Shown here: one piece after another, positions 1 to 64,000 of the stretch | Position numbering within the stretch: position 1 is the stretch's first letter | Layout: the number at the start of each line of letters is the position of its first letter | IMG/VR virus record: IMGVR_UViG_3300036768_001879 | Location: 3,441-67,440 of that record | Length of the DNA stretch: 64,000 bases | Strand: one strand, 5' to 3' | Origin: a virus | Position numbers and translations under genes: made by a program | The notes under the pieces: model-generated | The model's input: only the letters and a program-made list of their open reading frames with translations | Told to the model about the DNA's origin: nothing | Database searches by the model: none

Positions 1-36
1 GCCACAATCAACCCCTGACCTGAAAGGAGACAGCCT

Positions 37-336
37 GTGAAACGACACATCATTGCGGCAGCGCTGCTGCTCGCCATCCCCGTCGCGCTCTGGATGCACC
101 ATCGGGCTGCAGCGCTGACAACGACAACCGCAGCGGCACCGGCGCAGACGCTCTGCAACTGCGACGGCAGCTGCTGCCCGTCCAATTGCGCCTGCAGCGG
201 GATGACGGAAAGTTTCGGCTATCTGCCGGATCTCGGATGCCGTTCGTCCTGTTGTAAAATCACCAACAAGGTCTGCAATACCGACCATAACATTACGACA
301 AGCTACCGGATCTGCATCTGGAGTCTGTGCGGCTGA
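37..336 (+). CDS. small exported cysteine-rich protein
   Basis: GTG start after AAAGGAG RBS; N-terminal hydrophobic signal-like segment; 12 Cys in the mature part. Confidence 0.6.
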   Translation: MKRHIIAAALLLAIPVALWMHHRAAALTTTTAAAPAQTLCNCDGSCCPSNCACSGMTESFGYLPDLGCRSSCCKITNKVCNTDHNITTSYRICIWSLCG

Positions 337-383
337 ATCCGGCAGCGCCTCAAACAGTCAGTGAAAGGAGCTGAAAAAAAACC

Positions 384-1016
384 ATGAAAAAAGCGATCAC
401 ATCAAGCCCGGCGCTCCTGCTGGTCTGCTGCATTCTCGTAATGCTGACAGTGCTGGCGCGCGAGCGCCTGACAAAGCAGCAGGACGTGAAGGTGGACGAA
501 AAGACCGGCTTCACCGTGACGTGGGTTGAAACACAACTCGACAAGCAGGGACGCGGCACGTTTCTCAATCACGTGGCCACGCGGCTTATCCGGAGCGACG
601 GGCAGTTTGTCGAACTGCAGAAATACTTCACCGGCAAAGAGGCGGTCGGATGGAGTCAGGGCGAACGCTTCCTGACCTGGTTTGAAGGCGACACGGTGAT
701 TCACGACATTGGCCGCCGCCTGCAGCCGCAGGACGCGCTTGCCGCTTTTGAGCGCGTCAACCGCGCCGACCTTGACGCTCCGCCGTTTAGCGCGCTGCAC
801 GGCATCAAAGTGGTCAACGTCAAACCGGACGCCGAAGGCGCAGTCCGGTCGTACTCGCCCGAGATGGGCGGGCTGACGCTCAGAAAGCTCAGCCATGCGG
901 GCGGGCTGACCTGGGGCAGAGAGACGGTAGCCATTATGCGCGGTGAGCCTGACCAGAAGCTGTGGGACGCTTTTATGAAGAAAGTCCCGGCAGGGCTGTC
1001 GGTAGTCATTGACTGA
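384..1016 (+). CDS. hypothetical exported/membrane-anchored protein
   Basis: AAAGGAG upstream; N-terminal hydrophobic helix; 210 aa. Confidence 0.65.
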   Translation: MKKAITSSPALLLVCCILVMLTVLARERLTKQQDVKVDEKTGFTVTWVETQLDKQGRGTFLNHVATRLIRSDGQFVELQKYFTGKEAVGWSQGERFLTWFEGDTVIHDIGRRLQPQDALAAFERVNRADLDAPPFSALHGIKVVNVKPDAEGAVRSYSPEMGGLTLRKLSHAGGLTWGRETVAIMRGEPDQKLWDAFMKKVPAGLSVVID

Positions 1017-1077
1017 ACGAACCAGAACCTGAAAGACGGGCGGCAGCCGCAGGCGAATCGCCCGTCACTTCGCTGCC

Positions 1078-1515
1078 ATGAATCACGGTCTGTACAACGA
1101 TCCCGATATTCCGGCCTTCAAACCGGAACCGCTTGCCGCGCTGCGCGCGCGCTTTCCGCAGGCCATTGCCGAGCAGTTCACAGACCCCTGCGATCCGCGC
1201 CTGCGCCGCCCGCTGCACTTCTTCGATTTTGAGGACAATTTCCGTCTCCACATCAGCCGCGACCTGAACCGGTACGGCTCGTTCATCACTGTCAGCGGCT
1301 GGCCGACGAGCGGCAGACAGCTGCCGATCCCGATCCTGCTCATCAGACTGACGCTGCATTTCGGCGCGCTGTCCGATCACCGCTACGGGATGGGCGAATT
1401 CGTGGTGACCGGGCCGGAAGCGGCGGTGCTGATGGTCAGAGTGGATGACGCGCCCGCCGCCGAACCGGAATGGCCTGAATTCATCACGCTCGACAATGAC
1501 TCTGCAGGAACTTGA
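1078..1515 (+). CDS. hypothetical protein
   Basis: 145-aa ORF in operon orientation, overlaps next gene. Confidence 0.55.
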   Translation: MNHGLYNDPDIPAFKPEPLAALRARFPQAIAEQFTDPCDPRLRRPLHFFDFEDNFRLHISRDLNRYGSFITVSGWPTSGRQLPIPILLIRLTLHFGALSDHRYGMGEFVVTGPEAAVLMVRVDDAPAAEPEWPEFITLDNDSAGT

Positions 1516-1903
1516 ACTCAACATCCGACAGGCAGCCGCCGAACTGCGCGAAGCGAACGCGCTGCTCAAGCAGGCGGCGCAGGACTGGCCGCACGCCGAG
1601 CGGCGCTACCGTCAGGCCTACGCTGAAGCCTTCGTCCGGCTGTGCGAGAACCCCGACGCGCGCCGCATGACCAACCCCGAGAAAGACGCGCGCTGCACGC
1701 TCGAAACCTCCGACCAGTGGCTGGCGGCGCATCTGGCCGAAGGCTCGCTGACAGCGGCCAGAGAGCTGGTGCGCTCGCTGCAGGCCACGCTCTCGGCCTG
1801 GCAGACGCTTTCAAACAACCTGCGCGCCGAACTCGATCTGACGCGCTACCCTCACGAGAACCGCCCGGTCGCGGCACCGCGCCCGCCGCAGCCTGCGCGC
1901 TGA
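1496..1903 (+). CDS. helical protein, possibly UvsY-like recombination mediator
   Basis: Start trimmed to ATG 1496 (MTLQELE); coiled-coil pattern AERRYRQAYAEAF...LSAWQTL resembles UvsY-like phage proteins. Confidence 0.45.
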   Translation: MTLQELELNIRQAAAELREANALLKQAAQDWPHAERRYRQAYAEAFVRLCENPDARRMTNPEKDARCTLETSDQWLAAHLAEGSLTAARELVRSLQATLSAWQTLSNNLRAELDLTRYPHENRPVAAPRPPQPAR

Positions 1904-1969
1904 CAACCAGCGCCCGGCGCGAAGCTGCCGGGCGGCGCTGACGGTCACTCCGAAGGTGACTTTACTTTG

Positions 1970-1983
1970 TTGACCGAAATCAA
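1970..1983. promoter_or_regulatory. TTGAY-N4-RTCAA operator-like palindrome
   Basis: TTGACCGAAATCAA within TTGTTGA-N6-TCAATAA; same motif recurs in several intergenic regions. Confidence 0.55.
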
Positions 1984-2026
1984 TAAAATAACGCTCGCAA
2001 TAAACACAAGGGCTGACACTCCTTGT

Positions 2027-2056
2027 TTGACCTGACAGTTCACGGACGGGTATACT
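2027..2056 (+). promoter_or_regulatory. sigma70-type promoter of the replication operon
   Basis: TTGACC-N18-TATACT; overlapped by inverted repeat TGACAGT(2033-2039)/ACTGTCA(2054-2060). Confidence 0.65.
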
Positions 2057-2062
2057 GTCAAC

Positions 2063-2150
2063 AAGCCTCTTAGTGAGGGCTGGCTCCTTCCGACTTGTCA
2101 CCGGAAGCAGAAACCCGTCAGCCAGCTTTCACTAAGGGGCTTCTCTTTTT
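2063..2150 (+). terminator. structured leader / attenuator upstream of the replication initiator
   Basis: 20-bp stem 2065-2084/2121-2140 (with G-U pairs), inner hairpin CTTCCG/CGGAAG, followed by TTCTCTTTTT. Confidence 0.55.
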
Positions 2151-2158
2151 CTCACGCC

Positions 2159-3754
2159 ATGATCCATCGCAAGAAAGACAGAACCGGCAGCACGCCGATT
2201 GATCGCAGGCTGCTGCAGGACAGTTCGATCAGTTTTGAAACGCTCGGAATGCTCTGCTACCTGCTCTCGCACGCCGACACGTGGGAGATCACGCTGCACG
2301 ACATTGAGCGGCAGGGCGGGATCAAAGCCGCGCGGCGACAGCGCATGATGCGCGAAGCCGAGCAGGCGGGATATCTGGAACGGCGCGAATGCCGCACCAG
2401 CGGCAAAGTGACGTACCGGACAGACCTGCACGAAATCCCGCTCCCGCCCGAACGCCGCACCAGCCTCCGCTGCAATCATCGCCCTCAGTCAAAACCGCCG
2501 CAACCGGCCCGACCGCAAACGGAAAAACCGTCTGCGGCAAAGCGCACCGCAGACGGAAAACCCGCTTGCGGCAAGCCCGCACGCAGCCGCACCGCAGACG
2601 GAAAACCCGCTTGCGGCAACGCAGCCAGCGCGCCCGTCAAAGCATTCAAAACAAAGCGAAAAGAGGTGTCACCGCAAGCGGAAAACCCGTTTGCGGTGCA
2701 GCCGCAGCCGGGCGTACCGCAAGCGGGTAAACCGCAAGCGGGTAAACCGCAGACGGAAAAACCGCAGACGGAAAACCCGCTTGCGGCTATAAATAAATTA
2801 CATGCATGTGAATTACATACATGTGAATTACATGAAAGTGAAAAACATGAAATACCAGAAACATGGGATCAAAAGAGAGAAGTGAAAACAAAACATGCCG
2901 ACCCGCCAGCAGACGCGGACGGGCTGCCGCCCGCCGCGCAGCCTGAAGATTCGCTCTCTGCGCCGTCCGGCTGCGGCTGCACAACGCCGGAAAGCGCAGC
3001 AGGCGCGCCCGGCAACGAGCAGGCAGCGCCGGAGAGCGAACTGACGCGCGCGCGCTGGACCTGCGCCGCCCAACCCGCGCTGCCGAGCCTGCAGCCGGGC
3101 CTGAGCGCGAACCGTGAACTGCATCTCTGGCACAGGTGGTGCGCCAGCTGCTTCGGGCATTACTGGCAGCAGCGGTATCAGCCGCAGCGCTGGCGCTGCC
3201 GCGAAGCCGACGCCGTGCGCCTGCACGAACTGATCCGGGCGCATCAGGAGATCACCTTCCGCGACTGGCGCATCGCTATTCGCAATTACCTCGCCACGCC
3301 GCAGGCGCGCCACACGCTGGCCGATCTGGCGCAGCGTTACGAAGTCTTTCGCGCGCACCCGCTCAATCAGTTCAAGCAGCCTCAGGCCGGATACCAGGAG
3401 CGTCCGACGGACGGGCTGACGCCCGCCGAGATCGCGCAGCTTTTTGAGCACCGCGAACGTCAGGCGCTGCGCTACAACGCCACCTGCCGGATTCAGGAAC
3501 TGATGCGCCGCCGCCTGCTCTACAACGAGGCTCCCGACGAGTGGGAGGTCGAATGGTGCAACCGGCTGCTGGCGGGCGAGTTCGATCCGCTGCAGTACCC
3601 GCGCGCCTACCAGTACCGCCGCGAATACTACGCGCGGCGCGGGCTGTCCGTGCCCGCACAGACGCCGGAAGCGCAGGCGCAGCTGGCGCAGATTCTCGCG
3701 GCAGCCGGTCAGGCCGGGCTGCCGGTGATGGAGGTTTCGCAATGGCAGAACTGA
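2159..3754 (+). CDS. phage replication initiator (N-terminal wHTH, replisome organiser type)
   Basis: LQDSSISFETLGMLCYLLSHADTWEI motif typical of phage HTH replication proteins; internal iterons; precedes primase-helicase. Confidence 0.75.
   Translation: MIHRKKDRTGSTPIDRRLLQDSSISFETLGMLCYLLSHADTWEITLHDIERQGGIKAARRQRMMREAEQAGYLERRECRTSGKVTYRTDLHEIPLPPERRTSLRCNHRPQSKPPQPARPQTEKPSAAKRTADGKPACGKPARSRTADGKPACGNAASAPVKAFKTKRKEVSPQAENPFAVQPQPGVPQAGKPQAGKPQTEKPQTENPLAAINKLHACELHTCELHESEKHEIPETWDQKREVKTKHADPPADADGLPPAAQPEDSLSAPSGCGCTTPESAAGAPGNEQAAPESELTRARWTCAAQPALPSLQPGLSANRELHLWHRWCASCFGHYWQQRYQPQRWRCREADAVRLHELIRAHQEITFRDWRIAIRNYLATPQARHTLADLAQRYEVFRAHPLNQFKQPQAGYQERPTDGLTPAEIAQLFEHRERQALRYNATCRIQELMRRRLLYNEAPDEWEVEWCNRLLAGEFDPLQYPRAYQYRREYYARRGLSVPAQTPEAQAQLAQILAAAGQAGLPVMEVSQWQN
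2513..2870. repeat. putative replication origin: iterons plus AT-rich unwinding element
   Basis: Repeated CCGCA(A/G)(A/G)CGG / CCGCTTGCGG units at 15-bp period (2513-2786), then AT-rich 15-bp repeats TTACAT(G/A)CATGTGAA. Confidence 0.7.
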
Positions 3755-5613
3755 ACGCACAGTCAATGCTCGATGCCGCGCTCGAATACGCCGCGCGCGG
3801 CTGGCACGTGGTTCCGCTGCACACGCCGGATGAGCGCGGAGCCTGCTCCTGTCGGCAGGGCGCGGCCTGCGACAACTCCGGCAAGCATCCGCGGACGCTC
3901 AACGGTCACAGCGATGCCACCGCCGACGAGCAGAAGATCAGGCAGTGGTGGAGCATGTGGCCGAACGCCAACATCGGCATCGCCACCGGGCCGTCAGGCC
4001 TCTTTGTGGCCGACATTGACCCGAAGGATCGCGGGCAGGAGACCTGGCGCGCGCTGATTGCCCGCCACGGCGGCAGCGGGCGCGGGCGCGTGGCCGTGAC
4101 CGGCAGCGGCGGCTGGCACGTCTACTACCTGCGCGGCGACTGCCAGCTCTCGCAGGGCAACAGCAAGTCGGGCATCGGGATCGGCCCTGGCGTGGACTAT
4201 CGCGCCGCCACCGGGTATGTCGTCGCGCCGCCGTCGCTGCACGCGAGCGGCGGGCGTTACCGCTGGAAACACGCCGACGATCCCGAACCGCTGCCCGCCT
4301 GGATTCCGGCTGAGATCGCGCAGCAGCAGCGGCAGGCCGCAGGCAGCGCGGCTGAAATGCAGAGCCTGCGCGCCGCCGCGCAGATTCCGCGCGGCGTGCG
4401 GCACCGCTACCTGCGCAACGTGGCGGCAGTGGCGCGGCACGACGGCTTTGACCGCGAAGGCATCCTGGCGCTGCTGCGCGCGGAAAATCGCAAGTGCGAT
4501 CCGCCCAAGAGCGATCAGGAACTGATCGGGCTGGCCGAATGGTTTGCGAAGAAGGAGCCGGGCCGGGCGCTGGCTGAAGTGATCGAACACACCGGGCTGC
4601 AGGCAGCGCAGCCGGACGCCGCCGAGCCGTTCACGCTGCCGACGCTCGAAGAGTACCGCGCCAGCATCCTTGAGATTTACGAGCGCGGGCTGCAGCGCGG
4701 CGTCTCGACCGGATGGGATGCGCTCGACCGTTACTTCACGGTGCTGCCCGGAGGGCTGACCGTCATCAGCGGTTTCTCGACGATGGGCAAGACGGCTTTC
4801 CTGTCGGCGCTGGTCTGCAATCTGGCCGCGCAGCAGCGCTGGAAGTTCGGCCTCTTCACGCCGGAGATGCGGCCCTATGCCAGCTACTTCTTCCGGCTGG
4901 CCGAAACCTGGAAGGCGCGCAGCTTCTCGCGCTGGACAGCGGAGCGCGGCAGTCGGGCCGAACTCGAAGACGCCATCACCGAGATGGCGGCGCGCCTGTT
5001 CCCGCTCGACGCGCTCAACGAGGCGGCGTTCACGTTTGACTGGTTTATTGACGCCGTGCAACGGCTTGATGATCGGAGTAAACTCGACGCCATCGTCGTT
5101 GACCACTGGATGAAGCTGATTCATCCGGCACCGCGCGGCGGCGAGAGCCGGTCGGACGTGGTCATCCGGCAGGTCAATCAGCTCAAGGCGCTGTGCGAGC
5201 AGCGCCGGATTCACTGCTTTCTGGTCGTGCATCCGCGCGTGCTGGGCCGGTTGTCGGACGGATCGCTGCCGGTGGCCGACATTGACGATCTGCCCGACAG
5301 TCGCGGCTGGCCCGCGCTGATTGACAATTTTCTGGTGCCGCACCGCGACAAGCGCGACGGCGACAACCGCGTCACCATTCACGTGCGCAAGCGCAAGCCC
5401 TGGTGGATCGGCGAGGAAGGCAGCTGCGAGCTCTGGTACGACGCGCTGACCGGTTGTTACTCGGATTCGCCGGAGGCGGGCGCGTTCGCCCGCGAAGTCT
5501 ACGCCGACTACAAGACGCGTTCAGCAGCCGATGATTCAGCGGACGCCGCGCCGCCCGCCGCCGCGCCCGCAGCGGCTTCGGACGATGAGGCTGCCGTCAA
5601 AATGCCCTTCTGA
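3742..5613 (+). CDS. bifunctional primase-polymerase (Prim-Pol) + PriCT + SF4/DnaB-like helicase
   Basis: ATG 3742 after GGAGG; ALEYAARGWHVVPL, NIGIATG, ADIDPK, GGWHVYY, GYVVAPPSLHASG; Walker A GFSTMGKT; IVVDHW and LVVHP motifs. Confidence 0.85.
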   Translation: MAELNAQSMLDAALEYAARGWHVVPLHTPDERGACSCRQGAACDNSGKHPRTLNGHSDATADEQKIRQWWSMWPNANIGIATGPSGLFVADIDPKDRGQETWRALIARHGGSGRGRVAVTGSGGWHVYYLRGDCQLSQGNSKSGIGIGPGVDYRAATGYVVAPPSLHASGGRYRWKHADDPEPLPAWIPAEIAQQQRQAAGSAAEMQSLRAAAQIPRGVRHRYLRNVAAVARHDGFDREGILALLRAENRKCDPPKSDQELIGLAEWFAKKEPGRALAEVIEHTGLQAAQPDAAEPFTLPTLEEYRASILEIYERGLQRGVSTGWDALDRYFTVLPGGLTVISGFSTMGKTAFLSALVCNLAAQQRWKFGLFTPEMRPYASYFFRLAETWKARSFSRWTAERGSRAELEDAITEMAARLFPLDALNEAAFTFDWFIDAVQRLDDRSKLDAIVVDHWMKLIHPAPRGGESRSDVVIRQVNQLKALCEQRRIHCFLVVHPRVLGRLSDGSLPVADIDDLPDSRGWPALIDNFLVPHRDKRDGDNRVTIHVRKRKPWWIGEEGSCELWYDALTGCYSDSPEAGAFAREVYADYKTRSAADDSADAAPPAAAPAAASDDEAAVKMPF

Positions 5614-5623
5614 AAGGAGCGTT

Positions 5624-6079
5624 ATGTATCTGCTGGAAAGCCTGCTGCTGGAAATACTCGCACTGCTGCCTGCATCGCATCGCAGGCCGCACATCATCAT
5701 CACCGTCCGTGAACCGCATTCACGGCTCAGCATCAAGGGAGGAAACAAAATGGGTATTGTACTGACCGATACGCAGTTCGTTGAACTCGGGCCGATTCAG
5801 GCCGTGGACGCGCGCGGCAACCCGGCGCGCATTGACGGCGCGCCAGCCTGGAGCGTTTCAGCGCCGGAACTGATCTCGCTCACGGTGTCGGCTGACGGAC
5901 TCTCGGCCACTGCCGCCGCAGCCGGGCCGCTCGGCTCGGCGCAGATCATCGTCAAAGCGGACGCCGACCTGGGCGAAGGCGTGACGGAAATCACCGGCAC
6001 GCTCGACGTCGAGGTCATTGCCGGGCAGGCAGTCGGCATCAGGATCCCTGCCGGACAGCCTGCCGAAGCCGGGCAGTAG
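5624..6079 (+). CDS. Ig-like domain protein
   Basis: ATG 5624 after AAGGAG (alternative start 5750 after GGGAGGA); beta-rich DARGNPARIDGAPAWSVS...ADADLGEGV. Confidence 0.55.
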   Translation: MYLLESLLLEILALLPASHRRPHIIITVREPHSRLSIKGGNKMGIVLTDTQFVELGPIQAVDARGNPARIDGAPAWSVSAPELISLTVSADGLSATAAAAGPLGSAQIIVKADADLGEGVTEITGTLDVEVIAGQAVGIRIPAGQPAEAGQ

Positions 6080-6144
6080 CCGCGCGCGTACCCGCAGGGC
6101 GCGCGGACTCGCACGCGCGCTCTGCGGGGCAGTCGGGAGGCGCA

Positions 6145-6591
6145 ATGAACAAAGCCATCATCAGTTGCGACGGGCTGGCCGAGCCGGCCAATCCGGGCCA
6201 CGCTATCTGGGCCTTCGTCGCCATCCCGCCCGATGACCGCGCCGTCATCACGCAGGCCGGTTACATCGGCCCGGAGATCAGCAACAACGTGGCCGAATAC
6301 TACGCCGTCGGCATGGCGCTCAAATATGCCAGCGATCAGCAGTGGCAGGCCGTCGAGGTGTGGACGGACAGCCTGGTGGTGGTCAGGCAGGTGACGGGCG
6401 ACTGGCGGTGCAATCGCGATTCGCTCATCAGGCTGCGCGACCGGATCAGAACGCTCAGTCAGCAGTTCGCGCAGTTCAGTCTGCAGTGGCATCCGCGCGA
6501 GCAGAACCACCTGCCCGACCGCGCCTGCCGCGAACTTTACAAATCAATGTTCGGCGCATATCCGCCCGAACGCGAAAGGAAACGCTCATGA
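6145..6591 (+). CDS. rnhA: ribonuclease HI family protein
   Basis: DG..NPG, SNNVAEYYA, TDSLVVVRQVTGDW, WHPREQN..D motifs of RNase HI. Confidence 0.85.
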   Translation: MNKAIISCDGLAEPANPGHAIWAFVAIPPDDRAVITQAGYIGPEISNNVAEYYAVGMALKYASDQQWQAVEVWTDSLVVVRQVTGDWRCNRDSLIRLRDRIRTLSQQFAQFSLQWHPREQNHLPDRACRELYKSMFGAYPPERERKRS

Positions 6592-8162
6592 CAACTCTGG
6601 CCGCAAACAAACCCATGAAGATTCAGCTGATTGACCACAAACTGATTGTGCCGTCGGCTGACAATCCGCGCCGCAGCTGCGACGAGCGCAGGCTGCAGGA
6701 ACTGGCCGCCTCGATCCGCGAGCACGGCATTCTGGAACCGCTGCTCGTGCGCCCGGCGCAGAAGAAACAGCGATTTGAAATCATCAGCGGCGAACGGCGC
6801 TGGCGCGCTGCCGCTATTGCCCGGCTCAGGGCGCTGCCCTGCGTCGTGATGAGCGCCGACGATGAGCGCGCCTTTCAGATGCGCATCATCGAAAACCTTC
6901 AGCGCGAGGACGTTCATCCGCTCGACGAGGCGCAGGCTTTCGCTGAAATGATGACGCGCTTCGGGCGCGAAGCCGGGGAGATCGCTGCCGGCATCGGGCG
7001 CTCGACCGGCTACGTCTGGCGTCGCCGCCAGCTGGTTGAACTGCCCGAGCGGGCGCAGCAGGCGCTGCGTGACGGCTCGCTGCACCTGAGCGTGGCTGAA
7101 CTGCTCGTCACCGTTGCGCCGGAACTGCGCGACGAGGCGCTCGGCGATCTGATGATGCCGCACGTGACCACGCTCTCAGCCGCCCGCCGCATCATCGAAG
7201 CGCGCTACCGCACGCAGCTCAAGGGCGCGCCCTTCGATGTGCGCGACGCGCAGCTGTACCCTGAAGCCGGTTCCTGCGCGCGCTGCCCGCGCAAGTCCGG
7301 CAACGCGCCGCTGCTCTTTGAGGATGAGGAACAGCCCAAAAACATCTGCCTCAATCCGGCCTGCTTTGCCGAGAAAGTCAGACGCGCCACCGGGCGCGCG
7401 CTGGAACGCGCCCGCGCTGAAGGCGTGCAGGTGATTGAAGATGAAAAGACGTTGCGGCAGATTTTTCCTTACACTGGCAGCAGCGTTTCGACCGCGTGCG
7501 CGTTCGTTGACGCCGACGCAACCTGCCCGGATGACATTGAGCGGACGTGGCGGCAGGTGATCGGCGACCGCCTGCCGCTCTACGCCGCAGTTGACCCGGC
7601 GGGCCGGGCGCACTTTCTCTACAAACGGCGCGAGGCGCGCCGTGCTGTCGAGGAACTGCTGCCGCCGCGCCCGGACCCGGCAGTGAATTTTCAGGATGAT
7701 GACGCCGCCGACGCCGCTGCGGAGCCCAGCCCGTCCGAACTGCGCGCTGAAGCCGCGCAGCGGCTGGTAGGTTGCATTGCGCAGCGCGCGCTTGAGAACG
7801 GCATCCAGAAGGACTGGTGGCGCGCAATGTGCCGCCTGGCGCTGAAGGACTTCTTCAGCGGCAACCTTCAGGCGCTGGCCGCGCGTTACGACCTCAAACC
7901 GGGCGATGCCGCGGAAGCCGAAACCATGCTCAGCGATCTGCTGGAAACCATGACCGTGGCGCAGCTGCAGGCGTTTCTGCTCGTGCTGATTGTGGCGAGC
8001 AGTTTCGAGCGGTATCGCTATCAGGCCGGGCGGCTCGAAGATATTGAAGCCGAAGCCCGCGACCTGTTCGGCTTTGATCTGAAGACCATCTGCGAGCAGG
8101 TGACGAAGGAACGCACCGCGTCCGCCCGCGCGGCGCGCAAAACAGCGGAGGCGGCGCGATGA
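6588..8162 (+). CDS. parB: ParB/RepB/Spo0J family protein
   Basis: NPR, ELAASIREHGILEPLLVRP, ISGERRWRAA, IENLQREDV, HTH; CARCP..CLNPACF zinc site; ATGA overlap. Confidence 0.85.
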   Translation: MTTLAANKPMKIQLIDHKLIVPSADNPRRSCDERRLQELAASIREHGILEPLLVRPAQKKQRFEIISGERRWRAAAIARLRALPCVVMSADDERAFQMRIIENLQREDVHPLDEAQAFAEMMTRFGREAGEIAAGIGRSTGYVWRRRQLVELPERAQQALRDGSLHLSVAELLVTVAPELRDEALGDLMMPHVTTLSAARRIIEARYRTQLKGAPFDVRDAQLYPEAGSCARCPRKSGNAPLLFEDEEQPKNICLNPACFAEKVRRATGRALERARAEGVQVIEDEKTLRQIFPYTGSSVSTACAFVDADATCPDDIERTWRQVIGDRLPLYAAVDPAGRAHFLYKRREARRAVEELLPPRPDPAVNFQDDDAADAAAEPSPSELRAEAAQRLVGCIAQRALENGIQKDWWRAMCRLALKDFFSGNLQALAARYDLKPGDAAEAETMLSDLLETMTVAQLQAFLLVLIVASSFERYRYQAGRLEDIEAEARDLFGFDLKTICEQVTKERTASARAARKTAEAAR

Positions 8163-8554
8163 GTTTTCATGTGCCTGAACGTTACCGGATCAGAAGCGGG
8201 CCGCTCGGCAGCGGCCCGGACTACGGCAACAACGGCGCATTCCTGATCCCGCCGTCGCTCGCCGGAAAGCGGCCCGCGCTGCGCGTGATCGCCACCGACA
8301 ATGACGGCTGGGAACACGTCTCGGTTTCGACGCCCTCACGCTGCCCGACCTGGGATGAAATGTGCCTGGTCAAACTGCTCTTCTGGGACGCCGAGGACTG
8401 CGTGATGCAGCTGCACCCGCCCGAAAGCCGGTGGATCAACAATCACCCGCACTGCCTCCATCTCTGGCGACCGCAGGCAGTTGAAATCCCGCAGCCGCCA
8501 GCCTGGATGGTGGGCGATCCGAAATCCAATCTGACACGGGAGGCTCGCAGATGA
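8159..8554 (+). CDS. conserved phage protein (DUF7694-like)
   Basis: GWEHVSVS..RCPTWDEMC..K..FW..QLHPP..NNHPHCLHLW signature. Confidence 0.7.
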   Translation: MSFHVPERYRIRSGPLGSGPDYGNNGAFLIPPSLAGKRPALRVIATDNDGWEHVSVSTPSRCPTWDEMCLVKLLFWDAEDCVMQLHPPESRWINNHPHCLHLWRPQAVEIPQPPAWMVGDPKSNLTREARR

Positions 8555-9030
8555 CCGAAACAACCGGACACGTCCGCGCGCTCAGTGAACTGCTCGACGA
8601 ACTGTGCCGGGCGCGGCAGGCGGCGGCTGAATCAGCGGCGCTGCTCGCCGCGCGACGGCGCGCCTTCGACGACGAACACGCCGAACTGCTGGCCGAAGTG
8701 GCCGCCGACAGCGCGCTGGTTGCGCGGCTGGAAGAGCAGGCGCGGCGGCTGGCGCTCGCCGTTTACGCCGCCACCGGACAGCGGGAACCCGTCGCCGGGT
8801 GCCGCGTCATCGAGGAGGTCAGGCTCGCTTACGATCAGCAGCGGGCGCTGCGGTGGGCGCGGACGCACGGCGTCTGTCTCAGGCTGGACACGGGCGCGTT
8901 TGAGCGGCTGGCCGCGCAGACCGCCGACTTCAGGGCGCAGGATCTGGACTTCGTGACGGTCGCGCGCCAGCCGCAGGTGCTGATTGACGAGGCTCCGGCG
9001 CGGGCGCGCGGGCGCGCTCAGGATTCCTGA
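8551..9030 (+). CDS. hypothetical protein
   Basis: ATGA overlap, GGAGG RBS, coiled-coil N-terminus. Confidence 0.6.
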   Translation: MTETTGHVRALSELLDELCRARQAAAESAALLAARRRAFDDEHAELLAEVAADSALVARLEEQARRLALAVYAATGQREPVAGCRVIEEVRLAYDQQRALRWARTHGVCLRLDTGAFERLAAQTADFRAQDLDFVTVARQPQVLIDEAPARARGRAQDS

Positions 9031-9101
9031 ACGTCCGCCCGCTTTACCGCCGTCAATGCGCGCCGGCAGGGCAGCCTTGACGGCGACATCAGGGAGCACC
9101 G

Positions 9102-9629
9102 ATGGGCAAGCGATTCACGATTGGAATTGACGCGGGCCGTCGCACGGGCGTGGCGGTCTTTGACCGGGCGCAGCGGCGGCTGGTTTATCTCGGCACGCTG
9201 GACTATTTCGGCGCGCGCGAGTACCTGAAGAAGAATTTCGCGCCCGGCGAATGCGACGTGCTGATCGAAGACCCGACGCGCCTGCGCCCGGCCTTTCTGC
9301 GTCCGACCAGTCTGTCCGACGAAGCTGCCGCGCAGCGCGTGCAGATGCACATTGCTCAGAAGGTGGGCGCTGTCAAACAGCTGACCGCGCTGCTCATCGA
9401 GGATCTGCGCCGTCTCGGGTACAACGTCGTGCCGGTCGCGCCGCAGCCGAAACGCCAGCGCGCCAAAAACGACGCGCGGCAATTCAAACTGCGCACCGGC
9501 TGGCCAGGCGCCAGCAACGAGCACACGCGCGATGCAGCCATGCTCTGCTACGGCGTGATGAGCGTGGCGCAGCCGGTGCCGGTCAGGGTCCAACCATTCC
9601 CGGCGCGCCGCCGCGCGCGCCGCTCATAA
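9102..9629 (+). CDS. RuvC-like Holliday junction resolvase
   Basis: IGIDAGRRTGVAV, LIEDP, NEHTRDAA RNase H-fold catalytic motifs. Confidence 0.75.
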   Translation: MGKRFTIGIDAGRRTGVAVFDRAQRRLVYLGTLDYFGAREYLKKNFAPGECDVLIEDPTRLRPAFLRPTSLSDEAAAQRVQMHIAQKVGAVKQLTALLIEDLRRLGYNVVPVAPQPKRQRAKNDARQFKLRTGWPGASNEHTRDAAMLCYGVMSVAQPVPVRVQPFPARRRARRS

Positions 9630-9648
9630 CCGAAAGGACATTCCTCAC

Positions 9649-9927
9649 ATGGATTGCTTCTCTCTGCTGCGGGGCCTCATCCGCAGCCTGCTGCATGACA
9701 CCGAAGAAATACCGTCCGGCAGCCCGGCGCGCACCGTTCAGAGAGCGCGCCGCGACGAACCTTACCGCGTCGTCGAGCGGCCATCAGGTTACGCCATTGA
9801 GCGTGCCGGGCGGCTGATCTTCCCATTCGATGATGCGCGGCTGGATCGCGCGCGCGCCGAGGAAATGGCCGCCGCGCTCAACCGCAACCGTGAAATCAGG
9901 GAACGCTACAGCGGGGTATCGCCATGA
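9649..9927 (+). CDS. hypothetical protein
   Basis: AAAGGA RBS, ATGA overlap with next gene. Confidence 0.55.
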   Translation: MDCFSLLRGLIRSLLHDTEEIPSGSPARTVQRARRDEPYRVVERPSGYAIERAGRLIFPFDDARLDRARAEEMAAALNRNREIRERYSGVSP

Positions 9928-10199
9928 AAGGGCGGGAAGAAGAACAAGCCGGAGTCTGGATCAACAACGAACACCTTGAACCGGGCGAAGCGCTGGCGCG
10001 CACGCACTACGCGGTGCTGATTATGTGCTGCCTGCGCCGCTGGGACTACGACCTGACGGCGCTCGGGCGCTGGCTGGCGGCGCAGAACGTGTCGCTCGCG
10101 CAGCAGCCGGTCTGCGTGCAGCGCCGCCTGACGCGGCAATGGCTGCTGGCGCTGCTGCCCGACCCGGTTGAGGAAGCCTGCCGGGCGCAGCGCGCCTGA
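9924..10199 (+). CDS. hypothetical protein
   Basis: Coupled ORF in operon. Confidence 0.5.
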   Translation: MKGREEEQAGVWINNEHLEPGEALARTHYAVLIMCCLRRWDYDLTALGRWLAAQNVSLAQQPVCVQRRLTRQWLLALLPDPVEEACRAQRA

Positions 10200-10211
10200 A
10201 AGGAGGAACCT

Positions 10212-10589
10212 GTGCAGTTGATTACGCCTGAAGAACAGCAGCAGCTGGCCCGGCGCGGCGTCCGGGTGCTGACGCTGGAGGCTTATCTGGCGCAGTTCGA
10301 GCCGGAGAGCCGCGAAGCGCAGCTGACGCTCGAAGACCTTGAACGCGCCGAAGCCGAAGCCTGTGATCCGCCCGCCGCGCCGCCGCGCGCGCCTTCAGCC
10401 GCGACAGCCGCAGCCGGGCCTGACGCCGCCGCGCCGGAGGCTGAACGCTGGCCGAAAAGCTGGCGCGCCCGCCGCCCGGAGCGTTGTCAGCAGTGTCGCG
10501 CCGTCATCCCGCTGCGCGCCACGGTGGTTGCGCTCAGCCCGCAGCGGCGCATCTGCGGCACCTGCTATGACCGCAGGGAAGCGCAATGA
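10212..10589 (+). CDS. hypothetical protein with C-terminal CxxC..CxxC zinc ribbon
   Basis: AGGAGG RBS + GTG; CQQC...CGTC. Confidence 0.55.
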   Translation: MQLITPEEQQQLARRGVRVLTLEAYLAQFEPESREAQLTLEDLERAEAEACDPPAAPPRAPSAATAAAGPDAAAPEAERWPKSWRARRPERCQQCRAVIPLRATVVALSPQRRICGTCYDRREAQ

Positions 10590-10703
10590 ATCACCTGTAC
10601 GCCGCACTGTGGATGCTGCTGGCCGGTGTGCCGCTGGCCGCTGGCGCGCTGCTGGCCGCAGTGCTGCTCGCCACCAGAAACTTCAATCGCCGGAGGGAAC
10701 GTC

Positions 10704-11015
10704 ATGACTGATCTCAGACTGCTGCCCTGCCCGTTCTGCGGCTCGACGCTGATCGCGCTCGCGCGCCTCGTGCCGTCGCAGCCCGCGCAATGGCAGGTCT
10801 GGTGCGGCACCTGCGATGCCGCCGTCCGGCCAGCCGTGACCGAGCAGCTGGCCGTTGAGGCGTGGAACCGGCGCGCCGGTTCCATGGCCGCCGAAGAATC
10901 CTTCGCCGCGCAGTATCACACGCTGGCGCAGCGGCACGCCCGCGCCGTCGAGGAACTGCTCAGGCTGCGCGCGCGCCTCGCGCGAGGCGGCGCAAGTTAC
11001 GGAGAACAACCATGA
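10704..11015 (+). CDS. Lar family restriction-alleviation protein
   Basis: LLPCPFCG...VWCGTC...AVEAWNRR. Confidence 0.75.
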   Translation: MTDLRLLPCPFCGSTLIALARLVPSQPAQWQVWCGTCDAAVRPAVTEQLAVEAWNRRAGSMAAEESFAAQYHTLAQRHARAVEELLRLRARLARGGASYGEQP

Positions 11016-11299
11016 ACGCTCACGAGAATCTTCTGCCCTGCCCGTTCTGCGGTTCCACAACCGTCTCGCTCATCAGGCCGAGCGCCAGACTGTGGACGGT
11101 GCTGTGCGGCGTCTGTTCGGCGTCGTCGCGTCACGCCAACAGCCGCGACGGCGCTGCCGCCGACTGGAACCGGCGCGCCAGCCCGGCGCAGCTTGAGAAC
11201 GCTTTTGCCAAACGCTACTTCGCGCTGGCCGCGCAGTACGATCAGGTGGTCGCCGAACTGCTCGATCTGCGCGCAGCCGGATGCCACCACAAACACTGA
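11012..11299 (+). CDS. Lar family restriction-alleviation protein (tandem paralog)
   Basis: LLPCPFCG...VLCGVC...AAADWNRR; ATGA overlap. Confidence 0.75.
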   Translation: MNAHENLLPCPFCGSTTVSLIRPSARLWTVLCGVCSASSRHANSRDGAAADWNRRASPAQLENAFAKRYFALAAQYDQVVAELLDLRAAGCHHKH

Positions 11300-11992
11300 G
11301 TCCGCTGGCTCCCGCGCCCGGATTCTTTCAGACAGGAGCATTGCCAATGCCGAGAAAAAGACTCAGACCCGAATACACTCAGAAGAACTACAAGTTTCAT
11401 TGCAGGATCATAGGCGACGTGCCGCAGGTTGTGTGGATCAGATCGTTGATGAAATTCTGAAGCTGACCGACCGGCGTTGTGAAACGCTGTCGCTGTTTGA
11501 ATACATAAAGATTCTGGAAGCCGTCAGAGAGGAAATTGAGATCCGTCTTGATGCGGCTGATTACGACCTTCGCCGGAAGGCAAACGAAGATGATGACAGT
11601 TCCGACTGAATGGAGGAATGAGCGAATGGAAAGCGAACTCATCTGCGGCAGCCTGACCGTGGATTTCAACGCCGCGCTGCCTGCGCTCACGCATCAGGTG
11701 TCGCTGCCGGACGGCACGCGCGCCGCCACGCTGCGCTACGTGCAGACGGCTTGGAATCACTGGACGTGGGAGCTTGCCGCCGACACCTGCGCGCGCAGGG
11801 GGCAGCGCGCATTCGCTGCTCGACGCGCTGGCCCGCGCCCGCGCGGCCTGCCTTGAATGGCTGACTGACGACTGCCAGCCTGCGGAGACTGCATGAATCC
11901 CGACAACGCCGAACTGTAAGTCATCGTCCTGCAGGCGCGCAGGCACGAACGAATGGACTGGTATCAGCTGACCGGGGAAAGGAACATCGCGG

Positions 11993-12934
11993 ATGGGCGA
12001 ACAATCAAAGATCGAATGGACTGACCACACCTTCAATCCGTGGACGGGCTGCGAGAAAGTCAGCCCGGCCTGTCGCAACTGCTACGCCGAGGCGCTCGCG
12101 CGCCGCGCGCCGCAAACCTTCGGGCAGTGGGGCGGCGATCAGCCGCGCCGCCTGACTTCAGCCGCAAACTGGCGGCTGCCGCGCCGCTGGAACCGGCAGG
12201 CGCAGGCGGCGGGCGAGCGCAGGCGCGTCTTCTGCGCTTCGCTGGCCGATGTGTTTGAGGATAAACCTGAACTGCGCCGCTGGCGGCGCGAGCTGTTCCG
12301 GCTCATCAGCGAGACGCCGCTGCTGGACTGGCTGCTGCTGACCAAGCGGGCCGACCGGATTGAGGATCTGATCTGGCAGGCGCTCGCGCCTGAGTACGAC
12401 GACATGGCCGAGCCGCACATCCTGATGGTCGAGCGATTCAGCGACCTCTTTCCGCACGTCTGGCTGGGCGCAACGGTCGAGGATCAGGAGCGCGCCCGCG
12501 AGCGCCTCACGGCGCTGCGCGAAACGTCGGCGCGCGTGCGCTTTCTCTCCTGCGAACCGCTGCTCGGGCCGCTCGATCTGACGGCGTGGCTCGCGCCGGT
12601 GCCGGAAATTGACTGGATCATCATTGGCGGCGAAAGCGGGCCTGCCGCGCGCCCGTTCCATCTCGATCACGCGCGCGCTCTCATCAGGCAGTGCCGCGCG
12701 GCGGGCGTGGCGGTCTTCGTCAAGCAGCTGGGCGCGGTGCCGGTGCTGCCCGCAGCCGACTGGGAGCGCCTGCGCCCGCAACCGCTCCTCGCCGCGCGCC
12801 ATCACTACCGGATTCCAGCCGGGTACGTGGCCCTGCGGCTGAACGATCCGCAGGGCGGCGACCCCGCCGAATGGCCCGCCGATCTGCGCGTGCGCGAGTT
12901 CCCCGCCCGCACGCGTCGGGAGGTTTCACTATGA
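11993..12934 (+). CDS. phage Gp37/Gp68 (DUF5131) protein
   Basis: SKIEWTDHTFNPWTGCEKVSPACRNCYAE, VFCASLADVF, LLTKR, FLSCEPLLG, IIGGESG. Confidence 0.9.
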   Translation: MGEQSKIEWTDHTFNPWTGCEKVSPACRNCYAEALARRAPQTFGQWGGDQPRRLTSAANWRLPRRWNRQAQAAGERRRVFCASLADVFEDKPELRRWRRELFRLISETPLLDWLLLTKRADRIEDLIWQALAPEYDDMAEPHILMVERFSDLFPHVWLGATVEDQERARERLTALRETSARVRFLSCEPLLGPLDLTAWLAPVPEIDWIIIGGESGPAARPFHLDHARALIRQCRAAGVAVFVKQLGAVPVLPAADWERLRPQPLLAARHHYRIPAGYVALRLNDPQGGDPAEWPADLRVREFPARTRREVSL

Positions 12935-13230
12935 TTCACGAACTGAAGATCCTGCCGGAATACTTTGCCGAGGTCGCAAGCGGCAGCAAGACCTTTGAAC
13001 TGCGCCGTAATGACCGGCAGTTTCGCGTCGGCGACGTGCTGCGGCTGTGCGAATACGAGCCGGAGTGCGGGCGTTACACCGGCAACCGTGTGGACGCGGT
13101 AGTGACTTCGCTGCTGCCTGGCGGCAGGTTCGATCTGCCGGACCATCTCTGCGTGATGAGCATTCGGGTGATCCGGCAGCCGCCCGGCCCTGCTGCGCCA
13201 GCCGCAATCATCAAACCCTTCAACCAGTGA
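12931..13230 (+). CDS. ASCH/DUF3850 domain protein
   Basis: HELKILPEYF...KTFELRRNDRQFRVGDVLRLCEY. Confidence 0.8.
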   Translation: MIHELKILPEYFAEVASGSKTFELRRNDRQFRVGDVLRLCEYEPECGRYTGNRVDAVVTSLLPGGRFDLPDHLCVMSIRVIRQPPGPAAPAAIIKPFNQ

Positions 13231-13237
13231 GGTGTGT

Positions 13238-13744
13238 ATGCACAATCATTTTTCTTCACCGTTCGACCAGCCGCTGCCCGCTCAGAGCGCCAGCGCCGCC
13301 AGCGCGCAGGTAGTCGTGACGCCCGAGCCGGTCGAACCGTCCGGCGCGCTCACGGAGAGCGAATTCGAGCGCCTGCGCTTTCTGCTGCCGCCCGATCTGC
13401 TGCTGAAGATCGAACGGCTCAATCAGCGCGCGCGCAGCCGCTTTCTGGTCTGCGGCGACGTAACGCTCGATCTTGAGGACGGCGTGCTTTTTGGCCGGGC
13501 CGGGCAGTGTCAGCTGACCCGCTATGAGAGTCGCCTGCTGCGCCTGCTGATGGAACAGCGCGGTCAGGAACTGACGGAGCTGCAGATTCTGCTCGCCGTC
13601 TGGAAGCGCGAACGCCAGAGCAATCTCGTCGCCGTCTACGTTTCCTATCTGCGCGCCCGGCTGCGCCAGGTCGGTTCGGCGCTCTCAATCACCAAACCGC
13701 GACACGGAGGCTACGCGATCACCGATGGCTCACGAAAACAGTAA
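13238..13744 (+). CDS. OmpR/PhoB-type winged-helix DNA-binding protein lacking a receiver domain
   Basis: GDVTLD..LTRYESRLLRLLM..ILLAVW..NLVAVYVSYLRARL..GGY. Confidence 0.75.
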   Translation: MHNHFSSPFDQPLPAQSASAASAQVVVTPEPVEPSGALTESEFERLRFLLPPDLLLKIERLNQRARSRFLVCGDVTLDLEDGVLFGRAGQCQLTRYESRLLRLLMEQRGQELTELQILLAVWKRERQSNLVAVYVSYLRARLRQVGSALSITKPRHGGYAITDGSRKQ

Positions 13745-13973
13745 TCCCGCGCCTTTCAGCGCCACGCACCCGCATTACATCGGGCAGTGCCCGGCCTGCG
13801 GCGATGGCGTGCGCGTGGATCCGAACGACCCTGAACGCGCCGTTCACAAACCGGCCAGCCTGGGCTGGCGCGCCACCTTCGGCGTGCGCCTGGTTGATGC
13901 TGACCGCCGCGATCAGACCGACCTGCTGGCGGCGGTGGCCGAGTACTGCCGCCAGCGCACGCGGCGCGACTGA
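13725..13973 (+). CDS. hypothetical protein
   Basis: GGAGG RBS, CPAC motif. Confidence 0.45.
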   Translation: MAHENSNPAPFSATHPHYIGQCPACGDGVRVDPNDPERAVHKPASLGWRATFGVRLVDADRRDQTDLLAAVAEYCRQRTRRD

Positions 13974-14006
13974 AGCGCGCCCGCAGTGTTGCTCATGCAC
14001 AACGTA

Positions 14007-14024
14007 TTATTGATTCTGGTAAAT
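14007..14024. promoter_or_regulatory. late-operon regulatory motif TTATTGATTCTGGTAAAT
   Basis: Exact 18-mer repeated at 24255-24272; both copies intergenic and upstream of late genes. Confidence 0.6.
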
Positions 14025-14137
14025 GATTTGTGGTAGGGTGAACGCGGTATTGGCATGAGACGTTCCCTTCCGGGCTGCACCCGCAGATCCGTGCAGCCCG
14101 GCTTTTCTTCGGCCCGATCAGACCAGGGAGAAAATCA

Positions 14138-14317
14138 ATGAACGATCCAAAGACCACGATGAGCGGCGTTATCACGTTCGTGGCGTGGCTGCTGGCGCAC
14201 TTCGGCATCGTCCTGCCGACGAGCGCCAAAGAACTGATTCTGGCACTCGGCGTGGCAGTCATCGGTTATCTGGCCCGCGACAGATCGAAGAATCCCGCAC
14301 AGCCGGAGCAGCCCTGA
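14138..14317 (+). CDS. putative holin (59 aa, two TM helices)
   Basis: Not in ORF track; MNDPKTTMSGVITFVAWLLAHFGIVLPTSAKELILALGVAVIGYLARD; GGGAG RBS. Confidence 0.6.
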   Translation: MNDPKTTMSGVITFVAWLLAHFGIVLPTSAKELILALGVAVIGYLARDRSKNPAQPEQP

Positions 14318-14634
14318 TGCGTCACCTGCTCGGACGATTGTTTTTGTTTCTGGCTGAAGCCGCCGACCCGCAGCTGCGGATTCAGCTGGAAGAGTACGAG
14401 CGCGAGCGCGATCAGCTGCTGCGCGAAATCAGCTTTCAGCAGGCGCAGGTTGCGGCGCTTGCCGCCCAGGCCGAACACCTCACGCATGAACGCGACGAAG
14501 CCCGTGAAAGAATCGCCTCACTCGAACGCGCCACGGCGCAGATTGCCGCGCGCCTGGGGCAGGATCACACTGCCGGTCGCAGCGATGCTGATGTGCTGCG
14601 TGGTGACCTGTTCGGCGCAGAACGCCCGCGCTGA
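14317..14634 (+). CDS. putative inner-membrane spanin-like coiled-coil protein
   Basis: TGATG coupling to the holin; hydrophobic N-terminus then coiled coil. Confidence 0.45.
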   Translation: MRHLLGRLFLFLAEAADPQLRIQLEEYERERDQLLREISFQQAQVAALAAQAEHLTHERDEARERIASLERATAQIAARLGQDHTAGRSDADVLRGDLFGAERPR

Positions 14635-15040
14635 ACCGGATCCTTCGAGCGAGGGCGCGCGCATCACTGAACGCCTGCCGGACGGCACGCTCATTGTGCT
14701 CGCTGGCGGACAGGAGTACCGCGCGCTGCCCGCCGCCCGGATGCGCGAACTCGACAACGCGCTTGAGGACAAGCGCCTGCTGGCGGAAAAGGTGGCGCTG
14801 CTTGAGGCGCAGCTGGCCGAGCGCCGCCGCGCCGCTGAACTCGACGCGCGCGAGCGCCAGCTGTACGCCAGCCAGCTGGCCGCCCGCGAACGCGAAACGG
14901 CGCTCTGGCGGCAGCTGTTTGAGAAGGCCGACAAGGCGGCTCGCCCTGGCCGCGTGCGCCGCTTTCTGGATCATCCGGTCGCGGCCATCCTGCTGGAAGC
15001 TGTCGTCCCGGTGGTTACGCTGGCCCTCAGAATGCGTTGA
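14585..15040 (+). CDS. putative outer spanin-like protein
   Basis: Overlaps previous gene; Cys-containing signal-like N-terminus, coiled coil, hydrophobic C-terminus; start uncertain. Confidence 0.4.
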   Translation: MLMCCVVTCSAQNARAEPDPSSEGARITERLPDGTLIVLAGGQEYRALPAARMRELDNALEDKRLLAEKVALLEAQLAERRRAAELDARERQLYASQLAARERETALWRQLFEKADKAARPGRVRRFLDHPVAAILLEAVVPVVTLALRMR

Positions 15041-15060
15041 AAACACAACCGGAGACTCCC

Positions 15061-15801
15061 ATGACTGAAAAAATGAAAACCGCCCGCGCCGCCGAACCAG
15101 CCCGGCTCAGTATCGAATACCTGCCGCTGCGCCGAATCCGCCCGCTCCCGCGCAACGCCAAACAGCACGACCTCGAAGCGATCATCGCTTCAATCAGCGA
15201 GTTCGGCTTTCTTGACCCTATCGGCATCAACAAGCGCACCGGACACGACCTTGACGGCAATGGCCGCCTGGAGGCGCTGCAGGAGATGGAGCGGCGCGGA
15301 CTGCCGCCGCCGCGCGGCATTGTGGCGGGCCGCAACGGCTGGGAAGCGCCCACCGTGGCGGGCATCAGCCTTGACGCAGCCCGCGAAGCCCGCGCCGCGC
15401 TGGCCCTGAACCGCACCAATGAACTGGGCGGTTTCGACGAGCAGCTGCTGCTTGAGATCCTGCGCGAATGCGAGCAGGAAGGCGGACTGGAAGCCACCGG
15501 CTACACGCCGGATTTCATCAACAGCCTGATGATGCGTCTTGACCCGCCCGCCGCCGCGCCCGCCGCCGCCGCGCCGGCAGTGTCGCTGGATCTGGTCAGC
15601 GCGCCGCCATCGCAGGTGCGGATGGTGCAGTTGTTCTACACCGCCGAAACGCAGCCCGTTCTGCTCAGTCGCGCTGCGGATCTGATTGACGCCGGTGCGG
15701 TGCTCGATGATGCGGGCGCGCCCGTGCGCGACCTCTCGGAACTCGTCTTCGCTTTGATTCGCAATGCTCACGCTCAACTTGAAACCGGTGCTGACCGATG
15801 A
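15061..15801 (+). CDS. ParB/Srx-like N-terminal domain protein heading the DNA-modification operon
   Basis: RNAKQHD..IIASISEFGFLDPI..LDGNGRLEAL..LALNRTNELGGFD. Confidence 0.75.
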   Translation: MTEKMKTARAAEPARLSIEYLPLRRIRPLPRNAKQHDLEAIIASISEFGFLDPIGINKRTGHDLDGNGRLEALQEMERRGLPPPRGIVAGRNGWEAPTVAGISLDAAREARAALALNRTNELGGFDEQLLLEILRECEQEGGLEATGYTPDFINSLMMRLDPPAAAPAAAAPAVSLDLVSAPPSQVRMVQLFYTAETQPVLLSRAADLIDAGAVLDDAGAPVRDLSELVFALIRNAHAQLETGADR

Positions 15802-16672
15802 AGAGACGGCGGCGCTGGCCGGACGACTGCTGCCCGCCAGCGCCGCGCCGCTCGTGCTGCGCGAAGACGCCGACGTCTGGCGGCCTGACGGCACACTGCT
15901 GCTGCGCTTCCGCAAGCGCGTCTTCGGGTTTGACGAATGCCGCACGGCCTGGCGCGCGCTGCGCGCCGCCGCCGTGACGACGGACAATCGCGGCGTGGCT
16001 GCCGGAGCCATTGACGATCCCGGCGCGACCGAGCGCCCGGCTGCCATTGTCACCGGCACGCGCTACCGCCCGCTCAAGCGCGATGGCACCGTCTCGAACA
16101 CCAACTTCGCAAAAAAGGTCAGGAGCGGCGTGATCGGGTTCTTTGACCGCAATGTGCGCATCCCCTACTGCCGCCAGACGGCCTTCAACATCAACCACGC
16201 TTCAAGGTTCGCCGCCGCGCTGCCGTTTATTCAGAGCGTCAGCCGGGTCTTCCAGCGCGAACTGCCGGAACGCTGGGCGGCGCAACGCGCCATCTGCGAT
16301 CAGACGCACCCGGATTTCCTGATTCCGGGTACCGTCTTTACCACCGTCACGGTCAATCGCAACTGGCAGACCGCCGTTCACAAGGATGCCGGCGACCTGC
16401 CGGAAGGCTTCGGCGTGCTGAGCGCCCTGAGCGTGGGCGATTACGACGGCTGTTACTTCTGTTTTCCGCAGTACGGCGTGGCTGCCGATCTGCGCACGGG
16501 CGATCTGCTGCTCGGCGATGTTCACGCCTGGCACGGCAACACGCCGCTGCGCGGGCGCGGCAATTACGAGCGCCTGAGCCTGGTGTTTTACTACCGCTCG
16601 CGCATGCGCGACTGCGGCAGCGCCGAAGCCGAACTGTCCCGCGCCCGCTCCGGCCTGCGCACCCTGCGATGA
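15764..16672 (+). CDS. TET/JBP-family 2-oxoglutarate/Fe(II) DNA pyrimidine dioxygenase
   Basis: CRQTAF, FTTVTVNRNWQTAVHKDAGD (HxD), WHGNT (distal His), RLSLVFYYR (2OG-binding Arg). Confidence 0.88.
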   Translation: MLTLNLKPVLTDEETAALAGRLLPASAAPLVLREDADVWRPDGTLLLRFRKRVFGFDECRTAWRALRAAAVTTDNRGVAAGAIDDPGATERPAAIVTGTRYRPLKRDGTVSNTNFAKKVRSGVIGFFDRNVRIPYCRQTAFNINHASRFAAALPFIQSVSRVFQRELPERWAAQRAICDQTHPDFLIPGTVFTTVTVNRNWQTAVHKDAGDLPEGFGVLSALSVGDYDGCYFCFPQYGVAADLRTGDLLLGDVHAWHGNTPLRGRGNYERLSLVFYYRSRMRDCGSAEAELSRARSGLRTLR

Positions 16673-17451
16673 AACTAACGCGCACATACCTGCAGCACCG
16701 CGACGTGACCGCCTTTGGCCGGGCGCTGCTGGCTGCGCGCGACCTGGATCCGGTCTATGAAGCCTTCGGCTGCGCCGGGTTCACGCGCGCCGAGCGTTCG
16801 GCGCTGGTGCTCGCCTACTCGTGGTTTTATCACGCGGGCGTGGCCGCCGACATTGCCGAGCAGCCGGACTTCTGGCGCGCCGCCCGGCTGGCCTACGAAG
16901 CCAATGCGCCGCGCGGCACCGAGCGCCGCCATTTTCGCGGCCCGCGCGGACTGGCGGCCATTGAATGGGTGCGCGCCCGTTTTGCCACGCCCGAAGCCGC
17001 GCTCGATGCGCTGCTTGCGCCGACCTTTGGCGCTTTCCGCGCGCGGGCGCTCGCCTGGCCGCAGACCGGCGACTGGATGGCCTTCAAGCTGGGCGACCTG
17101 CTTGAGCGCGTGCGCGGCGACCGCATCTCGTTTGACGATTGCGCCCTGGCCTTTTACCGCGAACCGCGCCGCGCTGCGCTGCTGGTGGCTGAAGAACGCG
17201 GCCTGACGGCGGGCGTTGACGCGCTGGCGCGGCTGATCGTGGCGGAGTTTGACGGCGTGGCTGCCCCGCCGCACGCCGACCGGCCCTGCGGCCTGCAGGA
17301 GATTGAAACCATGCTCTGCAAGTACAAGGCGCACCGGCACGGCTTTTATCCGGTTGGCAGGGATCGCGCTGAAATCGTGGCCGCGCTGCGCGCCCGGCCC
17401 GTGATGGGCGCTGGCGCCTTCCGCGCCCGGATGCTGGAGGTGCTCGCATGA
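16669..17451 (+). CDS. amino acid:DNA transferase (aGPT-PPlase clade 2-like)
   Basis: DLDPVY, WFYHAGVA, RGTERRHF, FKLGDLLER, QEIETMLCKYK motifs; operon context. Confidence 0.8.
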   Translation: MKLTRTYLQHRDVTAFGRALLAARDLDPVYEAFGCAGFTRAERSALVLAYSWFYHAGVAADIAEQPDFWRAARLAYEANAPRGTERRHFRGPRGLAAIEWVRARFATPEAALDALLAPTFGAFRARALAWPQTGDWMAFKLGDLLERVRGDRISFDDCALAFYREPRRAALLVAEERGLTAGVDALARLIVAEFDGVAAPPHADRPCGLQEIETMLCKYKAHRHGFYPVGRDRAEIVAALRARPVMGAGAFRARMLEVLA

Positions 17452-18350
17452 AGCCGGTTCACCTGTCCGGCATGGGGATGCTCGGCTGCGCAGCGGCGCT
17501 GGCGCTCGATGCTGCCGGGCGCGCCTTCACCTGGGACGATGCGGACGCGGTCAGCGCCTGGCCTGCAAGCAGCGGGCAGATTGTCACCGACGCGGACTCG
17601 CCGCAGCTGGAAGCCGCCCGCGCCGCGTGGGAGGCCCGCCAGACCGGCCTTGCCCCCGATGCGCCCGCTTACGCGCCGTTCCTGCGGCGCGCCGCCCGCT
17701 GGCTGCTGCTGAGCCGCGCGCCCGCCGCCGCCCGCGCCCAGGCGCGCCACGCCGCCGCCTGTGCAGGCAGGTTCTGGCGCGCTGGCGATGACGATCTCTT
17801 TCTGGATGTGCCCGGCTTTGTCGGCAGCGTCCGCGCCCGCTACGCGCACCTGCGGCGCACCGGCCCGCCCGCCGACGCCCGGCCCGTCACCGCGCACGGC
17901 TTTGCCCGCGCCCGCTGCTTCCTGTGGGGCTGGAGCGCCGCCTGCGCCGAACTCTGCCTGCCTGCCGGACTTGAAGCCGCCAGCCTCCCGCTGCCCCCAG
18001 CGCTGCATGTGCGCCCGCACCGCTTTATGAGCGCCTGGGTGGTGCCGCACGGTCGCGCCGGATACCTGATCGGCACGTCCTACGTGCGCCAGACCGAGCC
18101 GCGCCAGCCGCAGCACCCCGAACAACTCATCGCCCGCACGCTCGAACGGCTGGGCAGTTACGGCGTGCGCGTTGCGGCCACCGGCCCGGTGCGCTACGGC
18201 TGGCGCCCGCTGGCCGTCAGGGGCGAACCCCAGGTCACCGTCGCGCGCCACAACGGACACCTGATGCTGCCCGCGCTCGGCATGTACGGCGTCACGCTGA
18301 GTCCGCTGGCTGCAGCCGCGCTGCTCCGGGCGCTGGAGGATGAGCCGTGA
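17448..18350 (+). CDS. FAD-dependent oxidoreductase (DAO/glycine oxidase-like)
   Basis: N-terminal GMGMLG dinucleotide-binding motif, SAWPASSG, YGWRP, C-terminal GMYGVTLSP. Confidence 0.7.
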   Translation: MKPVHLSGMGMLGCAAALALDAAGRAFTWDDADAVSAWPASSGQIVTDADSPQLEAARAAWEARQTGLAPDAPAYAPFLRRAARWLLLSRAPAAARAQARHAAACAGRFWRAGDDDLFLDVPGFVGSVRARYAHLRRTGPPADARPVTAHGFARARCFLWGWSAACAELCLPAGLEAASLPLPPALHVRPHRFMSAWVVPHGRAGYLIGTSYVRQTEPRQPQHPEQLIARTLERLGSYGVRVAATGPVRYGWRPLAVRGEPQVTVARHNGHLMLPALGMYGVTLSPLAAAALLRALEDEP

Positions 18351-18898
18351 AAAGACTGATCGGTATTGGCGGCCCGCCCGGAGCCGGAAAAAGCCACCTG
18401 GTACAGTGCGCGCTGGCGGCGCTCGACCGCCACCGCTTTGTCATGCAGCAGGAAGGCACGATCCAGTACCTGCAACACCTGCGCCTGCCGCTGATCGTGC
18501 TGGGCAGCTACGCGCCCGGCGATGCCACGCCCGGCACCGACCGCCTGCATCTGTGCGTCCACCCGGAAGCCAAACGGTTCCTGGCGCGCCACGCCGCCGC
18601 CAGCGCCGATCTCTGCTGCCTGTTTGAAGGCGACCGCTTCTGCAATGAGCCGTTCCTTGCCGCCGCCGCCGCCTGGTTTGACGATGTGCGCCTGCTGCTG
18701 CTCGATGTGCCGCGCGCGGTGCGCGACCGCCGCTGCCAGACACGCGGTGCGCGGCAGGCTGAAACCTTTCTGCGAGGGCGGGAAACCAAATACCGCAATC
18801 TGGCCCGTCTGAGCTGCGCCGAAGTGCTGCCCAATTTCACCGCCGCGCACGCCGACGCCCTGCTTGAGCGCCTGCTGCGGCTGATTGAACTGCAATGA
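18347..18898 (+). CDS. P-loop kinase, 5-hydroxymethyluracil DNA kinase-like
   Basis: GGPPGAGKS Walker A, GTDRL, LFEGDRF, RCQTRG; context next to the AADT gene. Confidence 0.78.
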   Translation: MKRLIGIGGPPGAGKSHLVQCALAALDRHRFVMQQEGTIQYLQHLRLPLIVLGSYAPGDATPGTDRLHLCVHPEAKRFLARHAAASADLCCLFEGDRFCNEPFLAAAAAWFDDVRLLLLDVPRAVRDRRCQTRGARQAETFLRGRETKYRNLARLSCAEVLPNFTAAHADALLERLLRLIELQ

Positions 18899-19725
18899 AT
18901 TACCGGATTGTCATTCCGACACACCGCCGCGCCGCCACGCTGGGCGCGCGCACCCTGAAATGGCTGCGCGCCTGCGGCGTGCCCGATGCGCGCGTGACCC
19001 TGCTGGTCAGCGACGAAGCCGACGCCGAGGCTTATCGCGCGGCCTACCCGGACTGCTGCGTGCCGACGGTGCCGGCCTTTGACTGTCTGCGCGACAAACT
19101 GAACTACCTGCACCGCACGGCCCGGCCCGGCGAACGCGTGCTGGTCATCGAGGACGATCTGACCGGACTGCTCCGCAAGCGCGACAACCGCGCGCCGCTC
19201 ACGCACGACCTTGACGCGCTCGTGGCGGACGGCTTTGCCGCCTGCGAGCGCTACGGGACGGCGCTCTGGGGCGTCACGCCCACCAACAACGGACTCTTTA
19301 TGAAGGAGCGCGCCAGCGCCGAACTGCGCTTCTGTGTCGGGTACTGCTACGGCTTTGTCGGAACCGGCGACCCGCGCCTCGAAGTCACGCTCAACTTCAA
19401 ACACGACTATGAACGCACGCTGCTTTACTTCATTCGCTATGGCGCGGTGGCGCGCCTGAACTACGTGGGCGTTGAAACGCGCAGCTTCAGCGCGCCGGGC
19501 GGGCTTCAGGAGTATTCCGCGGAAGCCCGCCGCGCCGCCGAACTGGCCAGCAACGAATACCTGCTGCGCCGTTACCCGCATCTGGTGGCGCGCGCGGCGC
19601 GCCTGAATCGCACGCTCAACGCTTACACCGAACTTCGTCTGAATGCCCGCGCCAGCCGCGATACCGACTGGATGGCGCTGCAAAGGCTGCACGATGCTGC
19701 AAATGGTTTTCCCGGCTGCTGGTAA
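18895..19725 (+). CDS. TET/JBP-associated GT-A glycosyltransferase (TAGT/GREB1-like)
   Basis: IVIPTHRRA, VLVIEDDL, KHDYERTL, APGGLQ motifs. Confidence 0.78.
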   Translation: MNYRIVIPTHRRAATLGARTLKWLRACGVPDARVTLLVSDEADAEAYRAAYPDCCVPTVPAFDCLRDKLNYLHRTARPGERVLVIEDDLTGLLRKRDNRAPLTHDLDALVADGFAACERYGTALWGVTPTNNGLFMKERASAELRFCVGYCYGFVGTGDPRLEVTLNFKHDYERTLLYFIRYGAVARLNYVGVETRSFSAPGGLQEYSAEARRAAELASNEYLLRRYPHLVARAARLNRTLNAYTELRLNARASRDTDWMALQRLHDAANGFPGCW

Positions 19726-21478
19726 GGGCGAACGTTTCAGGCGCGCCGGTTGGCGCGACGACAAGCCCTTTATCCGGATCAATGGCCTGACGCTGCTTGA
19801 ACGCGCGCTGGCGGCTGCCGCCTGCCCGCCCGAGGTGCGCGTCCTGGTGGCGCTCGGCGACAAGTACCGCAACACGCCGCTCGTTGACCGGCTGGCCGCG
19901 CAATGGCGCTTTGAACCGGTCTTTGTGCCGCCCACCGGGAGCGTCGTTGACACGCTGCTGGCCTGCGCCAGCCGTCTTGACCCGGAACTGCCGCTCGTCT
20001 GCCACGACGCCGATATTCAGCTGCCGCTCGGCTGGCCGCTCCCGCCCGGCAACGGCCTCTGGTGGACTCCCGACGAAGGACCGCTGGCGCAGTACAGCTA
20101 CCTGCGCGCCGATCAGGCCGGGCGTCTGCTTGAGATCCGCGAAAAACAGCGCATCTCGGAGCGGGCCTGTTGCGGCGTCTACAAGTTTGAGCGCGCGGGC
20201 GAATTCCTTGCCGCCGCCCGCGCGACCACCGCGCCCGGCGAACGCTACCTCTCGCACGTCATTGCCCGGATGCTCGCTGCAGGCGCTACCTTTCACGCCT
20301 GGCCCGCTACCGGCTGGATCAACAACGGAACTCCGCAGCAGCTGGCCCTGAATGCCGCCGCCCGGCCCGCCCGGCCTCATACATTCTGCTTTGACCTCGA
20401 TGGCACGCTCTGCGGCCCGCCCGCCACGCCCGGCGATTACAGCACCTGCCGCCCGCTGGAACGCAACATCGCCTGGCTGCGCGCCCTGCACGCCGCCGGA
20501 CACCGGATCATCATTCATACAGCCCGCCGCATGCTCACGCATCGCGGCAATGTGCAGGCCGTCGTTGACGAGATTGGCGAACTGACGCGCCAGCAGCTGC
20601 GCGATTTCGGCGTGCCTTACCACGAACTCGTCTTCGGCAAGCCTTACGCCGATTTCTACGTTGATGACAAAGCCGTCAATGCCGAACTCGACCCGGAGCG
20701 CGAAACCGGCTTTTACGCCAGCACCGGCCTCGCGCCCAGGCACTTCAATCAGATCACCCAAACCGCGCGCGGGCTGCGCAAGACCGGCGACCTGCGCGGC
20801 GAACGGTTCTTCTATGAGAACTGCCCGGAGGACTTCAGGCCGTTTCTGCCCCTCATTCACGACGCCTCGGACGCGGCCATCGAAATGCAGCGCCTGCCCG
20901 GCCCCACTTACGCGCAGGCCCTCGTCAGCAATGAACTCGCGCCCGCTGACCTGCGCGCCGCGCTCGATGCGCTCGCCGTGCTGCATCGCCAGCCGGACGC
21001 GGGCGCTGACACCGCCAGCCTCTATCTGGAAAGGCTCGAAGCCCGCTACGCGCAGGCTCCGGCGCTCTACGCCGCCCTGCCACAGAGCGCCCGCGTCCTT
21101 GAAGACCTGCGCGCCTTCTTTGAAGGTTACGCCTTTGAGCCGCGCCGGATGCACGGCGACCCGGTGTTCGGCAACATTCTGTTCGGCCCGCGCTTCATTG
21201 ATCCGCGCGGGCGCGTCGGCGCGCAGCTGACGCTCTGCGGCGACCCGAACTATGATCGCGCCAAGCTCCTGCAGTCGCTCACTGGCTACGATGCCGTCCT
21301 GCTCGGACGCGCGCCAGCCCGGCGCACCGTTGAACGCCTGATTGCTGAACTCAATCCGCAGCCGGACGTCTGGCGCATTACGCTGGCGCATTACTTCTGT
21401 CTGCTGCCGCTGCACACCGAACTGCATCAGGAGTTCTGGCAGATCGCCCTTGAACTTCATCGCCAGTGGTTCGGCTGA
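19694..21478 (+). CDS. trifunctional nucleotidyltransferase - HAD phosphatase - APH/choline-kinase-like protein
   Basis: FPAAGKGERF..KPFI (NTase); CFDLDGTL, IHTAR, FGKPYADFYVDDK (HAD); HGDPVFGNIL..FIDPRG (kinase). Confidence 0.82.
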   Translation: MLQMVFPAAGKGERFRRAGWRDDKPFIRINGLTLLERALAAAACPPEVRVLVALGDKYRNTPLVDRLAAQWRFEPVFVPPTGSVVDTLLACASRLDPELPLVCHDADIQLPLGWPLPPGNGLWWTPDEGPLAQYSYLRADQAGRLLEIREKQRISERACCGVYKFERAGEFLAAARATTAPGERYLSHVIARMLAAGATFHAWPATGWINNGTPQQLALNAAARPARPHTFCFDLDGTLCGPPATPGDYSTCRPLERNIAWLRALHAAGHRIIIHTARRMLTHRGNVQAVVDEIGELTRQQLRDFGVPYHELVFGKPYADFYVDDKAVNAELDPERETGFYASTGLAPRHFNQITQTARGLRKTGDLRGERFFYENCPEDFRPFLPLIHDASDAAIEMQRLPGPTYAQALVSNELAPADLRAALDALAVLHRQPDAGADTASLYLERLEARYAQAPALYAALPQSARVLEDLRAFFEGYAFEPRRMHGDPVFGNILFGPRFIDPRGRVGAQLTLCGDPNYDRAKLLQSLTGYDAVLLGRAPARRTVERLIAELNPQPDVWRITLAHYFCLLPLHTELHQEFWQIALELHRQWFG

Positions 21479-21494
21479 ATGAACTGTTTGACCG

Positions 21495-22208
21495 ATGATG
21501 AAAGAACGCCGTAAACAATCAACGCCCGCGCAGCCCTGGGAACGCCTCCCGGATGAATCCGCGCCCGCCTGGGCTGCCTTTGTCGAGTACCGCGAACTCG
21601 GCCCTGAACGCAGCACGGAAGCAGTCGCCAGAAAGGTGGCAAAAAGTTGGCAGCTGATCCGGCGCTGGTGCGCCCGCCACGACTGGGTGGCTCGCACTGC
21701 CGCCTACGACTCGTGGCTGGCCGAACTCCGGCAGCAGGAAGCCGAAAAAGCCATCCGCGAGGAACAGCGCAGGTGGGCCGAGCGCGAACGCCAGCAGCGC
21801 GAGGAACTCTGGGAAACGCGCAACCTGCTCATTCAGAAGTACCGCGAAATGGCGCAGATGCCCATGCGCGAAATCACCCGCGTTGCGCCCGATCCGGAAG
21901 CGCCCGATCAGCTGGTGCAGGTCACGATCAAGCCCGTGCGCTTCAACGCCAATTCGCTGGCGCATCTGGCGCGCGCCGTGGCTGAGGTCGGCAACCTGGC
22001 CGTTGAGCGCCCGACACAGCACGCGCAGATTGATCTGAACGCGCAGGTCGGCTTCAGAGGCATTGAAACGCGCCAGCAGGCCGAGGCTTACCTGAAACAG
22101 TTTGCCGAGCGCCTGCGCCAGCAGCTCAACATCAGCGCCGAGGAAGCCGCGCAGCTGGCCCGCGATGCCTGCCCGGCTGAAACCGCCCTGCTCGAAATGC
22201 CCGAATAA
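21495..22208 (+). CDS. putative terminase small subunit
   Basis: WERLPDESAPAWAAFVEYRELGPERS..RWCARHDWVARTAAYD HTH; upstream of TerL. Confidence 0.65.
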   Translation: MMKERRKQSTPAQPWERLPDESAPAWAAFVEYRELGPERSTEAVARKVAKSWQLIRRWCARHDWVARTAAYDSWLAELRQQEAEKAIREEQRRWAERERQQREELWETRNLLIQKYREMAQMPMREITRVAPDPEAPDQLVQVTIKPVRFNANSLAHLARAVAEVGNLAVERPTQHAQIDLNAQVGFRGIETRQQAEAYLKQFAERLRQQLNISAEEAAQLARDACPAETALLEMPE

Positions 22209-22221
22209 CAGGAGAACAGCT

Positions 22222-22470
22222 ATGGACGACATCAGCGCGATCAATTCCTTCGACTTTGAGTTCAGAGAAGGCGGCTATGTCGGGTGGTGCCATTGCGGCG
22301 CGCAAAACGGCTGGCGCTCGACTGTCGACCTTGACGACGACTGCGGCGGCACGGGCGTCCTCTACTGCTGGTGCGGAGGCGATCTGTGCGTCTGTCACAA
22401 TCACGGCGAAACTCCGTGCTTCGGCTGCGAGGAATGCGAGGGCGATGACGACGATGATTATTGCGATTAA
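22222..22470 (+). CDS. small acidic Cys-rich protein
   Basis: AGGAG RBS; about 10 Cys in 82 aa. Confidence 0.55.
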   Translation: MDDISAINSFDFEFREGGYVGWCHCGAQNGWRSTVDLDDDCGGTGVLYCWCGGDLCVCHNHGETPCFGCEECEGDDDDDYCD

Positions 22471-22488
22471 CAGCCGCGCGAAACTCCT

Positions 22489-24129
22489 GTGACCTTCACT
22501 GAATCACAACCAGACGCCGCGCCCGACGCCGACCTGCGGCGGCGCGTGCAGGCCTTCAAGCTGAAATTCGACGACGACCTCTGCGCCGGACGCATTCCGT
22601 TTGCGCCCGCCGTCGCGCCGCTGCCCTCGCAGTGGATCGAGCAGAACGTCTACGATTACACGACCGTCAACCTTGAGAACTTCGATTTCCAGCGCGCCGC
22701 CCGCCTGCGCCTGACCGCGCGCCAGCGGCGCATCATTGACCACGTGCTCGCGCCGCGCGCCGACGGACGCCTGCGCTATGACACGGTGGTCTGGAGCGAA
22801 CCCAAGAAGTCCGGCAAGACGATGGTCGCCTCGGCGGTGGGCGCCTACTTTGCCGCCGTGATTGACCCGCCCAATGTGATCTACTGCGTGGCCAATACCG
22901 AACATCAGTCGTCGAGCCGCATCTTCGGGCAGATGGCTCCGACGCTCTACCGGCTGGCGGGCCGCTTCCCCCGCGCGCAGACCGCACGCCCGATGGTGCG
23001 GCTGCCGAGCGGCACCGTGGTGCGCGCTCTGCCCAACAACTACCGCGCCGAAGCGGGCGGCAACTACGGCCTCACGCTCTGGTCGGAGGCCTGGGCGATG
23101 AAGCACGAAGCCGATCAGCGGCTGTGGGATGAACTGGTGCCGGTGCCGACGCGCCGCATCTCGCTGCGCTGGGTCGAAACCTACGCCGGATTCGTGGACG
23201 AGGACACGCCGCTGCGCCGGTTGCATCAGCAGATCTTCACGGACTTCGATGAGCGCGCTCTGTGCGACGGCGTGCGCCGCGTGCCGGAACTCTCCGACCT
23301 GCCCTGCTACGAACTGCCCGCCGCGCGGCTCTTTGTTTACTGGTCGCACGACCGGCTGATGCCCTGGCAGCAGGGCGAGGCGGGCCGCGAGTATTACGCC
23401 GCGCAACGCCTTGAACTGACCAGCAACGCCTTCCGTCGCCTGCACGAAAACTGGTTTGTGCAGTCGGTGGGCAACTTCCTCGACGAGGAACTCCTGCGCG
23501 ACAGCCTGCGGCTGTCCGGCCCGCTCGCCGTGCCGATGGTCTTCGCCGCCGACGCCTCGCAGCGTCACGACACAACGGCGCTGGTCGGCGCGCGCCGCGT
23601 GACGGGCGCAACCGGCGATCTGTACCAGACCGGCTACGTGCGCGTCTGGAATCCGCAGGGCGAGGACATTGATCTCGAAGCCACGCTCGCCGACACGGTG
23701 CGCGAACTCTGGCGCAACGGGCTGTTGCGCGAACTCTGGTACGATCCCTTCCAGCTGCATCAGGTGATGCTCAAGCTGCGTCAGGAAGGGCTGCCGGTCT
23801 TTGAGTTCAATCAGGGGCAGGAACGCATCAGGTCGGACACGTTCCTCTCGCTGCAGTACCGCCAGCGCAACATCGAGAACTACCGCGACGATGATCTGCT
23901 CTCGCACCTGCGCGCGGCGCGCGCCCAGGAGATCGAGGGACAGAAGATTCGCCTCGTTAAAGGCACGCTCAGCAGCGCCAGCCTGATTGACGCCGCCGTG
24001 GCGCAGTCAATGGCCGTTTACAAGGCCAGCCTGCAGCCGCCCGAACAGCCGCAGGCCGTGGCTTCGGATTACTACTCCGACCCGGAAGACGCGCTGCGCT
24101 GGGATCTGCTCACGTCCGACATTGCCTGA
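22489..24129 (+). CDS. terL: terminase large subunit
   Basis: PKKSGKT Walker A; FRRLHENWF linker; nuclease FAADAS..DTTAL, YDPFQ, IDAAVA. Confidence 0.85.
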   Translation: MTFTESQPDAAPDADLRRRVQAFKLKFDDDLCAGRIPFAPAVAPLPSQWIEQNVYDYTTVNLENFDFQRAARLRLTARQRRIIDHVLAPRADGRLRYDTVVWSEPKKSGKTMVASAVGAYFAAVIDPPNVIYCVANTEHQSSSRIFGQMAPTLYRLAGRFPRAQTARPMVRLPSGTVVRALPNNYRAEAGGNYGLTLWSEAWAMKHEADQRLWDELVPVPTRRISLRWVETYAGFVDEDTPLRRLHQQIFTDFDERALCDGVRRVPELSDLPCYELPAARLFVYWSHDRLMPWQQGEAGREYYAAQRLELTSNAFRRLHENWFVQSVGNFLDEELLRDSLRLSGPLAVPMVFAADASQRHDTTALVGARRVTGATGDLYQTGYVRVWNPQGEDIDLEATLADTVRELWRNGLLRELWYDPFQLHQVMLKLRQEGLPVFEFNQGQERIRSDTFLSLQYRQRNIENYRDDDLLSHLRAARAQEIEGQKIRLVKGTLSSASLIDAAVAQSMAVYKASLQPPEQPQAVASDYYSDPEDALRWDLLTSDIA

Positions 24130-24254
24130 CGGCGCGCCCGCCCGGATGCGCCACCGTTCACCCGTCACTGACCGCGCGCCAGCGCGCTGGCAGCGGCGCT
24201 CGCCTTCAGCCTTTCCTAACGCTCAACGCCCGCCTTTTTTTGACTTCACAAACG

Positions 24255-24272
24255 TTATTGATTCTGGTAAAT
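24255..24272. promoter_or_regulatory. second copy of TTATTGATTCTGGTAAAT
   Basis: Identical to 14007-14024. Confidence 0.6.
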
Positions 24273-24337
24273 ACGATGTTGCCCGCACGCAATAAGACTG
24301 AACGAACAGTCAGCTTCACTGACAAACGCCAACTTCA

Positions 24338-24865
24338 ATGCCTGTCCTGTCGCCGCAGCGCATCCCGGTTCTGACAAGCACGCAGGTGCAGTTCGCCACG
24401 ACTGCGCCCGCGCCGGTGGTGTGGGACGCCGACAACGGCACGATCAGCCCGAACGGTCTTTACACGGCACCCGAGACGCCCGGCGTGGCGCTGGTGTCCT
24501 GCACCTCAAACGGCGAAACCCTGCTCTCGACGGTCTTCATCTGCGAGGAATTCCGCTGGAGCGGGCAGTTCGGGCAGGGCGGCACGCTGGTCGTGCCCGG
24601 CAAGGTTTCGCTGGCGATGGATCGCAGTCGGCAGGCGCGGCGGCGCGGACAGATGCGCGCTACCTGGAAGCTCCAGATGCGGCTTGAGGACTTCGACTTC
24701 CGCGAATTCATGGACTTCTACGACGCCACGCATCTGCGCCGCCCGTTCTGGTACGACGACGGGCAGACCGAAGTGAAGGGCTTCTTCTGGTTTGACAGCG
24801 ACGTTGAGTTCACCTACGCGCAGGTGCTGACCTGGGACGTCCAGGTTTCAATCCATCAATTCTGA
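24338..24865 (+). CDS. putative distal-tail/minor tail protein with N-terminal Ig-like segment
   Basis: GTISPNGLYTAP; FMDFYDA..RPFWYDD..FDSD pattern of lambda gpM/DUF2460-like proteins. Confidence 0.5.
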   Translation: MPVLSPQRIPVLTSTQVQFATTAPAPVVWDADNGTISPNGLYTAPETPGVALVSCTSNGETLLSTVFICEEFRWSGQFGQGGTLVVPGKVSLAMDRSRQARRRGQMRATWKLQMRLEDFDFREFMDFYDATHLRRPFWYDDGQTEVKGFFWFDSDVEFTYAQVLTWDVQVSIHQF

Positions 24866-24877
24866 ATCGGGTTCCGC

Positions 24878-25315
24878 ATGAATCTCAGCGAACATTTCAC
24901 GCTTGAGGAAATGATCTTCTCGCAGACGGCTGTGCGGCACGGCATCACCAATCTGCCCGGCCCGGCTGAGATCGAAAACCTCCGGGCGCTCTGCGCCGGC
25001 GTGCTGGAACCGCTGCGCCTGCTCGCCCGCCGCCCGCTGCACATCACCAGCGGGTACCGCTCGCCGGAACTCAACCGGCGCATCGGCGGCGCGGTGACTT
25101 CGCAGCACTGTCGCGGCGAGGCGGCTGATCTGGTTGCGCCCGGCCTGACCGTTGAGCAGCTGATCGAACTGGTGGCGCGCGCGCGCCTGCCGGTGGATCA
25201 GGCGATTCACGAAGGGACGTGGCTGCACGTCTCGCACACGGCGCGCCGCCCGAATCGCGGCGAATTCCTGCGCGCCACCTTCACGCGCCACGGCGTTGTT
25301 TATTCGCGCCTGTAA
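24878..25315 (+). CDS. peptidase M15A endolysin
   Basis: LSEHFTLEEM, ITSGYRSPELN..IGGA..SQH..GEAAD, WLHVS. Confidence 0.88.
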   Translation: MNLSEHFTLEEMIFSQTAVRHGITNLPGPAEIENLRALCAGVLEPLRLLARRPLHITSGYRSPELNRRIGGAVTSQHCRGEAADLVAPGLTVEQLIELVARARLPVDQAIHEGTWLHVSHTARRPNRGEFLRATFTRHGVVYSRL

Positions 25316-25343
25316 GCGCACCGCCCGCTTTCACTGAATCCTG

Positions 25344-28300
25344 ATGAATCCCGTTACCGTCAACGTTCAGAATGCTGCGCTGCCCGTCACCATTGGCGTG
25401 CCGTTTGCGCAGTCCGAAAACCTGCTCTCAACCGCCGCGCTGCGCGTCAGAAACCCGTCCGGCACGGTCATTGCGGGCAGCGGCGCGTTTGAAATCCTCG
25501 CCCGCTGGGGCGGGCTCAAAACCGACACCGCCAGGCCGATAATGATCGCGCTCGTGTCGTTCAAGCCTTCAACCGGCGTCGCCGGTAACTACACCATTGA
25601 CGACAGCAACGCCAGCTTCACGCCCGCGCCGATCACCGTCACCAGCAATCCAGGCGACTACCGCGTCCAGAACGGCGCGATTGATGTGCGGATCAGCAAG
25701 ACGTCCACCGATCTGCTCACCTCTTTTCAGATCAGCGGCAGCGAGCAGCTGGCTGCCGGATCAAAGCCGCGCCTGAACGCGGTGGCGTCGGCCAGCGCCA
25801 TCAGGACCACCGGCGTTGCTGACGTCGGCACCAACACGATCACCGTCACTTCGACCACCGGCCTGTCGGTCGGCACGCAGATCAGGCTCAAATGGGACGG
25901 CCCGCTGCTCTACATTCAGGGCGGCGCGGTCGTGGCGAGCGGCGATTACGGTTTCTACTCCAACTCGCTGACGCCCAAGCGCACCTTCTGGATCAATCGC
26001 GGCGGCGCAAATCAGGAATCGCTGACGGCGGATTTCGTCTATCCCGGCTCAGGCACCTCAGAGTGGTACTACGTCAGCGCGCCTGCCAATTCGCACAGCG
26101 CCGGCGAACTGGTCGAGGACAAGTCGCTGCTCGACGACTTCAACGCCAGCGGCGCTTACACAATCAACGCCATCAACGGCAACACGCTCACGCTCAATCG
26201 CAATCTCGGCGTGCGCGTGATCGAGAACACGCAGCTTGAAGTGCAGGGCGGCGGCACCGGCCCGGTGACTGCGCCCTTCCAGCCCGCCAGCTGCAGCGTT
26301 GAACGGCAAACCGATAATTACGTGGTCATCAGGCAGGTCGGCCACTTCACCAGCAACGTCAATCCGCTGGTTGAAGTCACCGTGCGCTGGCACATCTACA
26401 ACGGAATGTCGTGGCTGCGCGCGCAGGTGCGCCTGAACAACTACTCCGCCGACACCAGTGTCACTGCCACCGATGCGCCCTTTGATGAACTGCGCATGGA
26501 CGTGCCAACGGCCAGCGCCGCGTCGGGCAGCGATGCGGTGTCGGACAACGCTACAGCCGTCAGCCGCGTCAACGCCGGAACCACAACCGTGACGCTCTCG
26601 GCGGGTTCGTTCCAGATTTCGGTGCCGGAGTTTGCCGAGAAGTACCCGAAGAGCATCGCGGGCGATGCGGGCGGTTTTCACTTCGGCATCTTTCCGGCTG
26701 CGACAAATCAGCAGCTGCCCGGCGACCGCGCCATCTCGCACGAATTCTATCTCGGCAATTCAACCGCCACTCCAGCCACGCTCACCAGCCGCCCGACCAA
26801 CTGCGCGCTGCAGCCTTCGTATGTCGTCAACACGCAGGCGCACCGCGCCGTGACAACCGTGGCGCAGACTTACACGGCGGCGCAGTTCGGCGGCGACTCC
26901 GAGATGGCTGAAGCCGCCAACCGCAACGAGGATGCGCTGGCCGTGATCTATGACGTCTCAAAGGCGGTCGCCTACGGCTCGCAGCCCGCGCAGTCGGCAA
27001 AGGAGTTTCGCAATCGCGGCGAGTACGGCGACGGTTACGGCTGGACGATCTTCGGCACCTTCCCCTGGCAGGACAATCCGCGCTGCTACAACCACTACGA
27101 CACGCAGTTTCACACGCTCGTGCAGTATCTGCGCACGGGCGATCTGCGCGCGCTGCAGCTCGGCTCCGAGTGCGCCCGCTACATGGCCGATTACGGGATG
27201 ATCCAGTCGCGCATCTTCGGCGGCGGCAACCCGTACAACCAGTATCAGGGGCTGGCGCGCTTTGAGGATGAAGACCGGCGCGGGCCGGGCTTTCTCTCGC
27301 ACACGTGGCACGAAGGGCTGTGGCTCTACTGGGCCGTCACCGGCGATCAGGCGGTGTTTGACTCAGCCATGCTGACCATTGAAGGCAGGGATCAGACCGG
27401 CGCTACGCAACCCGGCTGCCTGAAGGCTGCCGACTGGTATCCGGCTGGCACGGGCCTCTATCCCGGCTCCTACTACGGACACGGCGCGAGCTTCAACATC
27501 TGGACGGGCAATGACGGCACGCGCTGGACCGGCTGGCCCATCCTCGGCCTGATGGCTGCTTATCGCTACACCGGGCGCAGCGACCTGCTCACGCTGGCCG
27601 GGCAGTATGCCAGCTGCTTCACGCAGACTGAAGCGGCGCAGGGCAATCACGGCTACTTCATTCAGGACGGCAGCTTCGCTACAGCCAATTCGGCTGATCC
27701 GCCGGGCAACGCGCCGAGCTTCATTCAGTACGGCTACACGCTGATCGGCATGATCGAGTACTGGAAGCAGACCGGCGACCAGACGGTGCGCGATTACATC
27801 AGCCGCGTCGGGCAGATGCTGCTCAAGGGCGATTCGCAGGCGGCGCAGGCGCGCAAGGATAACGCGCTGAGCGGCGGCGTGAGCTTCGCCGGACAGTATC
27901 TGGCTATTGAAGGCAACTACTTCTGGTGGCCGCTCGCGCAGACGACGCTCGCCTCCGGCATCAACAACACGGTGACTTCGATCACGCTCACCGACGCCTC
28001 GAAATTTCCGTTCTGGGGCTCAATCGCCATTGATGACGGCATCAACATCGAATACTGCACGGTCAGCAATCGCAGCGGCAACACGCTCACTGTCGCGCGC
28101 GGCAAGTACGGCTCGACGGCGCGCACGTGGAGCGCGGGCGTGACGGTCTACGTGCAGGCGTGGGACGGCGACGGGCCGACGAGCGGGCGCGCCATTGACT
28201 ACCTGCCCTGCATCAGCACGGCGGCCAAAATTACCGGCGACACCGGACTGCAGAACCTCGCCAAACGCATCTTCAAGGACACGGCCTTCTATTTCGGGCA

Positions 28301-30698
28301 GGGCGGGCCGCTGCTCAACCCGGCTGTGCGGTTCCCGATCAATCTGCGCACGGACGGTTTTCCGGGCAGTTCGATCAAGAACTGGGGGCAGCGCGCCTAC
28401 GGCGTCGAGCAGTATCTGGCCGATGTGCTGGCCAATCCGGTGCCGAGCCTTTCATCAATCAGCCCGAATACGAAGACAGCCGGTGATCCGCAGTTCACGC
28501 TCACGGTCAACGGGCTGAACTTCATCAGCACTTCAGCGGTGCGCGTCGGCGGCAGCGACCGCACGACGACCTTCATTTCAGCCACGCAGCTGCAGGCGAC
28601 GATTCCGGCCTCGGACGTTGCCGCGCCGGGCACGCTGCAGATTACGGTCTTCAATCCGGGGCCGGGCGGCGGCACCTCGAACGCCGTCACTCTGACGGTC
28701 AACGCGGGCGCGGGCGCGCCCACGATCAGCAGCCTGTCGCCTGCGTCGGCAGTGGCGGGCGGCGCGCAGTTCACGCTCACCGTCAATGGCGCGAATTACC
28801 AGAACGGCGCAGTAGTACGGTGGAACGGCTCGAACCGCACGACGACCTTTGTTTCGGCCACGCAGCTGCAGGCCACCATCCCTGCTACCGACATTGCTTC
28901 GCCCGGCTCGGCTACGGTCACGGTGCAGAACCCGGACGCACAGATCAGCAACGGCGCTACCTTTACGATCACCGCGCCAGCGCCCACGATCAGCAGCCTG
29001 TCGCCCGCGTCGGCTACAGCCGGTGGCGCGCAGTTCACGCTCACGGTCAACGGCTCGAACTTCCAGAGCGGCTCGACCGTGCGCTGGAACGGCTCAAACC
29101 GCACGACGACCTTTGTGTCCTCGACGCAGCTGCAGGCGACGATTCTGGCCGCTGATATTGCTTCGCCCGGTTCGGCTACGGTTACGGTTGTTAATCCCGA
29201 CAACCAGGTCAGCAACGGCGCGACGTTCACCATCAACAGCGCTTCCGCGCCCACGATCAGCAGCCTGTCGCCCGCGTCAGCGGTGGCGGGCGGCGCGCAG
29301 TTCACGCTCACCGTCAATGGCGCGAATTACCAGAACGGCGCAGTAGTACGGTGGAACGGCTCGAACCGCACGACGACCTTTGTTTCGGCCACGCAGCTGC
29401 AGGCCACCATCCCTGCTACTGACATTGCCTCGCCCGGCTCGGCTACGGTTACGGTGCAAAACCCGGACGCGCAGATCAGCAACGGCGCAACGTTCACCAT
29501 CAACGCCGCCAACAATCCGGTGCCGGTGCTCAACGGCATTTCGCCTTCAGCGGCTTCAGCGGGCGGGCCGCAGTTCACGCTGACGCTCAATGGGTCGAGT
29601 TTTATTTCTTCCAGTCAGGCCAGGTGGAACGGCCAGCCGCTGACCACGACCTTCGTTTCAACCACGCAGCTGACAGCGGTTGTTCCGGCTTCGCTGATCG
29701 CGGTGCCGGGCAGCGCGACCGTGACAGTCTTCAACCCAACGCCGGGCGGCGGAACGTCAGCCGGGCGGATATTCACGATTTCGGGAGGCCAGAGTATGCC
29801 GCCACCAGGGATCACTTCGCTCTCGCCTTCGCAGGTGGTCATCAACAGCGGTTCGTTTACGCTCGTGGTTACGGGCGGGGATTTCGTTTCGGGCATTGCG
29901 GGCAAGATTCAGAACGTGCAGCGCCCGACCACCTTCGTCAGCGAATCGCAGTGCAACATTGCGGTGCAGAACGCCGACATTCAGACGCTCGGCCCGCACG
30001 ATGTGGTCGTTGTCAATCCGGACGGTCAGGCGAGCAACGTCGTGCAGTTTCAGGTAGTCAATCCTTCAGGGCCGACAATCTACGGGCTGTCGCCGTCGAG
30101 CGCGCCGGAAGGCACGCAGGGGCTGACGCTCGTGGTCACGGGCGTCAACTTCGCTTCGGGCGCAGCGGTCAGAGTCAACGGGCAGGCGCGTTCGACGAGC
30201 TTCGTCAGCAGCACACAGCTGCGGGCGCAGCTCACAACAGCCGACCTGCAGACGCCCGGCGTGCTCAATATCACGGTCGCCAATCCGAACAACGACGTCT
30301 CTCCGGCTGTCGGCTTCACGGTGATTGCGGTCAACCGCTTTGCGCCCACGCCCACCATCAGGCCGAAACTTGAAACCATCTACCTTGAAACGGGCGACAA
30401 GTTCAGCGCCCGGCGCGTCTTCCGGCGCGGCTCGGACATTCTGGATCTGACCGGCTGCAAGGCCGAGTTCGAGGTCAAACGTTCGCGCACCGCGCCCGCC
30501 ACCGATGCGCCGCTCCTGCTGCTGACGTCGGACGCGGGCGACATTGCGCTCGACCTGAACGCGGGCAGCATGACGGTCAACGCCAGCGAACTGACCATCA
30601 ATCAGCAGCAGTGGCGGCTCGGGTGGTATCGCTGGCGCGTCATTACCGCTGCCGGCGAACACGTCACGCTGCTGCACGGCGAAATCTGGAGGCGCTGA
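25344..30698 (+). CDS. large virion adhesin: YetA/PcRGLX-like lyase-fold domain + 7 IPT/TIG repeats
   Basis: PVTIGVPF N-terminus, NHYD, SHTWHEGL, RWTGWP barrel motifs; seven P(T/S)ISSLSP..FTLTVNG.NF repeats; C-terminal DLTGC..adaptor domain. Confidence 0.7.
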   Translation: MNPVTVNVQNAALPVTIGVPFAQSENLLSTAALRVRNPSGTVIAGSGAFEILARWGGLKTDTARPIMIALVSFKPSTGVAGNYTIDDSNASFTPAPITVTSNPGDYRVQNGAIDVRISKTSTDLLTSFQISGSEQLAAGSKPRLNAVASASAIRTTGVADVGTNTITVTSTTGLSVGTQIRLKWDGPLLYIQGGAVVASGDYGFYSNSLTPKRTFWINRGGANQESLTADFVYPGSGTSEWYYVSAPANSHSAGELVEDKSLLDDFNASGAYTINAINGNTLTLNRNLGVRVIENTQLEVQGGGTGPVTAPFQPASCSVERQTDNYVVIRQVGHFTSNVNPLVEVTVRWHIYNGMSWLRAQVRLNNYSADTSVTATDAPFDELRMDVPTASAASGSDAVSDNATAVSRVNAGTTTVTLSAGSFQISVPEFAEKYPKSIAGDAGGFHFGIFPAATNQQLPGDRAISHEFYLGNSTATPATLTSRPTNCALQPSYVVNTQAHRAVTTVAQTYTAAQFGGDSEMAEAANRNEDALAVIYDVSKAVAYGSQPAQSAKEFRNRGEYGDGYGWTIFGTFPWQDNPRCYNHYDTQFHTLVQYLRTGDLRALQLGSECARYMADYGMIQSRIFGGGNPYNQYQGLARFEDEDRRGPGFLSHTWHEGLWLYWAVTGDQAVFDSAMLTIEGRDQTGATQPGCLKAADWYPAGTGLYPGSYYGHGASFNIWTGNDGTRWTGWPILGLMAAYRYTGRSDLLTLAGQYASCFTQTEAAQGNHGYFIQDGSFATANSADPPGNAPSFIQYGYTLIGMIEYWKQTGDQTVRDYISRVGQMLLKGDSQAAQARKDNALSGGVSFAGQYLAIEGNYFWWPLAQTTLASGINNTVTSITLTDASKFPFWGSIAIDDGINIEYCTVSNRSGNTLTVARGKYGSTARTWSAGVTVYVQAWDGDGPTSGRAIDYLPCISTAAKITGDTGLQNLAKRIFKDTAFYFGQGGPLLNPAVRFPINLRTDGFPGSSIKNWGQRAYGVEQYLADVLANPVPSLSSISPNTKTAGDPQFTLTVNGLNFISTSAVRVGGSDRTTTFISATQLQATIPASDVAAPGTLQITVFNPGPGGGTSNAVTLTVNAGAGAPTISSLSPASAVAGGAQFTLTVNGANYQNGAVVRWNGSNRTTTFVSATQLQATIPATDIASPGSATVTVQNPDAQISNGATFTITAPAPTISSLSPASATAGGAQFTLTVNGSNFQSGSTVRWNGSNRTTTFVSSTQLQATILAADIASPGSATVTVVNPDNQVSNGATFTINSASAPTISSLSPASAVAGGAQFTLTVNGANYQNGAVVRWNGSNRTTTFVSATQLQATIPATDIASPGSATVTVQNPDAQISNGATFTINAANNPVPVLNGISPSAASAGGPQFTLTLNGSSFISSSQARWNGQPLTTTFVSTTQLTAVVPASLIAVPGSATVTVFNPTPGGGTSAGRIFTISGGQSMPPPGITSLSPSQVVINSGSFTLVVTGGDFVSGIAGKIQNVQRPTTFVSESQCNIAVQNADIQTLGPHDVVVVNPDGQASNVVQFQVVNPSGPTIYGLSPSSAPEGTQGLTLVVTGVNFASGAAVRVNGQARSTSFVSSTQLRAQLTTADLQTPGVLNITVANPNNDVSPAVGFTVIAVNRFAPTPTIRPKLETIYLETGDKFSARRVFRRGSDILDLTGCKAEFEVKRSRTAPATDAPLLLLTSDAGDIALDLNAGSMTVNASELTINQQQWRLGWYRWRVITAAGEHVTLLHGEIWRR
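28716..29510 (+). repeat. three tandem ~265-bp IPT/TIG-coding repeats
   Basis: GCGCCCACGATCAGCAGCCTGTCGCC at 28716, 28980 and 29247; copies 1 and 3 nearly identical. Confidence 0.85.
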
Positions 30699-30812
30699 AT
30701 GGACTGCGAGATTCAGGTTGTCTTTGACGATGAAGCAGTGGAGGTCAGCTTCGATGATGAAGTCGTGCAGATTGACTTCGATGATGAAACCGTAGAGCAG
30801 CAGCAGTGCTGA
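30699..30812 (+). CDS. 37-aa acidic peptide
   Basis: ATG directly after the adhesin stop; three FDDE repeats. Confidence 0.4.
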   Translation: MDCEIQVVFDDEAVEVSFDDEVVQIDFDDETVEQQQC

Positions 30813-30822
30813 GCGGCCCGGT

Positions 30823-31242
30823 ATGAAGACTCAGGTGTTCCACAACTTTTTCACCGCAAACCCCGTTGCGCGGCAGAAACGGAGTTCGATGAAGATGTCC
30901 GAATTGACCGGTGAGATTGTCAAGATGGCAGTGGCGGCGGCAGGCGCGGCGGTTTCAGGCTGGCTGGCAGCTTCGCTCAGAAAGGTTTCACCGCGTCAGC
31001 TGGATGAACGCCTTGCGCCGCTCGCAAAGGAACAGCTGGCGCTGGAAGCGCACCTGGCGGCGCTGGAGGCGCGCACCGCTGACCGGCTTGAACAACTCTC
31101 CCTGCAGTATGTCACACTGCGCCAGTTCGAGGCTTCAATGGAGGCGTTCGCGCAGCGCATTGGCGACGTCAACGCGCAGCTGACCGAAATGCGCCACTCG
31201 CTCAGCGAACTGCTGCGGCAGGGCGGGAAGCGCGGCCCGTAA
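30823..31242 (+). CDS. membrane-anchored coiled-coil protein
   Basis: Hydrophobic helix AVAAAGAAVSGWL then coiled coil; true start may be 30889. Confidence 0.5.
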   Translation: MKTQVFHNFFTANPVARQKRSSMKMSELTGEIVKMAVAAAGAAVSGWLAASLRKVSPRQLDERLAPLAKEQLALEAHLAALEARTADRLEQLSLQYVTLRQFEASMEAFAQRIGDVNAQLTEMRHSLSELLRQGGKRGP

Positions 31243-31379
31243 AACCGCTTTATTGATTTCAGTAGACAGCGTGTTGATTACACGCTACAGTGCGCGAAAA
31301 CCGCGCTGAAGGGTGACAGCGCGCGCGCGTCCTGATTCGCGCGGGGGGCCTTGCGAATCAGGACGCCCACCAGAGAACC

Positions 31380-32828
31380 ATGAAGCGACGACACCGGAAA
31401 GCTCAACCGCCGCCGCGCCGCAGCGCAGCCACTGCCGCCGCCGTGCAGCCCGCGCCAGGCTTTGATCCGACGCAGGATTACGTGTCCGGCGGGCAGCGCA
31501 TGCCCGGCGCTGAAGCGCGCGCGCTCGGCATTGAACCGCTCGACCAGGATCATCGTCAGCGGTTTCAGACCTACGAGCGGATGCTCGACGACGCCGACAT
31601 TGCCGCGCCGCTGATGATCCTGAAGAACGCCGTCCTGAACGCGCCCATTCAGGTGCTCTCGCGGGTTGACGATGACACCGCGCCGGATTACGCCCGCGCC
31701 ACCGAGCTTGCCGCCTTCGGCGAATGGGCGCTCAGTAACCTGCAGACGCCGCTGCGCCGGACGCTCTACCAGATGCTCGACTCGCGCGTCTTCGGCTACA
31801 AGATCGCCGAGCAGACCTGGATGCCCGTGACCGAAGGCCCGTACAAAGGCAAGACCACCGTGCGCTCGCTCAAGGTCAAGCCGGTGCGCAACCTGGCCTT
31901 TGTGACCGATCAGTTCAACAACATTGTCGGGTTCCTCTACGTGGGCAAAAACAGCCCGCTGGTGGCGGCGGCGCAGGGCGTGGTGGACCCGCAGCGGCTG
32001 CTGCCGCGCTCCAAATGCGCCGTGCTCAATCACAACCTGATGGACGAGGATCCGCGCGGGCGCAGCAGCCTGCGCCCGCTGGTGGGCGACTGGATCATGC
32101 GGCGGCAGCTGAAGCCGGAGTATCTGCGGCATCTGCAAATCTTCGGCGGCGGCTTCATCGTGGGCGAAACCGCGCCCAATGCGCCCGACGAGGAGCGCCG
32201 CGACGAGACGACCGGCGAACTCGTGCTCAAGGACGGCAAGCCGGTCAGGATCTCGGCTGTCGCCTATATGAACTCGCAGCTGCGCAAGCTGCGGCAGGGC
32301 GGCACCATCGCCGTGCGCAACGGCGCAAAGATCAACATCATTCAGGCCGAGAACGACGGCGAAGCCTACATCAAGGCGTTCAACTGGCTGACGCAGCGCA
32401 GCGTGCGCGCGCTGCTCGGACAGACGCTCGCCGTGCTTGAAGGCGAACACAACGCGCGAGCGGCGGCTGACACGGCGCTGCGCGTGCTCTGGATGCTGAT
32501 TAAATCCGTCAAGCAGGACATTGAGGAAATGCTGCAGCAGGACGTCCTCAAGCCGCTGCTGATTGAAAACTATGGGCGCGCGGCAACCGAACTGCTGCCG
32601 CGCGTCAGCCTGGGCGACGTCGAAGCCAAGGACGTGGCCGCGCTGGCCAATGCGGTAGCCGCGCTCGGGCAGATCAACTGGTGGGAAGAAGATCAGAAGG
32701 ATGCGCTCAACACGATGATGAACTTCCCGACTTCGCGCCGCCGTCAGAGCGGCGACAGCACAGGCAATGCCGGAACCGGAGAACAAAACCAGGGCCAGGG
32801 GCCGGGCGCTGCGCCGCAGCGAGCGTGA
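31380..32828 (+). CDS. portal protein (DUF935/Mu gp29-like)
   Basis: YERMLDDADI, FGYKIAE, DPRGRSSLRP, ALLGQTL motifs; position before head genes. Confidence 0.8.
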   Translation: MKRRHRKAQPPPRRSAATAAAVQPAPGFDPTQDYVSGGQRMPGAEARALGIEPLDQDHRQRFQTYERMLDDADIAAPLMILKNAVLNAPIQVLSRVDDDTAPDYARATELAAFGEWALSNLQTPLRRTLYQMLDSRVFGYKIAEQTWMPVTEGPYKGKTTVRSLKVKPVRNLAFVTDQFNNIVGFLYVGKNSPLVAAAQGVVDPQRLLPRSKCAVLNHNLMDEDPRGRSSLRPLVGDWIMRRQLKPEYLRHLQIFGGGFIVGETAPNAPDEERRDETTGELVLKDGKPVRISAVAYMNSQLRKLRQGGTIAVRNGAKINIIQAENDGEAYIKAFNWLTQRSVRALLGQTLAVLEGEHNARAAADTALRVLWMLIKSVKQDIEEMLQQDVLKPLLIENYGRAATELLPRVSLGDVEAKDVAALANAVAALGQINWWEEDQKDALNTMMNFPTSRRRQSGDSTGNAGTGEQNQGQGPGAAPQRA

Positions 32829-32957
32829 CCTGCGACGGCTGGCCGCCGTCACCCGGCAGCGCATTGACTACGCGCGCGATCTGGCGCGCCGCGCCGACGC
32901 CGCCGACTTCATGGAAGCCGAGCCGGTCAGCGGCGCAGCCGACGATGAGGAAAGCTG

Positions 32958-33575
32958 ATGGCCGTCAGGTGGGACACAAAGGCGCGGCGATTCCGCGGCG
33001 CTGACGGCGCGTTTGTGGCAGCTGGCCGCGTGCGCCAGGCAGCCGGGCGCATCAGCGAGCAGCTGGAGAAGGATTTCCTCGCGCTCGGCAAAAAGCTCGA
33101 ACGCGGGATGCGGATTGAAACCTGGCAGACGCGCATGGAACACCTGATCCGCTCCGGACACATTGCCACCAGCGCCATTGCGCGCGGCGGCTGGAAGAAT
33201 CAGTCGCGCGCCGCGCAGCGGCAGGTCGAAGCGCGCATCGCGCGCGAACTGCGCCACCTGGGCAATCTGGCGCTGGAACTTGAAAACGGGCTGCCGCTGG
33301 ACGGGCGCTTCACGAACCGTCTGCGGATGTACGCGCGGGCCGTCATCGGCACCTACGAGCAGCAGCGCCGCGCCGACCTGAACGAGCATCGCGAAGTAAT
33401 CAGGGAGCGCCGCCTGCTGCACGCCGAGGAGAGTTGTGACGACTGCATCGGCTACGCGCGGCGCGGCTGGCAGGAGCCGGGCGTGCTGCCCGGCATTGGC
33501 GAGGAATGCGCCTGCAAGAGCAACTGCCGCTGCACGTTCGAACTGCGCTACAAGAGGAAGAACCGCCATGAATGA
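32958..33575 (+). CDS. head morphogenesis protein (Mu gpF-like)
   Basis: ESCDDC...CACKSNCRC C-terminal motif, after portal. Confidence 0.7.
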   Translation: MAVRWDTKARRFRGADGAFVAAGRVRQAAGRISEQLEKDFLALGKKLERGMRIETWQTRMEHLIRSGHIATSAIARGGWKNQSRAAQRQVEARIARELRHLGNLALELENGLPLDGRFTNRLRMYARAVIGTYEQQRRADLNEHREVIRERRLLHAEESCDDCIGYARRGWQEPGVLPGIGEECACKSNCRCTFELRYKRKNRHE

Positions 33576-35103
33576 ACGCACACGCCTGATGACGGACTTC
33601 GTTTACAACGCGCCCTGGCTGATTACGGAAGCCGGGCTGCGCGCGCTGGCGGCAAGCCTTGAGGACGGCGCGGCGCGTTCGCCCGAACCCGAAGGCGAAC
33701 GCGCCGAACGCCTGGCGGCAGCCTCCGTGAACGAAGCTGCCAAAACCTTGAACAAGACCGAGGACGGGATCGCCGTGATCCCGGTTCGCGGGCCGCTCGT
33801 CGGCGCGCTGACGCTGTGGCAGATGATTGCGGGCGGCGCAACACTGACCGGCGCACTGCGCAACCGCATCGCTGCCGCCGCCGACGCGCCCGACGTTTCG
33901 GCCATCGTGCTGGACATCAACAGTCCGGGCGGGCAGGTGACGGGCATTGCCGAGACGGGCGCTGAGATTGCGCGCGCCGCCGAGCGCAAGCCGGTCATTG
34001 CCTACGCGGGCGGGATGTGCGCGTCGGCGGCTTACTGGCTGGCCTCGCAGGCGACGGAGATCGTAGCTGACCCGACCGCCGAACTGGGCAGCATCGGCGT
34101 GGTGGTTGAATGGGCCGATACGCGCGGTTTCTGGGAGCAGCTGGGCGTGCGCTTTCACACTTTCGTCAGCAGCCGCGCGCCCAGGAAGCGCATTGATGTG
34201 CGGTCGGACAACGGGCTGGCGCGGCTGGAGATCACCGGGTTGCTCGACAAACTTGAGGAACAGTTCTATCAGGCGGTGGCTGCCGGGCGCGACGTGACGA
34301 CCGAGAAGATTGCGCGCGACTTCGGGCAGGGCGGCGTGATGATTGCCGCCGATGCCATCCGGGCCGGAATGGCCGACCGCACGGGCTTCTTCGGCGAAGC
34401 TCTCGCAGCGGCGCGCAAGCGCCGCCGCAGCTATGGAATGTCGGGCCTGCGCGCCGCTGCGCCCGAACCTTCAGATCAGTCTGCGCCCGGCGCGCCGCCC
34501 GAGGCGTCCACCTCAACCGAAAACCCGCCGACCTCCGGGTCGGCAGCCACTGTGGAGGAAAGTATGTCCCTTATTGAAAAAATCCAGAAAGCGCTCGGCC
34601 TTGAGCGCGCCGACGCTGAAGCCGCCATCCGCACCGCAGCGGCTGAAATCGCACCCGCCGCCGCTGAAGCCGCTCACAGTCAGGCGGAACTGGAAGCCGA
34701 ACGCCAGCGCCGCGAAGCCGCCGAACAGGCGCTCGCCGCTGCGCGCAGCCGCACCCGCGAACTGATGATCCAGGCCACTTATACCGAGCTTCATATTGGC
34801 GCCTGCATTGCTCCGGCGCAGGAAGCGCGCTTCCGCGAACTGGCCGCGCAGATGCTCGACGACGATCACGCGCATCCGCTCGCAACAGGCTCGCGCTTTG
34901 ACGCGCTGCGCGAACTGCTGCGCGCCGCGCCGCGCCACGACATGTTTGCCGAACAGGTGGAGGGCGCGCGGGCGCTCAATCCGGATCCGGCTGACGACGA
35001 AGCGGCGGCAGAAGCGCACACCGCCGATCAGTACGCCGACGTGCTGCGCCAGACGCCGCTCGGACGGCGCGCGCTGGCGCTGGTGGAAAACAAGGGCGCA
35101 TAG
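33568..35103 (+). CDS. S49 family prohead protease with C-terminal scaffold
   Basis: LDINSPGG, CASAAYWLASQA, GSIGV; internal GGAGG-ATG at 34564. Confidence 0.88.
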   Translation: MNERTRLMTDFVYNAPWLITEAGLRALAASLEDGAARSPEPEGERAERLAAASVNEAAKTLNKTEDGIAVIPVRGPLVGALTLWQMIAGGATLTGALRNRIAAAADAPDVSAIVLDINSPGGQVTGIAETGAEIARAAERKPVIAYAGGMCASAAYWLASQATEIVADPTAELGSIGVVVEWADTRGFWEQLGVRFHTFVSSRAPRKRIDVRSDNGLARLEITGLLDKLEEQFYQAVAAGRDVTTEKIARDFGQGGVMIAADAIRAGMADRTGFFGEALAAARKRRRSYGMSGLRAAAPEPSDQSAPGAPPEASTSTENPPTSGSAATVEESMSLIEKIQKALGLERADAEAAIRTAAAEIAPAAAEAAHSQAELEAERQRREAAEQALAAARSRTRELMIQATYTELHIGACIAPAQEARFRELAAQMLDDDHAHPLATGSRFDALRELLRAAPRHDMFAEQVEGARALNPDPADDEAAAEAHTADQYADVLRQTPLGRRALALVENKGA

Positions 35104-35152
35104 GCCGCGCGGCCTGCGCTGATCGCTGACCCACACTCTCAAGGAGACAATT

Positions 35153-35563
35153 ATGCCGCAGACCTTTCTTCATCAGTTCGCGCCGGACTTCTTCAAACCG
35201 GCCTACGACAACGAACGCAACTTCACGGATGCCTTCCAGTTTGAACCGAACCAGAACATCCCCAAAGGTTCGCCGCTCGGCATCGTCACTGCGAGCGGCA
35301 AGCTGAAGGTGCGCAACGGCGCAGCCTCTGACGGTTCGCAAACGGCTGTCGGGTTCGCCAAATACGACATGCAGGTGGACGCCAACGGCAAAATCACGCT
35401 CTCCTCAACCTCGGGGCAGTCGGGCGGTTTCTCCTACGAGAAACTCGATCACGCCGAAATCTGGCTGGGCGGCGCTTTCAACACTGCGCAGATTCCGGGC
35501 TGGACGGCGGCCATTGCCGGCGAGGTCAACGGGCGCGTGGTCGCGGGCGTGCTGATCTTCTGA
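35153..35563 (+). CDS. head decoration protein (lambda D-like)
   Basis: GSPLGIVTASGK..ASDGSQTAVG motif; AAGGAG RBS. Confidence 0.75.
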   Translation: MPQTFLHQFAPDFFKPAYDNERNFTDAFQFEPNQNIPKGSPLGIVTASGKLKVRNGAASDGSQTAVGFAKYDMQVDANGKITLSSTSGQSGGFSYEKLDHAEIWLGGAFNTAQIPGWTAAIAGEVNGRVVAGVLIF

Positions 35564-35589
35564 ACCGGAGCCTGCGGCTGCTTCGGGTA

Positions 35590-35696
35590 TTGATTTTCAT
35601 CAATGGCTGATTGATTTGCGTCAACAACCGTTACGCCCGGAGCCGTTGCCTGCGCCGGGCATTGATTTCAAACAATGGCTGATTGATCTGCGTCAA
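35590..35696. promoter_or_regulatory. four TTGAT-N4-RTCAA boxes in a 72-bp direct repeat before the capsid gene
   Basis: Boxes at 35590, 35611, 35662, 35683; the first is TTGATTTTCATCAA. Confidence 0.65.
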
Positions 35697-35721
35697 CAGC
35701 CGTTCTGCAAGGAGAACACTG

Positions 35722-36744
35722 ATGAGCGTTTTTGCCTACAAATCGAATGAACAGTGGCAGGAGATCGCGCGGCTCAAGATGCAGCCGATGACCACCGGCG
35801 AATCGGCTGATCCGATCTTCCGGTACTTTCCGGTCGTGGAGAAGCAGACCGACCGCCTGCGCTGGGAGCAGAAGGATCTTTACGCCGGATTGCAGCAGGT
35901 GCGCGGCCTCGGCTCGCAGTTCCGCAGCGTGGCGCATCGCGGCAGCCGGTTGTTTGAAGTGACGCCGGGCTATTACGGCGAATACAAGCTGCTCGACGAG
36001 CGGCAGCTGACGCAGCGCGCCGCCTTCGCCGGCGACGGCCCGGTCAACGTGGACGACCTTGTCAGCGAGGCGCAGGACGAACTGCTGGTGCGCGAAGTGG
36101 CGCTGATCCGCTACATCCTCTGGACGCTCGTGACGACCGGCACCTTCGCCGTCAGCGATGGCACGCGCGTGCAGTACACCGACACCTATCCGATCCGGCA
36201 GTTCACCATGTCGGACTGGTCGAACACGGCTGCGGCCACGCCGCTCGATGACTTCCGGCAGAACTCCACGCGCGGGCGCGGTTATGGCGCAACGTTCGGG
36301 CAGGGCGCGCTGGCCGTGATGAACCAGACGACCGCCAACTACATGTTCAAGAACACGAACGCCAGCGACCTCGGCGGGCGACGCATTGGCGGCGGCAACA
36401 CGGTCAACGGACTGGCGGGCGTGACGCAGATTCTGCGCGATGAACTGCTGCCCGACATTGCCGTCATGGATGACACCTGGACGGATGAAAGCGGCAACGA
36501 GAATCCGTTCATCGCCGACGACAAGGTGGTGATCTTCGGTCGCCGCACGGACGGCAACCCGCTCGGCAACTATGCGCAGACGCTCAACGCCAACCGGCTG
36601 GTTGACGGCGCGGCGGTCACAGCCGGGCCATTCAGCTACGTCAAATCGAGCGACGAGCCGCCCGTTGAGATCAAGGTCTATCAGGGCCACAACGGCGGCG
36701 TCGAACTCTGGTATCCGGGTTCGATCATCGTGCTCAACGTCTGA
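35722..36744 (+). CDS. major capsid protein (lambda gpE-like)
   Basis: Follows protease and decoration genes; DWSNTAAATPLDD, FIADDKVV; AAGGAG RBS. Confidence 0.8.
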   Translation: MSVFAYKSNEQWQEIARLKMQPMTTGESADPIFRYFPVVEKQTDRLRWEQKDLYAGLQQVRGLGSQFRSVAHRGSRLFEVTPGYYGEYKLLDERQLTQRAAFAGDGPVNVDDLVSEAQDELLVREVALIRYILWTLVTTGTFAVSDGTRVQYTDTYPIRQFTMSDWSNTAAATPLDDFRQNSTRGRGYGATFGQGALAVMNQTTANYMFKNTNASDLGGRRIGGGNTVNGLAGVTQILRDELLPDIAVMDDTWTDESGNENPFIADDKVVIFGRRTDGNPLGNYAQTLNANRLVDGAAVTAGPFSYVKSSDEPPVEIKVYQGHNGGVELWYPGSIIVLNV

Positions 36745-36833
36745 GGCGCGCCCCGGACGCTGAACCAAACAATCAGGCGGCACGGGCGAGCGCTGGCCAG
36801 CGCCCGACTGCTCGCCGCGCAGGGAGAGTTTCA

Positions 36834-37217
36834 ATGGCAGAGAAAAAATTCGTCGTGCTGCACGACGCCGTCAAACTCGACGACAGCCTTGACGGCATAA
36901 AAACAAAGGGTTCGGTGGTGGCAATCGCCGAGCAGTCGCTCGTTGACCGGCTGCTCGGCTTTGGCGCAATTCGCCCGGCGCTGGCCGAGGAAGCCGCGCT
37001 TGAGCGCGTTGAGATCGTGGAATCGCTGGCTTCGGCTGAGGTCTTTGCGGCAGCGCAGCTGCGCGAAGCCGCCGAAGCGCGCCAGCAGCTCAACATTGCG
37101 CTGGCGCGGATCGCGCAGCTTGAAGCCGAAAACGCCGAACTCCGGCAGGCGCTTGAAGCGGCGCAGGCGGCGGCAGCGCAGTCCGAGACGGCCAGACAGC
37201 CTGCCGGGAAGAAGTAA
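36834..37217 (+). CDS. hypothetical virion protein
   Basis: After MCP; coiled coil. Confidence 0.55.
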   Translation: MAEKKFVVLHDAVKLDDSLDGIKTKGSVVAIAEQSLVDRLLGFGAIRPALAEEAALERVEIVESLASAEVFAAAQLREAAEARQQLNIALARIAQLEAENAELRQALEAAQAAAAQSETARQPAGKK

Positions 37218-37690
37218 TGCCCATTCTGACGCCGGAAGAATTCGCTGATCGGTACCCCGTGCAGGGCGTCAACGCCGGACTGCTGCGCGACACGCTGCTC
37301 TACGCCGAACAGCAGGTGCGGCGCAGCATCACCGCTGGCGTTTACGAGCAGGTGGCGGGCAGTCCCGACAGCGATCAGGCGCGGCTCGTGGCGCTGGCCG
37401 AAGGGCAGTACGCCTGGGCCTGGCTGCTCGGCAACCGGTCGCTCGCGCTGCTCTCAACCGGCGCGGCCATCAGGCTCCGGCTGCCCGATGGCGTTGAGGT
37501 TCAGAACGCCACGCCGGAACAGATCGCCGCCGCCGTGGCAACGCTCGAACGAGCCGCCGCCGCAGCCGTCAGTTCGCTGGTCGCCGGGGATGAAACCATT
37601 CACCTGCCCGATATTGACGTAGCCGTGATTGACCCGTTTGGCGATCTGGCCTGCACCGACCGCCAGATTGACGAAAGGAACGTGCTGTGA
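37217..37690 (+). CDS. putative head-tail adaptor
   Basis: Position, TAATG coupling, ILTPEEFADRYP start. Confidence 0.5.
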   Translation: MPILTPEEFADRYPVQGVNAGLLRDTLLYAEQQVRRSITAGVYEQVAGSPDSDQARLVALAEGQYAWAWLLGNRSLALLSTGAAIRLRLPDGVEVQNATPEQIAAAVATLERAAAAAVSSLVAGDETIHLPDIDVAVIDPFGDLACTDRQIDERNVL

Positions 37691-38373
37691 ACCTGCTCGA
37701 AGCCATGTACGGCGAACTGCTGCAGACGGCGCACGAACTGCGCCGCTCATCGTCGTCCGACACGGCTGCGCCGCTCTCGGTGCTGATGCTGAGCTACGGC
37801 CCGCAGGTCGAGGGCGGCGGCTGGTCGGCTTTTGCCGAACTGCGCGAACGCTGGGTCGTGCGCGAACGCAGGGAGCAGGTCACCGGGCGGCAGGAAACGC
37901 TGCTCATCTGCGACCTCGACAGCCTGCAGACCGGCACGCGGGCAATGGTGGTGGCCAATACGTCGGGCGTGGTCATCAACAATCTGATCTTTCGCGCCGC
38001 GCTGCGCGACTCGCTGGTGCATCCGTATTCAACGGTCTTTGCGCTCGAAGCCACCGGCGAAACCTGGGACGGGAGCGGCCTGCGGTCGGAAGAGCCGCTG
38101 CTGCCGGTTCCCGCAGGCGGCGGCACGGGCGGCACTCCCGCGCCATCTTCGGGCCTGTTCATCATCGGAGAAACGCCGTCCGGAGCCGTCAATGGCAGCA
38201 ATGCCACCTTCACTACGGCTTACGACTTCATCCCGGAAACGGTTGAAGTGCAGGTCAACGGGCTGGTGCAGCGCCCGGTAGCGGACTTCATCACGACCGG
38301 CACGCGAACCATCACGCTGACCAGTTCGCCGCAGCCGGGCGAAACAATTCAGGTTGATTACCAGAGGGCATAA
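37687..38373 (+). CDS. putative head-closure protein with C-terminal beta-sandwich
   Basis: Position; C-terminal ETPSGAVNGSNATFT..VNGL domain shared with next gene. Confidence 0.5.
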   Translation: MNLLEAMYGELLQTAHELRRSSSSDTAAPLSVLMLSYGPQVEGGGWSAFAELRERWVVRERREQVTGRQETLLICDLDSLQTGTRAMVVANTSGVVINNLIFRAALRDSLVHPYSTVFALEATGETWDGSGLRSEEPLLPVPAGGGTGGTPAPSSGLFIIGETPSGAVNGSNATFTTAYDFIPETVEVQVNGLVQRPVADFITTGTRTITLTSSPQPGETIQVDYQRA

Positions 38374-38375
38374 CT

Positions 38376-39203
38376 ATGGCAACCACGCAGATCGTAAACC
38401 GACAGATCGCCAACGGCGCGATTGATGACAGCAAAGTGGCGGCGGGCGCAAACATCGCTTCCTCGAAGCTGGCCGACGGCGCGAACTTCGTCAAGAAGGA
38501 CGGCTCGGTGGCAATGACCGGGAACCTGGATCTCGGCTCGCAGCGCATTGTCAACGTCAGCACGCCGTCAGGCAACAATGACGCCGCCAACAAGAGCTAC
38601 GTTGACACGCAGATCGCCGCGCTCAATTCGATCTTCGACACCAAGCCTTCGGCGCGCGCCGCCACGACCGGCAACATCACGATCAGCAATCCCGGCACGG
38701 CGGTCTTCGACGGCGTGACGCTCTCAAACGGCGACATCCTGTTTGTGCGCGCGCAGTCGGCGGCGGCTGAAAACGGCCTCTACACGTTCAACGGCAGCGG
38801 CGCGGCGCTCACGCGCATTTCGCAGATGGACGCGTGGGCGGAGTTTCCGGGCGCGTTCTTCGCCGTCGAGGAAGGCTCGGTTTACGCCGACACGCTCTGG
38901 CTCTGCACGGTCAGTCAGGGCGGCACGCTCGGCTCAACGGCGGTCACGTTCGTGCAGGTGAACGCAGCCGGGCTGACCAGCTCGAACTTCGTTGACAAGG
39001 AGACGCCCAGCGGAGCCATCAACGGCAGCAACACGACCTTCACGCTCGCCAACACGCCGGTGGCCGGTTCGGAACACGTCTATCTGAACGGCATCCTGCA
39101 GGACGTGGGCGCGGGCAACGATTACACGATCAGCGGCGCGACCATCACCATGCTGACCGCTCCGGCAACGGGCGAGAAGCTGCGCGTCAGTTATCGCAAG
39201 TAA
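38376..39203 (+). CDS. head/neck fibre or decoration protein
   Basis: GSVAMTGNLD, DAANKSYVD, ENGLY, ETPSGAINGSN motifs. Confidence 0.6.
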   Translation: MATTQIVNRQIANGAIDDSKVAAGANIASSKLADGANFVKKDGSVAMTGNLDLGSQRIVNVSTPSGNNDAANKSYVDTQIAALNSIFDTKPSARAATTGNITISNPGTAVFDGVTLSNGDILFVRAQSAAAENGLYTFNGSGAALTRISQMDAWAEFPGAFFAVEEGSVYADTLWLCTVSQGGTLGSTAVTFVQVNAAGLTSSNFVDKETPSGAINGSNTTFTLANTPVAGSEHVYLNGILQDVGAGNDYTISGATITMLTAPATGEKLRVSYRK

Positions 39204-39210
39204 ACCCTGA

Positions 39211-40005
39211 ATGGCGAGCACAGTCATCGCAGAACGCAGTCTGCCACACACGTGGTCGCAGCAGCTGGTGCTGCCGTCAAACGACGGCAACGAGAACAAC
39301 AACAACGCTGCGACCACGGCGTTCGTTCGCGCCTGGGTTGATTCGGTTTATCCGGGCTGGAAGCGGGCGAGCGAGTGGACGCTGTTTGATGATTTCCTGA
39401 ACGCGCTGACCGGCTCAGCGCTGGCTTCAGCGGTTTCGGGCACCGGCGCGGCAACTTCGGTCGGGCAGTCGGACGCGAACCATCCGGGCCTGCTCACCTG
39501 CAGCACCGGCACCACGGCCACGGGCCGGGCGGGCGCGCTGACCGGCGCGTCAATCATCCGCTTTGGCGGCGGGCTGATTACGCTTGAAGCGCTCATCAAC
39601 ATCGGCACGCTGAGCAATGCGACCGACCGCTACATCATCCGCCTCGGGCTGCTGGATACGGTCAGCGCCGACGCGGTTGACGGCGCTTATTTCGAGTACG
39701 ACGAATCAACGAGCGCCAACTGGCGCACCTGCACGGCCAGCAACAGCGCGCGCACCAAGACGAGCAGCAATCAGGCCGTGCAGACCGGCTGGCACAAGCT
39801 GCGGATTGATGTCTGGTCGAACGCTTCGAGCGTGGACTTCTACTACGACGGCGCGTACCTGCGCTCCGAGACGACCAACATTCCAACCGCAGCGGGCCGC
39901 GAAACCGGCGTCGGGTTCTGGATTGTCAAGAGCGCCGGAACCACGGCGCGCTCGTTTGATGTGGATTACATCTTTCTGCGACAGACTTTCGGGACAACGC
40001 GATGA
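39211..40005 (+). CDS. virion protein with lectin/ConA-like domain
   Basis: AATTAFV fibre motif, LFDDF, GWHKLRID..VDFYYDG, FDVDY. Confidence 0.55.
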   Translation: MASTVIAERSLPHTWSQQLVLPSNDGNENNNNAATTAFVRAWVDSVYPGWKRASEWTLFDDFLNALTGSALASAVSGTGAATSVGQSDANHPGLLTCSTGTTATGRAGALTGASIIRFGGGLITLEALINIGTLSNATDRYIIRLGLLDTVSADAVDGAYFEYDESTSANWRTCTASNSARTKTSSNQAVQTGWHKLRIDVWSNASSVDFYYDGAYLRSETTNIPTAAGRETGVGFWIVKSAGTTARSFDVDYIFLRQTFGTTR

Positions 40006-40472
40006 GCGTCAACGTTCAGGTCAGGCTCAACCGGCGCTGGAACACGGCGAGCGCCGCCGTGCGCGACGAATTCCAGCGCGCCGGGCGCGAAGCCGCCTCG
40101 CAGCTGACGCGCGCCTTCAAGCGCGAAATCCGCGCCGCTGGCGCAGTGGCTTCGGCGGCGCTCGTTGACAGCGTCAGCACGCGCTACGCGCAGCGCGGCA
40201 GCATTCAGCAGTTTGAAGTGACGGCAGCCGCGCACTGGATCTACGTGGAGCGCGGGCGCAAACCAAAGAGCGCGCTGCCGCCCGTTGCGGCCATTGCCGA
40301 GTGGATGCGCCTGCGCGGGCTGACCGGTTCGGCCTGGGCCATTGCCGTCAGCATTGCGCGGCGCGGCATCCGGGGCCGTTACCCGCTGCGCCACGCGATT
40401 GAAAAGACGCGCCCGGCCATGCGCGCCGCCTTTGACCGGGCTGTAGCGCGGCTGAAAGGCAGGTTCAGGTGA
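40002..40472 (+). CDS. neck protein (HK97 gp10-like)
   Basis: YVERGRKP..PP..AIAEW..AIAVSIARRG. Confidence 0.65.
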   Translation: MSVNVQVRLNRRWNTASAAVRDEFQRAGREAASQLTRAFKREIRAAGAVASAALVDSVSTRYAQRGSIQQFEVTAAAHWIYVERGRKPKSALPPVAAIAEWMRLRGLTGSAWAIAVSIARRGIRGRYPLRHAIEKTRPAMRAAFDRAVARLKGRFR

Positions 40473-40951
40473 TTACGGAACTCGACGCGCGCCGCCAGTT
40501 GAAGAAGCTCATCCAGGCTGCCGCGCCAGCGGCGCGCGTCTACGACGACTGGCCGCTGGAAGCCGATGAAACCTGGAACGCCAACGCGCTCAAATCGCCC
40601 GCCGACGGCAATGAGGTTCACTGCTGGATGATGCAGCGCGCCGCGCGCACCGAGGAAGCAGCCGGAACCGGGCGCGATCTGGTGCAGTGGACGTTTGAAA
40701 TCTGGCTCTTTTACGGCGCGCGCAGCCGGGCGCAGGAGCCAGCTTCAATGACGATCTTTCAGCAGGAAATTGACGCGGTGGCAGCCTACCTGGCGCAGCG
40801 CCGCACGCTCGAACTCGATGCGCCGGGTTCCGGCGTGCGCGGACACCGCGGACTGCAGATGTATCAGGGCGATAAATTTCCGCTCTCTGGCCGGACGGTT
40901 CATATCGCCAAGTGTCAGCTGGTGCTGGAACTCTACCAGCACTGGTGCTGA
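40469..40951 (+). CDS. putative tail terminator
   Basis: Position before the tail tube gene; GTGA coupling. Confidence 0.5.
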   Translation: MITELDARRQLKKLIQAAAPAARVYDDWPLEADETWNANALKSPADGNEVHCWMMQRAARTEEAAGTGRDLVQWTFEIWLFYGARSRAQEPASMTIFQQEIDAVAAYLAQRRTLELDAPGSGVRGHRGLQMYQGDKFPLSGRTVHIAKCQLVLELYQHWC

Positions 40952-41026
40952 GTTCATTGATCCGACTCTGATCTATCGCCAGCGCACAACCGCCCGCAGG
41001 TCGCTCGGCCACAAGGAGCAAGCACG

Positions 41027-42097
41027 ATGCCTGAATATCGCATAGAAACTCTTGAACTGGGCATATCAAAGCTCAGGGAAACCGCCTACAACACAGTCAC
41101 CGAGGACGGCGCTAATTACATGCGCGTCAAGACGACCTCCACCGAATGGCCGGTGCCGTACCCGGAGAAGGTCAGCGACGCGGGCAAAATCGGCGCTGGC
41201 TACGGCTACCCGACCTCATACCGCAATGATTACTGGCATCAGCCTTCAATCCAGATCATTGAGGATATGAACGTGGACTTCTTCGCCTACCTGCTGGCGC
41301 GCGCGCTGGGCGGCGCTTGCACGCCAACACAGGTGGTGGCAGGCCCGCCCGTCGTCAACGACTGGGAAATCCTTCAGCAGAACATTGCGGGCGGCGGCGC
41401 GCAGCTGCCGTCTTCGGGCTTCTTTGCCCGCATTGGCGGCTACGACACGCTCTTCTACGGCATGTGCGTCACGCAGATGACCATTGCCCAGCAGAAGGGC
41501 GGCACGCCGCAGGGCACCTTTGAACTGGTCGGCTCGGGCAAATACAAGAAGCTTTCGACCATCACTCCGGCCTTCGCCATGCCGCAGGCGCTCACGAAGT
41601 ACCAGTACATGATTGCGCCCGCCACGCGCATCACGTACTTCGACGGCACCGGCACGGTTGACCTGTGCGGGCGCATTCTGAACTGGCAGCTGCAATTAAA
41701 CAAGAACGCGCAGGTGCAGGATCGCCGTCCCTGCGATCCGGCTGTCAACGACGACTACACGCAGGGTGCTTACCAGAACCGCATGCTCTCGGGCATCCCG
41801 ACCTGCCAGATTCAGATTGATCTGAGCGTGGACAACAATCAGAACGAACTGACGCTGGCCGCTGCCAATCAGGACATTACGAACTTCAAGATCGCGCTCC
41901 AGGGCGAGAAGCTCGCCGCAGGGCCGGAGCGCGCCGAGATTGATCTGATCGTGCCGGTGGCCACGATCACGTCAATTCCCGGCACGGCGGTTGACGGCAC
42001 GGCGGCCATTCGCCTGACGCTGGACGCCAAGCTCGATCCCGTCACGCAGGGGCTCATCAAGGCGCGCGTGCGCAACCTGATGACGGCGCTCGAATAA
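41027..42097 (+). CDS. major tail tube protein
   Basis: AAGGAG RBS, RETAYN start, size and position; followed by terminator. Confidence 0.65.
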   Translation: MPEYRIETLELGISKLRETAYNTVTEDGANYMRVKTTSTEWPVPYPEKVSDAGKIGAGYGYPTSYRNDYWHQPSIQIIEDMNVDFFAYLLARALGGACTPTQVVAGPPVVNDWEILQQNIAGGGAQLPSSGFFARIGGYDTLFYGMCVTQMTIAQQKGGTPQGTFELVGSGKYKKLSTITPAFAMPQALTKYQYMIAPATRITYFDGTGTVDLCGRILNWQLQLNKNAQVQDRRPCDPAVNDDYTQGAYQNRMLSGIPTCQIQIDLSVDNNQNELTLAAANQDITNFKIALQGEKLAAGPERAEIDLIVPVATITSIPGTAVDGTAAIRLTLDAKLDPVTQGLIKARVRNLMTALE

Positions 42098-42131
42098 GCG
42101 CGGCGGCTCATTCAGGCATTCTGTTGATTCT

Positions 42132-42167
42132 CCTGATGCGCTCTGCGGGGCGCATCAGGCATCTTTT
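42132..42167 (+). terminator. intrinsic terminator after the tail tube gene
   Basis: CCTGATGCGCTC-TGCG-GGGCGCATCAGG hairpin + CATCTTTT. Confidence 0.55.
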
Positions 42168-42178
42168 CGGAGCAGCGC

Positions 42179-42502
42179 ATGAACAAACCAACCGATCTTT
42201 ACGCGAAACCCTTCAGCGAACTGACCGCCGACGATCTCAACGTGATTCAGGCCTGGGCCGCACTGAGCGGCGACCCGGACGCGCTGGTGCCGGACGGCAC
42301 CCGTCTGGTCACGGTCACGGAATACAAACAACGGCGCGGGCTGCTGCCCGCTCCAGCCGACAGTCCTGGCCCGGCTGCCGCCGCTGCCGTGGACAACGAC
42401 TCCGACAACGACAACTCTGGCACAGACACCAAACCCATCAAGGAGACTGAAACAAAATGGAAGAAGCCCGCACTGACGCCGCAAACCCGGCCTGGGAACT
42501 GA
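42179..42502 (+). CDS. hypothetical protein
   Basis: GGAG RBS; overlaps the chaperone gene. Confidence 0.4.
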   Translation: MNKPTDLYAKPFSELTADDLNVIQAWAALSGDPDALVPDGTRLVTVTEYKQRRGLLPAPADSPGPAAAAAVDNDSDNDNSGTDTKPIKETETKWKKPALTPQTRPGN

Positions 42503-43260
42503 ACGTAAACACCTGGACAATACCCGTGATGGTGTTGCCCGGCCCGCCGCCGCTGGTGACGCTGCACCGGCTGCGCAAGCCGACACGGGAGCAGCTTTAC
42601 GCGCGCGAACAGAAGATCCACGCCTCACAAATCCAGCTCAACCGCAACGCCATCAAACGCGAGCCGGTCAGCACCGAGGCGGCTGACGCCTGGCTCTACG
42701 ATCAGATTGCCGAAGGCTACGCCGAATACCGCCCGTCGCAGCCGGGCGCGCAGTATCAGGGCGAGTTCACCAGGCTCAGCGCCGAGCAGCTGGCGGCGCT
42801 GCCGGGCGGCATCAAGTCGGCGGTTTTCAGGGAACTGTGGAAGGCGCGCGCCACGGTCGAAGGCACTGCCGGCGAGGACGGTTTCGTGCTGCTCTCGACG
42901 CGGCAGCTGTGGATTGTCCGGCTCGACCTGCAGGAGGACGCCAGCAACATTCCGCGCTACGTCACGCGCCACTACTTCAAGGCTCCGACGCAGGAACAGC
43001 GCGACCGCTACCGCGCGCAGAACCACGAGGAGATCATCACGACGCAGGGCGCAAAGGTGCGCACCACCTTCACGGCGCACCTGAAACCGGCAGTTGATCT
43101 GTACGAGGAACTGATCGTGCGCGCCGAAGGCTTCACGTACGACGGCGCGGCGTGGAGCGAGGAGCGGCGCAGCGACTTCCTGGCCGCCATTGATCCGTTT
43201 TTTATGCGCGAGGCGGTGCGCGCGCTGCTCGACGTCTTCGAGGGCACGCTGTCGGACTGA
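42457..43260 (+). CDS. tail assembly chaperone (G)
   Basis: AAGGAG RBS; between tail tube and tape measure. Confidence 0.6.
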   Translation: MEEARTDAANPAWELNVNTWTIPVMVLPGPPPLVTLHRLRKPTREQLYAREQKIHASQIQLNRNAIKREPVSTEAADAWLYDQIAEGYAEYRPSQPGAQYQGEFTRLSAEQLAALPGGIKSAVFRELWKARATVEGTAGEDGFVLLSTRQLWIVRLDLQEDASNIPRYVTRHYFKAPTQEQRDRYRAQNHEEIITTQGAKVRTTFTAHLKPAVDLYEELIVRAEGFTYDGAAWSEERRSDFLAAIDPFFMREAVRALLDVFEGTLSD

Positions 43261-43676
43261 CCGGGCGACTGCGCGAGTGGCTGCGCCGGTACCTGACGGC
43301 GAGCGCCGCCTGGGGGCGCTGCCTCGGCGAAGACTGGTGCCAGCGCAGCTACCGGCTGGCGCGCGCGCAGTTGCAGATTGAAAACGGGCTGAACACGGTC
43401 GAGCAGATTTGCGGCGGCTGCGAACGCCGCGAAACCAAACCCACCGAACTGCCGCCCGGACTGGAACGCTGGATCAGCCGGTTGTCTGATCTGCGGCTGC
43501 TGAAGGAAGCCGGAGCGGTCTATGAATATCCGGCGGCGCTGCTGCCCGACGAATGGGACGGCCTGCGCGCGTGGCAGGCTGCGGTGGCTGACTTCGAGCA
43601 GGAAAAGGCCGAGCGCGAACGCGAGCGCGAACGCGTGGAGGAAGCAGTGCGGCGCAACCGGCAACGTCCCTGGTGA
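43194..43676 (+). CDS. tail assembly chaperone T part (probable -1 frameshift product)
   Basis: The -1 frame is open 43194-43676 with no convincing own start; classic G/GT position. Confidence 0.5.
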   Translation, partial: SVFYARGGARAARRLRGHAVGLTGRLREWLRRYLTASAAWGRCLGEDWCQRSYRLARAQLQIENGLNTVEQICGGCERRETKPTELPPGLERWISRLSDLRLLKEAGAVYEYPAALLPDEWDGLRAWQAAVADFEQEKAERERERERVEEAVRRNRQRPW

Positions 43677-43679
43677 GCT

Positions 43680-46600
43680 ATGGCTGAGGACATTGTTTTC
43701 GAGATCAGGTGGAACACGGGCGACGCCGAAGCCGGAGCGCGCCGCATGCAGTCGGCGGCGCACGCGCTCTATGAGGATCTCTCGCGCACGGCGGCTGGCG
43801 CGCGCCACCTGGGCGAATCGGCGCAGCGCGGGTTCACCGTGGCGGCGGACAGTCTCAGCCGGGCGCGCTCGTCGCTGGATCTCGACGCCGTGCTGTTTCA
43901 GCTCGATCAGCTGCGCATCGGGTTCTCACAGCTTGGGCGCGGTTCGCTGGGCGGGCTGCCGAACGTGCTCAAGGCATTTCAGCGCGCCGGGCAGGAAGCC
44001 GCAGCCGTCGTCAGGCAGTCCGGCTTCACTGAAGCCATCCGGCAGCTGGAACTGAACCTGACCGGGCTGGATGAGAAATTTGCCGCCCGCCCGCTCTTCA
44101 AACAGTTCCAGCAGAGCCTGCTTGAAGCGGCCACAAAGAGCGACGCCTTTGCCGCCGAACTGAAAGCCGCCTTCAAGGACCTCGGCGTTGAGATTGAACA
44201 GGCGCTCCTGCGCCCGGAGAAAGCCTTTGCCGATCTCGTCAAACGCATTGGCACCGTGCAGCCCGCGCTGGTGCGGGCGCGCTCGTCGCTGGGCAGCGTG
44301 ATTGAGGGCAGCGGCCCGCTGGCCGCGAACTTCCAGCAGAACGCCATTCTCGCCACCACGCAGGACACGCAGCGCGCGCGCCAGCTGCGCGCCGATTTTG
44401 CCGCGCTCGGCATAGACGTGAAGCAGGCGGCGCAGGGCGGCGAAGCCGCCTGGGCGCGTTTCCGCGCCGTGCTGCAGGAAGCCGAGAAATCAACCCTGCG
44501 GCTGCGCGGCCTCAATGTCATTCTCGGCACCGAATCCGACCAGTTGAGCGGAGCCTTCGGGCGAGCCGGACAGGCGCTCAACCGGCTCGACAACGAAGCG
44601 TCGGCAGCGGCGCGCGCCATGAGCGGCGTGAGCGGCGGAATGAGCGTGGCAACGGTGGCGGCAACCGTGCTGGGCGTGGCGGTGCTGGCGGCGGTGGCGG
44701 CGTTTGTGTCGCTCGGCGCTGAGGGCGTCAGGCTCGGCGCTGAACTCTTTCAGGTCAGCCAGCGCACCGGGCTGACGGTTGAAGCGTTGTCGCGGCTGCA
44801 GGCGGCGGGCGCTGATCTGAATAAAATCAGCGCCGCCTTTGACACCTTCAAGCAGAAGGCGCGCGAGGCGGCGCTCGAAAACGAACGGCTGCGCGCCGTC
44901 TTTACGGCGCTCGGCCTCGACGCGCGCGAGGCGGCGCGCCACCCGGCAGAAGCCTTTGCGCAGCTCGAACAGTCGCTGACGAAAATCACCGATGCGCAAA
45001 CCCGGCTGCGCGCGGCGCAGGCGCTGCTCGGCGCTTCGGGCGCTGAACTGCTGACCACCTTTATCGCCCTGCGCGAAAACAACGGCGCGCTCAACAGCGA
45101 ACTCGAACGCCTGGGCGTGATTACCAGCACCGGCACGGCGCGCCAGCTGAACGAGGTTCACAAGCAGGCGCGGCTGGTGGGCGCGCAGTTCGATGCGCTC
45201 AAAATCCAGATCGCCGCCGAACTCGGCCCGACCTTCATCGAAGTGCTGCAGAAGATGAAGGAGGCGCTCGTTGAACTCAAACCCACCATCGTTGAGATCG
45301 CCAATCTGCTCGGCCTGGCAGCCAAAGCCTTTGCGCTCATCAACAGCGGCCCGAACATTCCGAACCGGCTGGCCGACAGATTCTTCGACGACCGCAACGC
45401 TCCGCAACCCGCAGGCCCGCCCGTGTCGCGGCCATTCGATTTCGGAGTGCCGACGGCGGTGCAGAGCGGCGCGCGCAGGCCGGACATTGATCGCCGCCTG
45501 ATCGGCCCGCTCAACTTCCCTGCCCCGTCGCCCGCCGCATCCGCGCTGGCCTTCCGCAACGCTACGCGCGGCCAGACAGCGCCGGTGCAGCGCCCGGAGG
45601 TACAGGCAGCGGCTGACTTCTTCCGCGCGCAGGGCCGACAGCAGCAGCAACCGGCAGCCGCGTCCGACAACCGGCAGCTGAACCGCGCGCTGGACGCGCT
45701 CAACACGCGCCAGCGGGCGAGCCGCAACGCTGACGCCGAAGCGCGCGCCGCCGCGCGCGCCCGGCTCGAACTGACGCGAGCCGAACTCACAGCGGAAACC
45801 AGCCTGATCCGCGAACAGCTGCGCGCGCGCGAACTCGACCTGAAGGCCAGCTACGACGCCACGCTGATTACCACCGAGCAGTACTACGCGCAGAAGCTGG
45901 AACTTGAGCAGACCAGCCTGGCGCAGGAGATCCGCGAGAACCGCGCCGCCATTGCCGCCATTGACGCCGAGATTGCCGCCGCCACCGCGCGCCACGCCAG
46001 ACAGAGCGAACTGCTGCAGCTGCGGGCGCAGAAGGCGCGCCTGGAAGGCGAAGGCGCAGTGCTGCGCGAACGCCAGCTGGCGCTGCCCGCCGCCAATGAC
46101 GCTGCCCGGCGCGCTGCCCAGGAGCAGGAACGCCGCACGGTTGAGCAGATCAGGATCGCGTACCTGGAACTGACCGGCGCAGAGCAGCAGGCCTTCGACC
46201 GGCGACTGGCCGAGGAATACGCTGAAGCCGTCAAAACGGCGGCGCAGGCCGGACGCCGCGACATCCTCTCGCTGATCGAAAAGCTCCAGACGCTGCGTTC
46301 GGCGCACTTCGCGCTGGCGCAGCAGATCAAACAGAGCCAGTTGCGCTTCGACGTGCGGCAGTCGCAGCTGAACGTCATCGAGGAAACCATTCGCGGCGCG
46401 CAGACGCGCGGGCTGCTCGACGACACCGAAGCCACCGATGCGGCCATCATTGCGCGCCGCCGTTTCCGCGAGGAACTGCTGGCTGAAGCCGCCGTGCAGC
46501 AGCAGCTGCTCCAGCAGAAGGTGCGCCTGGGCGGGTCGGAAGCTGAAAGCGCGCAGCGCGACCTGCTGCAGATCAACGAGCGCATTGCAGCGCTGCGCAA

Positions 46601-49600
46601 CCTCGGCGCTGAACTGACCAGCCAGGAACGCATTCAGCAGCAGCTTTCCGACAATCAGGTGTTCCGGCAGGACAGAGCCAACCGGCTGTTCCTGCAGCAT
46701 CTGGCCGAACAGAAGAGTCTGACGCAGGCCGTGGCCGACGCGCAGATAAAGGCTTACGAAACGTTTGTCGGCGCGCTGGAAAAGGGCATTGACAAACTCA
46801 CGTCAAAGCTCGGACTGTTCGGCGAGGTGGTGGCTGATCTGCTCAAGACCATCACGCGCAACCTGATTACGCGCGTGCTGGCGCCGGCAGCGGGCAGCGG
46901 TGGATTCGAGGGTCCCGGCCAGCCCGCTGCCGGTGGCGCGCTCGGCCTGCTCGGTTCGCTGCTCTTTGGCGGGCAGGCCGGTGCGCCCGCGCAGGCGGCG
47001 CAGGTCGGCCCGCTCGGCGTGCTGCTCGGCGCGCTCGGCCTGGGCAATGCCGCTGGCGCGCGCACGCCGCCCTTTGTGCCGCAGCAGAGCGCCGTGAATC
47101 CGGCGCTGCTGCTGCCGCTGCTGCTGCCGCAGGCGGCAGGCGCAGGCGGCGCGCAGGCTGGCGGCAGCACCCTGAGCGCCATCGCCGGGCTGCTTGAGTT
47201 CGCACAGGCGCGGCAGGCGGCGGGCGTCCAGGCTCCGCTCGGTCAGGCGTTCAGCGAAGGCGGGCAGATTCTGGCCGGGCTGACCGGCACGGGCGCGCAG
47301 GCGTTCAAAAAACTCAGCGGAATCATTCCTGGCGCAGACACGGCTGCTGGCGGGCTGCAGACGCTGACCGACCTGTTCCTGAACCAGTCGCGGCTCAGTC
47401 AGGCGGCGCGCACGCCGCCTTTTGTGGCGCAGGCCGGGACGGCGGCAGCGGGCGCGGCGGCAAAGGGCTCGTTGTTGCAGGGGCTGGCTCCGCTGGCTCC
47501 GCTGCTGGGGCTTTCGCTGGGGTCGCAACTGGGCGGGCAGAGCGGACTGGGGCGCGTGCTGGGCGGCGCGGGCGGACTGCTGCTGGGCGGTTCGGTGCTG
47601 GCGGCGGCAGCGCCGGGCGCAATCACCGGGCTGCTCGGAGCCATTGGCTTTGGCGGCACCAACAGCGCCATTCTCGGCAGCGCCATTGCCGGGTTCCTGA
47701 CCAATCCGATCACGATTCTGGCCGGCATCGGGCTGCTGATCGGCAGCTTCTTCCTGGGCCGCGCCAAACAGCGGCGGCAGGATGAGCGCAACGCCGACGC
47801 CATCTGGAAGGCTGAAGCCGACCGGCTGGCCGAACTGACAAGGCTCGTCAACGCTGACCGCATTGACGGCGCGCAGGCGCTGGCTGAAGCCGCGCAGCTG
47901 CGCCAGCAGACGATTGCCGCGCTCAATCAGATCAAAACGAAATCGGTCAGAGAGTCGCGGCTGAAGAACCAGCTGGCCGACGTGGATCGCGTCTACGTCG
48001 TGCCGCTCAAGGAAGCCGTCGAGCGGCAGCAGAAGCGCAAGGGCATCAACGATCTGCTGCTGCCCACGTTTGCCGGCGGCGGGTTTACGGGCCGCGTGCC
48101 GGGCGTCTTTGACGGCGCGGACGACAAACTGATCCGCGTGACGGGCAACGAAGTCGTGCTCAATCCGCACCAGCAGGCCACGCTGGCCGATCTGCTGCTG
48201 ACCGCCGCCCGCCAGCGCGCGCTGCCCGCCGTGCGCGAGCGTCAGGCTCAGCGCGCCAGCCAGCCAGCAGCCAGCCGACAGCAGGACGCCGCCGCCGCGC
48301 CAGCCGATGCGCGCACCGTGGAGCGCGCGCTGCGCCGCGTGCTTGAAGAACCTGCCAGCCCGGCTGCGCGCCGCGTGATGCCTCTCGCGCTCAGCACGAG
48401 CGCGCGGCGCTTTGCTGAAGGCGGCTTCACGGGCGCAGCCGGTTCAGGCCCGGCGCAGGCCGCGCCCGCCAGCGCGCCCGCGCCAGCCCGCCCGGCTGCG
48501 CTGGCCGGACTGCTGCTGACGGCGGTGCGCAACCACCTGCTGCCAGCCGGTCAGGCCGCAACGGGCGGCGCGTCAGGTGCGACGGCGCAAGCCGGACAAC
48601 CGGCGAGCAGTGCGCGGGCGCAGCGCAGCGAGCGGTCAGCGACGCAGCCTGCCGCGCCTGAAGTTGAACATCCGACGCCGCAACGCGCCTTCGCTGCCGC
48701 TGCAACGCGCGACCGCGCGCCGTTGCGGTCAGTTGTCAACCCGAACGCAGTCGCGCCAGCAGCGCCCGCGCAAACCGCCGCCCGCGAACACCTGAACGCT
48801 GCGGCTGCTTCGCCCGCCGTGCGGGTCAGGCAGCAGCGATTTGCGCCGCTGACGGAACCCGAGCCGGGCGTTGAAGCCTTCAGCCGCCAGAACGCAGTCA
48901 TCCGGGCGCAACAGCCGACAGCGCCAGCCGCCGTGACGGTCGCTTCAGCCGGGTCGCTGCGGGCAGCCGCGCCCGCCAGCGCCATCAGCCGGATTGCCGC
49001 GCCGCAGCAGCCACCGGCGATTGCACAGCGCGCCGCCCTGCCGCGCCTTGCAGAGCGCAGCCTGAGCCCGCCGCCGCTGCTGACTGCTGCAAGCTTCAAC
49101 GCGCCCGCCCGGCCTGCTGCAGCGAGCCTGCGGCGGTCAGCGCCCGCTGCGCCGCCCGTGCTGGCGGCAGCGCAGCAGGAGCGGCAGGAAAGTGAGCGCG
49201 CCGCGACCGCGCGTCTGCAGCCGCTGGCGGGCATTGAAAGAGAGCGCCGCGCCGCCGCCGCGCCGCCAGCAGCGGGCGCGCTTCAGCCGGGCCGGGCGCA
49301 GGCCGCGGAAGACCGCAGCTTCCTGAGCGCCAGCCGCGACGAATTGCGCACCACCGTTCAGTTTCAGCAGGTTGCCCGGCTCACGGGCGCGTTTGCGCGC
49401 ACCGAAGCGCAGATTGCCAGCCCGCCGCGCCGCCCGAGCGAACCGCCCGCCGCCTTTGTGCGCAGCCTGCTGCAGCAGGCACCGACGAGCCGCCTGGCGC
49501 AGTCAGCCGGGCGGGCAGGTGAAGCGGCGGCGCTGGCGCGCCTGACGCCTGATGCGCAACGCGAACGCGCGCTGCCGCGCCGCGCGGGCGGCGGGCTGGC

Positions 49601-50006
49601 GGTGCCGGGCGTGTTCACCGGTGCTGACGATCTGCTGATTCGCGTCAGCGGCAACGAACTGATCCTGAACGCGCACCAGCAGGCAACGCTCTCCGCAATG
49701 CTGCTTGAAGCGGCGCAGCGGCGCGCCCTGCCGTCAACGCCCGCGCCCGCGACAGCGCTCATCCCGGAACAGCCGCGCGCCAGCGCCAGCGCCAGCGTTT
49801 CAGCCGCCACGCCCACCGTGCAGCCGATCACAGTAGTCGTCAGCAACAGCTTCGAGCTTGGCCTGTCCGATCAGACGAAGATCGTCACCAACGCCTTCAA
49901 CACCGCCGACGGGCGGCGCGCGGCGGTGCGCGTGATTCGCCGCGACGTGCGACGTCAGGGCGCATCCGGGCTGGCCGGAGATATTGAATCGGCCCTGTCG
50001 GGCTGA
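43680..50006 (+). CDS. tape measure protein
   Basis: 2108 aa, Ala/Gln-rich helices, SQRTGLTVEALSRL motif, Gly-rich TM region, FAGGG motif. Confidence 0.85.
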   Translation: MAEDIVFEIRWNTGDAEAGARRMQSAAHALYEDLSRTAAGARHLGESAQRGFTVAADSLSRARSSLDLDAVLFQLDQLRIGFSQLGRGSLGGLPNVLKAFQRAGQEAAAVVRQSGFTEAIRQLELNLTGLDEKFAARPLFKQFQQSLLEAATKSDAFAAELKAAFKDLGVEIEQALLRPEKAFADLVKRIGTVQPALVRARSSLGSVIEGSGPLAANFQQNAILATTQDTQRARQLRADFAALGIDVKQAAQGGEAAWARFRAVLQEAEKSTLRLRGLNVILGTESDQLSGAFGRAGQALNRLDNEASAAARAMSGVSGGMSVATVAATVLGVAVLAAVAAFVSLGAEGVRLGAELFQVSQRTGLTVEALSRLQAAGADLNKISAAFDTFKQKAREAALENERLRAVFTALGLDAREAARHPAEAFAQLEQSLTKITDAQTRLRAAQALLGASGAELLTTFIALRENNGALNSELERLGVITSTGTARQLNEVHKQARLVGAQFDALKIQIAAELGPTFIEVLQKMKEALVELKPTIVEIANLLGLAAKAFALINSGPNIPNRLADRFFDDRNAPQPAGPPVSRPFDFGVPTAVQSGARRPDIDRRLIGPLNFPAPSPAASALAFRNATRGQTAPVQRPEVQAAADFFRAQGRQQQQPAAASDNRQLNRALDALNTRQRASRNADAEARAAARARLELTRAELTAETSLIREQLRARELDLKASYDATLITTEQYYAQKLELEQTSLAQEIRENRAAIAAIDAEIAAATARHARQSELLQLRAQKARLEGEGAVLRERQLALPAANDAARRAAQEQERRTVEQIRIAYLELTGAEQQAFDRRLAEEYAEAVKTAAQAGRRDILSLIEKLQTLRSAHFALAQQIKQSQLRFDVRQSQLNVIEETIRGAQTRGLLDDTEATDAAIIARRRFREELLAEAAVQQQLLQQKVRLGGSEAESAQRDLLQINERIAALRNLGAELTSQERIQQQLSDNQVFRQDRANRLFLQHLAEQKSLTQAVADAQIKAYETFVGALEKGIDKLTSKLGLFGEVVADLLKTITRNLITRVLAPAAGSGGFEGPGQPAAGGALGLLGSLLFGGQAGAPAQAAQVGPLGVLLGALGLGNAAGARTPPFVPQQSAVNPALLLPLLLPQAAGAGGAQAGGSTLSAIAGLLEFAQARQAAGVQAPLGQAFSEGGQILAGLTGTGAQAFKKLSGIIPGADTAAGGLQTLTDLFLNQSRLSQAARTPPFVAQAGTAAAGAAAKGSLLQGLAPLAPLLGLSLGSQLGGQSGLGRVLGGAGGLLLGGSVLAAAAPGAITGLLGAIGFGGTNSAILGSAIAGFLTNPITILAGIGLLIGSFFLGRAKQRRQDERNADAIWKAEADRLAELTRLVNADRIDGAQALAEAAQLRQQTIAALNQIKTKSVRESRLKNQLADVDRVYVVPLKEAVERQQKRKGINDLLLPTFAGGGFTGRVPGVFDGADDKLIRVTGNEVVLNPHQQATLADLLLTAARQRALPAVRERQAQRASQPAASRQQDAAAAPADARTVERALRRVLEEPASPAARRVMPLALSTSARRFAEGGFTGAAGSGPAQAAPASAPAPARPAALAGLLLTAVRNHLLPAGQAATGGASGATAQAGQPASSARAQRSERSATQPAAPEVEHPTPQRAFAAAATRDRAPLRSVVNPNAVAPAAPAQTAAREHLNAAAASPAVRVRQQRFAPLTEPEPGVEAFSRQNAVIRAQQPTAPAAVTVASAGSLRAAAPASAISRIAAPQQPPAIAQRAALPRLAERSLSPPPLLTAASFNAPARPAAASLRRSAPAAPPVLAAAQQERQESERAATARLQPLAGIERERRAAAAPPAAGALQPGRAQAAEDRSFLSASRDELRTTVQFQQVARLTGAFARTEAQIASPPRRPSEPPAAFVRSLLQQAPTSRLAQSAGRAGEAAALARLTPDAQRERALPRRAGGGLAVPGVFTGADDLLIRVSGNELILNAHQQATLSAMLLEAAQRRALPSTPAPATALIPEQPRASASASVSAATPTVQPITVVVSNSFELGLSDQTKIVTNAFNTADGRRAAVRVIRRDVRRQGASGLAGDIESALSG

Positions 50007-50017
50007 AAGGAGAGCGC

Positions 50018-51403
50018 ATGCCGCGCGAACTGAGCAGTCAGATTCTCGGCCCGGTGCTGGCCGGTGCCGCGCACACACAGCAGGCGGTGGAAATCATCGT
50101 GCCCGGCCCGCGCGCCGTTGATCCGGGCAACATAGGGCAGCTGCGGTCGTGGTACCGGGCCGACGACCTGACGCTCAACGACGGCGAAACCGTGGCGCTC
50201 TGGCCCGACCGCAGCCCGAGCGAGATTGACGCCGGGCAGGGCGTGGTGGCGCGGCGTCCGCGCCTGCGCCTGGGCGTGCTCAACGGGCGTCCGGCAGTTG
50301 AATTCGACGGCACGGACGACGCGCTGATCGGCCCGCCCGGTCCCGGCTCGCAGATGACGGTCTTTCTGGTGGCGCGCGGCTCTCCGCGCTCGCTGCTGCG
50401 CTTTCAGGAGAACGAAACCGACTACGTGGTGGTGGGCGATGCGAACGGGCAGTTCGCGGTCAGCAATCAGGGCGCGCTGCCGCTCGGCCTGACGGACAAT
50501 CGCTGGCACATCATCACGGCGCGGCTGGCAGTGGGGCAGAGCGGCGGGCTGCACACCTGGCTGGACGGCGTGACGCAGGGCGTCACAGACGCCAGCAGCA
50601 ACGGACTCGGACAGACGACGCTCTATCTGGGCGCTAAATACGATGGCACCGAGGCTTTTCAGGGCGCGCTGGCTGAAGTGATCTCCTATTCGCGAGCGCT
50701 CTCGCTGCTCGAACGCCAGCGCGTCGAACAGTATCTGGCTTCGCGCTACAACCTGCCGCTCTACTACGAAACGACCGATCAGTTCACGCTGCGCGCCGCC
50801 ACCATTCCGCTGCAATGGAACGACTGGAACTGGGAGGGCGACCTGCGCGGCGCGCCGGAAATCCGCTTCAGCGAGGGGCGCGCGCCCGACAACGCCGAAC
50901 TGACGCTGACCAATCTCAGCCTGCGCTACGGCGCGGCAATGATTGATCCGGCGCGGCAGCTGGACGGCGCGCGCGTCAGAATCTACTGGCTCTTTGAGCG
51001 ACCGGACGGCACCTGGGACGGCGACGAGGTCTTCAACGGGCTGGTGGTTGCGCCGGAACTGGTGGACACCGGGCCGGACGAACTGCTCAAGCTGGAAATC
51101 GCCAGCGACATCAACCCGCCCGGCGTGCGGCTGGGCGCGCGCCCGCGCAGCTTTCACTGCGTGCTGCAGTTCAAGGGACCGAAGTGCGGCGCGGTGACTG
51201 CGGCTGTTCACTGTTCGCGGCTCTTTGATGACGCCGTGGAAGGCTGCAAGGCTTACGGGCGGCAGCACCGGTTTCAGGGGCTGCCGACAATGGGCGCGCT
51301 GGCCACGCAGGCGGTCACGGGCGGCGTTGATCCGACGCTCGACCCGCAGACCGGCTGGCCGCGCCATCCGATCCGCTGGAAAGACGCCTGGGAGTTGCTC
51401 TGA
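50018..51403 (+). CDS. tail tip/hub protein with LamG-like insert and C-terminal Cys cluster
   Basis: WYRAD, NGRPAVEFDG, AEVISYSRAL..VEQYLASRY; CVLQFKGPKC..CSR..GC..RFQG (gpL/DUF2163-like). Confidence 0.65.
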   Translation: MPRELSSQILGPVLAGAAHTQQAVEIIVPGPRAVDPGNIGQLRSWYRADDLTLNDGETVALWPDRSPSEIDAGQGVVARRPRLRLGVLNGRPAVEFDGTDDALIGPPGPGSQMTVFLVARGSPRSLLRFQENETDYVVVGDANGQFAVSNQGALPLGLTDNRWHIITARLAVGQSGGLHTWLDGVTQGVTDASSNGLGQTTLYLGAKYDGTEAFQGALAEVISYSRALSLLERQRVEQYLASRYNLPLYYETTDQFTLRAATIPLQWNDWNWEGDLRGAPEIRFSEGRAPDNAELTLTNLSLRYGAAMIDPARQLDGARVRIYWLFERPDGTWDGDEVFNGLVVAPELVDTGPDELLKLEIASDINPPGVRLGARPRSFHCVLQFKGPKCGAVTAAVHCSRLFDDAVEGCKAYGRQHRFQGLPTMGALATQAVTGGVDPTLDPQTGWPRHPIRWKDAWELL

Positions 51404-54276
51404 TGCCGATTCTCTCCGACAAACTGGCCGGTTCAAATGTCGTGCTGCCTTACGGCATGCACATCACCGCTGGCAGCACTGTGGCCTACGCGCGCGACAC
51501 CCGCAGCAACCGCATCAAGCTGATCTCGCTGCTCTCGGAAGGCGTCTGCGATTCGCAGGTCGTCGGCGGGCTGGAAAAAGCCGTGACGGTCTACTACGCG
51601 GGCGAGGAGATTCCGGAGTTCGACAGCAACAATCAGCGCAACTGGAAGTACCATCCGGGGCAGCTTTCAGCCGGATTTGACGACCCGGTGCAGGGCGCGC
51701 CTTACTTCTGGCAGCCGCCCTGGGATCCCACGCTGCAGTTCACCTTTTCAGGTTCGGCTTACCTTGAACTGCTGCTTCCCGAAGCCTTCAGCGAGGGCGA
51801 GGAAGAACCCACGCGGCTCAAGGTCTACTACCGCACGCTTCAGGTGCCGGACTACGATCAGTTCGGCAACTGGCAGGGCGACAGCTACAGCAGCAATCTG
51901 GCGCGCGTGGCGCTCGATCTGCTGCTGCGCCGGATGGGGCTGCCCGAGCGCCGCATCAACTGGGCGTCGTGGTATGAGTTCCGTCAGCGGTGCGGCGAAC
52001 TGATCCCCTGGAATCCGGGACCGGGCGGCAGAACGGCCACGGTTGATGTGAACGGCAGCGTGCTGACCTGGAAGAGCGGGCGCAGGTTTGAATCCTTCTG
52101 GACGGGCACGGTCTTCGTGGCCGGGCAGGGCTACCAGATTCAGAGCGTGGACAGCGACACGCAGATCACGCTGACCGCCGCGCCACCGGCAGCGCAGGAC
52201 GTGAATTTCCGCTGGGGTTATGTTGAGCGGTTCCAGGCCAACGTGGCGTTTTCAAACGTCCCGGCAGGCGAGGCGTTTGTCTATCTGATGGCGCTCGCGC
52301 CGGGCTGCACGTGGCAGGACGTCAACGGGCAGATCAGGTTTATCACAACGCCCGTGCGCAGGCCGGTGCATCATTTCCGCTTCGATACGGAATCGGTCAA
52401 CCCGTCGAACATCGTGGCCGATACGGTCACGTTCTCGCGCATCCGGCAGGAGGAACGGCCCACGCTGCTGCGCGTCAAATTCCGCAATCTGGACGACCTG
52501 TACCTGGCCGAGAAGGAGATCAGCGAGATCCGCGACACCGGCGCTGGCTTTGAGCGCGGCGTGCCGGAGCCGCTCAACTGGGGCGTGATGACCGAAAGCC
52601 AGGCGCAGCGCGCGCTGCGCACGCTGATGGTTGAGAATCACGACCTCGACGTGCTGGCCACGCTGCACGGGCAGGGCGACAGTTACCGCGTGGCCAGGGG
52701 CGACGTGGTGGAACTGAGCTTTGAATCGCTCGGCGTGCGCGAGAGCGCGCCGTTGCAGATGCTGGTGCGCGAGGAAACCTTCCAGAGCACGGCCACCGGC
52801 GAGGACGAGCGCGTCTTCAAGCTCCAGCTTTACGACCCGGAATTCTACAGCGACGAACTGCACGGGCCGGTGCAGCCGGTCATTGTCACCGATCTGCCGC
52901 CGCTGGCTTCGCCGGGCATTGCGGCGCGCACGCGCGCGCGCCGGGCGATTGACCCGACCGGGCGCTATCGCGGCAGGGACACGGGCGTCTTCGACCGCGC
53001 GCGGCTGGTCAAAGTCACCTACAACGACATTCAGATTCTGGAAAACGGCCTGCAGATGAGCTTCCGGCTCTACGGCGAGATTGACAACGGCGACGGGCGC
53101 GCCAACGCCGACAGCCTTGAGGCAGCGTGGCTGAAGGTGTACGACAAGTTCGGCAATCTGATTTACGACAACAAGTACCCGTTCAGAGGGCAGGGCAAGC
53201 TGGGCGGCGGCGTGATCCTGCGCGCCAACGCAGATCCGCGCGAGGAGGCGGTGTTTGAAATCCGGCTGATGAACGCCTTCGGCTGGTCGCAGCCGCGCTT
53301 CATCACGTGGCGTCCGTGGTCGGGCGTGGCCGGTGAACTGCTCAACAATCTGCCATCGTTTTTGAACCCGGACGACTGCCCGCAGAACCTGAAAGCCGTG
53401 CCGGTCAGCGACAAGCAGGTCAGGCTGACCTGGACACCGGCGCGCAACGGCGGAGCAAATCAGGCGGCGTTCATCAAGTACCCGCTGCTCGGCTACGAGG
53501 GCTGGACGTGGCTGACGCCTCCGGTCGCGCCGTATGTTCCGGCGCTATCGCCCGCCGAGAACACGCTGCTGGTGGGCGTGGAGGCTCCGCTGCAGCCCGA
53601 TTCGATTTACGACTTCGCCATCTGGCGCAGCGCCAACGGCGAGTTCCGGTCGAACATCGCTTTTGTGCGCACGCTCAATCAGCCGATTGTCGTTGACACG
53701 CAGCGCAGCGCGCCGGGCAGTCTGGCGGCGGTGCCGCTCGATTCAACGCACGTCAAGCTGACCTGGACGCGCAACGCCGGCGACAATGACGCCGTCGAAG
53801 TCGAGGAGGATGGCGCAGTGGTGACGACGCTCACGCCCGGCTCCACAACCGAATACACGCGGGCGGTGGCGGCGGGCAGCACGCACACCTGGCGCGTGCG
53901 CAACAAATGGATGAGCGGCGTGACGTACTCCGAATGGAGCAACGCGGCGCAGGCCACAACGCCCGCAGGAACGGCAGGCGACCCGTCGCAGCTGTCGGCG
54001 CACGCCACGGGCGCGCGGGCCGTGGCGCTCGCCTGGAACAACAACGGGAACACGGGCGCGGTGACGCTGAAGTGGCGCGAAGCCGGGCTGACGGCCTGGA
54101 ACACGCAGCTGCTGGCGGGCGGCACCACCAGCTACACCAAATCCGGACTGCAGCCGGAAACCGAGTACGAGTTTCAGATTGAGATCACCGGCGCTGCGCA
54201 GCCGTCGAACATCGCCTATGCGATCACTGATCCGATCATCAGAGACGACCCTTACGGCGGCGGCAGCGTCCTCTGA
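51403..54276 (+). CDS. central tail fibre / host-specificity protein with fibronectin III domains
   Basis: SNLARVALDLL, INWASW, GDVVEL; C-terminal FN3 repeats (LTW..., GLQPETEYEF). Confidence 0.75.
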   Translation: MPILSDKLAGSNVVLPYGMHITAGSTVAYARDTRSNRIKLISLLSEGVCDSQVVGGLEKAVTVYYAGEEIPEFDSNNQRNWKYHPGQLSAGFDDPVQGAPYFWQPPWDPTLQFTFSGSAYLELLLPEAFSEGEEEPTRLKVYYRTLQVPDYDQFGNWQGDSYSSNLARVALDLLLRRMGLPERRINWASWYEFRQRCGELIPWNPGPGGRTATVDVNGSVLTWKSGRRFESFWTGTVFVAGQGYQIQSVDSDTQITLTAAPPAAQDVNFRWGYVERFQANVAFSNVPAGEAFVYLMALAPGCTWQDVNGQIRFITTPVRRPVHHFRFDTESVNPSNIVADTVTFSRIRQEERPTLLRVKFRNLDDLYLAEKEISEIRDTGAGFERGVPEPLNWGVMTESQAQRALRTLMVENHDLDVLATLHGQGDSYRVARGDVVELSFESLGVRESAPLQMLVREETFQSTATGEDERVFKLQLYDPEFYSDELHGPVQPVIVTDLPPLASPGIAARTRARRAIDPTGRYRGRDTGVFDRARLVKVTYNDIQILENGLQMSFRLYGEIDNGDGRANADSLEAAWLKVYDKFGNLIYDNKYPFRGQGKLGGGVILRANADPREEAVFEIRLMNAFGWSQPRFITWRPWSGVAGELLNNLPSFLNPDDCPQNLKAVPVSDKQVRLTWTPARNGGANQAAFIKYPLLGYEGWTWLTPPVAPYVPALSPAENTLLVGVEAPLQPDSIYDFAIWRSANGEFRSNIAFVRTLNQPIVVDTQRSAPGSLAAVPLDSTHVKLTWTRNAGDNDAVEVEEDGAVVTTLTPGSTTEYTRAVAAGSTHTWRVRNKWMSGVTYSEWSNAAQATTPAGTAGDPSQLSAHATGARAVALAWNNNGNTGAVTLKWREAGLTAWNTQLLAGGTTSYTKSGLQPETEYEFQIEITGAAQPSNIAYAITDPIIRDDPYGGGSVL

Positions 54277-54353
54277 GCTTGCTGCGCTCTGGCCAGAGAG
54301 TCGCAGCGAGACCGCGCAGACCTGCGGGCAGGTCTGACGGTTTGTTCTGGAGC

Positions 54354-54389
54354 GCCGGGAGCGCGAGAGCTTCCGGCCTTTTTTTTTTT
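54354..54389 (+). terminator. intrinsic terminator ending the late operon
   Basis: GCCGGGAGC-GCGAGA-GCTTCCGGC + T11, between convergent genes. Confidence 0.8.
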
Positions 54390-54796
54390 CACACGGAATA
54401 TGTCACGCGGTCGCCCGGACGCTCGCCGCGCACGCCGACCTCGCGGATTCCGGCGCGCTGAAGCTGCTGCTGCCGGGCATCCATCCAGGCGCGCACCAGC
54501 CCTGCGCCCTCGCCCACATCGAACGAATAACGATTGAAGAACGGATGCACGGCCAGCAGGCGGTCGCGCTCGATGACGACGCGCACGTTGTTGAAGGCGG
54601 GCCAGGCGCGCGCAATCAGGCTGTCGTATTCAGCGATCAGCGCGGCGCGCAGTTCCGGCGTTGACGCGGGCAATGGCGCGGGCGCGCTGGCGGGAGCGGC
54701 AGGCTGCCGCCGCTCATCGCCCGCGCCTGACAGCCACAGAGCGATGAGCGCCAGCAGAGAGAGCGCGACCAACAAACGGCGCGTTGAATTGTGCAT
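54389..54796 (-). CDS. membrane-anchored protein (possible superinfection exclusion)
   Basis: N-terminal TM LLVALSLLALIALWL; co-oriented with the putative repressor. Confidence 0.55.
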   Translation of the reverse strand: MHNSTRRLLVALSLLALIALWLSGAGDERRQPAAPASAPAPLPASTPELRAALIAEYDSLIARAWPAFNNVRVVIERDRLLAVHPFFNRYSFDVGEGAGLVRAWMDARQQQLQRAGIREVGVRGERPGDRVTYSV

Positions 54797-54801
54797 AAAG
54801 G

Positions 54802-55029
54802 TCAGGCGGCGCGCGGCCCGCGCTTGCGCCCTTTGATCCAGCCGCGCGGCGGCGGATTGAAGGTGTGGATGAAATCCTCGGGGATCATCCAGTATGAGCC
54901 GCGCGCGTCCTGCATCAGTCGTGCGCCAGGGATGCGCCCGCGCCGCAGATGGAGTTTGAAGCCCGCCAGCGACAACCGGCTGCCGGTGCGCTCGCACCAC
55001 AGCCGGTGTGCCTCGCGGACGGTCAGCAT
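54802..55029 (-). CDS. small MerR/Xis-like HTH DNA-binding protein, candidate repressor
   Basis: MLTVREA..LRRGRIPGA..YWMIP pattern, basic tail; divergent from the early operon; alternative start 55056. Confidence 0.65.
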   Translation of the reverse strand: MLTVREAHRLWCERTGSRLSLAGFKLHLRRGRIPGARLMQDARGSYWMIPEDFIHTFNPPPRGWIKGRKRGPRAA

Positions 55030-55064
55030 TCGCGTTGCAGAGTTCACGTTGTGCATACTCCGAT

Positions 55065-55190
55065 AAAATAATCGCTCAGTCAATTTATTCAAAATTCCGC
55101 ACTCGTAACACATTGATTTTTCAGCACTTATCGGAAAAAATTACAGACCGGTAATTTTATCTTGACATAAAATTACAGGCCGATTATTTT
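55065..55190. promoter_or_regulatory. divergent switch: rightward sigma70 promoter and three 22-bp operators
   Basis: TTGACA(55162)-N17-TATTTT(55185); operators AAAATTACAGACCGGTAATTTT (55137), AAAATTACAGGCCGATTATTTT (55169), AAAATAATCGCTCAGTCAATTT (55065). Confidence 0.75.
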
Positions 55191-55196
55191 ATTTGC

Positions 55197-55856
55197 ACGC
55201 TGAGAGCGAAACCCGAAGCGGATTAATAAGTAGTTCCGGCGTCGCCGAATCGTGCGATTTCGGCGGTTGTTTGAAAATCGAATCTGATCGGGAGATGGCC
55301 GTAGGGAAACCCGGCGACGATGGGATTAACAAGTAGCGCGCGAAACCGCAGGACGGAATAACAAGTAACGCAGCGAAACCCGGAGCCGGAAGTAACAAGT
55401 ACCCGCCGACGCTGTAAAACCAGCACACGGATGGCAGAAGGGTCGAGACAGTTGTGAGAACTGGCGCACCTGATCGGGCGTGAGAGTGATCGCGCGACGC
55501 AGAATCGGCGCGAATCGTTCGTGGCGACCCCACGGGCGCAGAGATCGGGGCTGTAACCCGAAGGGAACGGAAAACGCAGGAACGGCGGCAGCGAAACCGC
55601 GAAGCGGAATAACAAGTAGCCAGCCCGCGACGACCCGAAGTGAAAAGCGTTTCAAGTTCCCCGCATAAACCCGTCAGCGAAATCCCGGTCAGACGAAACC
55701 CGAAGTGGATTAACAAGTAGTCGGAGGGAACCTAACAAGTAGCTGACTGGCTGCTGTGGCGCGAAACCCGAAGGCGAAACCGCGAAGCGGATTAACAAGT
55801 AGCCAGGGACGTAAGAAGTAGCGCCGCAGGAAGGCGAAACGCGCCGCGTGCGCGTC
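55197..55856 (+). ncRNA. ~660-nt non-coding leader RNA with a hairpin-TAACAAGTAG repeat array
   Basis: About 9 copies of GAAA-CC..GG hairpin-A(T/A)TAACAAGTAG with covarying stems; bounded by the promoter and the hammerhead cleavage site. Confidence 0.65.
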
Positions 55857-55895
55857 TGTCCGCGCCGGGCAAGCGGACACTGATGAGCCAGCCCG
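55833..55895 (+). ncRNA. type II hammerhead ribozyme with pseudoknot
   Basis: GGC-GAAA-stem III-GUC(55856)-stem I UGUCCGC/GCGGACA-CUGAUGA-GCC; loop I CGGGC pairs with downstream GCCCG. Confidence 0.88.
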
Positions 55896-55945
55896 AACAA
55901 CCGCAGGCGAAGATTCTTCGCCCGCCTTACGAAAAGGAGATTCGC

Positions 55946-56371
55946 ATGAAACCATCACGCACCACTCCGAACACCGCCGCGACTCAGAACGAAGAACTGG
56001 AAGCCCGCCGCGCACGCGCGCACATGCTCGCCGCGCGGGAAGCCGAAGACTTCCGCAAAGCTTTCGATACCGACCCGGTTTACGCCATCAAGTGGCACGG
56101 CGACTCTCTGTTGCGCCGCTCATTTGAGGCGCGCCTGACCGATGACGTTATCAGCAGGCTGCTCACGGTCGAGCCTGCCGCCCGCGTGCGCGCGCTGGAG
56201 CAGATGCGGCGGACCGCGTTCAACTCCTTCCTCGCTGAAGTCACCGCGAGCGGGCCGGGCACGATCAATCAGATGGTTTCCCGCCTCGACTTCGAGGCGC
56301 TGGGCGCGGCGCTCAGAGCGCACGGCCTGTTCGATGAACTGGCCAGCCTGCTCGCTGAGCGCCCGGAATAA
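55946..56371 (+). CDS. hypothetical early protein
   Basis: AAGGAG RBS before ATG 55946. Confidence 0.6.
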   Translation: MKPSRTTPNTAATQNEELEARRARAHMLAAREAEDFRKAFDTDPVYAIKWHGDSLLRRSFEARLTDDVISRLLTVEPAARVRALEQMRRTAFNSFLAEVTASGPGTINQMVSRLDFEALGAALRAHGLFDELASLLAERPE

Positions 56372-56429
56372 CGCTGACCGCGCTGTTGATCCAGGTCAGC
56401 AAAACGTTTCCCTGACACAAAGGAGCCTT

Positions 56430-56687
56430 ATGAACACAAACGCAGTGGCGCGTCACAGCGTCAACACCTTCCCCTGCCTGGACGCGGCCATCGGGTTTAT
56501 CGAAACCCTGGTCACCTTCTGGCCCACGCTGCACGATGCCGAGATCACGCTGCGCGGCACCGAGGTGCGCGCCGTCATCACGCTCGACGCGGCGGGCGGT
56601 TCGCCGGAACGTCTCGACAGCCTGCTCGCTGACGTGAACCTGTTTGCCCGCGCTTACGGGCGCGGCTACCAGCGCGGGCGCGCTTAG
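56430..56687 (+). CDS. hypothetical early protein
   Basis: AAGGAG RBS. Confidence 0.55.
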   Translation: MNTNAVARHSVNTFPCLDAAIGFIETLVTFWPTLHDAEITLRGTEVRAVITLDAAGGSPERLDSLLADVNLFARAYGRGYQRGRA

Positions 56688-56784
56688 AGCGGCCTGCGAC
56701 CGACACAACAAAGGCGTGAAGCATTCGAGCCGGAATGCCTCCCGCCTTCATTTCCTGTCTAACCACAACAGAAAGGATACCACC

Positions 56785-57285
56785 ATGTTGCACAATCCAG
56801 CTTCAACAAGCAACTCGGTTCGCATCTTCAGACTTGAAGTCAGCGCCAACCCGTACTCGCCGGTCGCGTATGCGCCCGCCGCCGAACGCGCCCGCGTGGC
56901 CGCGCGCCGCAGCGAAGCCTTCAACCACATCCGGATCAATCCGGCAGCCGAACGGCGCACGCCGGAGCCGCGCCCCGCCGCGCTGCCCGTTGAATTCAGA
57001 GAGCAGGCTGAGAACGCCTTTGACGCCGCGCCCGCCACGACGCCGGAACGCGGGCTGAACGGCGTCAGGCCGAGCCGGGTAGCGGTGGCGCAGGCGCTGC
57101 GCCAGATCGCTCCGGCGCTCACGGGCGTGCGGCTGCTCGACCTGCTGGGCGTCAATCACAGCGGGCGCAGCTACCGGCGCTACGTTCACGGCACCGAAGG
57201 GCGCGCGTGGGCCGCGCGGTCGCACGAAGAACGCGCCGCAGCCGGATGGGTCGCCCTGCAGCTGCTCTCACAGGCCGGACTGTGA
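56785..57285 (+). CDS. hypothetical early protein
   Basis: AAAGGA RBS. Confidence 0.55.
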   Translation: MLHNPASTSNSVRIFRLEVSANPYSPVAYAPAAERARVAARRSEAFNHIRINPAAERRTPEPRPAALPVEFREQAENAFDAAPATTPERGLNGVRPSRVAVAQALRQIAPALTGVRLLDLLGVNHSGRSYRRYVHGTEGRAWAARSHEERAAAGWVALQLLSQAGL

Positions 57286-57321
57286 AGGCGCGGTCAACAA
57301 CACAGAAACAGGAGAACAGCC

Positions 57322-57972
57322 ATGACCAATACCAACGAATATGGAGCGCTGATCCGGGTGCCGGAGTGGGCGCTGCTCCTGATGCAGGAGCTTGAGCAGG
57401 CCGGCGCCTGGACGACCGGCATTGAACACGTCGGCTCGCGCGGCGGCTTTCAGGCCGTCAATATCGCCTGCTATGCTGCTGACGATGCGCGCGAGCTGGC
57501 CGTGGTGCAGGTGCGCGAAGCCTTCAAGCGCAAGGCTTCGCACTGGCTGCGCGTCAGGAAGAACTACTTCCTGATCGGGCGCAACGAGAACGGGCGCGCC
57601 TTTGCGCACGCCATTCCCTCGCCTCGTCGTTTCACTGCCGACGCCGTGGAATTTGCGCTGTGCAGCATCTGGAGATGCACGCCGCGCCAGCTTGAGCGCG
57701 TGGTGCGCAACGGCGACGTGGGCTTTGTTCCGGCGCGACGGCCCGCCGATCTTGAGCCGATTGACTTCCCGGTCGCGCTGGCCGAATCGCACCTGGTGCG
57801 CGGGCGGCTGTTCTTCTCGCCCTCGCGCGGCGAACTCTACGCCGAGGGCGAAGCCGAGATCCGGCACCTGAAGGAACAGCACGCACCGGCGCGCATCAGC
57901 AGCGGTTTTTATGCCGTGCGGGCAGGGTTCCGCGCGGCAACGTGGAACTTCAGCCGGCAGACGGCTGATTGA
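57322..57972 (+). CDS. hypothetical early protein
   Basis: AGGAG RBS, 216 aa. Confidence 0.65.
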   Translation: MTNTNEYGALIRVPEWALLLMQELEQAGAWTTGIEHVGSRGGFQAVNIACYAADDARELAVVQVREAFKRKASHWLRVRKNYFLIGRNENGRAFAHAIPSPRRFTADAVEFALCSIWRCTPRQLERVVRNGDVGFVPARRPADLEPIDFPVALAESHLVRGRLFFSPSRGELYAEGEAEIRHLKEQHAPARISSGFYAVRAGFRAATWNFSRQTAD

Positions 57973-57985
57973 AAGGAGAACGAAA

Positions 57986-58732
57986 ATGGCAATCGAATGG
58001 ACATGGAATGATGGCCTTAGCGCAAGAAGTCGTCTGTCCGCCTGTCTGGTCGTCACGGCAGACGGCGAGGTTCACCGATTTGTCGGGAAGGATATTCCGG
58101 GCACGGTGAAAATCTTGAACGAGAAGTTCGAGAAAAACGGTAAGTGGAGCAACACCACTTACTATTGCCTCAGCGCCGACGGCACAGCCGTCATCTCCTG
58201 GAAACAGGACTGGGAGAACGGCCTGTTCTGGCCGCAGTCAAGCTGGCAGGAAGCCATCGAGTGGGTGCGCTCGCAGGCCCCACTGGCTTCGCCCGCCAGC
58301 GTGGAAAGGCTCATCCGCGAGGAGTGGCCGAAAGCCGCTCAGAAATTCGACGAGAACGCGGCGGCGTTCTCGCAAATGAGCCAGCGCCCGACCCGGCAGC
58401 GCTACCTGCTGAACAGCGCGGTCATTACCGCGCCGGGCAGCTACGAATACGTCCTGCTGGATCAGGACGCGGCGCGCGACTGGCTGATGGACGGGGAGTT
58501 CATCAGCACCTGCGGGTACGCCGAGACGGCGCAGGTGCTGGAAACGTTGACCGGCGTACCTGTCCCGGTCAACCGCCAGACGATCCGGATGGAGCCGGGC
58601 GATGAGGCTCTGGTGTTCCGGCTGGCATTCCAGCCCGGCCAGGCGCGCATCAACCCGGGCGACAAGGGCGCGCTGACGCCCGAATTCGTGCGCGAGAACT
58701 GCGAGTTCGGAATCCTCAGACGAACCCGCTGA
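57986..58732 (+). CDS. fusion of an unknown N-terminal domain with a C-terminal DUF1874/AcrIII-1-like ring-nuclease domain
   Basis: YLLNS..FISTCGYAETAQVL..TGVPVPVNR..IRMEPGDEALVFRL matches the STIV B116/AcrIII-1 family pattern. Confidence 0.72.
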   Translation: MAIEWTWNDGLSARSRLSACLVVTADGEVHRFVGKDIPGTVKILNEKFEKNGKWSNTTYYCLSADGTAVISWKQDWENGLFWPQSSWQEAIEWVRSQAPLASPASVERLIREEWPKAAQKFDENAAAFSQMSQRPTRQRYLLNSAVITAPGSYEYVLLDQDAARDWLMDGEFISTCGYAETAQVLETLTGVPVPVNRQTIRMEPGDEALVFRLAFQPGQARINPGDKGALTPEFVRENCEFGILRRTR

Positions 58733-58820
58733 ACGCGCCGCTGACGGCTGGAAGTGGTTTCGGATTGCCCGTTTGTTGATTATAGTCAACAACGCGACGG
58801 GCAGACGAAACGGAGGCTGC

Positions 58821-59195
58821 ATGAAAACGGAACTGATGCCTGTCTTCGGACGCCACAGGGCGCTGCGCTGGGAGCGCGCGCCCTCGGGCGAACTGCTGAC
58901 GAACGTGCCGCACAGCGTCCGGCATCATTCGCCGGACGGCTTTGAGATCGGCTACGCCGGTTCAGGCCCGGCTGATCTGGCGCTCAACGCGCTGGCCAGC
59001 CTGTTTCCGGCGCGCCGGTCGCGCCAGTGCGTGGAGTGCTTTGACGGGCGCGTGAGCGCGACCGCCTGGCGGCTGCACCAGCAGTTCAAGTCTGATTTTC
59101 TGATCCGCGCCGACCGGCAGCGCGGCGAGATCGCCTGGGAGCGCATTCTCGCGTGGCTGGAACGGCACATCTTCGCCGGAGAAGAACGCTCATGA
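58821..59195 (+). CDS. DUF6166-like protein
   Basis: HHSPDGFEIGYAGSGPADLAL, HQQFK motifs. Confidence 0.75.
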   Translation: MKTELMPVFGRHRALRWERAPSGELLTNVPHSVRHHSPDGFEIGYAGSGPADLALNALASLFPARRSRQCVECFDGRVSATAWRLHQQFKSDFLIRADRQRGEIAWERILAWLERHIFAGEERS

Positions 59196-59458
59196 ACACC
59201 ATTCAGTACTTCGACTTCAAGCCTGACCCGGACGGAATCGAATGGATCAGGCTTGAGATCCTCTGCACTGCAGCTGAAGCCTTCGCGCTGCAGCAGTCCT
59301 ACTGCGATGCGCTGCTGGCGCGCGCCCGCACCACTGACAAAAAGGAACGCGCCCGCCAGCGCCTGAAGATGACCGCCGCCGTGCGCCATGCGCGCCGGAT
59401 TCAGGCTCCGCCGCGCGCGGTTGCCGCGCCGCCGCCGCAGGCGCGCCTCTCAAACTGA
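59192..59458 (+). CDS. hypothetical protein
   Basis: ATGA coupling. Confidence 0.5.
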   Translation: MNTIQYFDFKPDPDGIEWIRLEILCTAAEAFALQQSYCDALLARARTTDKKERARQRLKMTAAVRHARRIQAPPRAVAAPPPQARLSN

Positions 59459-59481
59459 CTGCCGGAAAGGAACGTCAATAT

Positions 59482-60984
59482 ATGATTGAACAGTACCGCA
59501 GAGCGCGGCGCGCCGGGACGCCGCTCATCGCCATCACTACGCCCGACCCGGAAGCCACGATGCAGGCGGTGGCGGGCGACGACCAGCAGCCCGTCATCCA
59601 GTGGGACATCTGCAACGGCTGGCGCGCCCGCAACGCTGCCGCTCAGACCGTGCTGCGCCAGATCAGCGCGGGCAACGATCTGCAGATGATGACCGCCAAC
59701 CCGGCTGAGATGGTCATGCTGGCTGCGCAACTGCCCGCGCAGACCACGCTCTTTGTTTTGAACGCGCACCGCTACCTGACCGCCGACAACACTCCGACCT
59801 CTGCCGGGTTCGCGCAGGGGCTGTGGAACCTGCGCGATCAGTACAAGGCGGCGGGCGCGGCGGTGGTGCTGCTCGCGCCGCAGCTGACGCTGCCCGTCGA
59901 ACTGCAGCAGGACGTGCTGGCGCTTGACGAGCCGCTGCCGGATGAAGCCGCGTTGCGCGCGGTCATCAGCGCGCTGTGCGAAAGCAACGAACTGCCCTGC
60001 CCTGACGCGGCCACGCTCGACCGCGCGGTGGATGCGCTGCGCGGGCTGGCGGCGTTTCCGGCTGAACAGGTCACGGCCATGTCGCTCGCGCGCAGCGGGC
60101 TGAAGGTGGACGAACTGTGGGAGCGCAAGCGGCAGATGATTGACGCCACGCCGGGTCTGGCGGTCTGGCGCGGCGGCGAAACGTTTGCCGACGTGGGCGG
60201 CTCGGCGGTGGTCAAGGACTTCCTGACGCGCATCCTGACTGGCCGGGCGCGTCCGCGCGTGATCGTCTTCATTGACGAGATCGAGAAGGCGATGGGAGGC
60301 GCGCAGGGCGACACATCGGGCGTCAGCCAGGACTTTCTCGGCACGCTGCTGACCGAGATGCAGGACACGCGCGCCGTTGGTTCAATCTTCATCGGCCCGC
60401 CCGGTTCAGGCAAGTCGGCGGTAGCGAAGGCGGCGGGCGCTGAGGGCGGCATCCCGACGATTGCGCTCGATCTGTCCGGAATGAAAGCCTCGCTGGTGGG
60501 CGAGAGCGAACAGCGGCTGCGCCAGGCGCTGAAGGTGATTCGCGCCGTGGGCAGCAATCAGGCGCTCTGGCTGGCGACGTGCAACCGAATCGCCTCGCTG
60601 CCGCCCGAACTGCGGCGGCGCTTCACGCTCGGCACGTTCTTCTTCGATCTGCCTTCGGAAGAGGAGCGCCGGGCGATCTGGGAAATCTATCTCAGAAAAT
60701 ACAACCTGCCAGCGCCCGAAGGCGTGAACGACGACGGCTGGACGGGCGCTGAGATCCGGCAGTGCTGCGACATTGCCTGGCGGCTCGATGTGCCGCTGCG
60801 CCAGGCAGCGCAGTTTGTTGTGCCGGTGGCGCGCGCGGCGGCTGAGGAGATCGAACAGCTGCGCCGTCAGGCGGCTGGCCGGTTTCTGTCGGCCTCCTTC
60901 CCCGGCACATACGAATACCAGACGAGCGCGCCCGCGCCAGCGGCTCGCTCAAACAAGAGCCGTTCAGTCGGCCTGGAGGATTAG
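59482..60984 (+). CDS. Ycf46-like AAA+ ATPase (internally permuted)
   Basis: ETFADVGG, FIDEIEK, GPPGSGKS, SLVGESE, ATCN..LPPELRRRF..FFDLP, WTGAEI. Confidence 0.85.
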   Translation: MIEQYRRARRAGTPLIAITTPDPEATMQAVAGDDQQPVIQWDICNGWRARNAAAQTVLRQISAGNDLQMMTANPAEMVMLAAQLPAQTTLFVLNAHRYLTADNTPTSAGFAQGLWNLRDQYKAAGAAVVLLAPQLTLPVELQQDVLALDEPLPDEAALRAVISALCESNELPCPDAATLDRAVDALRGLAAFPAEQVTAMSLARSGLKVDELWERKRQMIDATPGLAVWRGGETFADVGGSAVVKDFLTRILTGRARPRVIVFIDEIEKAMGGAQGDTSGVSQDFLGTLLTEMQDTRAVGSIFIGPPGSGKSAVAKAAGAEGGIPTIALDLSGMKASLVGESEQRLRQALKVIRAVGSNQALWLATCNRIASLPPELRRRFTLGTFFFDLPSEEERRAIWEIYLRKYNLPAPEGVNDDGWTGAEIRQCCDIAWRLDVPLRQAAQFVVPVARAAAEEIEQLRRQAAGRFLSASFPGTYEYQTSAPAPAARSNKSRSVGLED

Positions 60985-60987
60985 GTT

Positions 60988-61311
60988 ATGCCCTGCTGGG
61001 AACGCAGAGAGATCACGGTGCAGCTGGACGCGGCTGACCCGGCGCTGTTGCGCGCCGGGCTGCGGGCTGCCGGATTTGAACTCGAAGAGCGCGGCGACAC
61101 GCTCTACGTCAGGCGCGCCGGGCGCATCAGCATCGGCGCAGCGGCCCGCATCACGGGCGGGCAGGTGATCGTTGACGAAGCCGACCGGGAGATTGTCAAC
61201 GAGATCACACGCGCCTACAGCGCTGAAGTCGTCCGGGCAACGGCCCGGCGCTTCGGCTGGACGGCGCAGGAAACCGGGCCGAACCGGCTCAAACTGGGCA
61301 GGAGGTTCTGA
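60988..61311 (+). CDS. DUF1257/Ycf35-like protein
   Basis: [27 protein letters not shown]; adjacent to the Ycf46-like ATPase. Confidence 0.55.
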
Positions 61312-61568
61312 TGGCTGTCTGCAAATACTGCGGGCAGGAGATGCTCCGCGCGCCGACCTGTCATGCCAACACGGTCATTGAATATCCTGGCGGCGAAAAG
61401 CTCCCGGCTGTTCGCTGGGACGGCCCGGCAGCCGGCAGCTGTCCGGACTGCGCGGTCGAGCCGGGCGGTTTCCATCATCCGGGCTGCGACTGCGAACAAT
61501 GCCCGCGCTGCGGCGGGCAGCTGCTCAGTTGCGGGTGCCTTGACGAGGAGGAAGATGATGACGCCTGA
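61311..61568 (+). CDS. Cys/His-rich zinc-binding protein
   Basis: [27 protein letters not shown]. Confidence 0.7.
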
Positions 61569-61845
61569 CGCGCCCCGCCCGGCTGACGACCGGATTGCGC
61601 AGCTTGAACGCAACCCGCATTTCCTGCAGATCGTGAACGAACTGGTCGCCGACCCGCAGCTGCTGGCGCGGCTTGAAGCCGGGGAACCGGACGTATTGCG
61701 GGAAGCCAGCAACCGTGCGGCAGATCACTTCCTGCTGCTCACGCTGCGCCAGCCCGCCTTCAACGAACTCGCTCGGCTGCTGAGCGATCTGGTCTACGAC
61801 CGGATCAGAAAGGAAAAACCTGATGATCGAAGTCATCGCCATTGA
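61555..61845 (+). CDS. hypothetical protein
   Basis: GAGGAGG RBS, coupled to previous gene. Confidence 0.5.
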
Positions 61846-61956
61846 ACGCACCGTCTGCGCCTGCGCCGATGTGCAGGCAACAGTCGGCAGCCAGCGGTGA
61901 AGGGCGCTTTTTTATAAATCCGCCAGCGCAGGGCTGGCACAACCAGGGAGAAACTT

Positions 61957-62166
61957 ATGAACAGAGTTGAGAAATTCGCTCGCATGACTCAGCGCGCCGC
62001 TCATCTGAGGGCGTGCTGCCCGCCGGACAGCCTGCCCTCAGTGGGCTGGCGGCGCAAAATCCGGCCTGATCGTCGGCCCGCACATCAGCGCGTGGCTCGT
62101 CTCCGCGCGGGAGTGCATACCGCCAAACTGGAATTTTACCGGCAGCGTGTCAACCTGCCCAATTGA
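61957..62166 (+). CDS. hypothetical protein
   Basis: GGGAG RBS; weak support. Confidence 0.35.
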   Translation: MNRVEKFARMTQRAAHLRACCPPDSLPSVGWRRKIRPDRRPAHQRVARLRAGVHTAKLEFYRQRVNLPN

Positions 62167-62184
62167 CCGATAAGGAGAACAGAG

Positions 62185-62397
62185 ATGAACGAGAAATCAA
62201 TCACGGTGGAAATCCTGCCCGACGGGCGGGTGAAAGTCGAGACGGGCGACCTGTCCGGCCCGCAGCACATGAAGGCCGACCAGTTTCTGCGCGAGATGGC
62301 GCGACTGCTCGGCGGCGACGTGACCGTCGAGAAGCTCAACCACCACCACCACCATCACCACCATCACAATCACAATCACAACAAGCGCAAAAACTAA
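62185..62397 (+). CDS. DUF2997-like protein with poly-His tail
   Basis: ITVEILPDGRVKVET..LARLLGG; C-terminal HHHHHHHHHNHNHN. Confidence 0.65.
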   Translation: MNEKSITVEILPDGRVKVETGDLSGPQHMKADQFLREMARLLGGDVTVEKLNHHHHHHHHHNHNHNKRKN

Positions 62398-62425
62398 GCA
62401 ACCAGACCAGGCAGAAAGGAACGTT

Positions 62426-63376
62426 ATGTCCAGAGCCACCGACAAACAACTCGCTTCAGTACCCGCCACTGCCGCGCGCATCAATCAGGACACGGTCTGC
62501 ATTGATCTGCAGATCACTTCGCCGGGCGTCCGGCGCAAGCTCGATGTGAAGCGGCTCAACGTTGAGGCCGACCGCGAGATGATTCACGCGGGAAAAGACA
62601 TTATCGAATCGGCGGCGATGCAGCCGATCTGGAACCGCGACGGGCGCATGCGCGACCGGCTGAAATCGCGCGCCGTGCCGGTGTCAATGCTGCGGCCCGG
62701 CCTGTACCTGGTGCCGGTGCAGCTGATCCCGCAGATCGAGCGGGAGATGGAGCAGTACCAGAGCGAGCGCGAAGAACTGATTGACGCCTTCTTCGCGCGC
62801 TACCCGGAACTGATTGCAGCCGCGCGGGAGCGGCTTGAGCCGCAGGGGCTGTTCGATGCAGACGATTATCCGCCCGCTGAACAGCTGCGCCGCGCCTTCG
62901 CGGTCAGGCTGCGTTACCTGACTTTCAACGTTCCGGCAGCGCTCGAACAGGTCAACCGCAGGCTGTTCGAGCGCGAGCGCGAGCGCGCCGAGCGCGAATG
63001 GCAGGAAGCGGTCACGGAAATCCGCGAAGCGCTGCGGCTCGGCTTTGCCGACCTGGTCGGGAAGATGGTCAACCGGCTGGGCGAAACAAAGAACGGCACG
63101 CGCAAGGCGCTGCGCGACGACGCCCTGGAGGAGATGAACGACTTCCTGGCGATCTTCGAGGCGCGCAACCTGACCAACGACGCCGAACTGTCGCGGCTGG
63201 TGACGGCGGCGCGCAACGTGATGAACGGGCTGAGCGTGGACGCGCTGCGCGGCAAAAACAGCGCAGCGCTGCGCCAGGACGTGCGCCGCGACTTCGAGCA
63301 GCTGGGCGCGAAGCTGGAAACGCTCGTCAAACCTGCCGGTCGCCGGGTGCGCTTTGATGATGACGATGAACAGTAA
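62426..63376 (+). CDS. DUF3150-like protein
   Basis: GLYLVP, FFARYP, DDYPPAEQLRRAF, RNLTNDAEL. Confidence 0.6.
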   Translation: MSRATDKQLASVPATAARINQDTVCIDLQITSPGVRRKLDVKRLNVEADREMIHAGKDIIESAAMQPIWNRDGRMRDRLKSRAVPVSMLRPGLYLVPVQLIPQIEREMEQYQSEREELIDAFFARYPELIAAARERLEPQGLFDADDYPPAEQLRRAFAVRLRYLTFNVPAALEQVNRRLFERERERAEREWQEAVTEIREALRLGFADLVGKMVNRLGETKNGTRKALRDDALEEMNDFLAIFEARNLTNDAELSRLVTAARNVMNGLSVDALRGKNSAALRQDVRRDFEQLGAKLETLVKPAGRRVRFDDDDEQ

Positions 63377-63593
63377 ACCGGTAACAGCCGGGCCGGGCGG
63401 GTGCTGCGATACCCCGCCCGGCCTGACCGAACGCACGCGCCGCCGCTGGTTTGAACTGCGCCCGTCGCAGCGCCGGAGAATTCTGGTCGCGCTGCGGCGC
63501 TACGAAACCGCCTGCGCGATGCTTGATGTTGACCCTGACCGCGAGGAATGGGTTGCCGACGCCATTGCATGGCAGAAAGGACAGGACAGATGA
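63366..63593 (+). CDS. hypothetical protein
   Basis: Coupled ORF between the DUF3150-like and Rad52-like genes. Confidence 0.4.
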   Translation: MNSKPVTAGPGGCCDTPPGLTERTRRRWFELRPSQRRRILVALRRYETACAMLDVDPDREEWVADAIAWQKGQDR

Positions 63594-64000
63594 GTCAGAC
63601 ACAACCTCAAACCAAAGAAGCACCGGCCTTCCGCCGCCCGATCCGCGAGATCATTGCCGACCTGAGCAAGCCGATCCCTGACCGCTTTCTGAAGGAGAAG
63701 ACCATCAAGAACAGCAAGCTGACCTACATTCCGTGGCATTACGCCGTGAAGCTGCTTGACTGGTACGCGCCGGGCTGGTGCTATGAAGTGCGCGACATTA
63801 CGCCCATCGGCGGGCAGACGGTGCTGACCGTGCGGCTGACGATTCCGGCTGCGGAAGGCGACTTCTGGCGCGAGGCCACGGGCATCGAGGAAGACGAAGT
63901 GACCGGCTACGGGGACACTTCGAGCAACGCCGAATCAATGGCGCTGCGGCGCGCTGCGGCCAAGTTCGGGCTGGGGCTGTACCTCTACGAAAAGAAGTAA
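63590..64000 (+). CDS. Rad52/Rad22-family single-strand annealing protein
   Basis: LTYIPW..LLD..APGW, VRLTI, REATG, NAESMALRRAAAKFGLGLYLY. Confidence 0.85.
   Translation: MSQTQPQTKEAPAFRRPIREIIADLSKPIPDRFLKEKTIKNSKLTYIPWHYAVKLLDWYAPGWCYEVRDITPIGGQTVLTVRLTIPAAEGDFWREATGIEEDEVTGYGDTSSNAESMALRRAAAKFGLGLYLYEKK

Follow-up and report, generated by a model that had tools for sequence, protein, structure and literature searches.

TET_JBP genes have been reported to replace the dUMP hydroxymethylase beside thymidine hypermodification genes (Lee et al. 2021, PMC8989533). [quoted passage not shown] 2026, PMC13229309). One such ParB-dependent enzyme, 5mYOX175, gave 0% 5hmU in E. coli when expressed alone and ~1.8% with ParB175; for 5mYOX182, the rows listed record 0% 5hmU for the enzyme alone and the presence of 5hmU with ParB182, and 5mYOX172 was measured without ParB only, giving 0 and 0.39% (Dataset S2, PMC13229309). 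TET-fed thymidine hypermodification, for which a proposal dates from 2021 and the demonstration from 2025-26, is therefore not new, and the oxidation-first thymidine route inferred in the initial annotation is already contained in these two papers.

Here we describe a putative thymine hypermodification cassette carried by a temperate phage, a prophage from a microbial mat. The window, that is, the whole stretch of 64,000 nucleotides analysed, lies in a 67,440-base record that is 77% complete (CheckV) and whose last ORF runs off the right end. The cassette comprises genes for a ParB-like protein, a TET/JBP dioxygenase, an AADT, an FAD amine oxidase, a P-loop kinase, a TET-associated glycosyltransferase (TAGT) and a three-domain fusion of sugar-1-phosphate nucleotidyltransferase (NTase), HAD phosphatase and APH/choline-kinase-fold kinase (NHA). 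These family assignments, first made from the sequence, proved correct by Pfam, phrog, PDB profile and fold evidence. We infer the activities of all seven products; most likely, they act on thymine in completed DNA, first oxidising it and then modifying it further along two lines, with an aminomethyl group and with a sugar.

A coupled operon upstream of the terminase genes

All seven ORFs are present on the + strand between 15061 and 21478, and consecutive genes overlap at every junction. The 4-nt stop/start overlaps reported earlier can be read directly from the sequence, as ATGA at 16669, 17448 and 18895 and GTGA at 18347; that at 18895 is shared by the kinase and TAGT genes. The ParB-like and TET genes overlap by 38 nt (ATG 15764; stop 15799-15801), and the TAGT and NHA genes by 32 nt, taking ATG 19694 as the NHA start as in its 594-aa form (P0122); the ORF is open from ATG 19643. 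For the ParB-like gene, ATG 15061 is preferable to the start of the longest ORF at TTG 15037, because GGAGA lies 8 nt upstream of this ATG. No terminator-like site was found on the + strand in the region searched (13000-24500).

Together the seven genes make up a translationally coupled operon that immediately precedes the terminase genes. The NHA gene stops 16 nt upstream of the ATG (21495) of TerS, the small terminase subunit (21495-22208, +; phrog_6299, 4.1e-18), which is followed by the large subunit (22489-24129, +; phrog_9, 2.5e-21); with these genes directly downstream (21495..24129), the operon belongs to the late/packaging block. A related viral locus, L123, ends in the same order, TAGT-NHA-(HTH)-TerL. 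The merged gene order is not an assembly chimera, since contigs from a run of another study (X3) bridge the junctions, spanning TET/AADT/FAD (15969-17610) with 1 difference and FAD/kinase/TAGT/NHA/TerS (17759-22400) with 0 differences.

Probable oxidation of thymine and a predicted aminomethyl branch

The ParB-like protein (15061..15801, +), a putative activator, has a ParB N-terminal-type domain and a C-terminal region. It matches phrog_620, 'ParB-like partition protein' (2.3e-27), without any Pfam match at E<=0.01, and HTH_ParB was not detected. It is 26% identical (E 2e-13), including a C-terminal 'RMV' stretch, to the ParB adjoining 5mYOX175 in locus L013, and an iterated HMM built from it also matches the window's canonical ParB_N protein (6237-8159). 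A ParB-like gene is found in 75/80 of the closest viral TET loci.

The neighbouring gene (15764..16672, +) encodes a TET/JBP-family 5-methylpyrimidine dioxygenase (5mYOX) of the ParB-associated clade C1 type, matching Tet_JBP (PF12851) at 4.9e-22 (78.3 bits, cut-off 34.9). Its iron and 2OG residues (H206, D208, H254, H257 and R270) are invariant among 31 aligned sequences. It is 49% identical over its full length (E 8e-111) to 5mYOX175 itself, the protein encoded in L013 (Dataset S11), and 53% and 47% identical to the enzymes of L029 and L023, the contigs of the clade-C1 constructs 5mYOX172 and 5mYOX182. The window enzyme thus probably oxidises thymine in DNA to 5hmU, as the initial annotation had proposed; the identity to 5mYOX175 backs that claim. 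By close homology to these tested enzymes, the ParB-like protein would activate the dioxygenase, which would convert thymine to 5hmU in the double-stranded phage DNA. That 5mYOX175 reaches only such a low 5hmU level in E. coli counts against the explanation favoured here.

The AADT (16669..17451, +) matches ADDT (PF18724) at 4.7e-10 (score 40, cut-off 26.2), and it matches the PaMx11 gp46 glycinyltransferase (PDB 8z2m, 4.5e-32) and 25qc (7.5e-33). Among the 12 residues named in PMC11472151, 11 are identical, including Cys247, Glu243, Thr244, Trp146 and Lys150; the single exception is Lys261, replaced by Arg. The glycine-binding Trp and Lys of gp46 are kept, and the enzyme is predicted to be glycine-specific, converting 5-phosphomethyl-dU and glycine to N-alpha-glycinylthymidine. 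The P-loop kinase (18347..18898, +) belongs to the 5hmU-DNA-kinase family (Ploopntkinase3, PF18751; 2.3e-8, 34.2 against a cut-off of 27), has the Walker A motif GPPGAGKS at residues 9-16 and has homologues adjoining AADT genes in L029, L006 and L010; it would probably convert 5hmU to 5-phosphomethyl-dU.

The FAD enzyme (17448..18350, +) has an N-terminal GMGMLG (GxGxxG) motif and a predicted DAAO/glycine-oxidase (GR2) fold. Its Pfam match to DAO fell below the cut-off (4.4e-4; 20.3 against 27.9) and covered the C-terminal third only. Foldseek with the AF2 model (pLDDT 92.8) returned IdaA, DAAO and glycine oxidase at 1e-12 to 1e-11, and PaMx11 gp47/NGTO (8z79_A) at 4.8e-9, rank 50. VIA gave Z scores of 23.1 for DAAO, 22.6 for glycine oxidase and 20.7 for MnmC, NGTO being absent among the 50 matches listed. 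No sequence-level match to NGTO or any PDB chain was found. The assignment as an FAD oxidoreductase is thus confirmed by predicted fold, not by Pfam. In L260, L261, L262 and L263, too, AADT and kinase flank a member of this FAD family, and the enzyme may be the N-alpha-glycinylthymidine oxidase.

On the evidence of enzyme family, conserved catalytic residues and synteny, the aminomethyl branch would begin with phosphorylation of 5hmU by the kinase; the AADT would then swap the phosphate for glycine, and the FAD amine oxidase would remove glyoxylate to yield 5-aminomethyl-dU. The analogy drawn earlier between these three enzymes and those of PaMx11 holds by residue mapping and by the account in PMC11472151.

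The glycosyltransferase and predicted sugar activation

TAGT (18895..19725, +) is a GT-A type enzyme matching PF20691 at 3.8e-7 (30.7, cut-off 27.5); all 11 sequences compared keep its DxD pair, D87-D88. A TET gene, in most cases next to TAGT, is found in 59/79 TAGT-related viral loci and is absent from the available contig DNA of the other 20; NHA-type domains occur in 16/79, and in seven of the eight closest TAGT relatives an NTase, HAD or APH domain lies beside TAGT. TAGT is therefore a candidate for glycosylation of 5hmU in DNA.

The NHA fusion (19694..21478, +) matches APH (3.9e-7) and, in its HAD part, phrog_1238 (2.3e-21) and TIGR01689 (1.3e-12); in Pfam its NTase domain finds only weak matches, IspD and NTP_transf_3, both below cut-off. 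A profile of 23 homologues confirmed the NTase domain by matching the NDP-sugar pyrophosphorylase 4evw (1.2e-30) and GlmU and ManC (~1e-13) in the PDB; with its HAD part it matched 1xpj (3.4e-24) and 9iqw (3.4e-16). The motifs G-x-G-x-R-F, D-x-D-x-T, GKP..DD and HGD....N are conserved. The kinase-domain model (pLDDT 94.5) leaves maltokinase, APH(3') and choline kinase tied by fold at ~1e-5 to 1e-6. A polyol-phosphate, suggested earlier as an alternative to a sugar, is the less likely of the two, as the NTase profile favours sugar-1-phosphate nucleotidyltransferases (1e-30 to 1e-13) over IspD-type enzymes (~1e-5).

NHA is accordingly predicted, from these matches and the conserved pairing with TAGT in other phages, to make an NDP-sugar donor: it would phosphorylate the sugar at the anomeric position, remove a second phosphate and then transfer the nucleotidyl group. 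TAGT would add this sugar to 5hmU left by the kinase, giving a base-J-like glycosyl-5hmU.

Possible fates of 5hmU

After post-replicative thymine oxidation, 5hmU would thus have two parallel fates, 5-aminomethyl-dU and glycosyl-5hmU, a scheme we hold with middling confidence; packaged DNA would contain thymine in two modified forms, with little 5hmU left undecorated. As first noted for the window, and now for all 67,440 bases of the record, we see no gene that would supply 5hmU or 5mC before replication: PF00303, PF02511, PF00145, PF00476 and PF01555 gave no match, and thymidylate-synthase-like (ThyA-like), ThyX and C5 methylase genes are lacking from this 77% complete sequence. PF00145 and PF00303 are also absent from G001 and G005, two relatives whose sequences are complete, with terminal repeats, and include this cassette. 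The host, or the missing portion of the phage genome, could encode a hydroxymethylase or C5 methylase.

Each half of the operon recurs alone in other viral contigs. The order ParB-TET-AADT-FAD-kinase is found in L260, L261 and L263, and in L029 with another DAO clade; L123 carries ParB-TET-TAGT-NHA-terminase and L090 ParB-NHA-TAGT-TET. Both cassette types occur together in only 2/258 related loci, each lacking the sugar-activating fusion, and none of the 80 loci of the TET scan has both AADT and TAGT. As the cassettes are found separately, the simplest assumption is that this TAGT lineage ancestrally used 5hmU itself as acceptor.

It would seem wasteful for kinase and glycosyltransferase to compete for one hydroxyl, and this gives some scope to an ordered route in which TAGT, supplied with NDP-sugar by NHA, would glycosylate N-alpha-glycinylthymidine or 5-aminomethyl-dU (e.g. 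as an N-linked sugar on the amine), giving a single, undescribed compound base. The coupling of all seven genes, including the kinase/TAGT overlap, fits such a route, as does L164 (ParB-TET-kinase-AADT-TAGT), where AADT, kinase and TAGT are also joined. We nevertheless consider it unlikely: the closest TAGT relatives are in loci without AADT or kinase (0/79), and a search run without a positive control found no TAGT match in five records (two complete) with the AADT-FAD-kinase cassette. Because the two enzyme sets each occur apart, neither shows signs of a changed acceptor, and a limited literature search found no TAGT-family enzyme acting on an amine.

Decidedly doubtful is a role for TAGT and NHA elsewhere, on a virion protein, host glycan or small molecule, or otherwise off-pathway, with the ParB-TET-AADT-FAD-kinase part alone modifying DNA, to 5-aminomethyl-dU. 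The NHA family is not specific to DNA modification, as 78/80 of its loci, mostly low-GC and giant-virus contigs, have no TET gene nearby, nor ParB or TAGT, and the 20 TAGT-related loci lacking TET point the same way; but this TAGT scores above the cut-off of a TET-associated family, most of its relatives accompany TET, L123 and L090 carry compact ParB, TET, TAGT and NHA clusters, and in the window the pair sits inside the coupled operon. Highly improbable is a 5mC substrate, made by a C5 methylase of the host or missing phage part and oxidised to 5hmC before decoration: the record is incomplete, and 5mC is the substrate of phage TETs of clades A and B and is also oxidised in vitro by 5mYOX97 and 5mYOX176 (PMC13229309), but PF00145 is absent here and from five related records (two complete), the nearest relatives with test data are clade C1 thymine dioxygenases, the residues with which PaMx11 gp46 holds the thymine-derived base are retained in the AADT, and C5-MT co-occurs with only 6% of the 5mYOX pathways surveyed (PMC13229309).

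With parallel use of 5hmU as the preferred reading, what is unusual is the rare merger of putative aminomethyl and sugar branches in one operon. AADT and TAGT were joined independently at least two more times, in L164 and L165. The L164 TAGT has no blastp match to that of the window and its AADT is 28% identical to the window AADT; with both lineages unrelated to ours, the combination arose more than once. This repeated joining, a point against the parallel reading, may mean that the combination itself is functional.

Operon layout and genome setting

Seven plus-strand open reading frames fill positions 15061-21478, as the initial annotation had it, and encode in order a ParB-like protein, a TET/JBP dioxygenase, an amino acid:DNA transferase (AADT), an FAD oxidase, a kinase, a TET-associated glycosyltransferase (TAGT) and a fusion of nucleotidyltransferase (NTase), HAD and APH-fold kinase domains (NHA). 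The stop-start junctions described for the operon were found in the sequence (ATGA at 16669, 17448 and 18895; GTGA at 18347). The overlap is 38 nt between the ParB-like and TET genes, and 32 nt between the TAGT and NHA genes when counted from the ATG at 19694; this start gives NHA its 594-aa form and matches the N-termini of the homologues in alignment. GGAGA precedes the ATG of the ParB-like gene at 15061, only 16 bases separate the NHA stop from the TerS ATG, and no terminator-like site was found on the plus strand between 13000 and 24500.

The record has 67,440 bases, is classed as a provirus by IMG/VR and is 77% complete (CheckV). Its first 3.4 kb encode a tyrosine integrase and an HTH-type regulator; the G+C content of the window is ∼65%, and nearly all of the window's long ORFs are on the plus strand. 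Upstream of the operon, a Prim-Pol domain fused to a DnaB-like helicase domain (3541-5613, plus strand) is the sole replication enzyme seen in the record. The same block encodes a canonical ParB of 606 aa (6342-8162, plus strand; ParB_N 3.8e-26, HTH_ParB 1e-9), a protein distinct from the operon's own short, putative ParB-like activator. A well-conserved DUF5131 (Gp37/Gp68) protein (11993-12934, plus strand; 9.4e-70; phrog_2045 2e-81) is encoded 2 kb upstream of the operon and is followed by a Trans_reg_C regulator (13232-13744, plus strand). Downstream come TerS, TerL, a Mu-type portal, an S49 protease and a capsid protein. An ORF of 1784 aa with six IPT/TIG domains (25344-30698, plus strand; 2.7e-58) sits between the TerL and portal genes, and both its place and its size are unusual for such a protein. 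A protein with a STIV B116-like domain is encoded at 57911-58732. The last ORF of the record, of the Rad52 family (63548-64000), runs off the record end; thus part of the phage is missing and the provirus record is truncated there.

Contigs from public runs labelled microbial mat metagenome contain the operon stretch. Those of X3, a run from a different study, cover 14800-15942 with 0 differences from the window, 15969-17610 with 1 difference, including the TET/AADT/FAD junctions, and 17759-22400 with 0 differences, including the kinase/TAGT/NHA/terminase junctions. Since this independent assembly bridges both sets of junctions, the merged gene order is not a chimera. Two further runs (X4 and X5) gave short exact pieces only. 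Many short 'joints' in the run contigs, GC-rich and with sides of 20-25 letters, were taken for cross-matches from other organisms. Neither megablast of the operon nor tblastn of TerL gave a match among 50,697 phage records, and by these comparisons there is no close cultured relative among them. The matches in a scan of genome-assembly contigs were MAG contigs from many phyla.

The dioxygenase and the proposed amino branch

The dioxygenase matches PF12851 (Tet_JBP) with 78.3 bits against a cut-off of 34.9 (E 4.9e-22), and the residues of its HxD...H iron triad and 2-oxoglutarate arginine (H206, D208, H254, H257, R270) are invariant in a 31-sequence alignment. It shares 49% identity over its full length (E 8e-111) with the protein of locus L013, whose N-terminus matches that given for 5mYOX175 in Dataset S11, and 53% and 47% identity with those of L029 and L023; these three loci are the contigs of 5mYOX175, 5mYOX172 and 5mYOX182, respectively, in Dataset S11 (PMC13229309). 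O'Toole et al. 2026 (PMC13229309) defined thymine dioxygenases of phages, including a subclass that requires a ParB homologue. Their Dataset S2 lists ∼1.8% 5hmU for 5mYOX175 with ParB175 and 0% for the enzyme on its own; the ParB-TET complex could not be trapped (PMC13229309). By pairwise identity to tested members, the window's dioxygenase appears akin to the ParB-dependent T-dioxygenases of clade C1. The ParB-like protein has the form found with that clade, an N-terminal ParB domain and a C-terminal domain without an HTH, encoded beside the dioxygenase gene. It matches phrog_620 (2.3e-27) and is 26% identical (E 2e-13) to ParB175, which is encoded beside 5mYOX175; a Pfam search at E<=0.01 gave no HTH_ParB or other match.

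Thymine is most likely the substrate of the dioxygenase, because searches for a rival source of substrate were all empty; the main caveat is that the record is incomplete. ThyA-like, ThyX, C5-MTase, N6/N4-MTase and family-A polymerase searches gave no match in the whole record (77% complete), so that the lack of a thymidylate-synthase-like gene and C5 methylase first noticed in the window holds beyond it. PF00145 and PF00303 were also absent from five related records. Two of the five, G001 and G005, are 100% complete with direct terminal repeats and encode the ParB-TET-AADT-FAD-kinase cassette.

For AADT, the match to PF18724 was 40 bits against a cut-off of 26.2, and PDB entries 8z2m, the PaMx11 gp46 glycinyltransferase, and 25qc were matched at 4.5e-32 and 7.5e-33. 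The residues named for gp46 in PMC11472151 were mapped onto AADT via a HMMER alignment to 8z2m_A. Eleven of the 12 are identical (Asp24, Tyr47, Tyr51, Glu92, Trp146, Lys150, Glu243, Thr244, Cys247, Asp262 and Glu265), with Lys261 replaced by Arg. AADT thus keeps the nucleophile (Cys247), the metal ligands (Glu243/Thr244) and the glycine-holding Trp146/Lys150. The kinase has an intact Walker A motif (GPPGAGKS) and matches PF18751 (Ploopntkinase3) with 34.2 bits against a cut-off of 27.

The profile searches proposed with the initial annotation placed Tet_JBP, AADT (PF18724) and TAGT above their cut-offs, and DAO below. The fourth gene reached 20.3 bits with Pfam DAO (4.4e-4), under the cut-off of 27.9 and over its C-terminal part only, so its assignment as an FAD oxidoreductase is upheld by fold, to D-amino-acid oxidase (DAAO) and glycine oxidase, and not by the Pfam family. 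Searches of PDB sequences with the single protein and with a 60-sequence profile gave no match, gp47 included, and BLASTP showed no significant similarity to the DAO genes of L029 and L006. The N-terminus carries GxGxxG as GMGMLG (residues 8-13). At E<=1e-3, exhaustive searching with HMMER turned up 173 representative proteins, almost all of them ∼270-340 aa long. With a structure model built on 60 homologues (pLDDT 92.8), Foldseek returned iminodiacetate oxidase, D-amino-acid oxidase and glycine oxidase at ∼1e-12 to 1e-11. PaMx11 gp47/NGTO (8z79_A) came at rank 50 (E 4.8e-9, TM 0.62/0.65), with the lowest rmsd among the matches listed. VIA-align gave Z scores of 23.1 over 274 residues for DAAO, 22.6 for glycine oxidase and 20.7 for MnmC (274 residues aligned), and NGTO was absent from its best 50 matches. 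The modelled fold makes the fourth gene product a predicted FAD amine oxidase with the two-domain GR2 fold. From gene context, we infer that it performs the NGTO reaction: the FAD gene lies between AADT and the 5hmU kinase in the window and in four of the five other viral loci with the same family (L260, L261, L262 and L263).

In tRNA, the MnmC oxidase domain converts cmnm5U to nm5U. The window's oxidase has the same fold, and its chemistry would be alike in that a glycine-derived carboxymethyl is removed and an aminomethyl left on uracil C5; MnmC differs in acting on tRNA, in being fused to a methyltransferase domain and in sequence (∼18% identity). In PaMx11, the pathway to 5-NmdU/5-AcNmdU comprises 5-HMUDK, gp46 PUGT, gp47 NGTO and the gp48 acetyltransferase (PMC8989533; PMC11472151). 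Kinase, glycine-type AADT and FAD amine oxidase are common to PaMx11 and the window. The window's oxidase shares with gp47 the GR2 fold and a similar short length, but no sequence-level similarity. PaMx11 makes its 5hmU before replication via a thymidylate-synthase homologue, whereas none was seen in the window and the TET enzyme stands in; the window operon also lacks an acetyltransferase such as gp48.

The proposed sugar branch

TAGT matches PF20691 with 30.7 bits against a cut-off of 27.5, and its DxD pair (D87-D88) is invariant in aligned relatives. In base J synthesis, a glucosyltransferase acts after hydroxylation by JBP1/2. These are the thymine hydroxylases of kinetoplastids (PMC13229309). 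The window operon would follow the same post-replicative logic, T to 5hmU to glycosyl-5hmU, with a TET/JBP-family oxidase and then a glycosyltransferase; unlike base J synthesis, it is a phage operon of a predicted ParB-dependent type with its own putative enzyme for donor-sugar synthesis and a second, competing amino-acid branch. Phage pathways combining C5-MT, TET and glycosyltransferase, reportedly the subject of Burke et al. 2021, are said to lead to glycosyl-5hmC. They share with the window a TET-associated glycosyltransferase of GT-A type, but the window record has no C5 methylase and its dioxygenase is of a T-oxidising clade. ParB and APH are among the neighbours of GT/5mYOX genes (preprint 10.1101/2023.12.21.572611).

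NHA has 31 other homologues at E<=1e-5, most of which are 580-680 aa long and share 29-36% identity with it across their full length. The catalytic motifs of all three domains are conserved, as G-x-G-x-R-F...K, D-x-D-x-T, T-A-R, G-K-P...D-D and H-G-D-x-x-x-x-N in a 23-sequence alignment. In profile searches of the PDB, the NDP-sugar pyrophosphorylase 4evw was matched at 1.2e-30, GlmU and mannose-1-P guanylyltransferases at ∼1e-13, and, for the HAD domain, 1xpj at 3.4e-24 and 9iqw ('capsule biosynthesis protein') at 3.4e-16. The initial annotation had allowed for a polyol-phosphate donor, which would call for an IspD/TarI-type cytidylyltransferase. This option is less likely than a sugar: the IspD Pfam match was below cut-off (22.4 bits against 27), and the profile matched IspD chains at ∼1e-5, compared with 1e-30 to 1e-13 for the sugar-1-P nucleotidyltransferases, which were the best matches instead. 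The kinase-domain model (pLDDT 94.5) gave maltokinase, APH(3') and choline kinase tied at E ∼1e-5 to 1e-6. In a protein atlas, the family of this domain is viral, plus some bacterial NTP_transferase+APH fusions, which are also its structural neighbours.

Sugar salvage in Pseudomonas by MupP/AmgK/MurU uses a HAD phosphatase, an APH-fold anomeric kinase and a uridylyltransferase. Likened by description, NHA has the same three enzyme classes for a serial conversion of sugar phosphate to NDP-sugar, with the difference that all three are fused in one viral protein. On the logic of MupP/AmgK/MurU and of the heptose pathway, our reading is that NHA may be a one-protein route by which a sugar, or its phosphate, is turned into an NDP-sugar. 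Members of the family occur widely in low-GC viral contigs, many of which are named giant-virus MAGs (L084-L163, such as L093, L100 and L102, and the 617,453-base record L138), and 78 of the 80 loci found with NHA have no TET, ParB or TAGT gene nearby.

Two cassettes and the probable fate of 5hmU

Four sets of related loci were assembled, from 80 TET relatives, 80 NHA relatives, 79 new TAGT relatives and 17 genome-assembly matches, and their ORFs were searched with HMMs iterated from the window proteins (E<=1e-5). The 80 TET loci came from an alignment-based scan, a scan with the single TET protein having found nothing. The TET scan gave ParB-like genes in 75 loci, AADT in 29, the kinase in 30, TAGT in 10 and TET in all 80, with fused NHA and AADT plus TAGT in none; the TAGT scan gave ParB-like genes in 49 of 79, TET in 59, fused NHA in six and TAGT in all, with AADT, the kinase and AADT plus TAGT in none; the NHA scan gave ParB-like, TAGT and TET genes in two loci each and fused NHA in all 80, with AADT, the kinase and AADT plus TAGT in none; and the 17 genome-assembly loci gave ParB-like genes in four, AADT, the kinase and TAGT in three each, TET in all 17, AADT plus TAGT in two and fused NHA in none, the absences being lower bounds because contig ends truncate many of the loci. 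One or more NHA-type domains were present in 16 of the 79 TAGT-scan loci, including seven of the eight best blastp matches to the window's TAGT.

Gene orders in single loci show the two sets apart: ParB-TET-TAGT-NHA-HTH-TerL in L123 and ParB-NHA-TAGT-TET in L090 for the sugar genes, and ParB-TET-AADT-DAO-kinase in L029 for the amino genes. None of the 258 other loci from the first four scans contained the window's FAD family. A targeted scan with a 12-sequence FAD alignment found it in five further viral loci, three of which (L260, L261 and L263) have ParB-TET-AADT-FAD-kinase in the order of the window, and the short L262 has AADT-FAD-kinase. None of the five holds TAGT or NHA, and a TAGT profile model, searched without a positive control, matched none of five records carrying the AADT-FAD-kinase cassette. 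Thus, the window operon is a five-gene amino cassette with a two-gene sugar cassette appended before the terminase.

Several related clusters carry other genes nearby. In L260, a complete 100-kb phage, a ThyX gene (10448-11503) lies 2 kb downstream of the cassette, and in L261 a GT2-family glycosyltransferase gene (10574-11476) lies 2.8 kb downstream. In the hypermodification cluster of L010 (4663-7684), the AADT and ParB genes are separated by sequence encoding Hint/intein-type domains and a GIY-YIG nuclease. The cultured Pelagibacter phage HTVC112P (L002, 6375-8597) encodes a ParB-like protein, a TET protein 45% identical to the window's and then an FkbM-family methyltransferase, which suggests another fate of 5hmU.

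We infer the chemistry of the operon from its gene order and coupling, its protein families and catalytic residues, and its kinship to tested enzymes. The 5hmU made by the dioxygenase would feed the amino and sugar branches in parallel. This use of 5hmU is favoured because each cassette stands on its own elsewhere: the closest relatives of the window's TAGT occur without kinase or AADT, and those of the AADT-FAD-kinase set occur without a glycosyltransferase. We speculate that capping all 5hmU would be biologically sensible. It is unlikely, on our estimate, that the branches instead act in sequence on the same thymine, although two points speak for it: kinase and glycosyltransferase otherwise compete for one hydroxyl, and the AADT and TAGT enzyme sets have been joined at least three times independently. 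Outside the window, AADT and TAGT occur together in two of the 258 other loci with any match (L164 and L165), both among the 17 genome-assembly loci. L164 encodes an N6-MTase, ParB, TET, kinase, AADT and TAGT; blastp finds no match between its TAGT and that of the window, and the two AADTs share 28% identity; the mergers are therefore independent events. L165 (3222-10100), a contig in a Parcubacteria MAG bin, encodes GNAT, TAGT-like, amidoligase, LMW phosphatase, ParB, AADT, DAO, kinase and TET proteins, and looks like the acetyl-aminomethyl gene set of PaMx11 with a TET enzyme as its driver and additional enzymes. NHA is absent from both.

A specific sequential scheme, which we consider slightly less likely still, would run through oxidation, phosphorylation, glycine transfer and oxidative cleavage to 5-aminomethyl-dU, with TAGT adding the NHA-made sugar to the amine or to the glycinyl intermediate. 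If the sequential order were true, the resulting glycosylated aminomethyl-uracil would be a base not described in any DNA, and selection for compound chemistry would explain why AADT and TAGT were joined independently in L164 and L165. Parallel use of 5hmU, giving 5-aminomethyl-dU and glycosyl-5hmU, remains the favoured reading.

The operon is close to the clusters of O'Toole et al. 2026 (PMC13229309; preprint 10.1101/2025.08.14.668559) in having a ParB-like gene without an evident DNA-binding domain directly upstream of a clade-C1-type dioxygenase, kinase and AADT in the cluster, and an adjoining terminase. It differs from them in adding TAGT and the sugar-nucleotide-making fusion, and in its FAD oxidase, of the family missing from the first four scans. 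As far as the text of that paper goes, the end products of ParB-dependent clusters were not determined (PMC13229309). The principle of TET-fed thymine hypermodification is already published: Lee et al. 2021 (PMC8989533) described TET_JBP genes replacing the dUMP hydroxymethylase beside T-hypermodification genes, in a modular gene pool, and O'Toole et al. demonstrated T-dioxygenase activity and ParB dependence (PMC13229309). Neighbours including GT, APH, HAD, ParB and terminase appear in that survey and in the 2023 glycosyltransferase preprint (10.1101/2023.12.21.572611), with APH on ∼0.3% and HAD on ∼0.2-0.6% of contigs in Dataset S10 (PMC13229309). The literature searched, whose scope left out most subscription journals and the figures and SI of PMC13229309, reports no product of a TET, AADT and GT cluster and describes no role for the NTase-HAD-kinase fusion. 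The operon is thus a good experimental candidate rather than a new principle, and less surprising than the initial annotation held.

Its value lies in being a compact, apparently complete seven-gene test case for TET-initiated post-replicative thymine hypermodification, which has only recently been shown by experiment. Enzymes of its types are also attractive as practical tools to label DNA at thymine or 5hmU. The operon could reveal whether a divergent FAD oxidase family performs the NGTO reaction and which sugar is made by a widespread viral NTase-HAD-kinase fusion, and it could reveal either two thymine decorations from one intermediate or a new compound base.

Follow-up and report, generated by a model that had tools for sequence, protein, structure and literature searches.

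Background

In the leader of the lambda N gene, a block on translation is relieved by RNase III. A loop running from boxA to the polymerase has been proposed to block ribosome access, lambda N included, in an account whose boxA consensus is gamma-proteobacterial (PMC5725501). This account and a second one describe Nus loops that repress translation of the downstream gene and a Nus complex that chaperones RNA folding (PMC5725501, PMC8632103), and the put element of phage HK022 is given a length of about 65-70 nt (PMC9378689, PMC8632103).

Phages rarely carry large structured RNAs, and for most of these the function is unknown. Type III antitoxins (ToxI, CptI, TenpI) consist of tandem head-to-tail pseudoknot repeats accompanied by a terminator and a toxin gene; Racrs and CRISPR mini-arrays carry CRISPR-repeat-like units that are solitary or evenly spaced; and sponges of the CsrB and CrcZ type offer repeated single-stranded GGA loops or CA motifs. 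What bacteria and phages use hammerhead ribozymes for is called an open question in a review of the subject (PMC6765202).

Here we analyze the leader of a phage early operon in a 64,000-nt stretch of viral DNA (hereafter, the window). By sequence comparison, this leader reads as a non-coding RNA, conserved and covarying, in which a two-strand loop recurs many times, one site resembles boxA and the hammerhead is complete. An initial annotation of the region, made from its letters, had proposed that the first transcript of infection cuts itself and releases a multivalent repeat RNA; we follow up its claims and set the locus against the systems outlined above.

Materials and methods

The window belongs to a 67,440-nt IMG/VR record classed as a provirus and 77% complete. 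DNA contigs matched to it showed 0 differing letters, and the sole spanning contig may be the window's own source. Homologous sequence was taken from a second IMG/VR record, G002, represented by the loci L002, L241, L499, L503 and L527; coordinates without a locus name refer to the window. For the comparison of leaders, helices were assigned by hand with registers set for maximal pairing, and the boxA hairpin was excluded from the pair count. The two strands of each repeated module were assigned to one another by eye, and the assignment was then scored against all permutations.

Results

The host of this temperate phage is probably a member of the Blastocatellia: the five organism-named relatives of its tyrosine integrase among 120 listed are all Acidobacteria, Pyrinomonadaceae or Blastocatellia. 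We infer this host rather than assign it, because the named relatives of the AAA ATPase come from mixed taxa. The genome carries no tRNA genes. The leader region (Table 1) sits 3' of the tail genes and their terminator (54354-54377), which are followed by a small divergent HTH gene whose homologue in L241 (47% identity) is likewise placed divergently. The sigma70 promoter of the initial annotation is present, with TTGACA at 55162 and TATTTT at 55185-55190 separated by a 17-nt spacer; two promoter sites were found in 53500-60000 versus 0.4 in shuffles, and the counterpart in L241 (6525-6553) keeps the 17-nt spacer. Three AT-rich palindromes around this promoter are putative repressor operators of a divergent switch, with the HTH gene product as the candidate binder. 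Allowing up to three substitutions, the operator pattern matched the 67-kb genome only at 55136-55191, and the 55063 copy was found separately.

Table 1. Coordinates of the features of the leader region and early operon
Feature	Position	Strand	Evidence or remark
Small divergent HTH gene	54802..55056	-	phrog_10045 HTH, E 0.0014
Three AT-rich operator-like palindromes	55063-55088, 55136-55160, 55167-55192	.	flank and overlap the promoter
Sigma70-type promoter	55162..55190	+	10/12 consensus letters; start inferred near 55197
Predicted structured non-coding RNA, ~660 nt, 5' hammerhead product	55197..55856	+	repeats, L002 comparison, fold
Arm 1 with M1 (GAA 55208 / tail 55224)	55197..55242	+	stems in unconstrained fold
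boxA-like site, Blastocatellia rRNA-operon type	55265..55282	+	+68 from inferred start; conserved in L002
Domain closed by 8-bp long-range helix (55285-55292 with 55469-55476)	55285..55476	+	L002 comparison
Arm 2: M2 (GAA 55306 / tail 55393), permuted M3 (tail 55327 / GAA 55375), M4	55304..55403	+	
M4 in Arm 2	GAA 55342 / tail 55359	+	replaces UUCG-capped stem of L002
M5 (GAA 55593 / tail 55610)	55584..55625	+	no L002 counterpart
Arm 3: M6 (GAA 55679 / tail 55733) around M7 (GAA 55695 / tail 55711)	55671..55749	+	
Arm 4: M8 (GAA 55763 / tail 55812) around M9 (GAA 55776 / tail 55793)	55754..55829	+	
Type II hammerhead	55832..55897	+	Rfam RF02276, 45 bits vs gathering 37; predicted cut after C55856
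First operon gene	55946..56371	+	AAGGAG RBS upstream; not common to L002
Near-orphan protein	56785..57285	+	52% identity to L002 3087-3635
Two-domain protein, C-terminal DUF1874 / STIV B116 domain (AcrIII-1 family)	57986..58732	+	PF08960, E 1.2e-13
Conserved distal operon: AAA ATPase, weak DUF3150 match, Sak/Erf-like annealing protein	59482..64000	+	

The leader had been described as free of any credible ORF, and this holds: the longest stop-free stretch on the + strand is 64 codons, the 175-codon ORF on the minus strand does not show the GC3 bias that real genes have, and of 10 indels relative to the L002 homologue 8 break the frame. The proposed length of about 660 nt for the released RNA follows from hammerhead chemistry at the predicted cut, and the equivalent RNA of L002 would span ~600 nt (about 2103-2701). 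Taken whole, the 704 nt show ordinary folding stability (z = +0.36, Vienna); the same energy model, which does not score non-canonical pairs, charges 29 kcal/mol for holding the nine loops open.

With at most one mismatch, TAACAAGTA has 10 matches in the window, 9 of them inside 55224-55820, versus 0.97 expected by chance over the whole window and a maximum of 4 in 100 shuffles, and all nine tails named in the initial annotation were located. The tail strand reads GGA-N1-3-UAANAAGUA and its partner strand GAA(A/C)YC, in tail-to-partner counts of 9:9 in the window and 6:6 in L002; 2000 shuffles yielded at most one tail each and about one partner on average (maximum 6). The unit had been read as a GAAA, a hairpin and a tail in fixed order; the repeat stands and the fixed order does not, since what recurs is a two-strand internal loop, which in three copies encloses others and in one is permuted. 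Bases 5' of GAA pair with bases 3' of AGUA, and bases 3' of GAAN pair with GG; the module is therefore an internal loop closed at each side. In 15/15 modules there is no variation in GAA, the second C or UAA-AAGUA, and the N position is occupied by all four bases. M6 encloses M7, M8 encloses M9, and M2 encloses M3, which has its strands in reverse order and in turn encloses M4; spacing between repeats is irregular, from 19 to 217 nt. The M3 equivalent of L002, likewise permuted, closes a stem of four pairs capped by UUCG; in the window this loop is replaced by M4, a whole extra module whose closing pair is a C-A mismatch. The partner assignment falls within the top 30 of 362,880 permutations for the window (score 74; maximum possible 77) and is the best of 720 for L002, ranks that count as support and not as P values because the assignment was picked by eye. 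In 11 model-aligned matches the paired share was 75.8% (3 of 500 shuffles), a result to be given little weight, as 10 of these matches are training copies, which favours the model.

An AGUA opposite GAA, closed by helices, which we take to mark the bulged-G (sarcin/ricin, loop E) motif, is present in 15/15 modules, with a canonical closing pair in 14/15. The bulged-G motif is described as a modular 5x4 loop (PMC8450098). The loop of the module measures 4 x 11-12 nt, versus the standard 5x4 or 6x5 of the sarcin/ricin motif, and the module is a compound motif at best, because this larger loop adds a UAAN bulge. In three dimensions it would combine a bulged-G (S-turn) GAA/AGUA element with a UAAN bulge beside two C-G pairs.

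The modules are carried on larger arms. The basal stem of Arm 1 covaries with L002, and the long-range helix that closes the 55285..55476 domain keeps 8/8 pairs there, through two double and two single changes; inside the domain lie further helices and, at 55449-55463, a hairpin with a GNRA cap. Between M2 and M3, both phages have an internal loop (55316-55321 with 55382-55384) that we presume to be kink-turn-like on the consensus for that motif. Arm 3 nests without constraints in its L002 version (z -3.84), whereas the isolated window version does not (z +0.16); for Arm 4 of the window, the MFE and centroid structures computed without constraints are both nested (z -1.87), and the L002 equivalent is a single module. 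The first list of features was right on promoter, tails and hammerhead, and had missed the boxA-like site, the kink-turn-like loop and several covarying helices.

Among the matches listed, the leader has one independent homologue, in IMG/VR record G002, with 73% identity in the ATPase and a mean column identity of 76% in the leader. The order of divergent HTH gene, promoter, array and hammerhead core is conserved in this second phage despite a rearranged upstream genome. Comparison of 74 leader pairs between the window and L002 gives 50 identical, 11 changed on one side, 10 changed on both, 2 broken in L002 and 1 broken in the window. Pairing is kept in 21/23 changed pairs (10 by double change) versus 8.6 expected, for two sequences and hand-built helices; since only two independent sequences are available, the covariation is not statistically calibrated. 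All 11 one-sided changes involve G-U pairs on the + strand, versus 1 A-C break. Covariation and this tolerance of G-U on the + strand argue for an RNA structure rather than a DNA site, in agreement with the initial reading of the stems.

Among the matches listed, searches for further relatives gave these two phages and no other. Among 675 loci, those of G002 were alone in having more than two tails per 800 nt. A pattern scan of viral contigs gave 2 matches, 1 of them genuine; a second gave 2, of which the one in L526 is coding; and a further scan gave 85, the 84 others being without modules. In loose-pattern scans of metagenomes and genomes, those of the listed matches that were screened were due to chance. 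Across 401 Blastocatellia/Acidobacteriota samples, BLAST gave short weak matches in 34 (0/20 examined had a tail), the module pattern occurred in 29, about the level of the reversed control, and the ATPase was found in 1; the module model R1 had a single match in 2 of 151 such samples, one of them reading as a gene end. INPHARED phages and plasmids gave short weak matches only, tail clusters were found in 0/22 other ATPase loci, and R1 in 0/5 whole records, L262 included. Against Rfam 15, the hammerhead alone reached gathering level in the leader, and nothing relevant appeared at E up to 10.

The complete hammerhead reported at the end of the array is confirmed by an above-gathering match to Rfam Hammerhead_II, in which C55856 is the cleavage-site nucleotide. 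From the predicted cut it is 90 nt to the start codon at 55946 and ~78 nt to the RBS, which corrects the original placement 90 nt upstream of the RBS. The hammerhead core comprises three stems and is open at stem II, and a pseudoknot joins loop I to the 3' tail (55866-55870 with 55891-55895). Changed pairs are kept in L002 in 9/10 cases, 8 by double change and the pseudoknot included; Rfam missed the L002 hammerhead, whose stem III is longer and whose core has one additional A. Folded in isolation (Vienna), the window hammerhead favours a competing structure. Among ATPase relatives without the array, Rfam ribozymes occur in 2/15 loci, a twister in L251 and a type II hammerhead in L262. Judging from these loci and from L250 (below), operons of this type habitually place a ribozyme ahead of an RBS, in agreement with PMC5737381 and PMC6765202. 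The hammerhead alone is consequently not proof of a dedicated release device, because related operons that lack the array also place ribozymes before the RBS.

Other ribozyme-like sequences were noted along the way. The L251 twister (9555-9611) and the L262 hammerhead (14882-14949) each lie directly upstream of an RBS, as do three hammerhead cores in L250 (9906, 12229 and 12602) that Rfam missed. L245 has a hammerhead or twister near 21318, and type II hammerhead-like sequences without modules are present in L480, L425, L396, L388 and L484, which are unrelated viral contigs.

Near the 5' end, the leader contains a sequence resembling an element found 67-155 nt upstream of the 16S gene in 14/14 rRNA operons of Blastocatellia-class genomes, with a second such element in the spacer of 11/14 by pattern match. 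Judged by their position, we take these host elements to be boxA sites. Scored with a matrix built from these 25 host sites (14 leader and 11 spacer), for which the host-site pattern was written after the phage motif had been seen, the window site ranks 1 of 134,846 genome positions (24.7 bits; next 14.1), inside the host range, and it shares 16/17 letters with one host spacer site. The runner-up, at 32557-32574 (14.1 bits), falls within the late region. The L002 site ranks first of 42,984 positions in L241 with a score of 15.1, under all 25 host sites (minimum 19.3). Over 12.0 million positions of other loci, 1 reaches the score of the window site and 29 that of the L002 site. NusB-NusE is reported to bind boxA in single-stranded form (PMC2800207); in both phages the site folds as a weak hairpin (window, -4.5 kcal/mol), which two changes in L002 strengthen. 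A boxA-like match was found in 1/16 relative loci, which is near chance by count and not by position: it lies in L262, a distant phage that shares the operon of ATPase, DUF3150-like and small genes and whose leader is without modules.

That region of L262 (8481-8934) shows a terminator, a TATAAT for which the scan gave no -35 partner, a boxA-like site at 8637, about 80 nt on, and a ~280-nt non-coding structured leader, and it is preceded by an HTH-like gene. Mimicry of rRNA by the modules was considered and rejected, R1 scoring at most 12.5 bits on six host rRNA operons.

Genes of the operon offer few further clues. The near-orphan protein has 5 matches in 1.84 billion representatives, 2 of which are the queries' own clusters, and is a candidate RNA partner by co-occurrence only; its C-terminal ~70 residues are conserved. 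Family searches with the early genes returned no other matches, ESM Atlas gave no usable match for two shared small proteins, and no toxin family was found among 10 genes scanned. The anti-defence genes that the initial annotation placed downstream gain some support from one gene with an AcrIII-1-family domain (for the role of this family, see bioRxiv 778746), with AFV3-109 and STIV B116 as structural relatives. Against it, a Tyr replaces the catalytic His, and the protein was not found in 21.5 kb of L241. This domain may bind, and not cut, cyclic oligoadenylate. A search for intrinsic terminators turned up no strong one on the sense strand of the window operon or of that in L002/L241.

Several smaller features of these operons were recorded. 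A small helical arginine-rich protein of no family is encoded just upstream of the ATPase (59192-59458; also L002 5257-5538), and both L241 and L262 encode relatives of a small protein with a histidine-rich end (62185-62397). Long hairpins in gaps between early genes (56712-56750; L002 4965-5054) are possible RNase III sites, the L002 one giving a weak Chloroflexi-1 match (E 0.011). L241 contains a ~640-nt intergenic tract of degenerate five-base GGCNN-type repeats (about 15170-15810), and iteron-like direct repeats lie within replication-type genes in L241 (19270-19500) and L246 (7790-7920).

Discussion

The reading that we put forward, tentatively and as somewhat more apt to fail than to stand, is that of a prophage lytic-switch transcript made in rRNA style under Nus protection, from which the hammerhead frees a multivalent protein-binding RNA while unblocking the first gene. 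The leader would be the 5' end of a repressor-controlled, lambda pL-like early transcript and a product in its own right. Upon induction, the polymerase of the host would start near 55197, and the host-type boxA at +68 would recruit NusB-NusE and an rRNA-type elongation complex, which would keep Rho away from some 750 untranslated bases and from the operon, and would aid folding. The folded arms would then present nine copies of one compound loop. The hammerhead, to go by its complete core, would cut after C55856, leaving a ~660-nt RNA with a cyclic-phosphate end; the cut would also remove the boxA-to-polymerase loop presumed to block translation of the first gene, making the hammerhead a self-contained equivalent of RNase III. 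The free RNA would most likely titrate or scaffold one RNA-binding protein, of host or phage, early in lytic growth. The two phages differ in module number (9 versus 6) through whole modules inserted at the tips of arms, which makes the modules look like additive, independent binding sites; and because HK022 antitermination takes ~70 nt and L262 seems to do without modules, they look like an add-on with its own job. We prefer a free protein-binding RNA since a variable number of modules fits additive sites better than a fixed cage.

That the RNA is an effector of a new class, built by nesting one 3D module (bulged-G plus UAAN bulge) and acting in trans within minutes of induction as a tunable trap, with many binding sites, for an RNA-binding or defence protein of the host, with a borrowed rRNA signal and a cut that replaces RNase III in unblocking the early operon, we consider doubtful. 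If the free RNA does trap a host protein, it would be a form of RNA counter-defence unlike Racrs or antitoxin mimics. Two identities suggested initially for such an effector, an RNA anti-CRISPR and a type III antitoxin mimic, fail because the modules are irregular, nested internal loops and not tandem repeats: no Rfam CRISPR repeat matches at E up to 10 and units spaced 19-217 nt apart are nested, and, for the antitoxin, there is no Rfam match, no sense terminator after the array and no toxin family among the 10 genes scanned.

The presence of a boxA-like site makes a serious rival of a cis-acting antitermination leader, an expanded nut or put in which the modules are boxB-like docks for an N-like protein, NusA or polymerase. 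We judge this unlikely, and equally unlikely its corollary that the hammerhead only frees the mRNA and leaves the severed RNA without a role of its own. The location at the start of a repressor-controlled early operon, with a boxA-like site, speaks for it, as does L262 with its boxA-like site and no modules; since put activity is reported to persist without a nascent-transcript tether (PMC9378689), the hammerhead cut is compatible with it too. A put of ~65-70 nt makes 6-9 copies over 600 nt hard to explain, however, no strong sense-strand intrinsic terminators turned up in the operons, no N-like protein was identified, although such proteins are hard to detect, and the first genes differ between the phages. 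An architectural RNA that needs no protein, akin to ROOL or GOLLD, with the modules as A-minor or loop-receptor docks for folding or homo-oligomer assembly, appears improbable. It draws on a similar size (ROOL env-120 has 659 nt) and a prophage location, on the A-minor contacts described for those cages (bioRxiv 2024.12.08.627333) and on the description of sarcin-type and UAA/GAN motifs as promoters of such contacts (PMC2615604); yet no Rfam match to ROOL, GOLLD or OLE exists at E up to 10, no kissing loops were noticed, and a gain of three whole modules between relatives is ill-suited to a fixed cage geometry.

Very improbable, in our estimate, is an array of small self-cleaving ribozymes of a new class that chop the leader into short RNAs. 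Bacterial self-cleaving ribozymes are reported to cluster near certain gene classes (PMC5737381), this operon type bears hammerheads and a twister, and the module and the hammerhead have a stem-GAAA-stem half in common; but the copies are nested or permuted within one conserved larger fold, none lies between genes, and the conserved letters match a known structural loop. We give least credence, next to none, to repeats that act as DNA (iterons, protein sites or single-stranded hairpins) or form part of a gene on the minus strand. Several hairpins have a GAA triloop with a C-G closing pair, an element that is very stable in DNA; long minus-strand ORFs are present as well. Against this stand the irregular spacing, the excess of + strand G-U pairs over A-C breaks, the siting of the array between a promoter and an RNA enzyme, and indels that mostly break the frame in a region without GC3 bias.

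On the preferred reading of a freed protein-binding RNA, the locus would give a concrete candidate use for bacterial and phage hammerheads, the severing of a Nus-bound leader from its mRNA. The window RNA is also a natural case of an RNA assembled from nested modules, its loop is a candidate for a new 3D motif, and it offers experimental handles in its invariant core with a neutral position, its copy-number variation, its defined promoter and 3' end, and its predicted Nus site.

Comparison with known systems

The individual parts of this leader are of known kinds; in the publications searched, neither their combination, a nested repeated module with an rRNA-type boxA and a hammerhead, nor the array RNA was found described. 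With the lambda pL leader and HK022 put it shares an early operator-controlled promoter, a 5' boxA-like site, a structured leader and a predicted cut between that site and the first RBS. Its boxA is nevertheless of rRNA type, no boxB or N protein was identified, the leader runs to ~750 nt with 6-9 loops, and the cut would be made by a hammerhead where the lambda N leader uses RNase III. As in bacterial rRNA operons, a boxA-like site, here identical in 16/17 letters to a Blastocatellia spacer site, precedes a long untranslated structured RNA; unlike in those operons, it lies on a phage early transcript without rRNA.

ROOL and GOLLD resemble the window RNA in being about 600-800 nt long, multi-stemmed and prophage-encoded, whereas the latter has no Rfam match to either, comes from a genome without tRNA genes, repeats one module and ends in a hammerhead. 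Dictyoglomi-1 RNA (RF01703), which we take to carry several bulged-G modules, matches nothing in the genome at E values of 10 or less; the window RNA is three times longer, with nested modules and an extra UAAN bulge. Many copies of a short site are also the mark of the CsrB/RsmZ and CrcZ sponges, and the modules do have GGA and some an AANAANAA run. Here, by contrast with CsrB and CrcZ, the GGA is paired in the inner stem in 15/15 modules, and the A-rich run is complete in 6/15 only and paired in a structured loop; the window RNA is, moreover, phage-encoded and predicted to be ribozyme-processed. The hammerhead, finally, belongs with the type II hammerheads near phage genes (RF02276), has a pseudoknot and stands closely before an RBS, as in the related operons; here it would in addition provide a large conserved RNA with its 3' end.

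Follow-up and report, generated by a model that had tools for sequence, protein, structure and literature searches.

A putative type II hammerhead ribozyme between a repeat-bearing leader and the probable early operon of a temperate phage

The window analysed here, a stretch of 64,000 nucleotides, makes up most of a provirus record of IMG/VR, and a tyrosine integrase is found at one end of that record. According to Pfam and PHROGs matches, the + strand genes of the window comprise replication (PrimPol-helicase), DNA-hypermodification, lysis, head and tail genes, and they end at 54276. The hypermodification cluster (15764-21478) is a run of genes for a Tet/JBP oxygenase, an amino acid:DNA transferase (ADDT), a P-loop nucleotide kinase, a TET-associated glycosyltransferase and a nucleotidyltransferase/APH-like protein. 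In addition, a protein of 1784 aa, in which six or more IPT/TIG domains were recognised, is encoded before the portal gene (25344-30698), and a 2108-aa tape-measure-like protein is encoded at 43680-50006.

Beyond this gene block, a small divergent gene is followed by an AT-rich region with palindromic boxes and a promoter, and then by a leader, a hammerhead ribozyme and the first gene of an operon. The features are as follows, L120 being the contig of a related phage that is compared with the window below:

54354-86: terminator after the + strand genes that end at 54276
54802..55056, - strand: P0001, a small divergent gene of 84 aa, with a homolog of 49% identity beside the leader in L120
55137..55192, no strand assigned: 24-bp palindromic box (AAAATTACAGNCCGNTAATTTTAT), present twice, the copies flanking and overlapping the promoter
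55162..55190, + strand: sigma-70-like promoter TTGACA-17-TATTTT, with 10/12 consensus matches
55198..55856, + strand: ORF-free, purine-rich leader RNA of ~660 nt, which the ribozyme is predicted to set free
55832..55897, + strand: type II hammerhead ribozyme with a pseudoknot between loop I and the 3' tail, recognised by a match to Rfam RF02276 and by direct reading; predicted cleavage after C55856
55857..55945, + strand: 5' UTR remaining on the mRNA after the predicted cleavage, with the stem I hairpin at its extreme 5' end, a second hairpin at 55906-22 and the Shine-Dalgarno sequence AAGGAG at 55934-39
55946..56371, + strand: P0002, the first gene of the operon, an orphan of 141 aa; ATG 55946 stands six bases after AAGGAG 55934-39

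P0001 itself has no match in Pfam, PHROG, NCBIfam or PDB. Its family comprises three proteins in a large protein database, and one distant member (E 7.6e-4) carries the HTH_17 domain PF12728; P0001 may be an HTH regulator. Three copies of the 24-bp palindromic box stand around the early promoter (55137-55192 and 55065-55088), where the L120 sequence differs, and the boxes are likely operators. The promoter of L120, TTGACG-17-TATTAT, is at the matching place. In the window, transcription would start near 55197.

A search of the large protein database with P0002 returned the protein itself only, none of 21 candidate viral-contig stretches was related to it, and it has no homolog in the whole record of the L120 phage (G001). 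After P0002 come several unknown genes and then genes for an AAA ATPase, DUF3150 and a Rad52/Erf-like annealing protein. This gene content points to an early operon of recombination/replication type.

Immediately before the 5' UTR of this operon, direct reading of the sequence at 55830-55900 gives all parts of a hammerhead ribozyme:

GGC 55833-35 / GCC 55887-89, + strand: stem II, three pairs, open, made by the 5' and 3' ends
55836-39, + strand: GAAA, by direct reading
A55839-U55855 plus CGCGC/GCGCG, + strand: stem III, 6 bp, with a 5-nt loop at 55845-49
55854-56, + strand: cleavage triplet GUC, a cleavable NUH triplet ending at C55856
UGUCCGC 55857-63 / GCGGACA 55873-79, + strand: stem I, 7 bp, with a 9-nt loop
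55880-86, + strand: core CUGAUGA, by direct reading
CGGGC 55866-70 (loop I) / GCCCG 55891-95, + strand: pseudoknot, 5 bp, its 3' partner starting one base past stem II

Around the core, loops cap stems I and III and stem II is left open, as in the type II topology. The acceptance rule given in the Methods of PMC3088659 allows no mispair beside the core (10.1-11.1, 1.1-2.1 and A15.1-U16.1), and the three pairs flanking the core here, G55887-C55835, U55857-A55879 and A55839-U55855, are all clean. A type II pseudoknot is expected to join loop I to the nucleotides directly 3' of stem II by at least four pairs, and here it has five. The preliminary description of this DNA had placed stems I, II and III, the GAAA, the GUC triplet and the core at these same positions, and our reading confirmed each of them; its loop I pseudoknot is equally borne out, CGGGC being complementary to GCCCG and the corresponding segments pairing in L120 too. 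Moreover, it had located the ATG of an ORF starting at 55883 inside the catalytic core, and ATG 55883-85 does fall within CUGAUGA, the real start being ATG 55946. The ORF 55883..56371, a 162-aa form, shares its frame with ATG 55946, and the large protein database holds the 141-aa P0002 that starts at 55946 but not the 162-aa form.

The Rfam search for type II hammerheads that had been proposed as a check agrees with this reading. Hammerhead_II (RF02276) aligns in full (positions 1-66 of 66) to 55832-55897 of the + strand and reaches 45.0 bits against a gathering score of 37; E is 5.5e-6 when the whole window is searched on both strands and 1e-7 in a search of 1.2 kb. Thus the assignment to type II made from the letters stands, with the family score above its cut-off and all defining sequence features in place. 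RF02276 is the sole Rfam family that reaches its cut-off within the window, and the whole record of 67,440 nt (G000) contains one hammerhead.

A second copy of the element was found through the AAA ATPase of the operon. With this gene as an anchor, 23 viral loci and 80 of 206 genome loci were fetched, and the same arrangement occurs only in L120, whose ATPase is 73% identical to that of the window. The L120 hammerhead lies at L120:4129-4203, in the same place as in the window. It has one extra A between core and stem II, and the Rfam hammerhead model did not report it even at E<=10. A covariance model, R1, was built from seven type II hammerheads (alignment A4) with the L120 copy left out; on that copy it scores 33.1 bits with E 1.3e-6, and the next best match in 15.5 kb reaches 8.5 bits. 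The plain minimum free energy (MFE) fold of the L120 copy is the hammerhead three-way junction.

Changes between the two copies preserve pairing. In stem I, the seven pairs show three double changes, one single change and no broken pair. Stem III is entirely rewritten in L120 yet paired, with eight pairs against six in the window when A15.1-U16.1 is counted. The pseudoknot of L120 (4169-73 / 4193-97) again has 5 bp; it lies one position off, and an A-U pair stands in place of G55868-C55893. Since stems I and III have been rewritten without loss of pairing and the pseudoknot has been kept through this replacement of G-C by A-U, we take the window ribozyme to be a real type II hammerhead. When 18 distinct type II hammerheads were aligned to R1 (alignment A5), pairing was seen in 90.5% of cells and double changes in 12 of 16 pairs; none of 500 shuffles reaches the observed covariation on any measure. 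A scan with R1 at E<=0.01 covered 97 sources (1.26 Mb), seven of the 103 loci (L128, L185, L192, L205, L219, L228 and L231) being omitted, and returned three hammerheads, those of the window, L139 and L120.

In view of these observations, the element is very probably a functional type II hammerhead, and the RNA that it processes would be the primary transcript of the early operon of a temperate phage; its self-cleavage is predicted from sequence-level criteria. Some features weigh on the other side, among them the failure of the Rfam model to report the L120 copy and the plain MFE fold of the window copy, which is an alternative GC-rich pairing. In one construct of PMC3088659 an extra stem II pair lowered activity, and the three pairs of stem II in the window are for this reason counted against activity. 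The same paper reports that pseudoknot mutants were inactive and compensatory mutants active again, and that the pseudoknot is needed for fast cleavage.

The surroundings of the two ribozymes were compared across whole records. Most genes of the two phages are shared, with 55-78% amino acid identity, among them the PrimPol-helicase (63% identity). Between the two, the late (structural) block has opposite orientations with respect to the early module, and the first genes after the ribozyme are unrelated. The layout of promoter, leader and ribozyme is the same in both phages, each with a promoter-like site and an ORF-free leader, and the distance from the predicted cleavage site to the AUG is 89 nt in the window and 79 nt in L120. 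Because the first genes behind the ribozyme are not shared and the late regions are inverted, the conserved unit consists of P0001, the promoter, the leader and the ribozyme.

Searches for further members of this unit covered several collections. DNA-pattern scans of viral contigs for the leader gave, among the matches listed, just the L120 contig, chance matches in AT-rich or coding DNA, and unrelated hammerheads, and a scan of metagenomes gave four stretches, none of them related. A search anchored on the P0001 alignment yielded one relative among 49 stretches, again the L120 contig. At the AAA ATPase loci (23 viral and 80 of 206 genome loci), the repeated motif of the leader, TAACAAGTAG, was found in L120 only. 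A pattern search through 401 genomes of the phylum of the best genome match returned four single matches, against seven for a reversed-pattern control, and no clustered copies; blastn against 50,697 phage records gave no match. None of the sequencing runs listed as containing this DNA is an RNA run, and contigs carrying the locus in four DNA runs were identical pieces, without variants. As a single relative was found, the conservation of the arrangement rests on two sequences.

The leader itself is distinctive in composition and content. Its longest + strand ORF has 62 codons, and 33 stops are spread over the three frames. Purines make up 62% of it in the window, with 12.7% T/U, and 61% in L120, against about 51-52% purine in the surrounding genomes. 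No + strand terminator was found between promoter and ribozyme. The leaders of the two phages are 76% identical and differ by indels of 20, 10, 13 and 1 nt, which are not multiples of three. Apart from the hammerhead, a search of the leader (55198-55831) with Rfam 15 at E<=10 gave just one miRNA match of 17 bits, which is at chance level, and the L120 leader gave none. A repeated motif and two helices were located in it:

55224..55821, + strand: TAACAAGTAG nine times with no more than one mismatch, at start positions 55224, 55327, 55359, 55393, 55610, 55711, 55733, 55793 and 55812, from the motif count
55283-92 / 55469-78, + strand: long-range helix of 10 bp around motif copies 2-4, with two double and three single changes relative to L120 and pairing kept
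55754-60 / 55823-29, + strand: helix of 7 bp around the last two motif copies, abutting the ribozyme, with one double and two single changes relative to L120

The nine copies of TAACAAGTAG compare with 0.20 expected in the window, a 45-fold excess that none of 100 shuffles reaches, and all are on the + strand; L120 has six (L120 3606-4118) against 0.17 expected. In its strict form, TAAMAAGTAS, the motif is confined to the leader in both whole records, with 6 of 6 occurrences in G000 and 5 of 5 in G001 and none on the reverse strand. Most copies stand in a module of ~30 nt that consists of GCGAAACC, 5-12 variable nucleotides and GGAWUAANAAGUAGC (GGAWT in the DNA). Copies start 103, 32, 34, 217, 101, 22, 60 and 19 nt apart, and the difference in copy number between the window and L120, nine against six, comes from whole modules gained or lost.

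The helix 55283-92/55469-78 contains G-U pairs and is therefore specific to the + strand. Helix covariation exceeds the controls only weakly: the same count was attained in three of 60 column shuffles, and three helices, though shorter ones, were obtained from the reverse complement. A densely folded leader was considered and rejected, as its MFE z is +0.82 on the + strand and +0.77 on the - strand, and the two-sequence consensus has -83.6 kcal/mol against -220 for the window alone. Likewise, a minus-strand gene opposite the leader (55189-55716, with ORFs of 175 and 130 aa) was dropped, only 34-53 residues being alignable to L120; these ORFs are due to the T-poor + strand, and minus-strand frames are broken between the phages by the indels given above. 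Mimicry of 16S rRNA by the module was also rejected as unsupported; shuffled sequences did as well as or better than its best local alignments to E. coli 16S (L272) in 25 and 82 of 200 cases. From the two sequences we infer that the leader is a transcript whose functional part may be its repeated, largely single-stranded modules.

These features bear on what the ribozyme is for. One reading refines the processing explanation and does not replace it: the ribozyme is real, and its job is to release a functional noncoding RNA, the leader being a trans-acting, multivalent decoy or scaffold to which an RNA-binding factor of the host or the phage would bind. We hold this as a reasonable possibility, tentatively. 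The 45-fold excess of TAACAAGTAG, limited to the transcribed strand and to the leader, is consistent with it, and so is the conservation of the leader, which at 76% of nucleotides is as conserved as the best-conserved proteins of the phages (55-78% of amino acids), when the next genes are not shared. Copy number has changed from nine to six, or the reverse, by gain or loss of whole modules, the purine-rich and U-poor strand bias exists in both phages, compensatory changes preserve the two helices around motif copies, which include G-U pairs, and the released RNA would have a hairpin at its 3' end. However, the leader fold is not more stable than shuffles (z +0.82), no predicted fold is common to the modules, and the covariation of the helices, with two members, is weakly above controls (3/60 column shuffles). 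A more specific form of the proposal is more doubtful: the hammerhead would be the 3'-end-forming device of a class of phage noncoding RNAs of ~0.6 kb, in which six to nine modules (GCGAAACC, a variable stretch and GGAWUAANAAGUAGC) are held in loops by a few long-range helices and together make a multivalent decoy, acting in trans, for an RNA-binding protein or a defence nuclease of the host.

The repeats might instead act as DNA, as origin iterons, a partition site or a regulator array, and the ribozyme would then merely trim a useless leader. Direct 10-bp repeats with pairs 19-22 bp apart in both phages would suit such a role, as would the PrimPol-helicase that both encode (63% identity). 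We consider this improbable, because all 15 copies have one orientation, that of the transcribed strand, the strand-asymmetric composition continues between the copies, and the conserved helices need G-U pairs, which make sense only as + strand RNA. Moreover, G001 lacks counterparts of the ParB-like and OmpR-type proteins that the window encodes.

Regulated cutting is a further alternative. Here the ribozyme would be a switch, in which alternative pairing with its GC-rich surroundings or with GGCGAAAC-like starts of upstream modules controls cleavage and so sets early expression. In its plain MFE fold, the 68-nt stretch of the window adopts a different, GC-rich pairing with -26.8 kcal/mol (z -0.11), slightly more stable than the hammerhead fold, which without the pseudoknot has -24.0 kcal/mol and is thus 2.8 kcal/mol worse. 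In addition, the 11-mer GAAGGCGAAAC is present twice, at 55769 and at the 5' end of the ribozyme at 55830, and regulated hammerheads are raised as a possibility in Perreault et al. (PMC3088659). We nevertheless judge a switch very unlikely, since the MFE structure of the L120 copy is the hammerhead, a conserved competitor helix was not found, and the leader matches no ligand-binding family in Rfam.

The last alternative, a chance look-alike, a decayed ribozyme or coding sequence read from ATG 55883, is extremely improbable: the ORF 55883..56371 is open and helices arise readily in GC-rich DNA, but the match (E 5.5e-6) is above the family cut-off and covaries with L120, no Shine-Dalgarno sequence precedes 55883 whereas AAGGAG precedes ATG 55946, the database protein starts at 55946, and L120 has no homologous ORF there.

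Returning to processing of the early transcript by a working hammerhead, we propose the following course of events. Transcription would run from the sigma-70-like promoter, starting near 55197, through the ~660-nt untranslated leader and into the ribozyme. With stems I and III formed and the 3' strand of stem II transcribed, the pseudoknot between loop I and the 3' tail would align stems I and II side by side, and the RNA would cut itself after C55856. One product would be the leader RNA, with the stem III hairpin and a 2',3'-cyclic phosphate as its 3' end. The other would be the polycistronic mRNA, whose 5'-hydroxyl would stand where the stem I hairpin begins, with AUG 55946 following 89 nt further on. 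Both the chemistry of these ends and the stability of the products are predicted from what is established for hammerheads. Type II topology caps both new ends with hairpins, so both products should be fairly stable, and their expected persistence would fit a leader with a function of its own. Use of the promoter, cleavage in vivo and a separate life of the leader after release are thus steps of a predicted pathway.

Translational activation is not part of this proposal. Unmasking of the ribosome-binding site by cleavage was considered and rejected, because the pairing of the Shine-Dalgarno sequence, and hence its predicted accessibility in folding, is unchanged by cleavage and no anti-Shine-Dalgarno sequence occurs in the leader.

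According to Perreault et al. (2011, PMC3088659), type II hammerheads whose loop I forms a pseudoknot with the 3' tail are frequent in bacteria and prophages. The window element shares with the RF02276 family the core, the topology, a pseudoknot of at least four pairs and the phage or prophage setting. Nothing essential differs; stem II has three pairs where the family often has two, and stem I has seven pairs and a 9-nt loop. In the haloviruses HF1 and HF2, an early polycistronic transcript has a hammerhead ahead of its first gene, and the 5' end of that transcript was mapped at most 3 nt from the cleavage site (PMC3088659). This hammerhead, HHphage, resembles that of the window: both are single and belong to the 5' leader of an early polycistronic mRNA, a short way before its first gene. 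However, HHphage has an atypical core, is 13 nt from the start codon and belongs to archaeal viruses (PMC3088659), whereas the window copy has a canonical core, a distance of 89 nt and a repeat-bearing leader of ~660 nt.

Hammerheads in prophage operons can also be clustered and flank single genes (PMC3088659). Among uncultured phages, we observed two to five type II hammerheads within about 3 kb in L139 (11533-11949), L247, L257, L260 and L264, several of which start with the same GGAAGGCGAAAC, directly after a promoter-like sequence and before a ribosome-binding site. These clustered ribozymes belong to the same family as that of the window and share with it the processing of mRNA in phage operons as described in PMC3088659; they separate genes, whereas the window phage has one ribozyme only, which separates a leader from an operon. 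In L125, which comes from a related phage, a type-P5 twister ribozyme at 6555-6611 (50.9 bits against a cut-off of 37.6) stands ~400 nt upstream of an AAA ATPase gene (44% identical) and represents a different ribozyme class in the same operon type.

Cutting between a leader element and the first early gene has a parallel in the N leader of phage lambda, where processing by RNase III uncouples nutL from the N ribosome-binding site. The cut in lambda is made by a host protein nuclease, and nut is single and of known function, whereas in the window a ribozyme would make the cut. Multi-site decoy RNAs are represented by CsrB/RsmZ-type sponges and by ToxI-type antitoxin repeat arrays, including phage pseudo-ToxI, and the window leader resembles them in carrying many copies of one short motif on one noncoding RNA. 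The resemblance does not extend further. A CsrA sponge was rejected, since GGA is not enriched (in the window 19 occurrences compare with 15.4 +/- 2.8, and in L120 19 with 14.7 +/- 2.8). An array of the type III antitoxin (ToxI-like) kind, in which near-identical units of fixed length follow one another in tandem beside an endoribonuclease toxin gene, was also rejected, the units being diverged and irregularly spaced (19-217 nt) and the downstream ORFs having no Pfam or PHROG toxin match, so that no toxin-like gene was recognised next to the leader.

The ribozyme is an ordinary example of the type II family, one clean addition to a family catalogued since 2011 (PMC3088659), and the leader that it would cut off is the part worth a bench test. 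The roles of hammerheads in bacteria and phages are still largely unsettled. Here, a solitary ribozyme between a conserved leader built of repeats and an operon whose first genes are not conserved poses a direct question, namely whether the phage gains a free leader, a protected mRNA with a 5'-hydroxyl, or both. If the leader is a stand-alone RNA, it would represent a new class of phage RNA with a built-in processing signal. Moreover, if the more specific proposal of a noncoding RNA class were true, one phage hammerhead would be given a concrete job, the making of a stable noncoding RNA and an mRNA with a 5'-hydroxyl from a single promoter.
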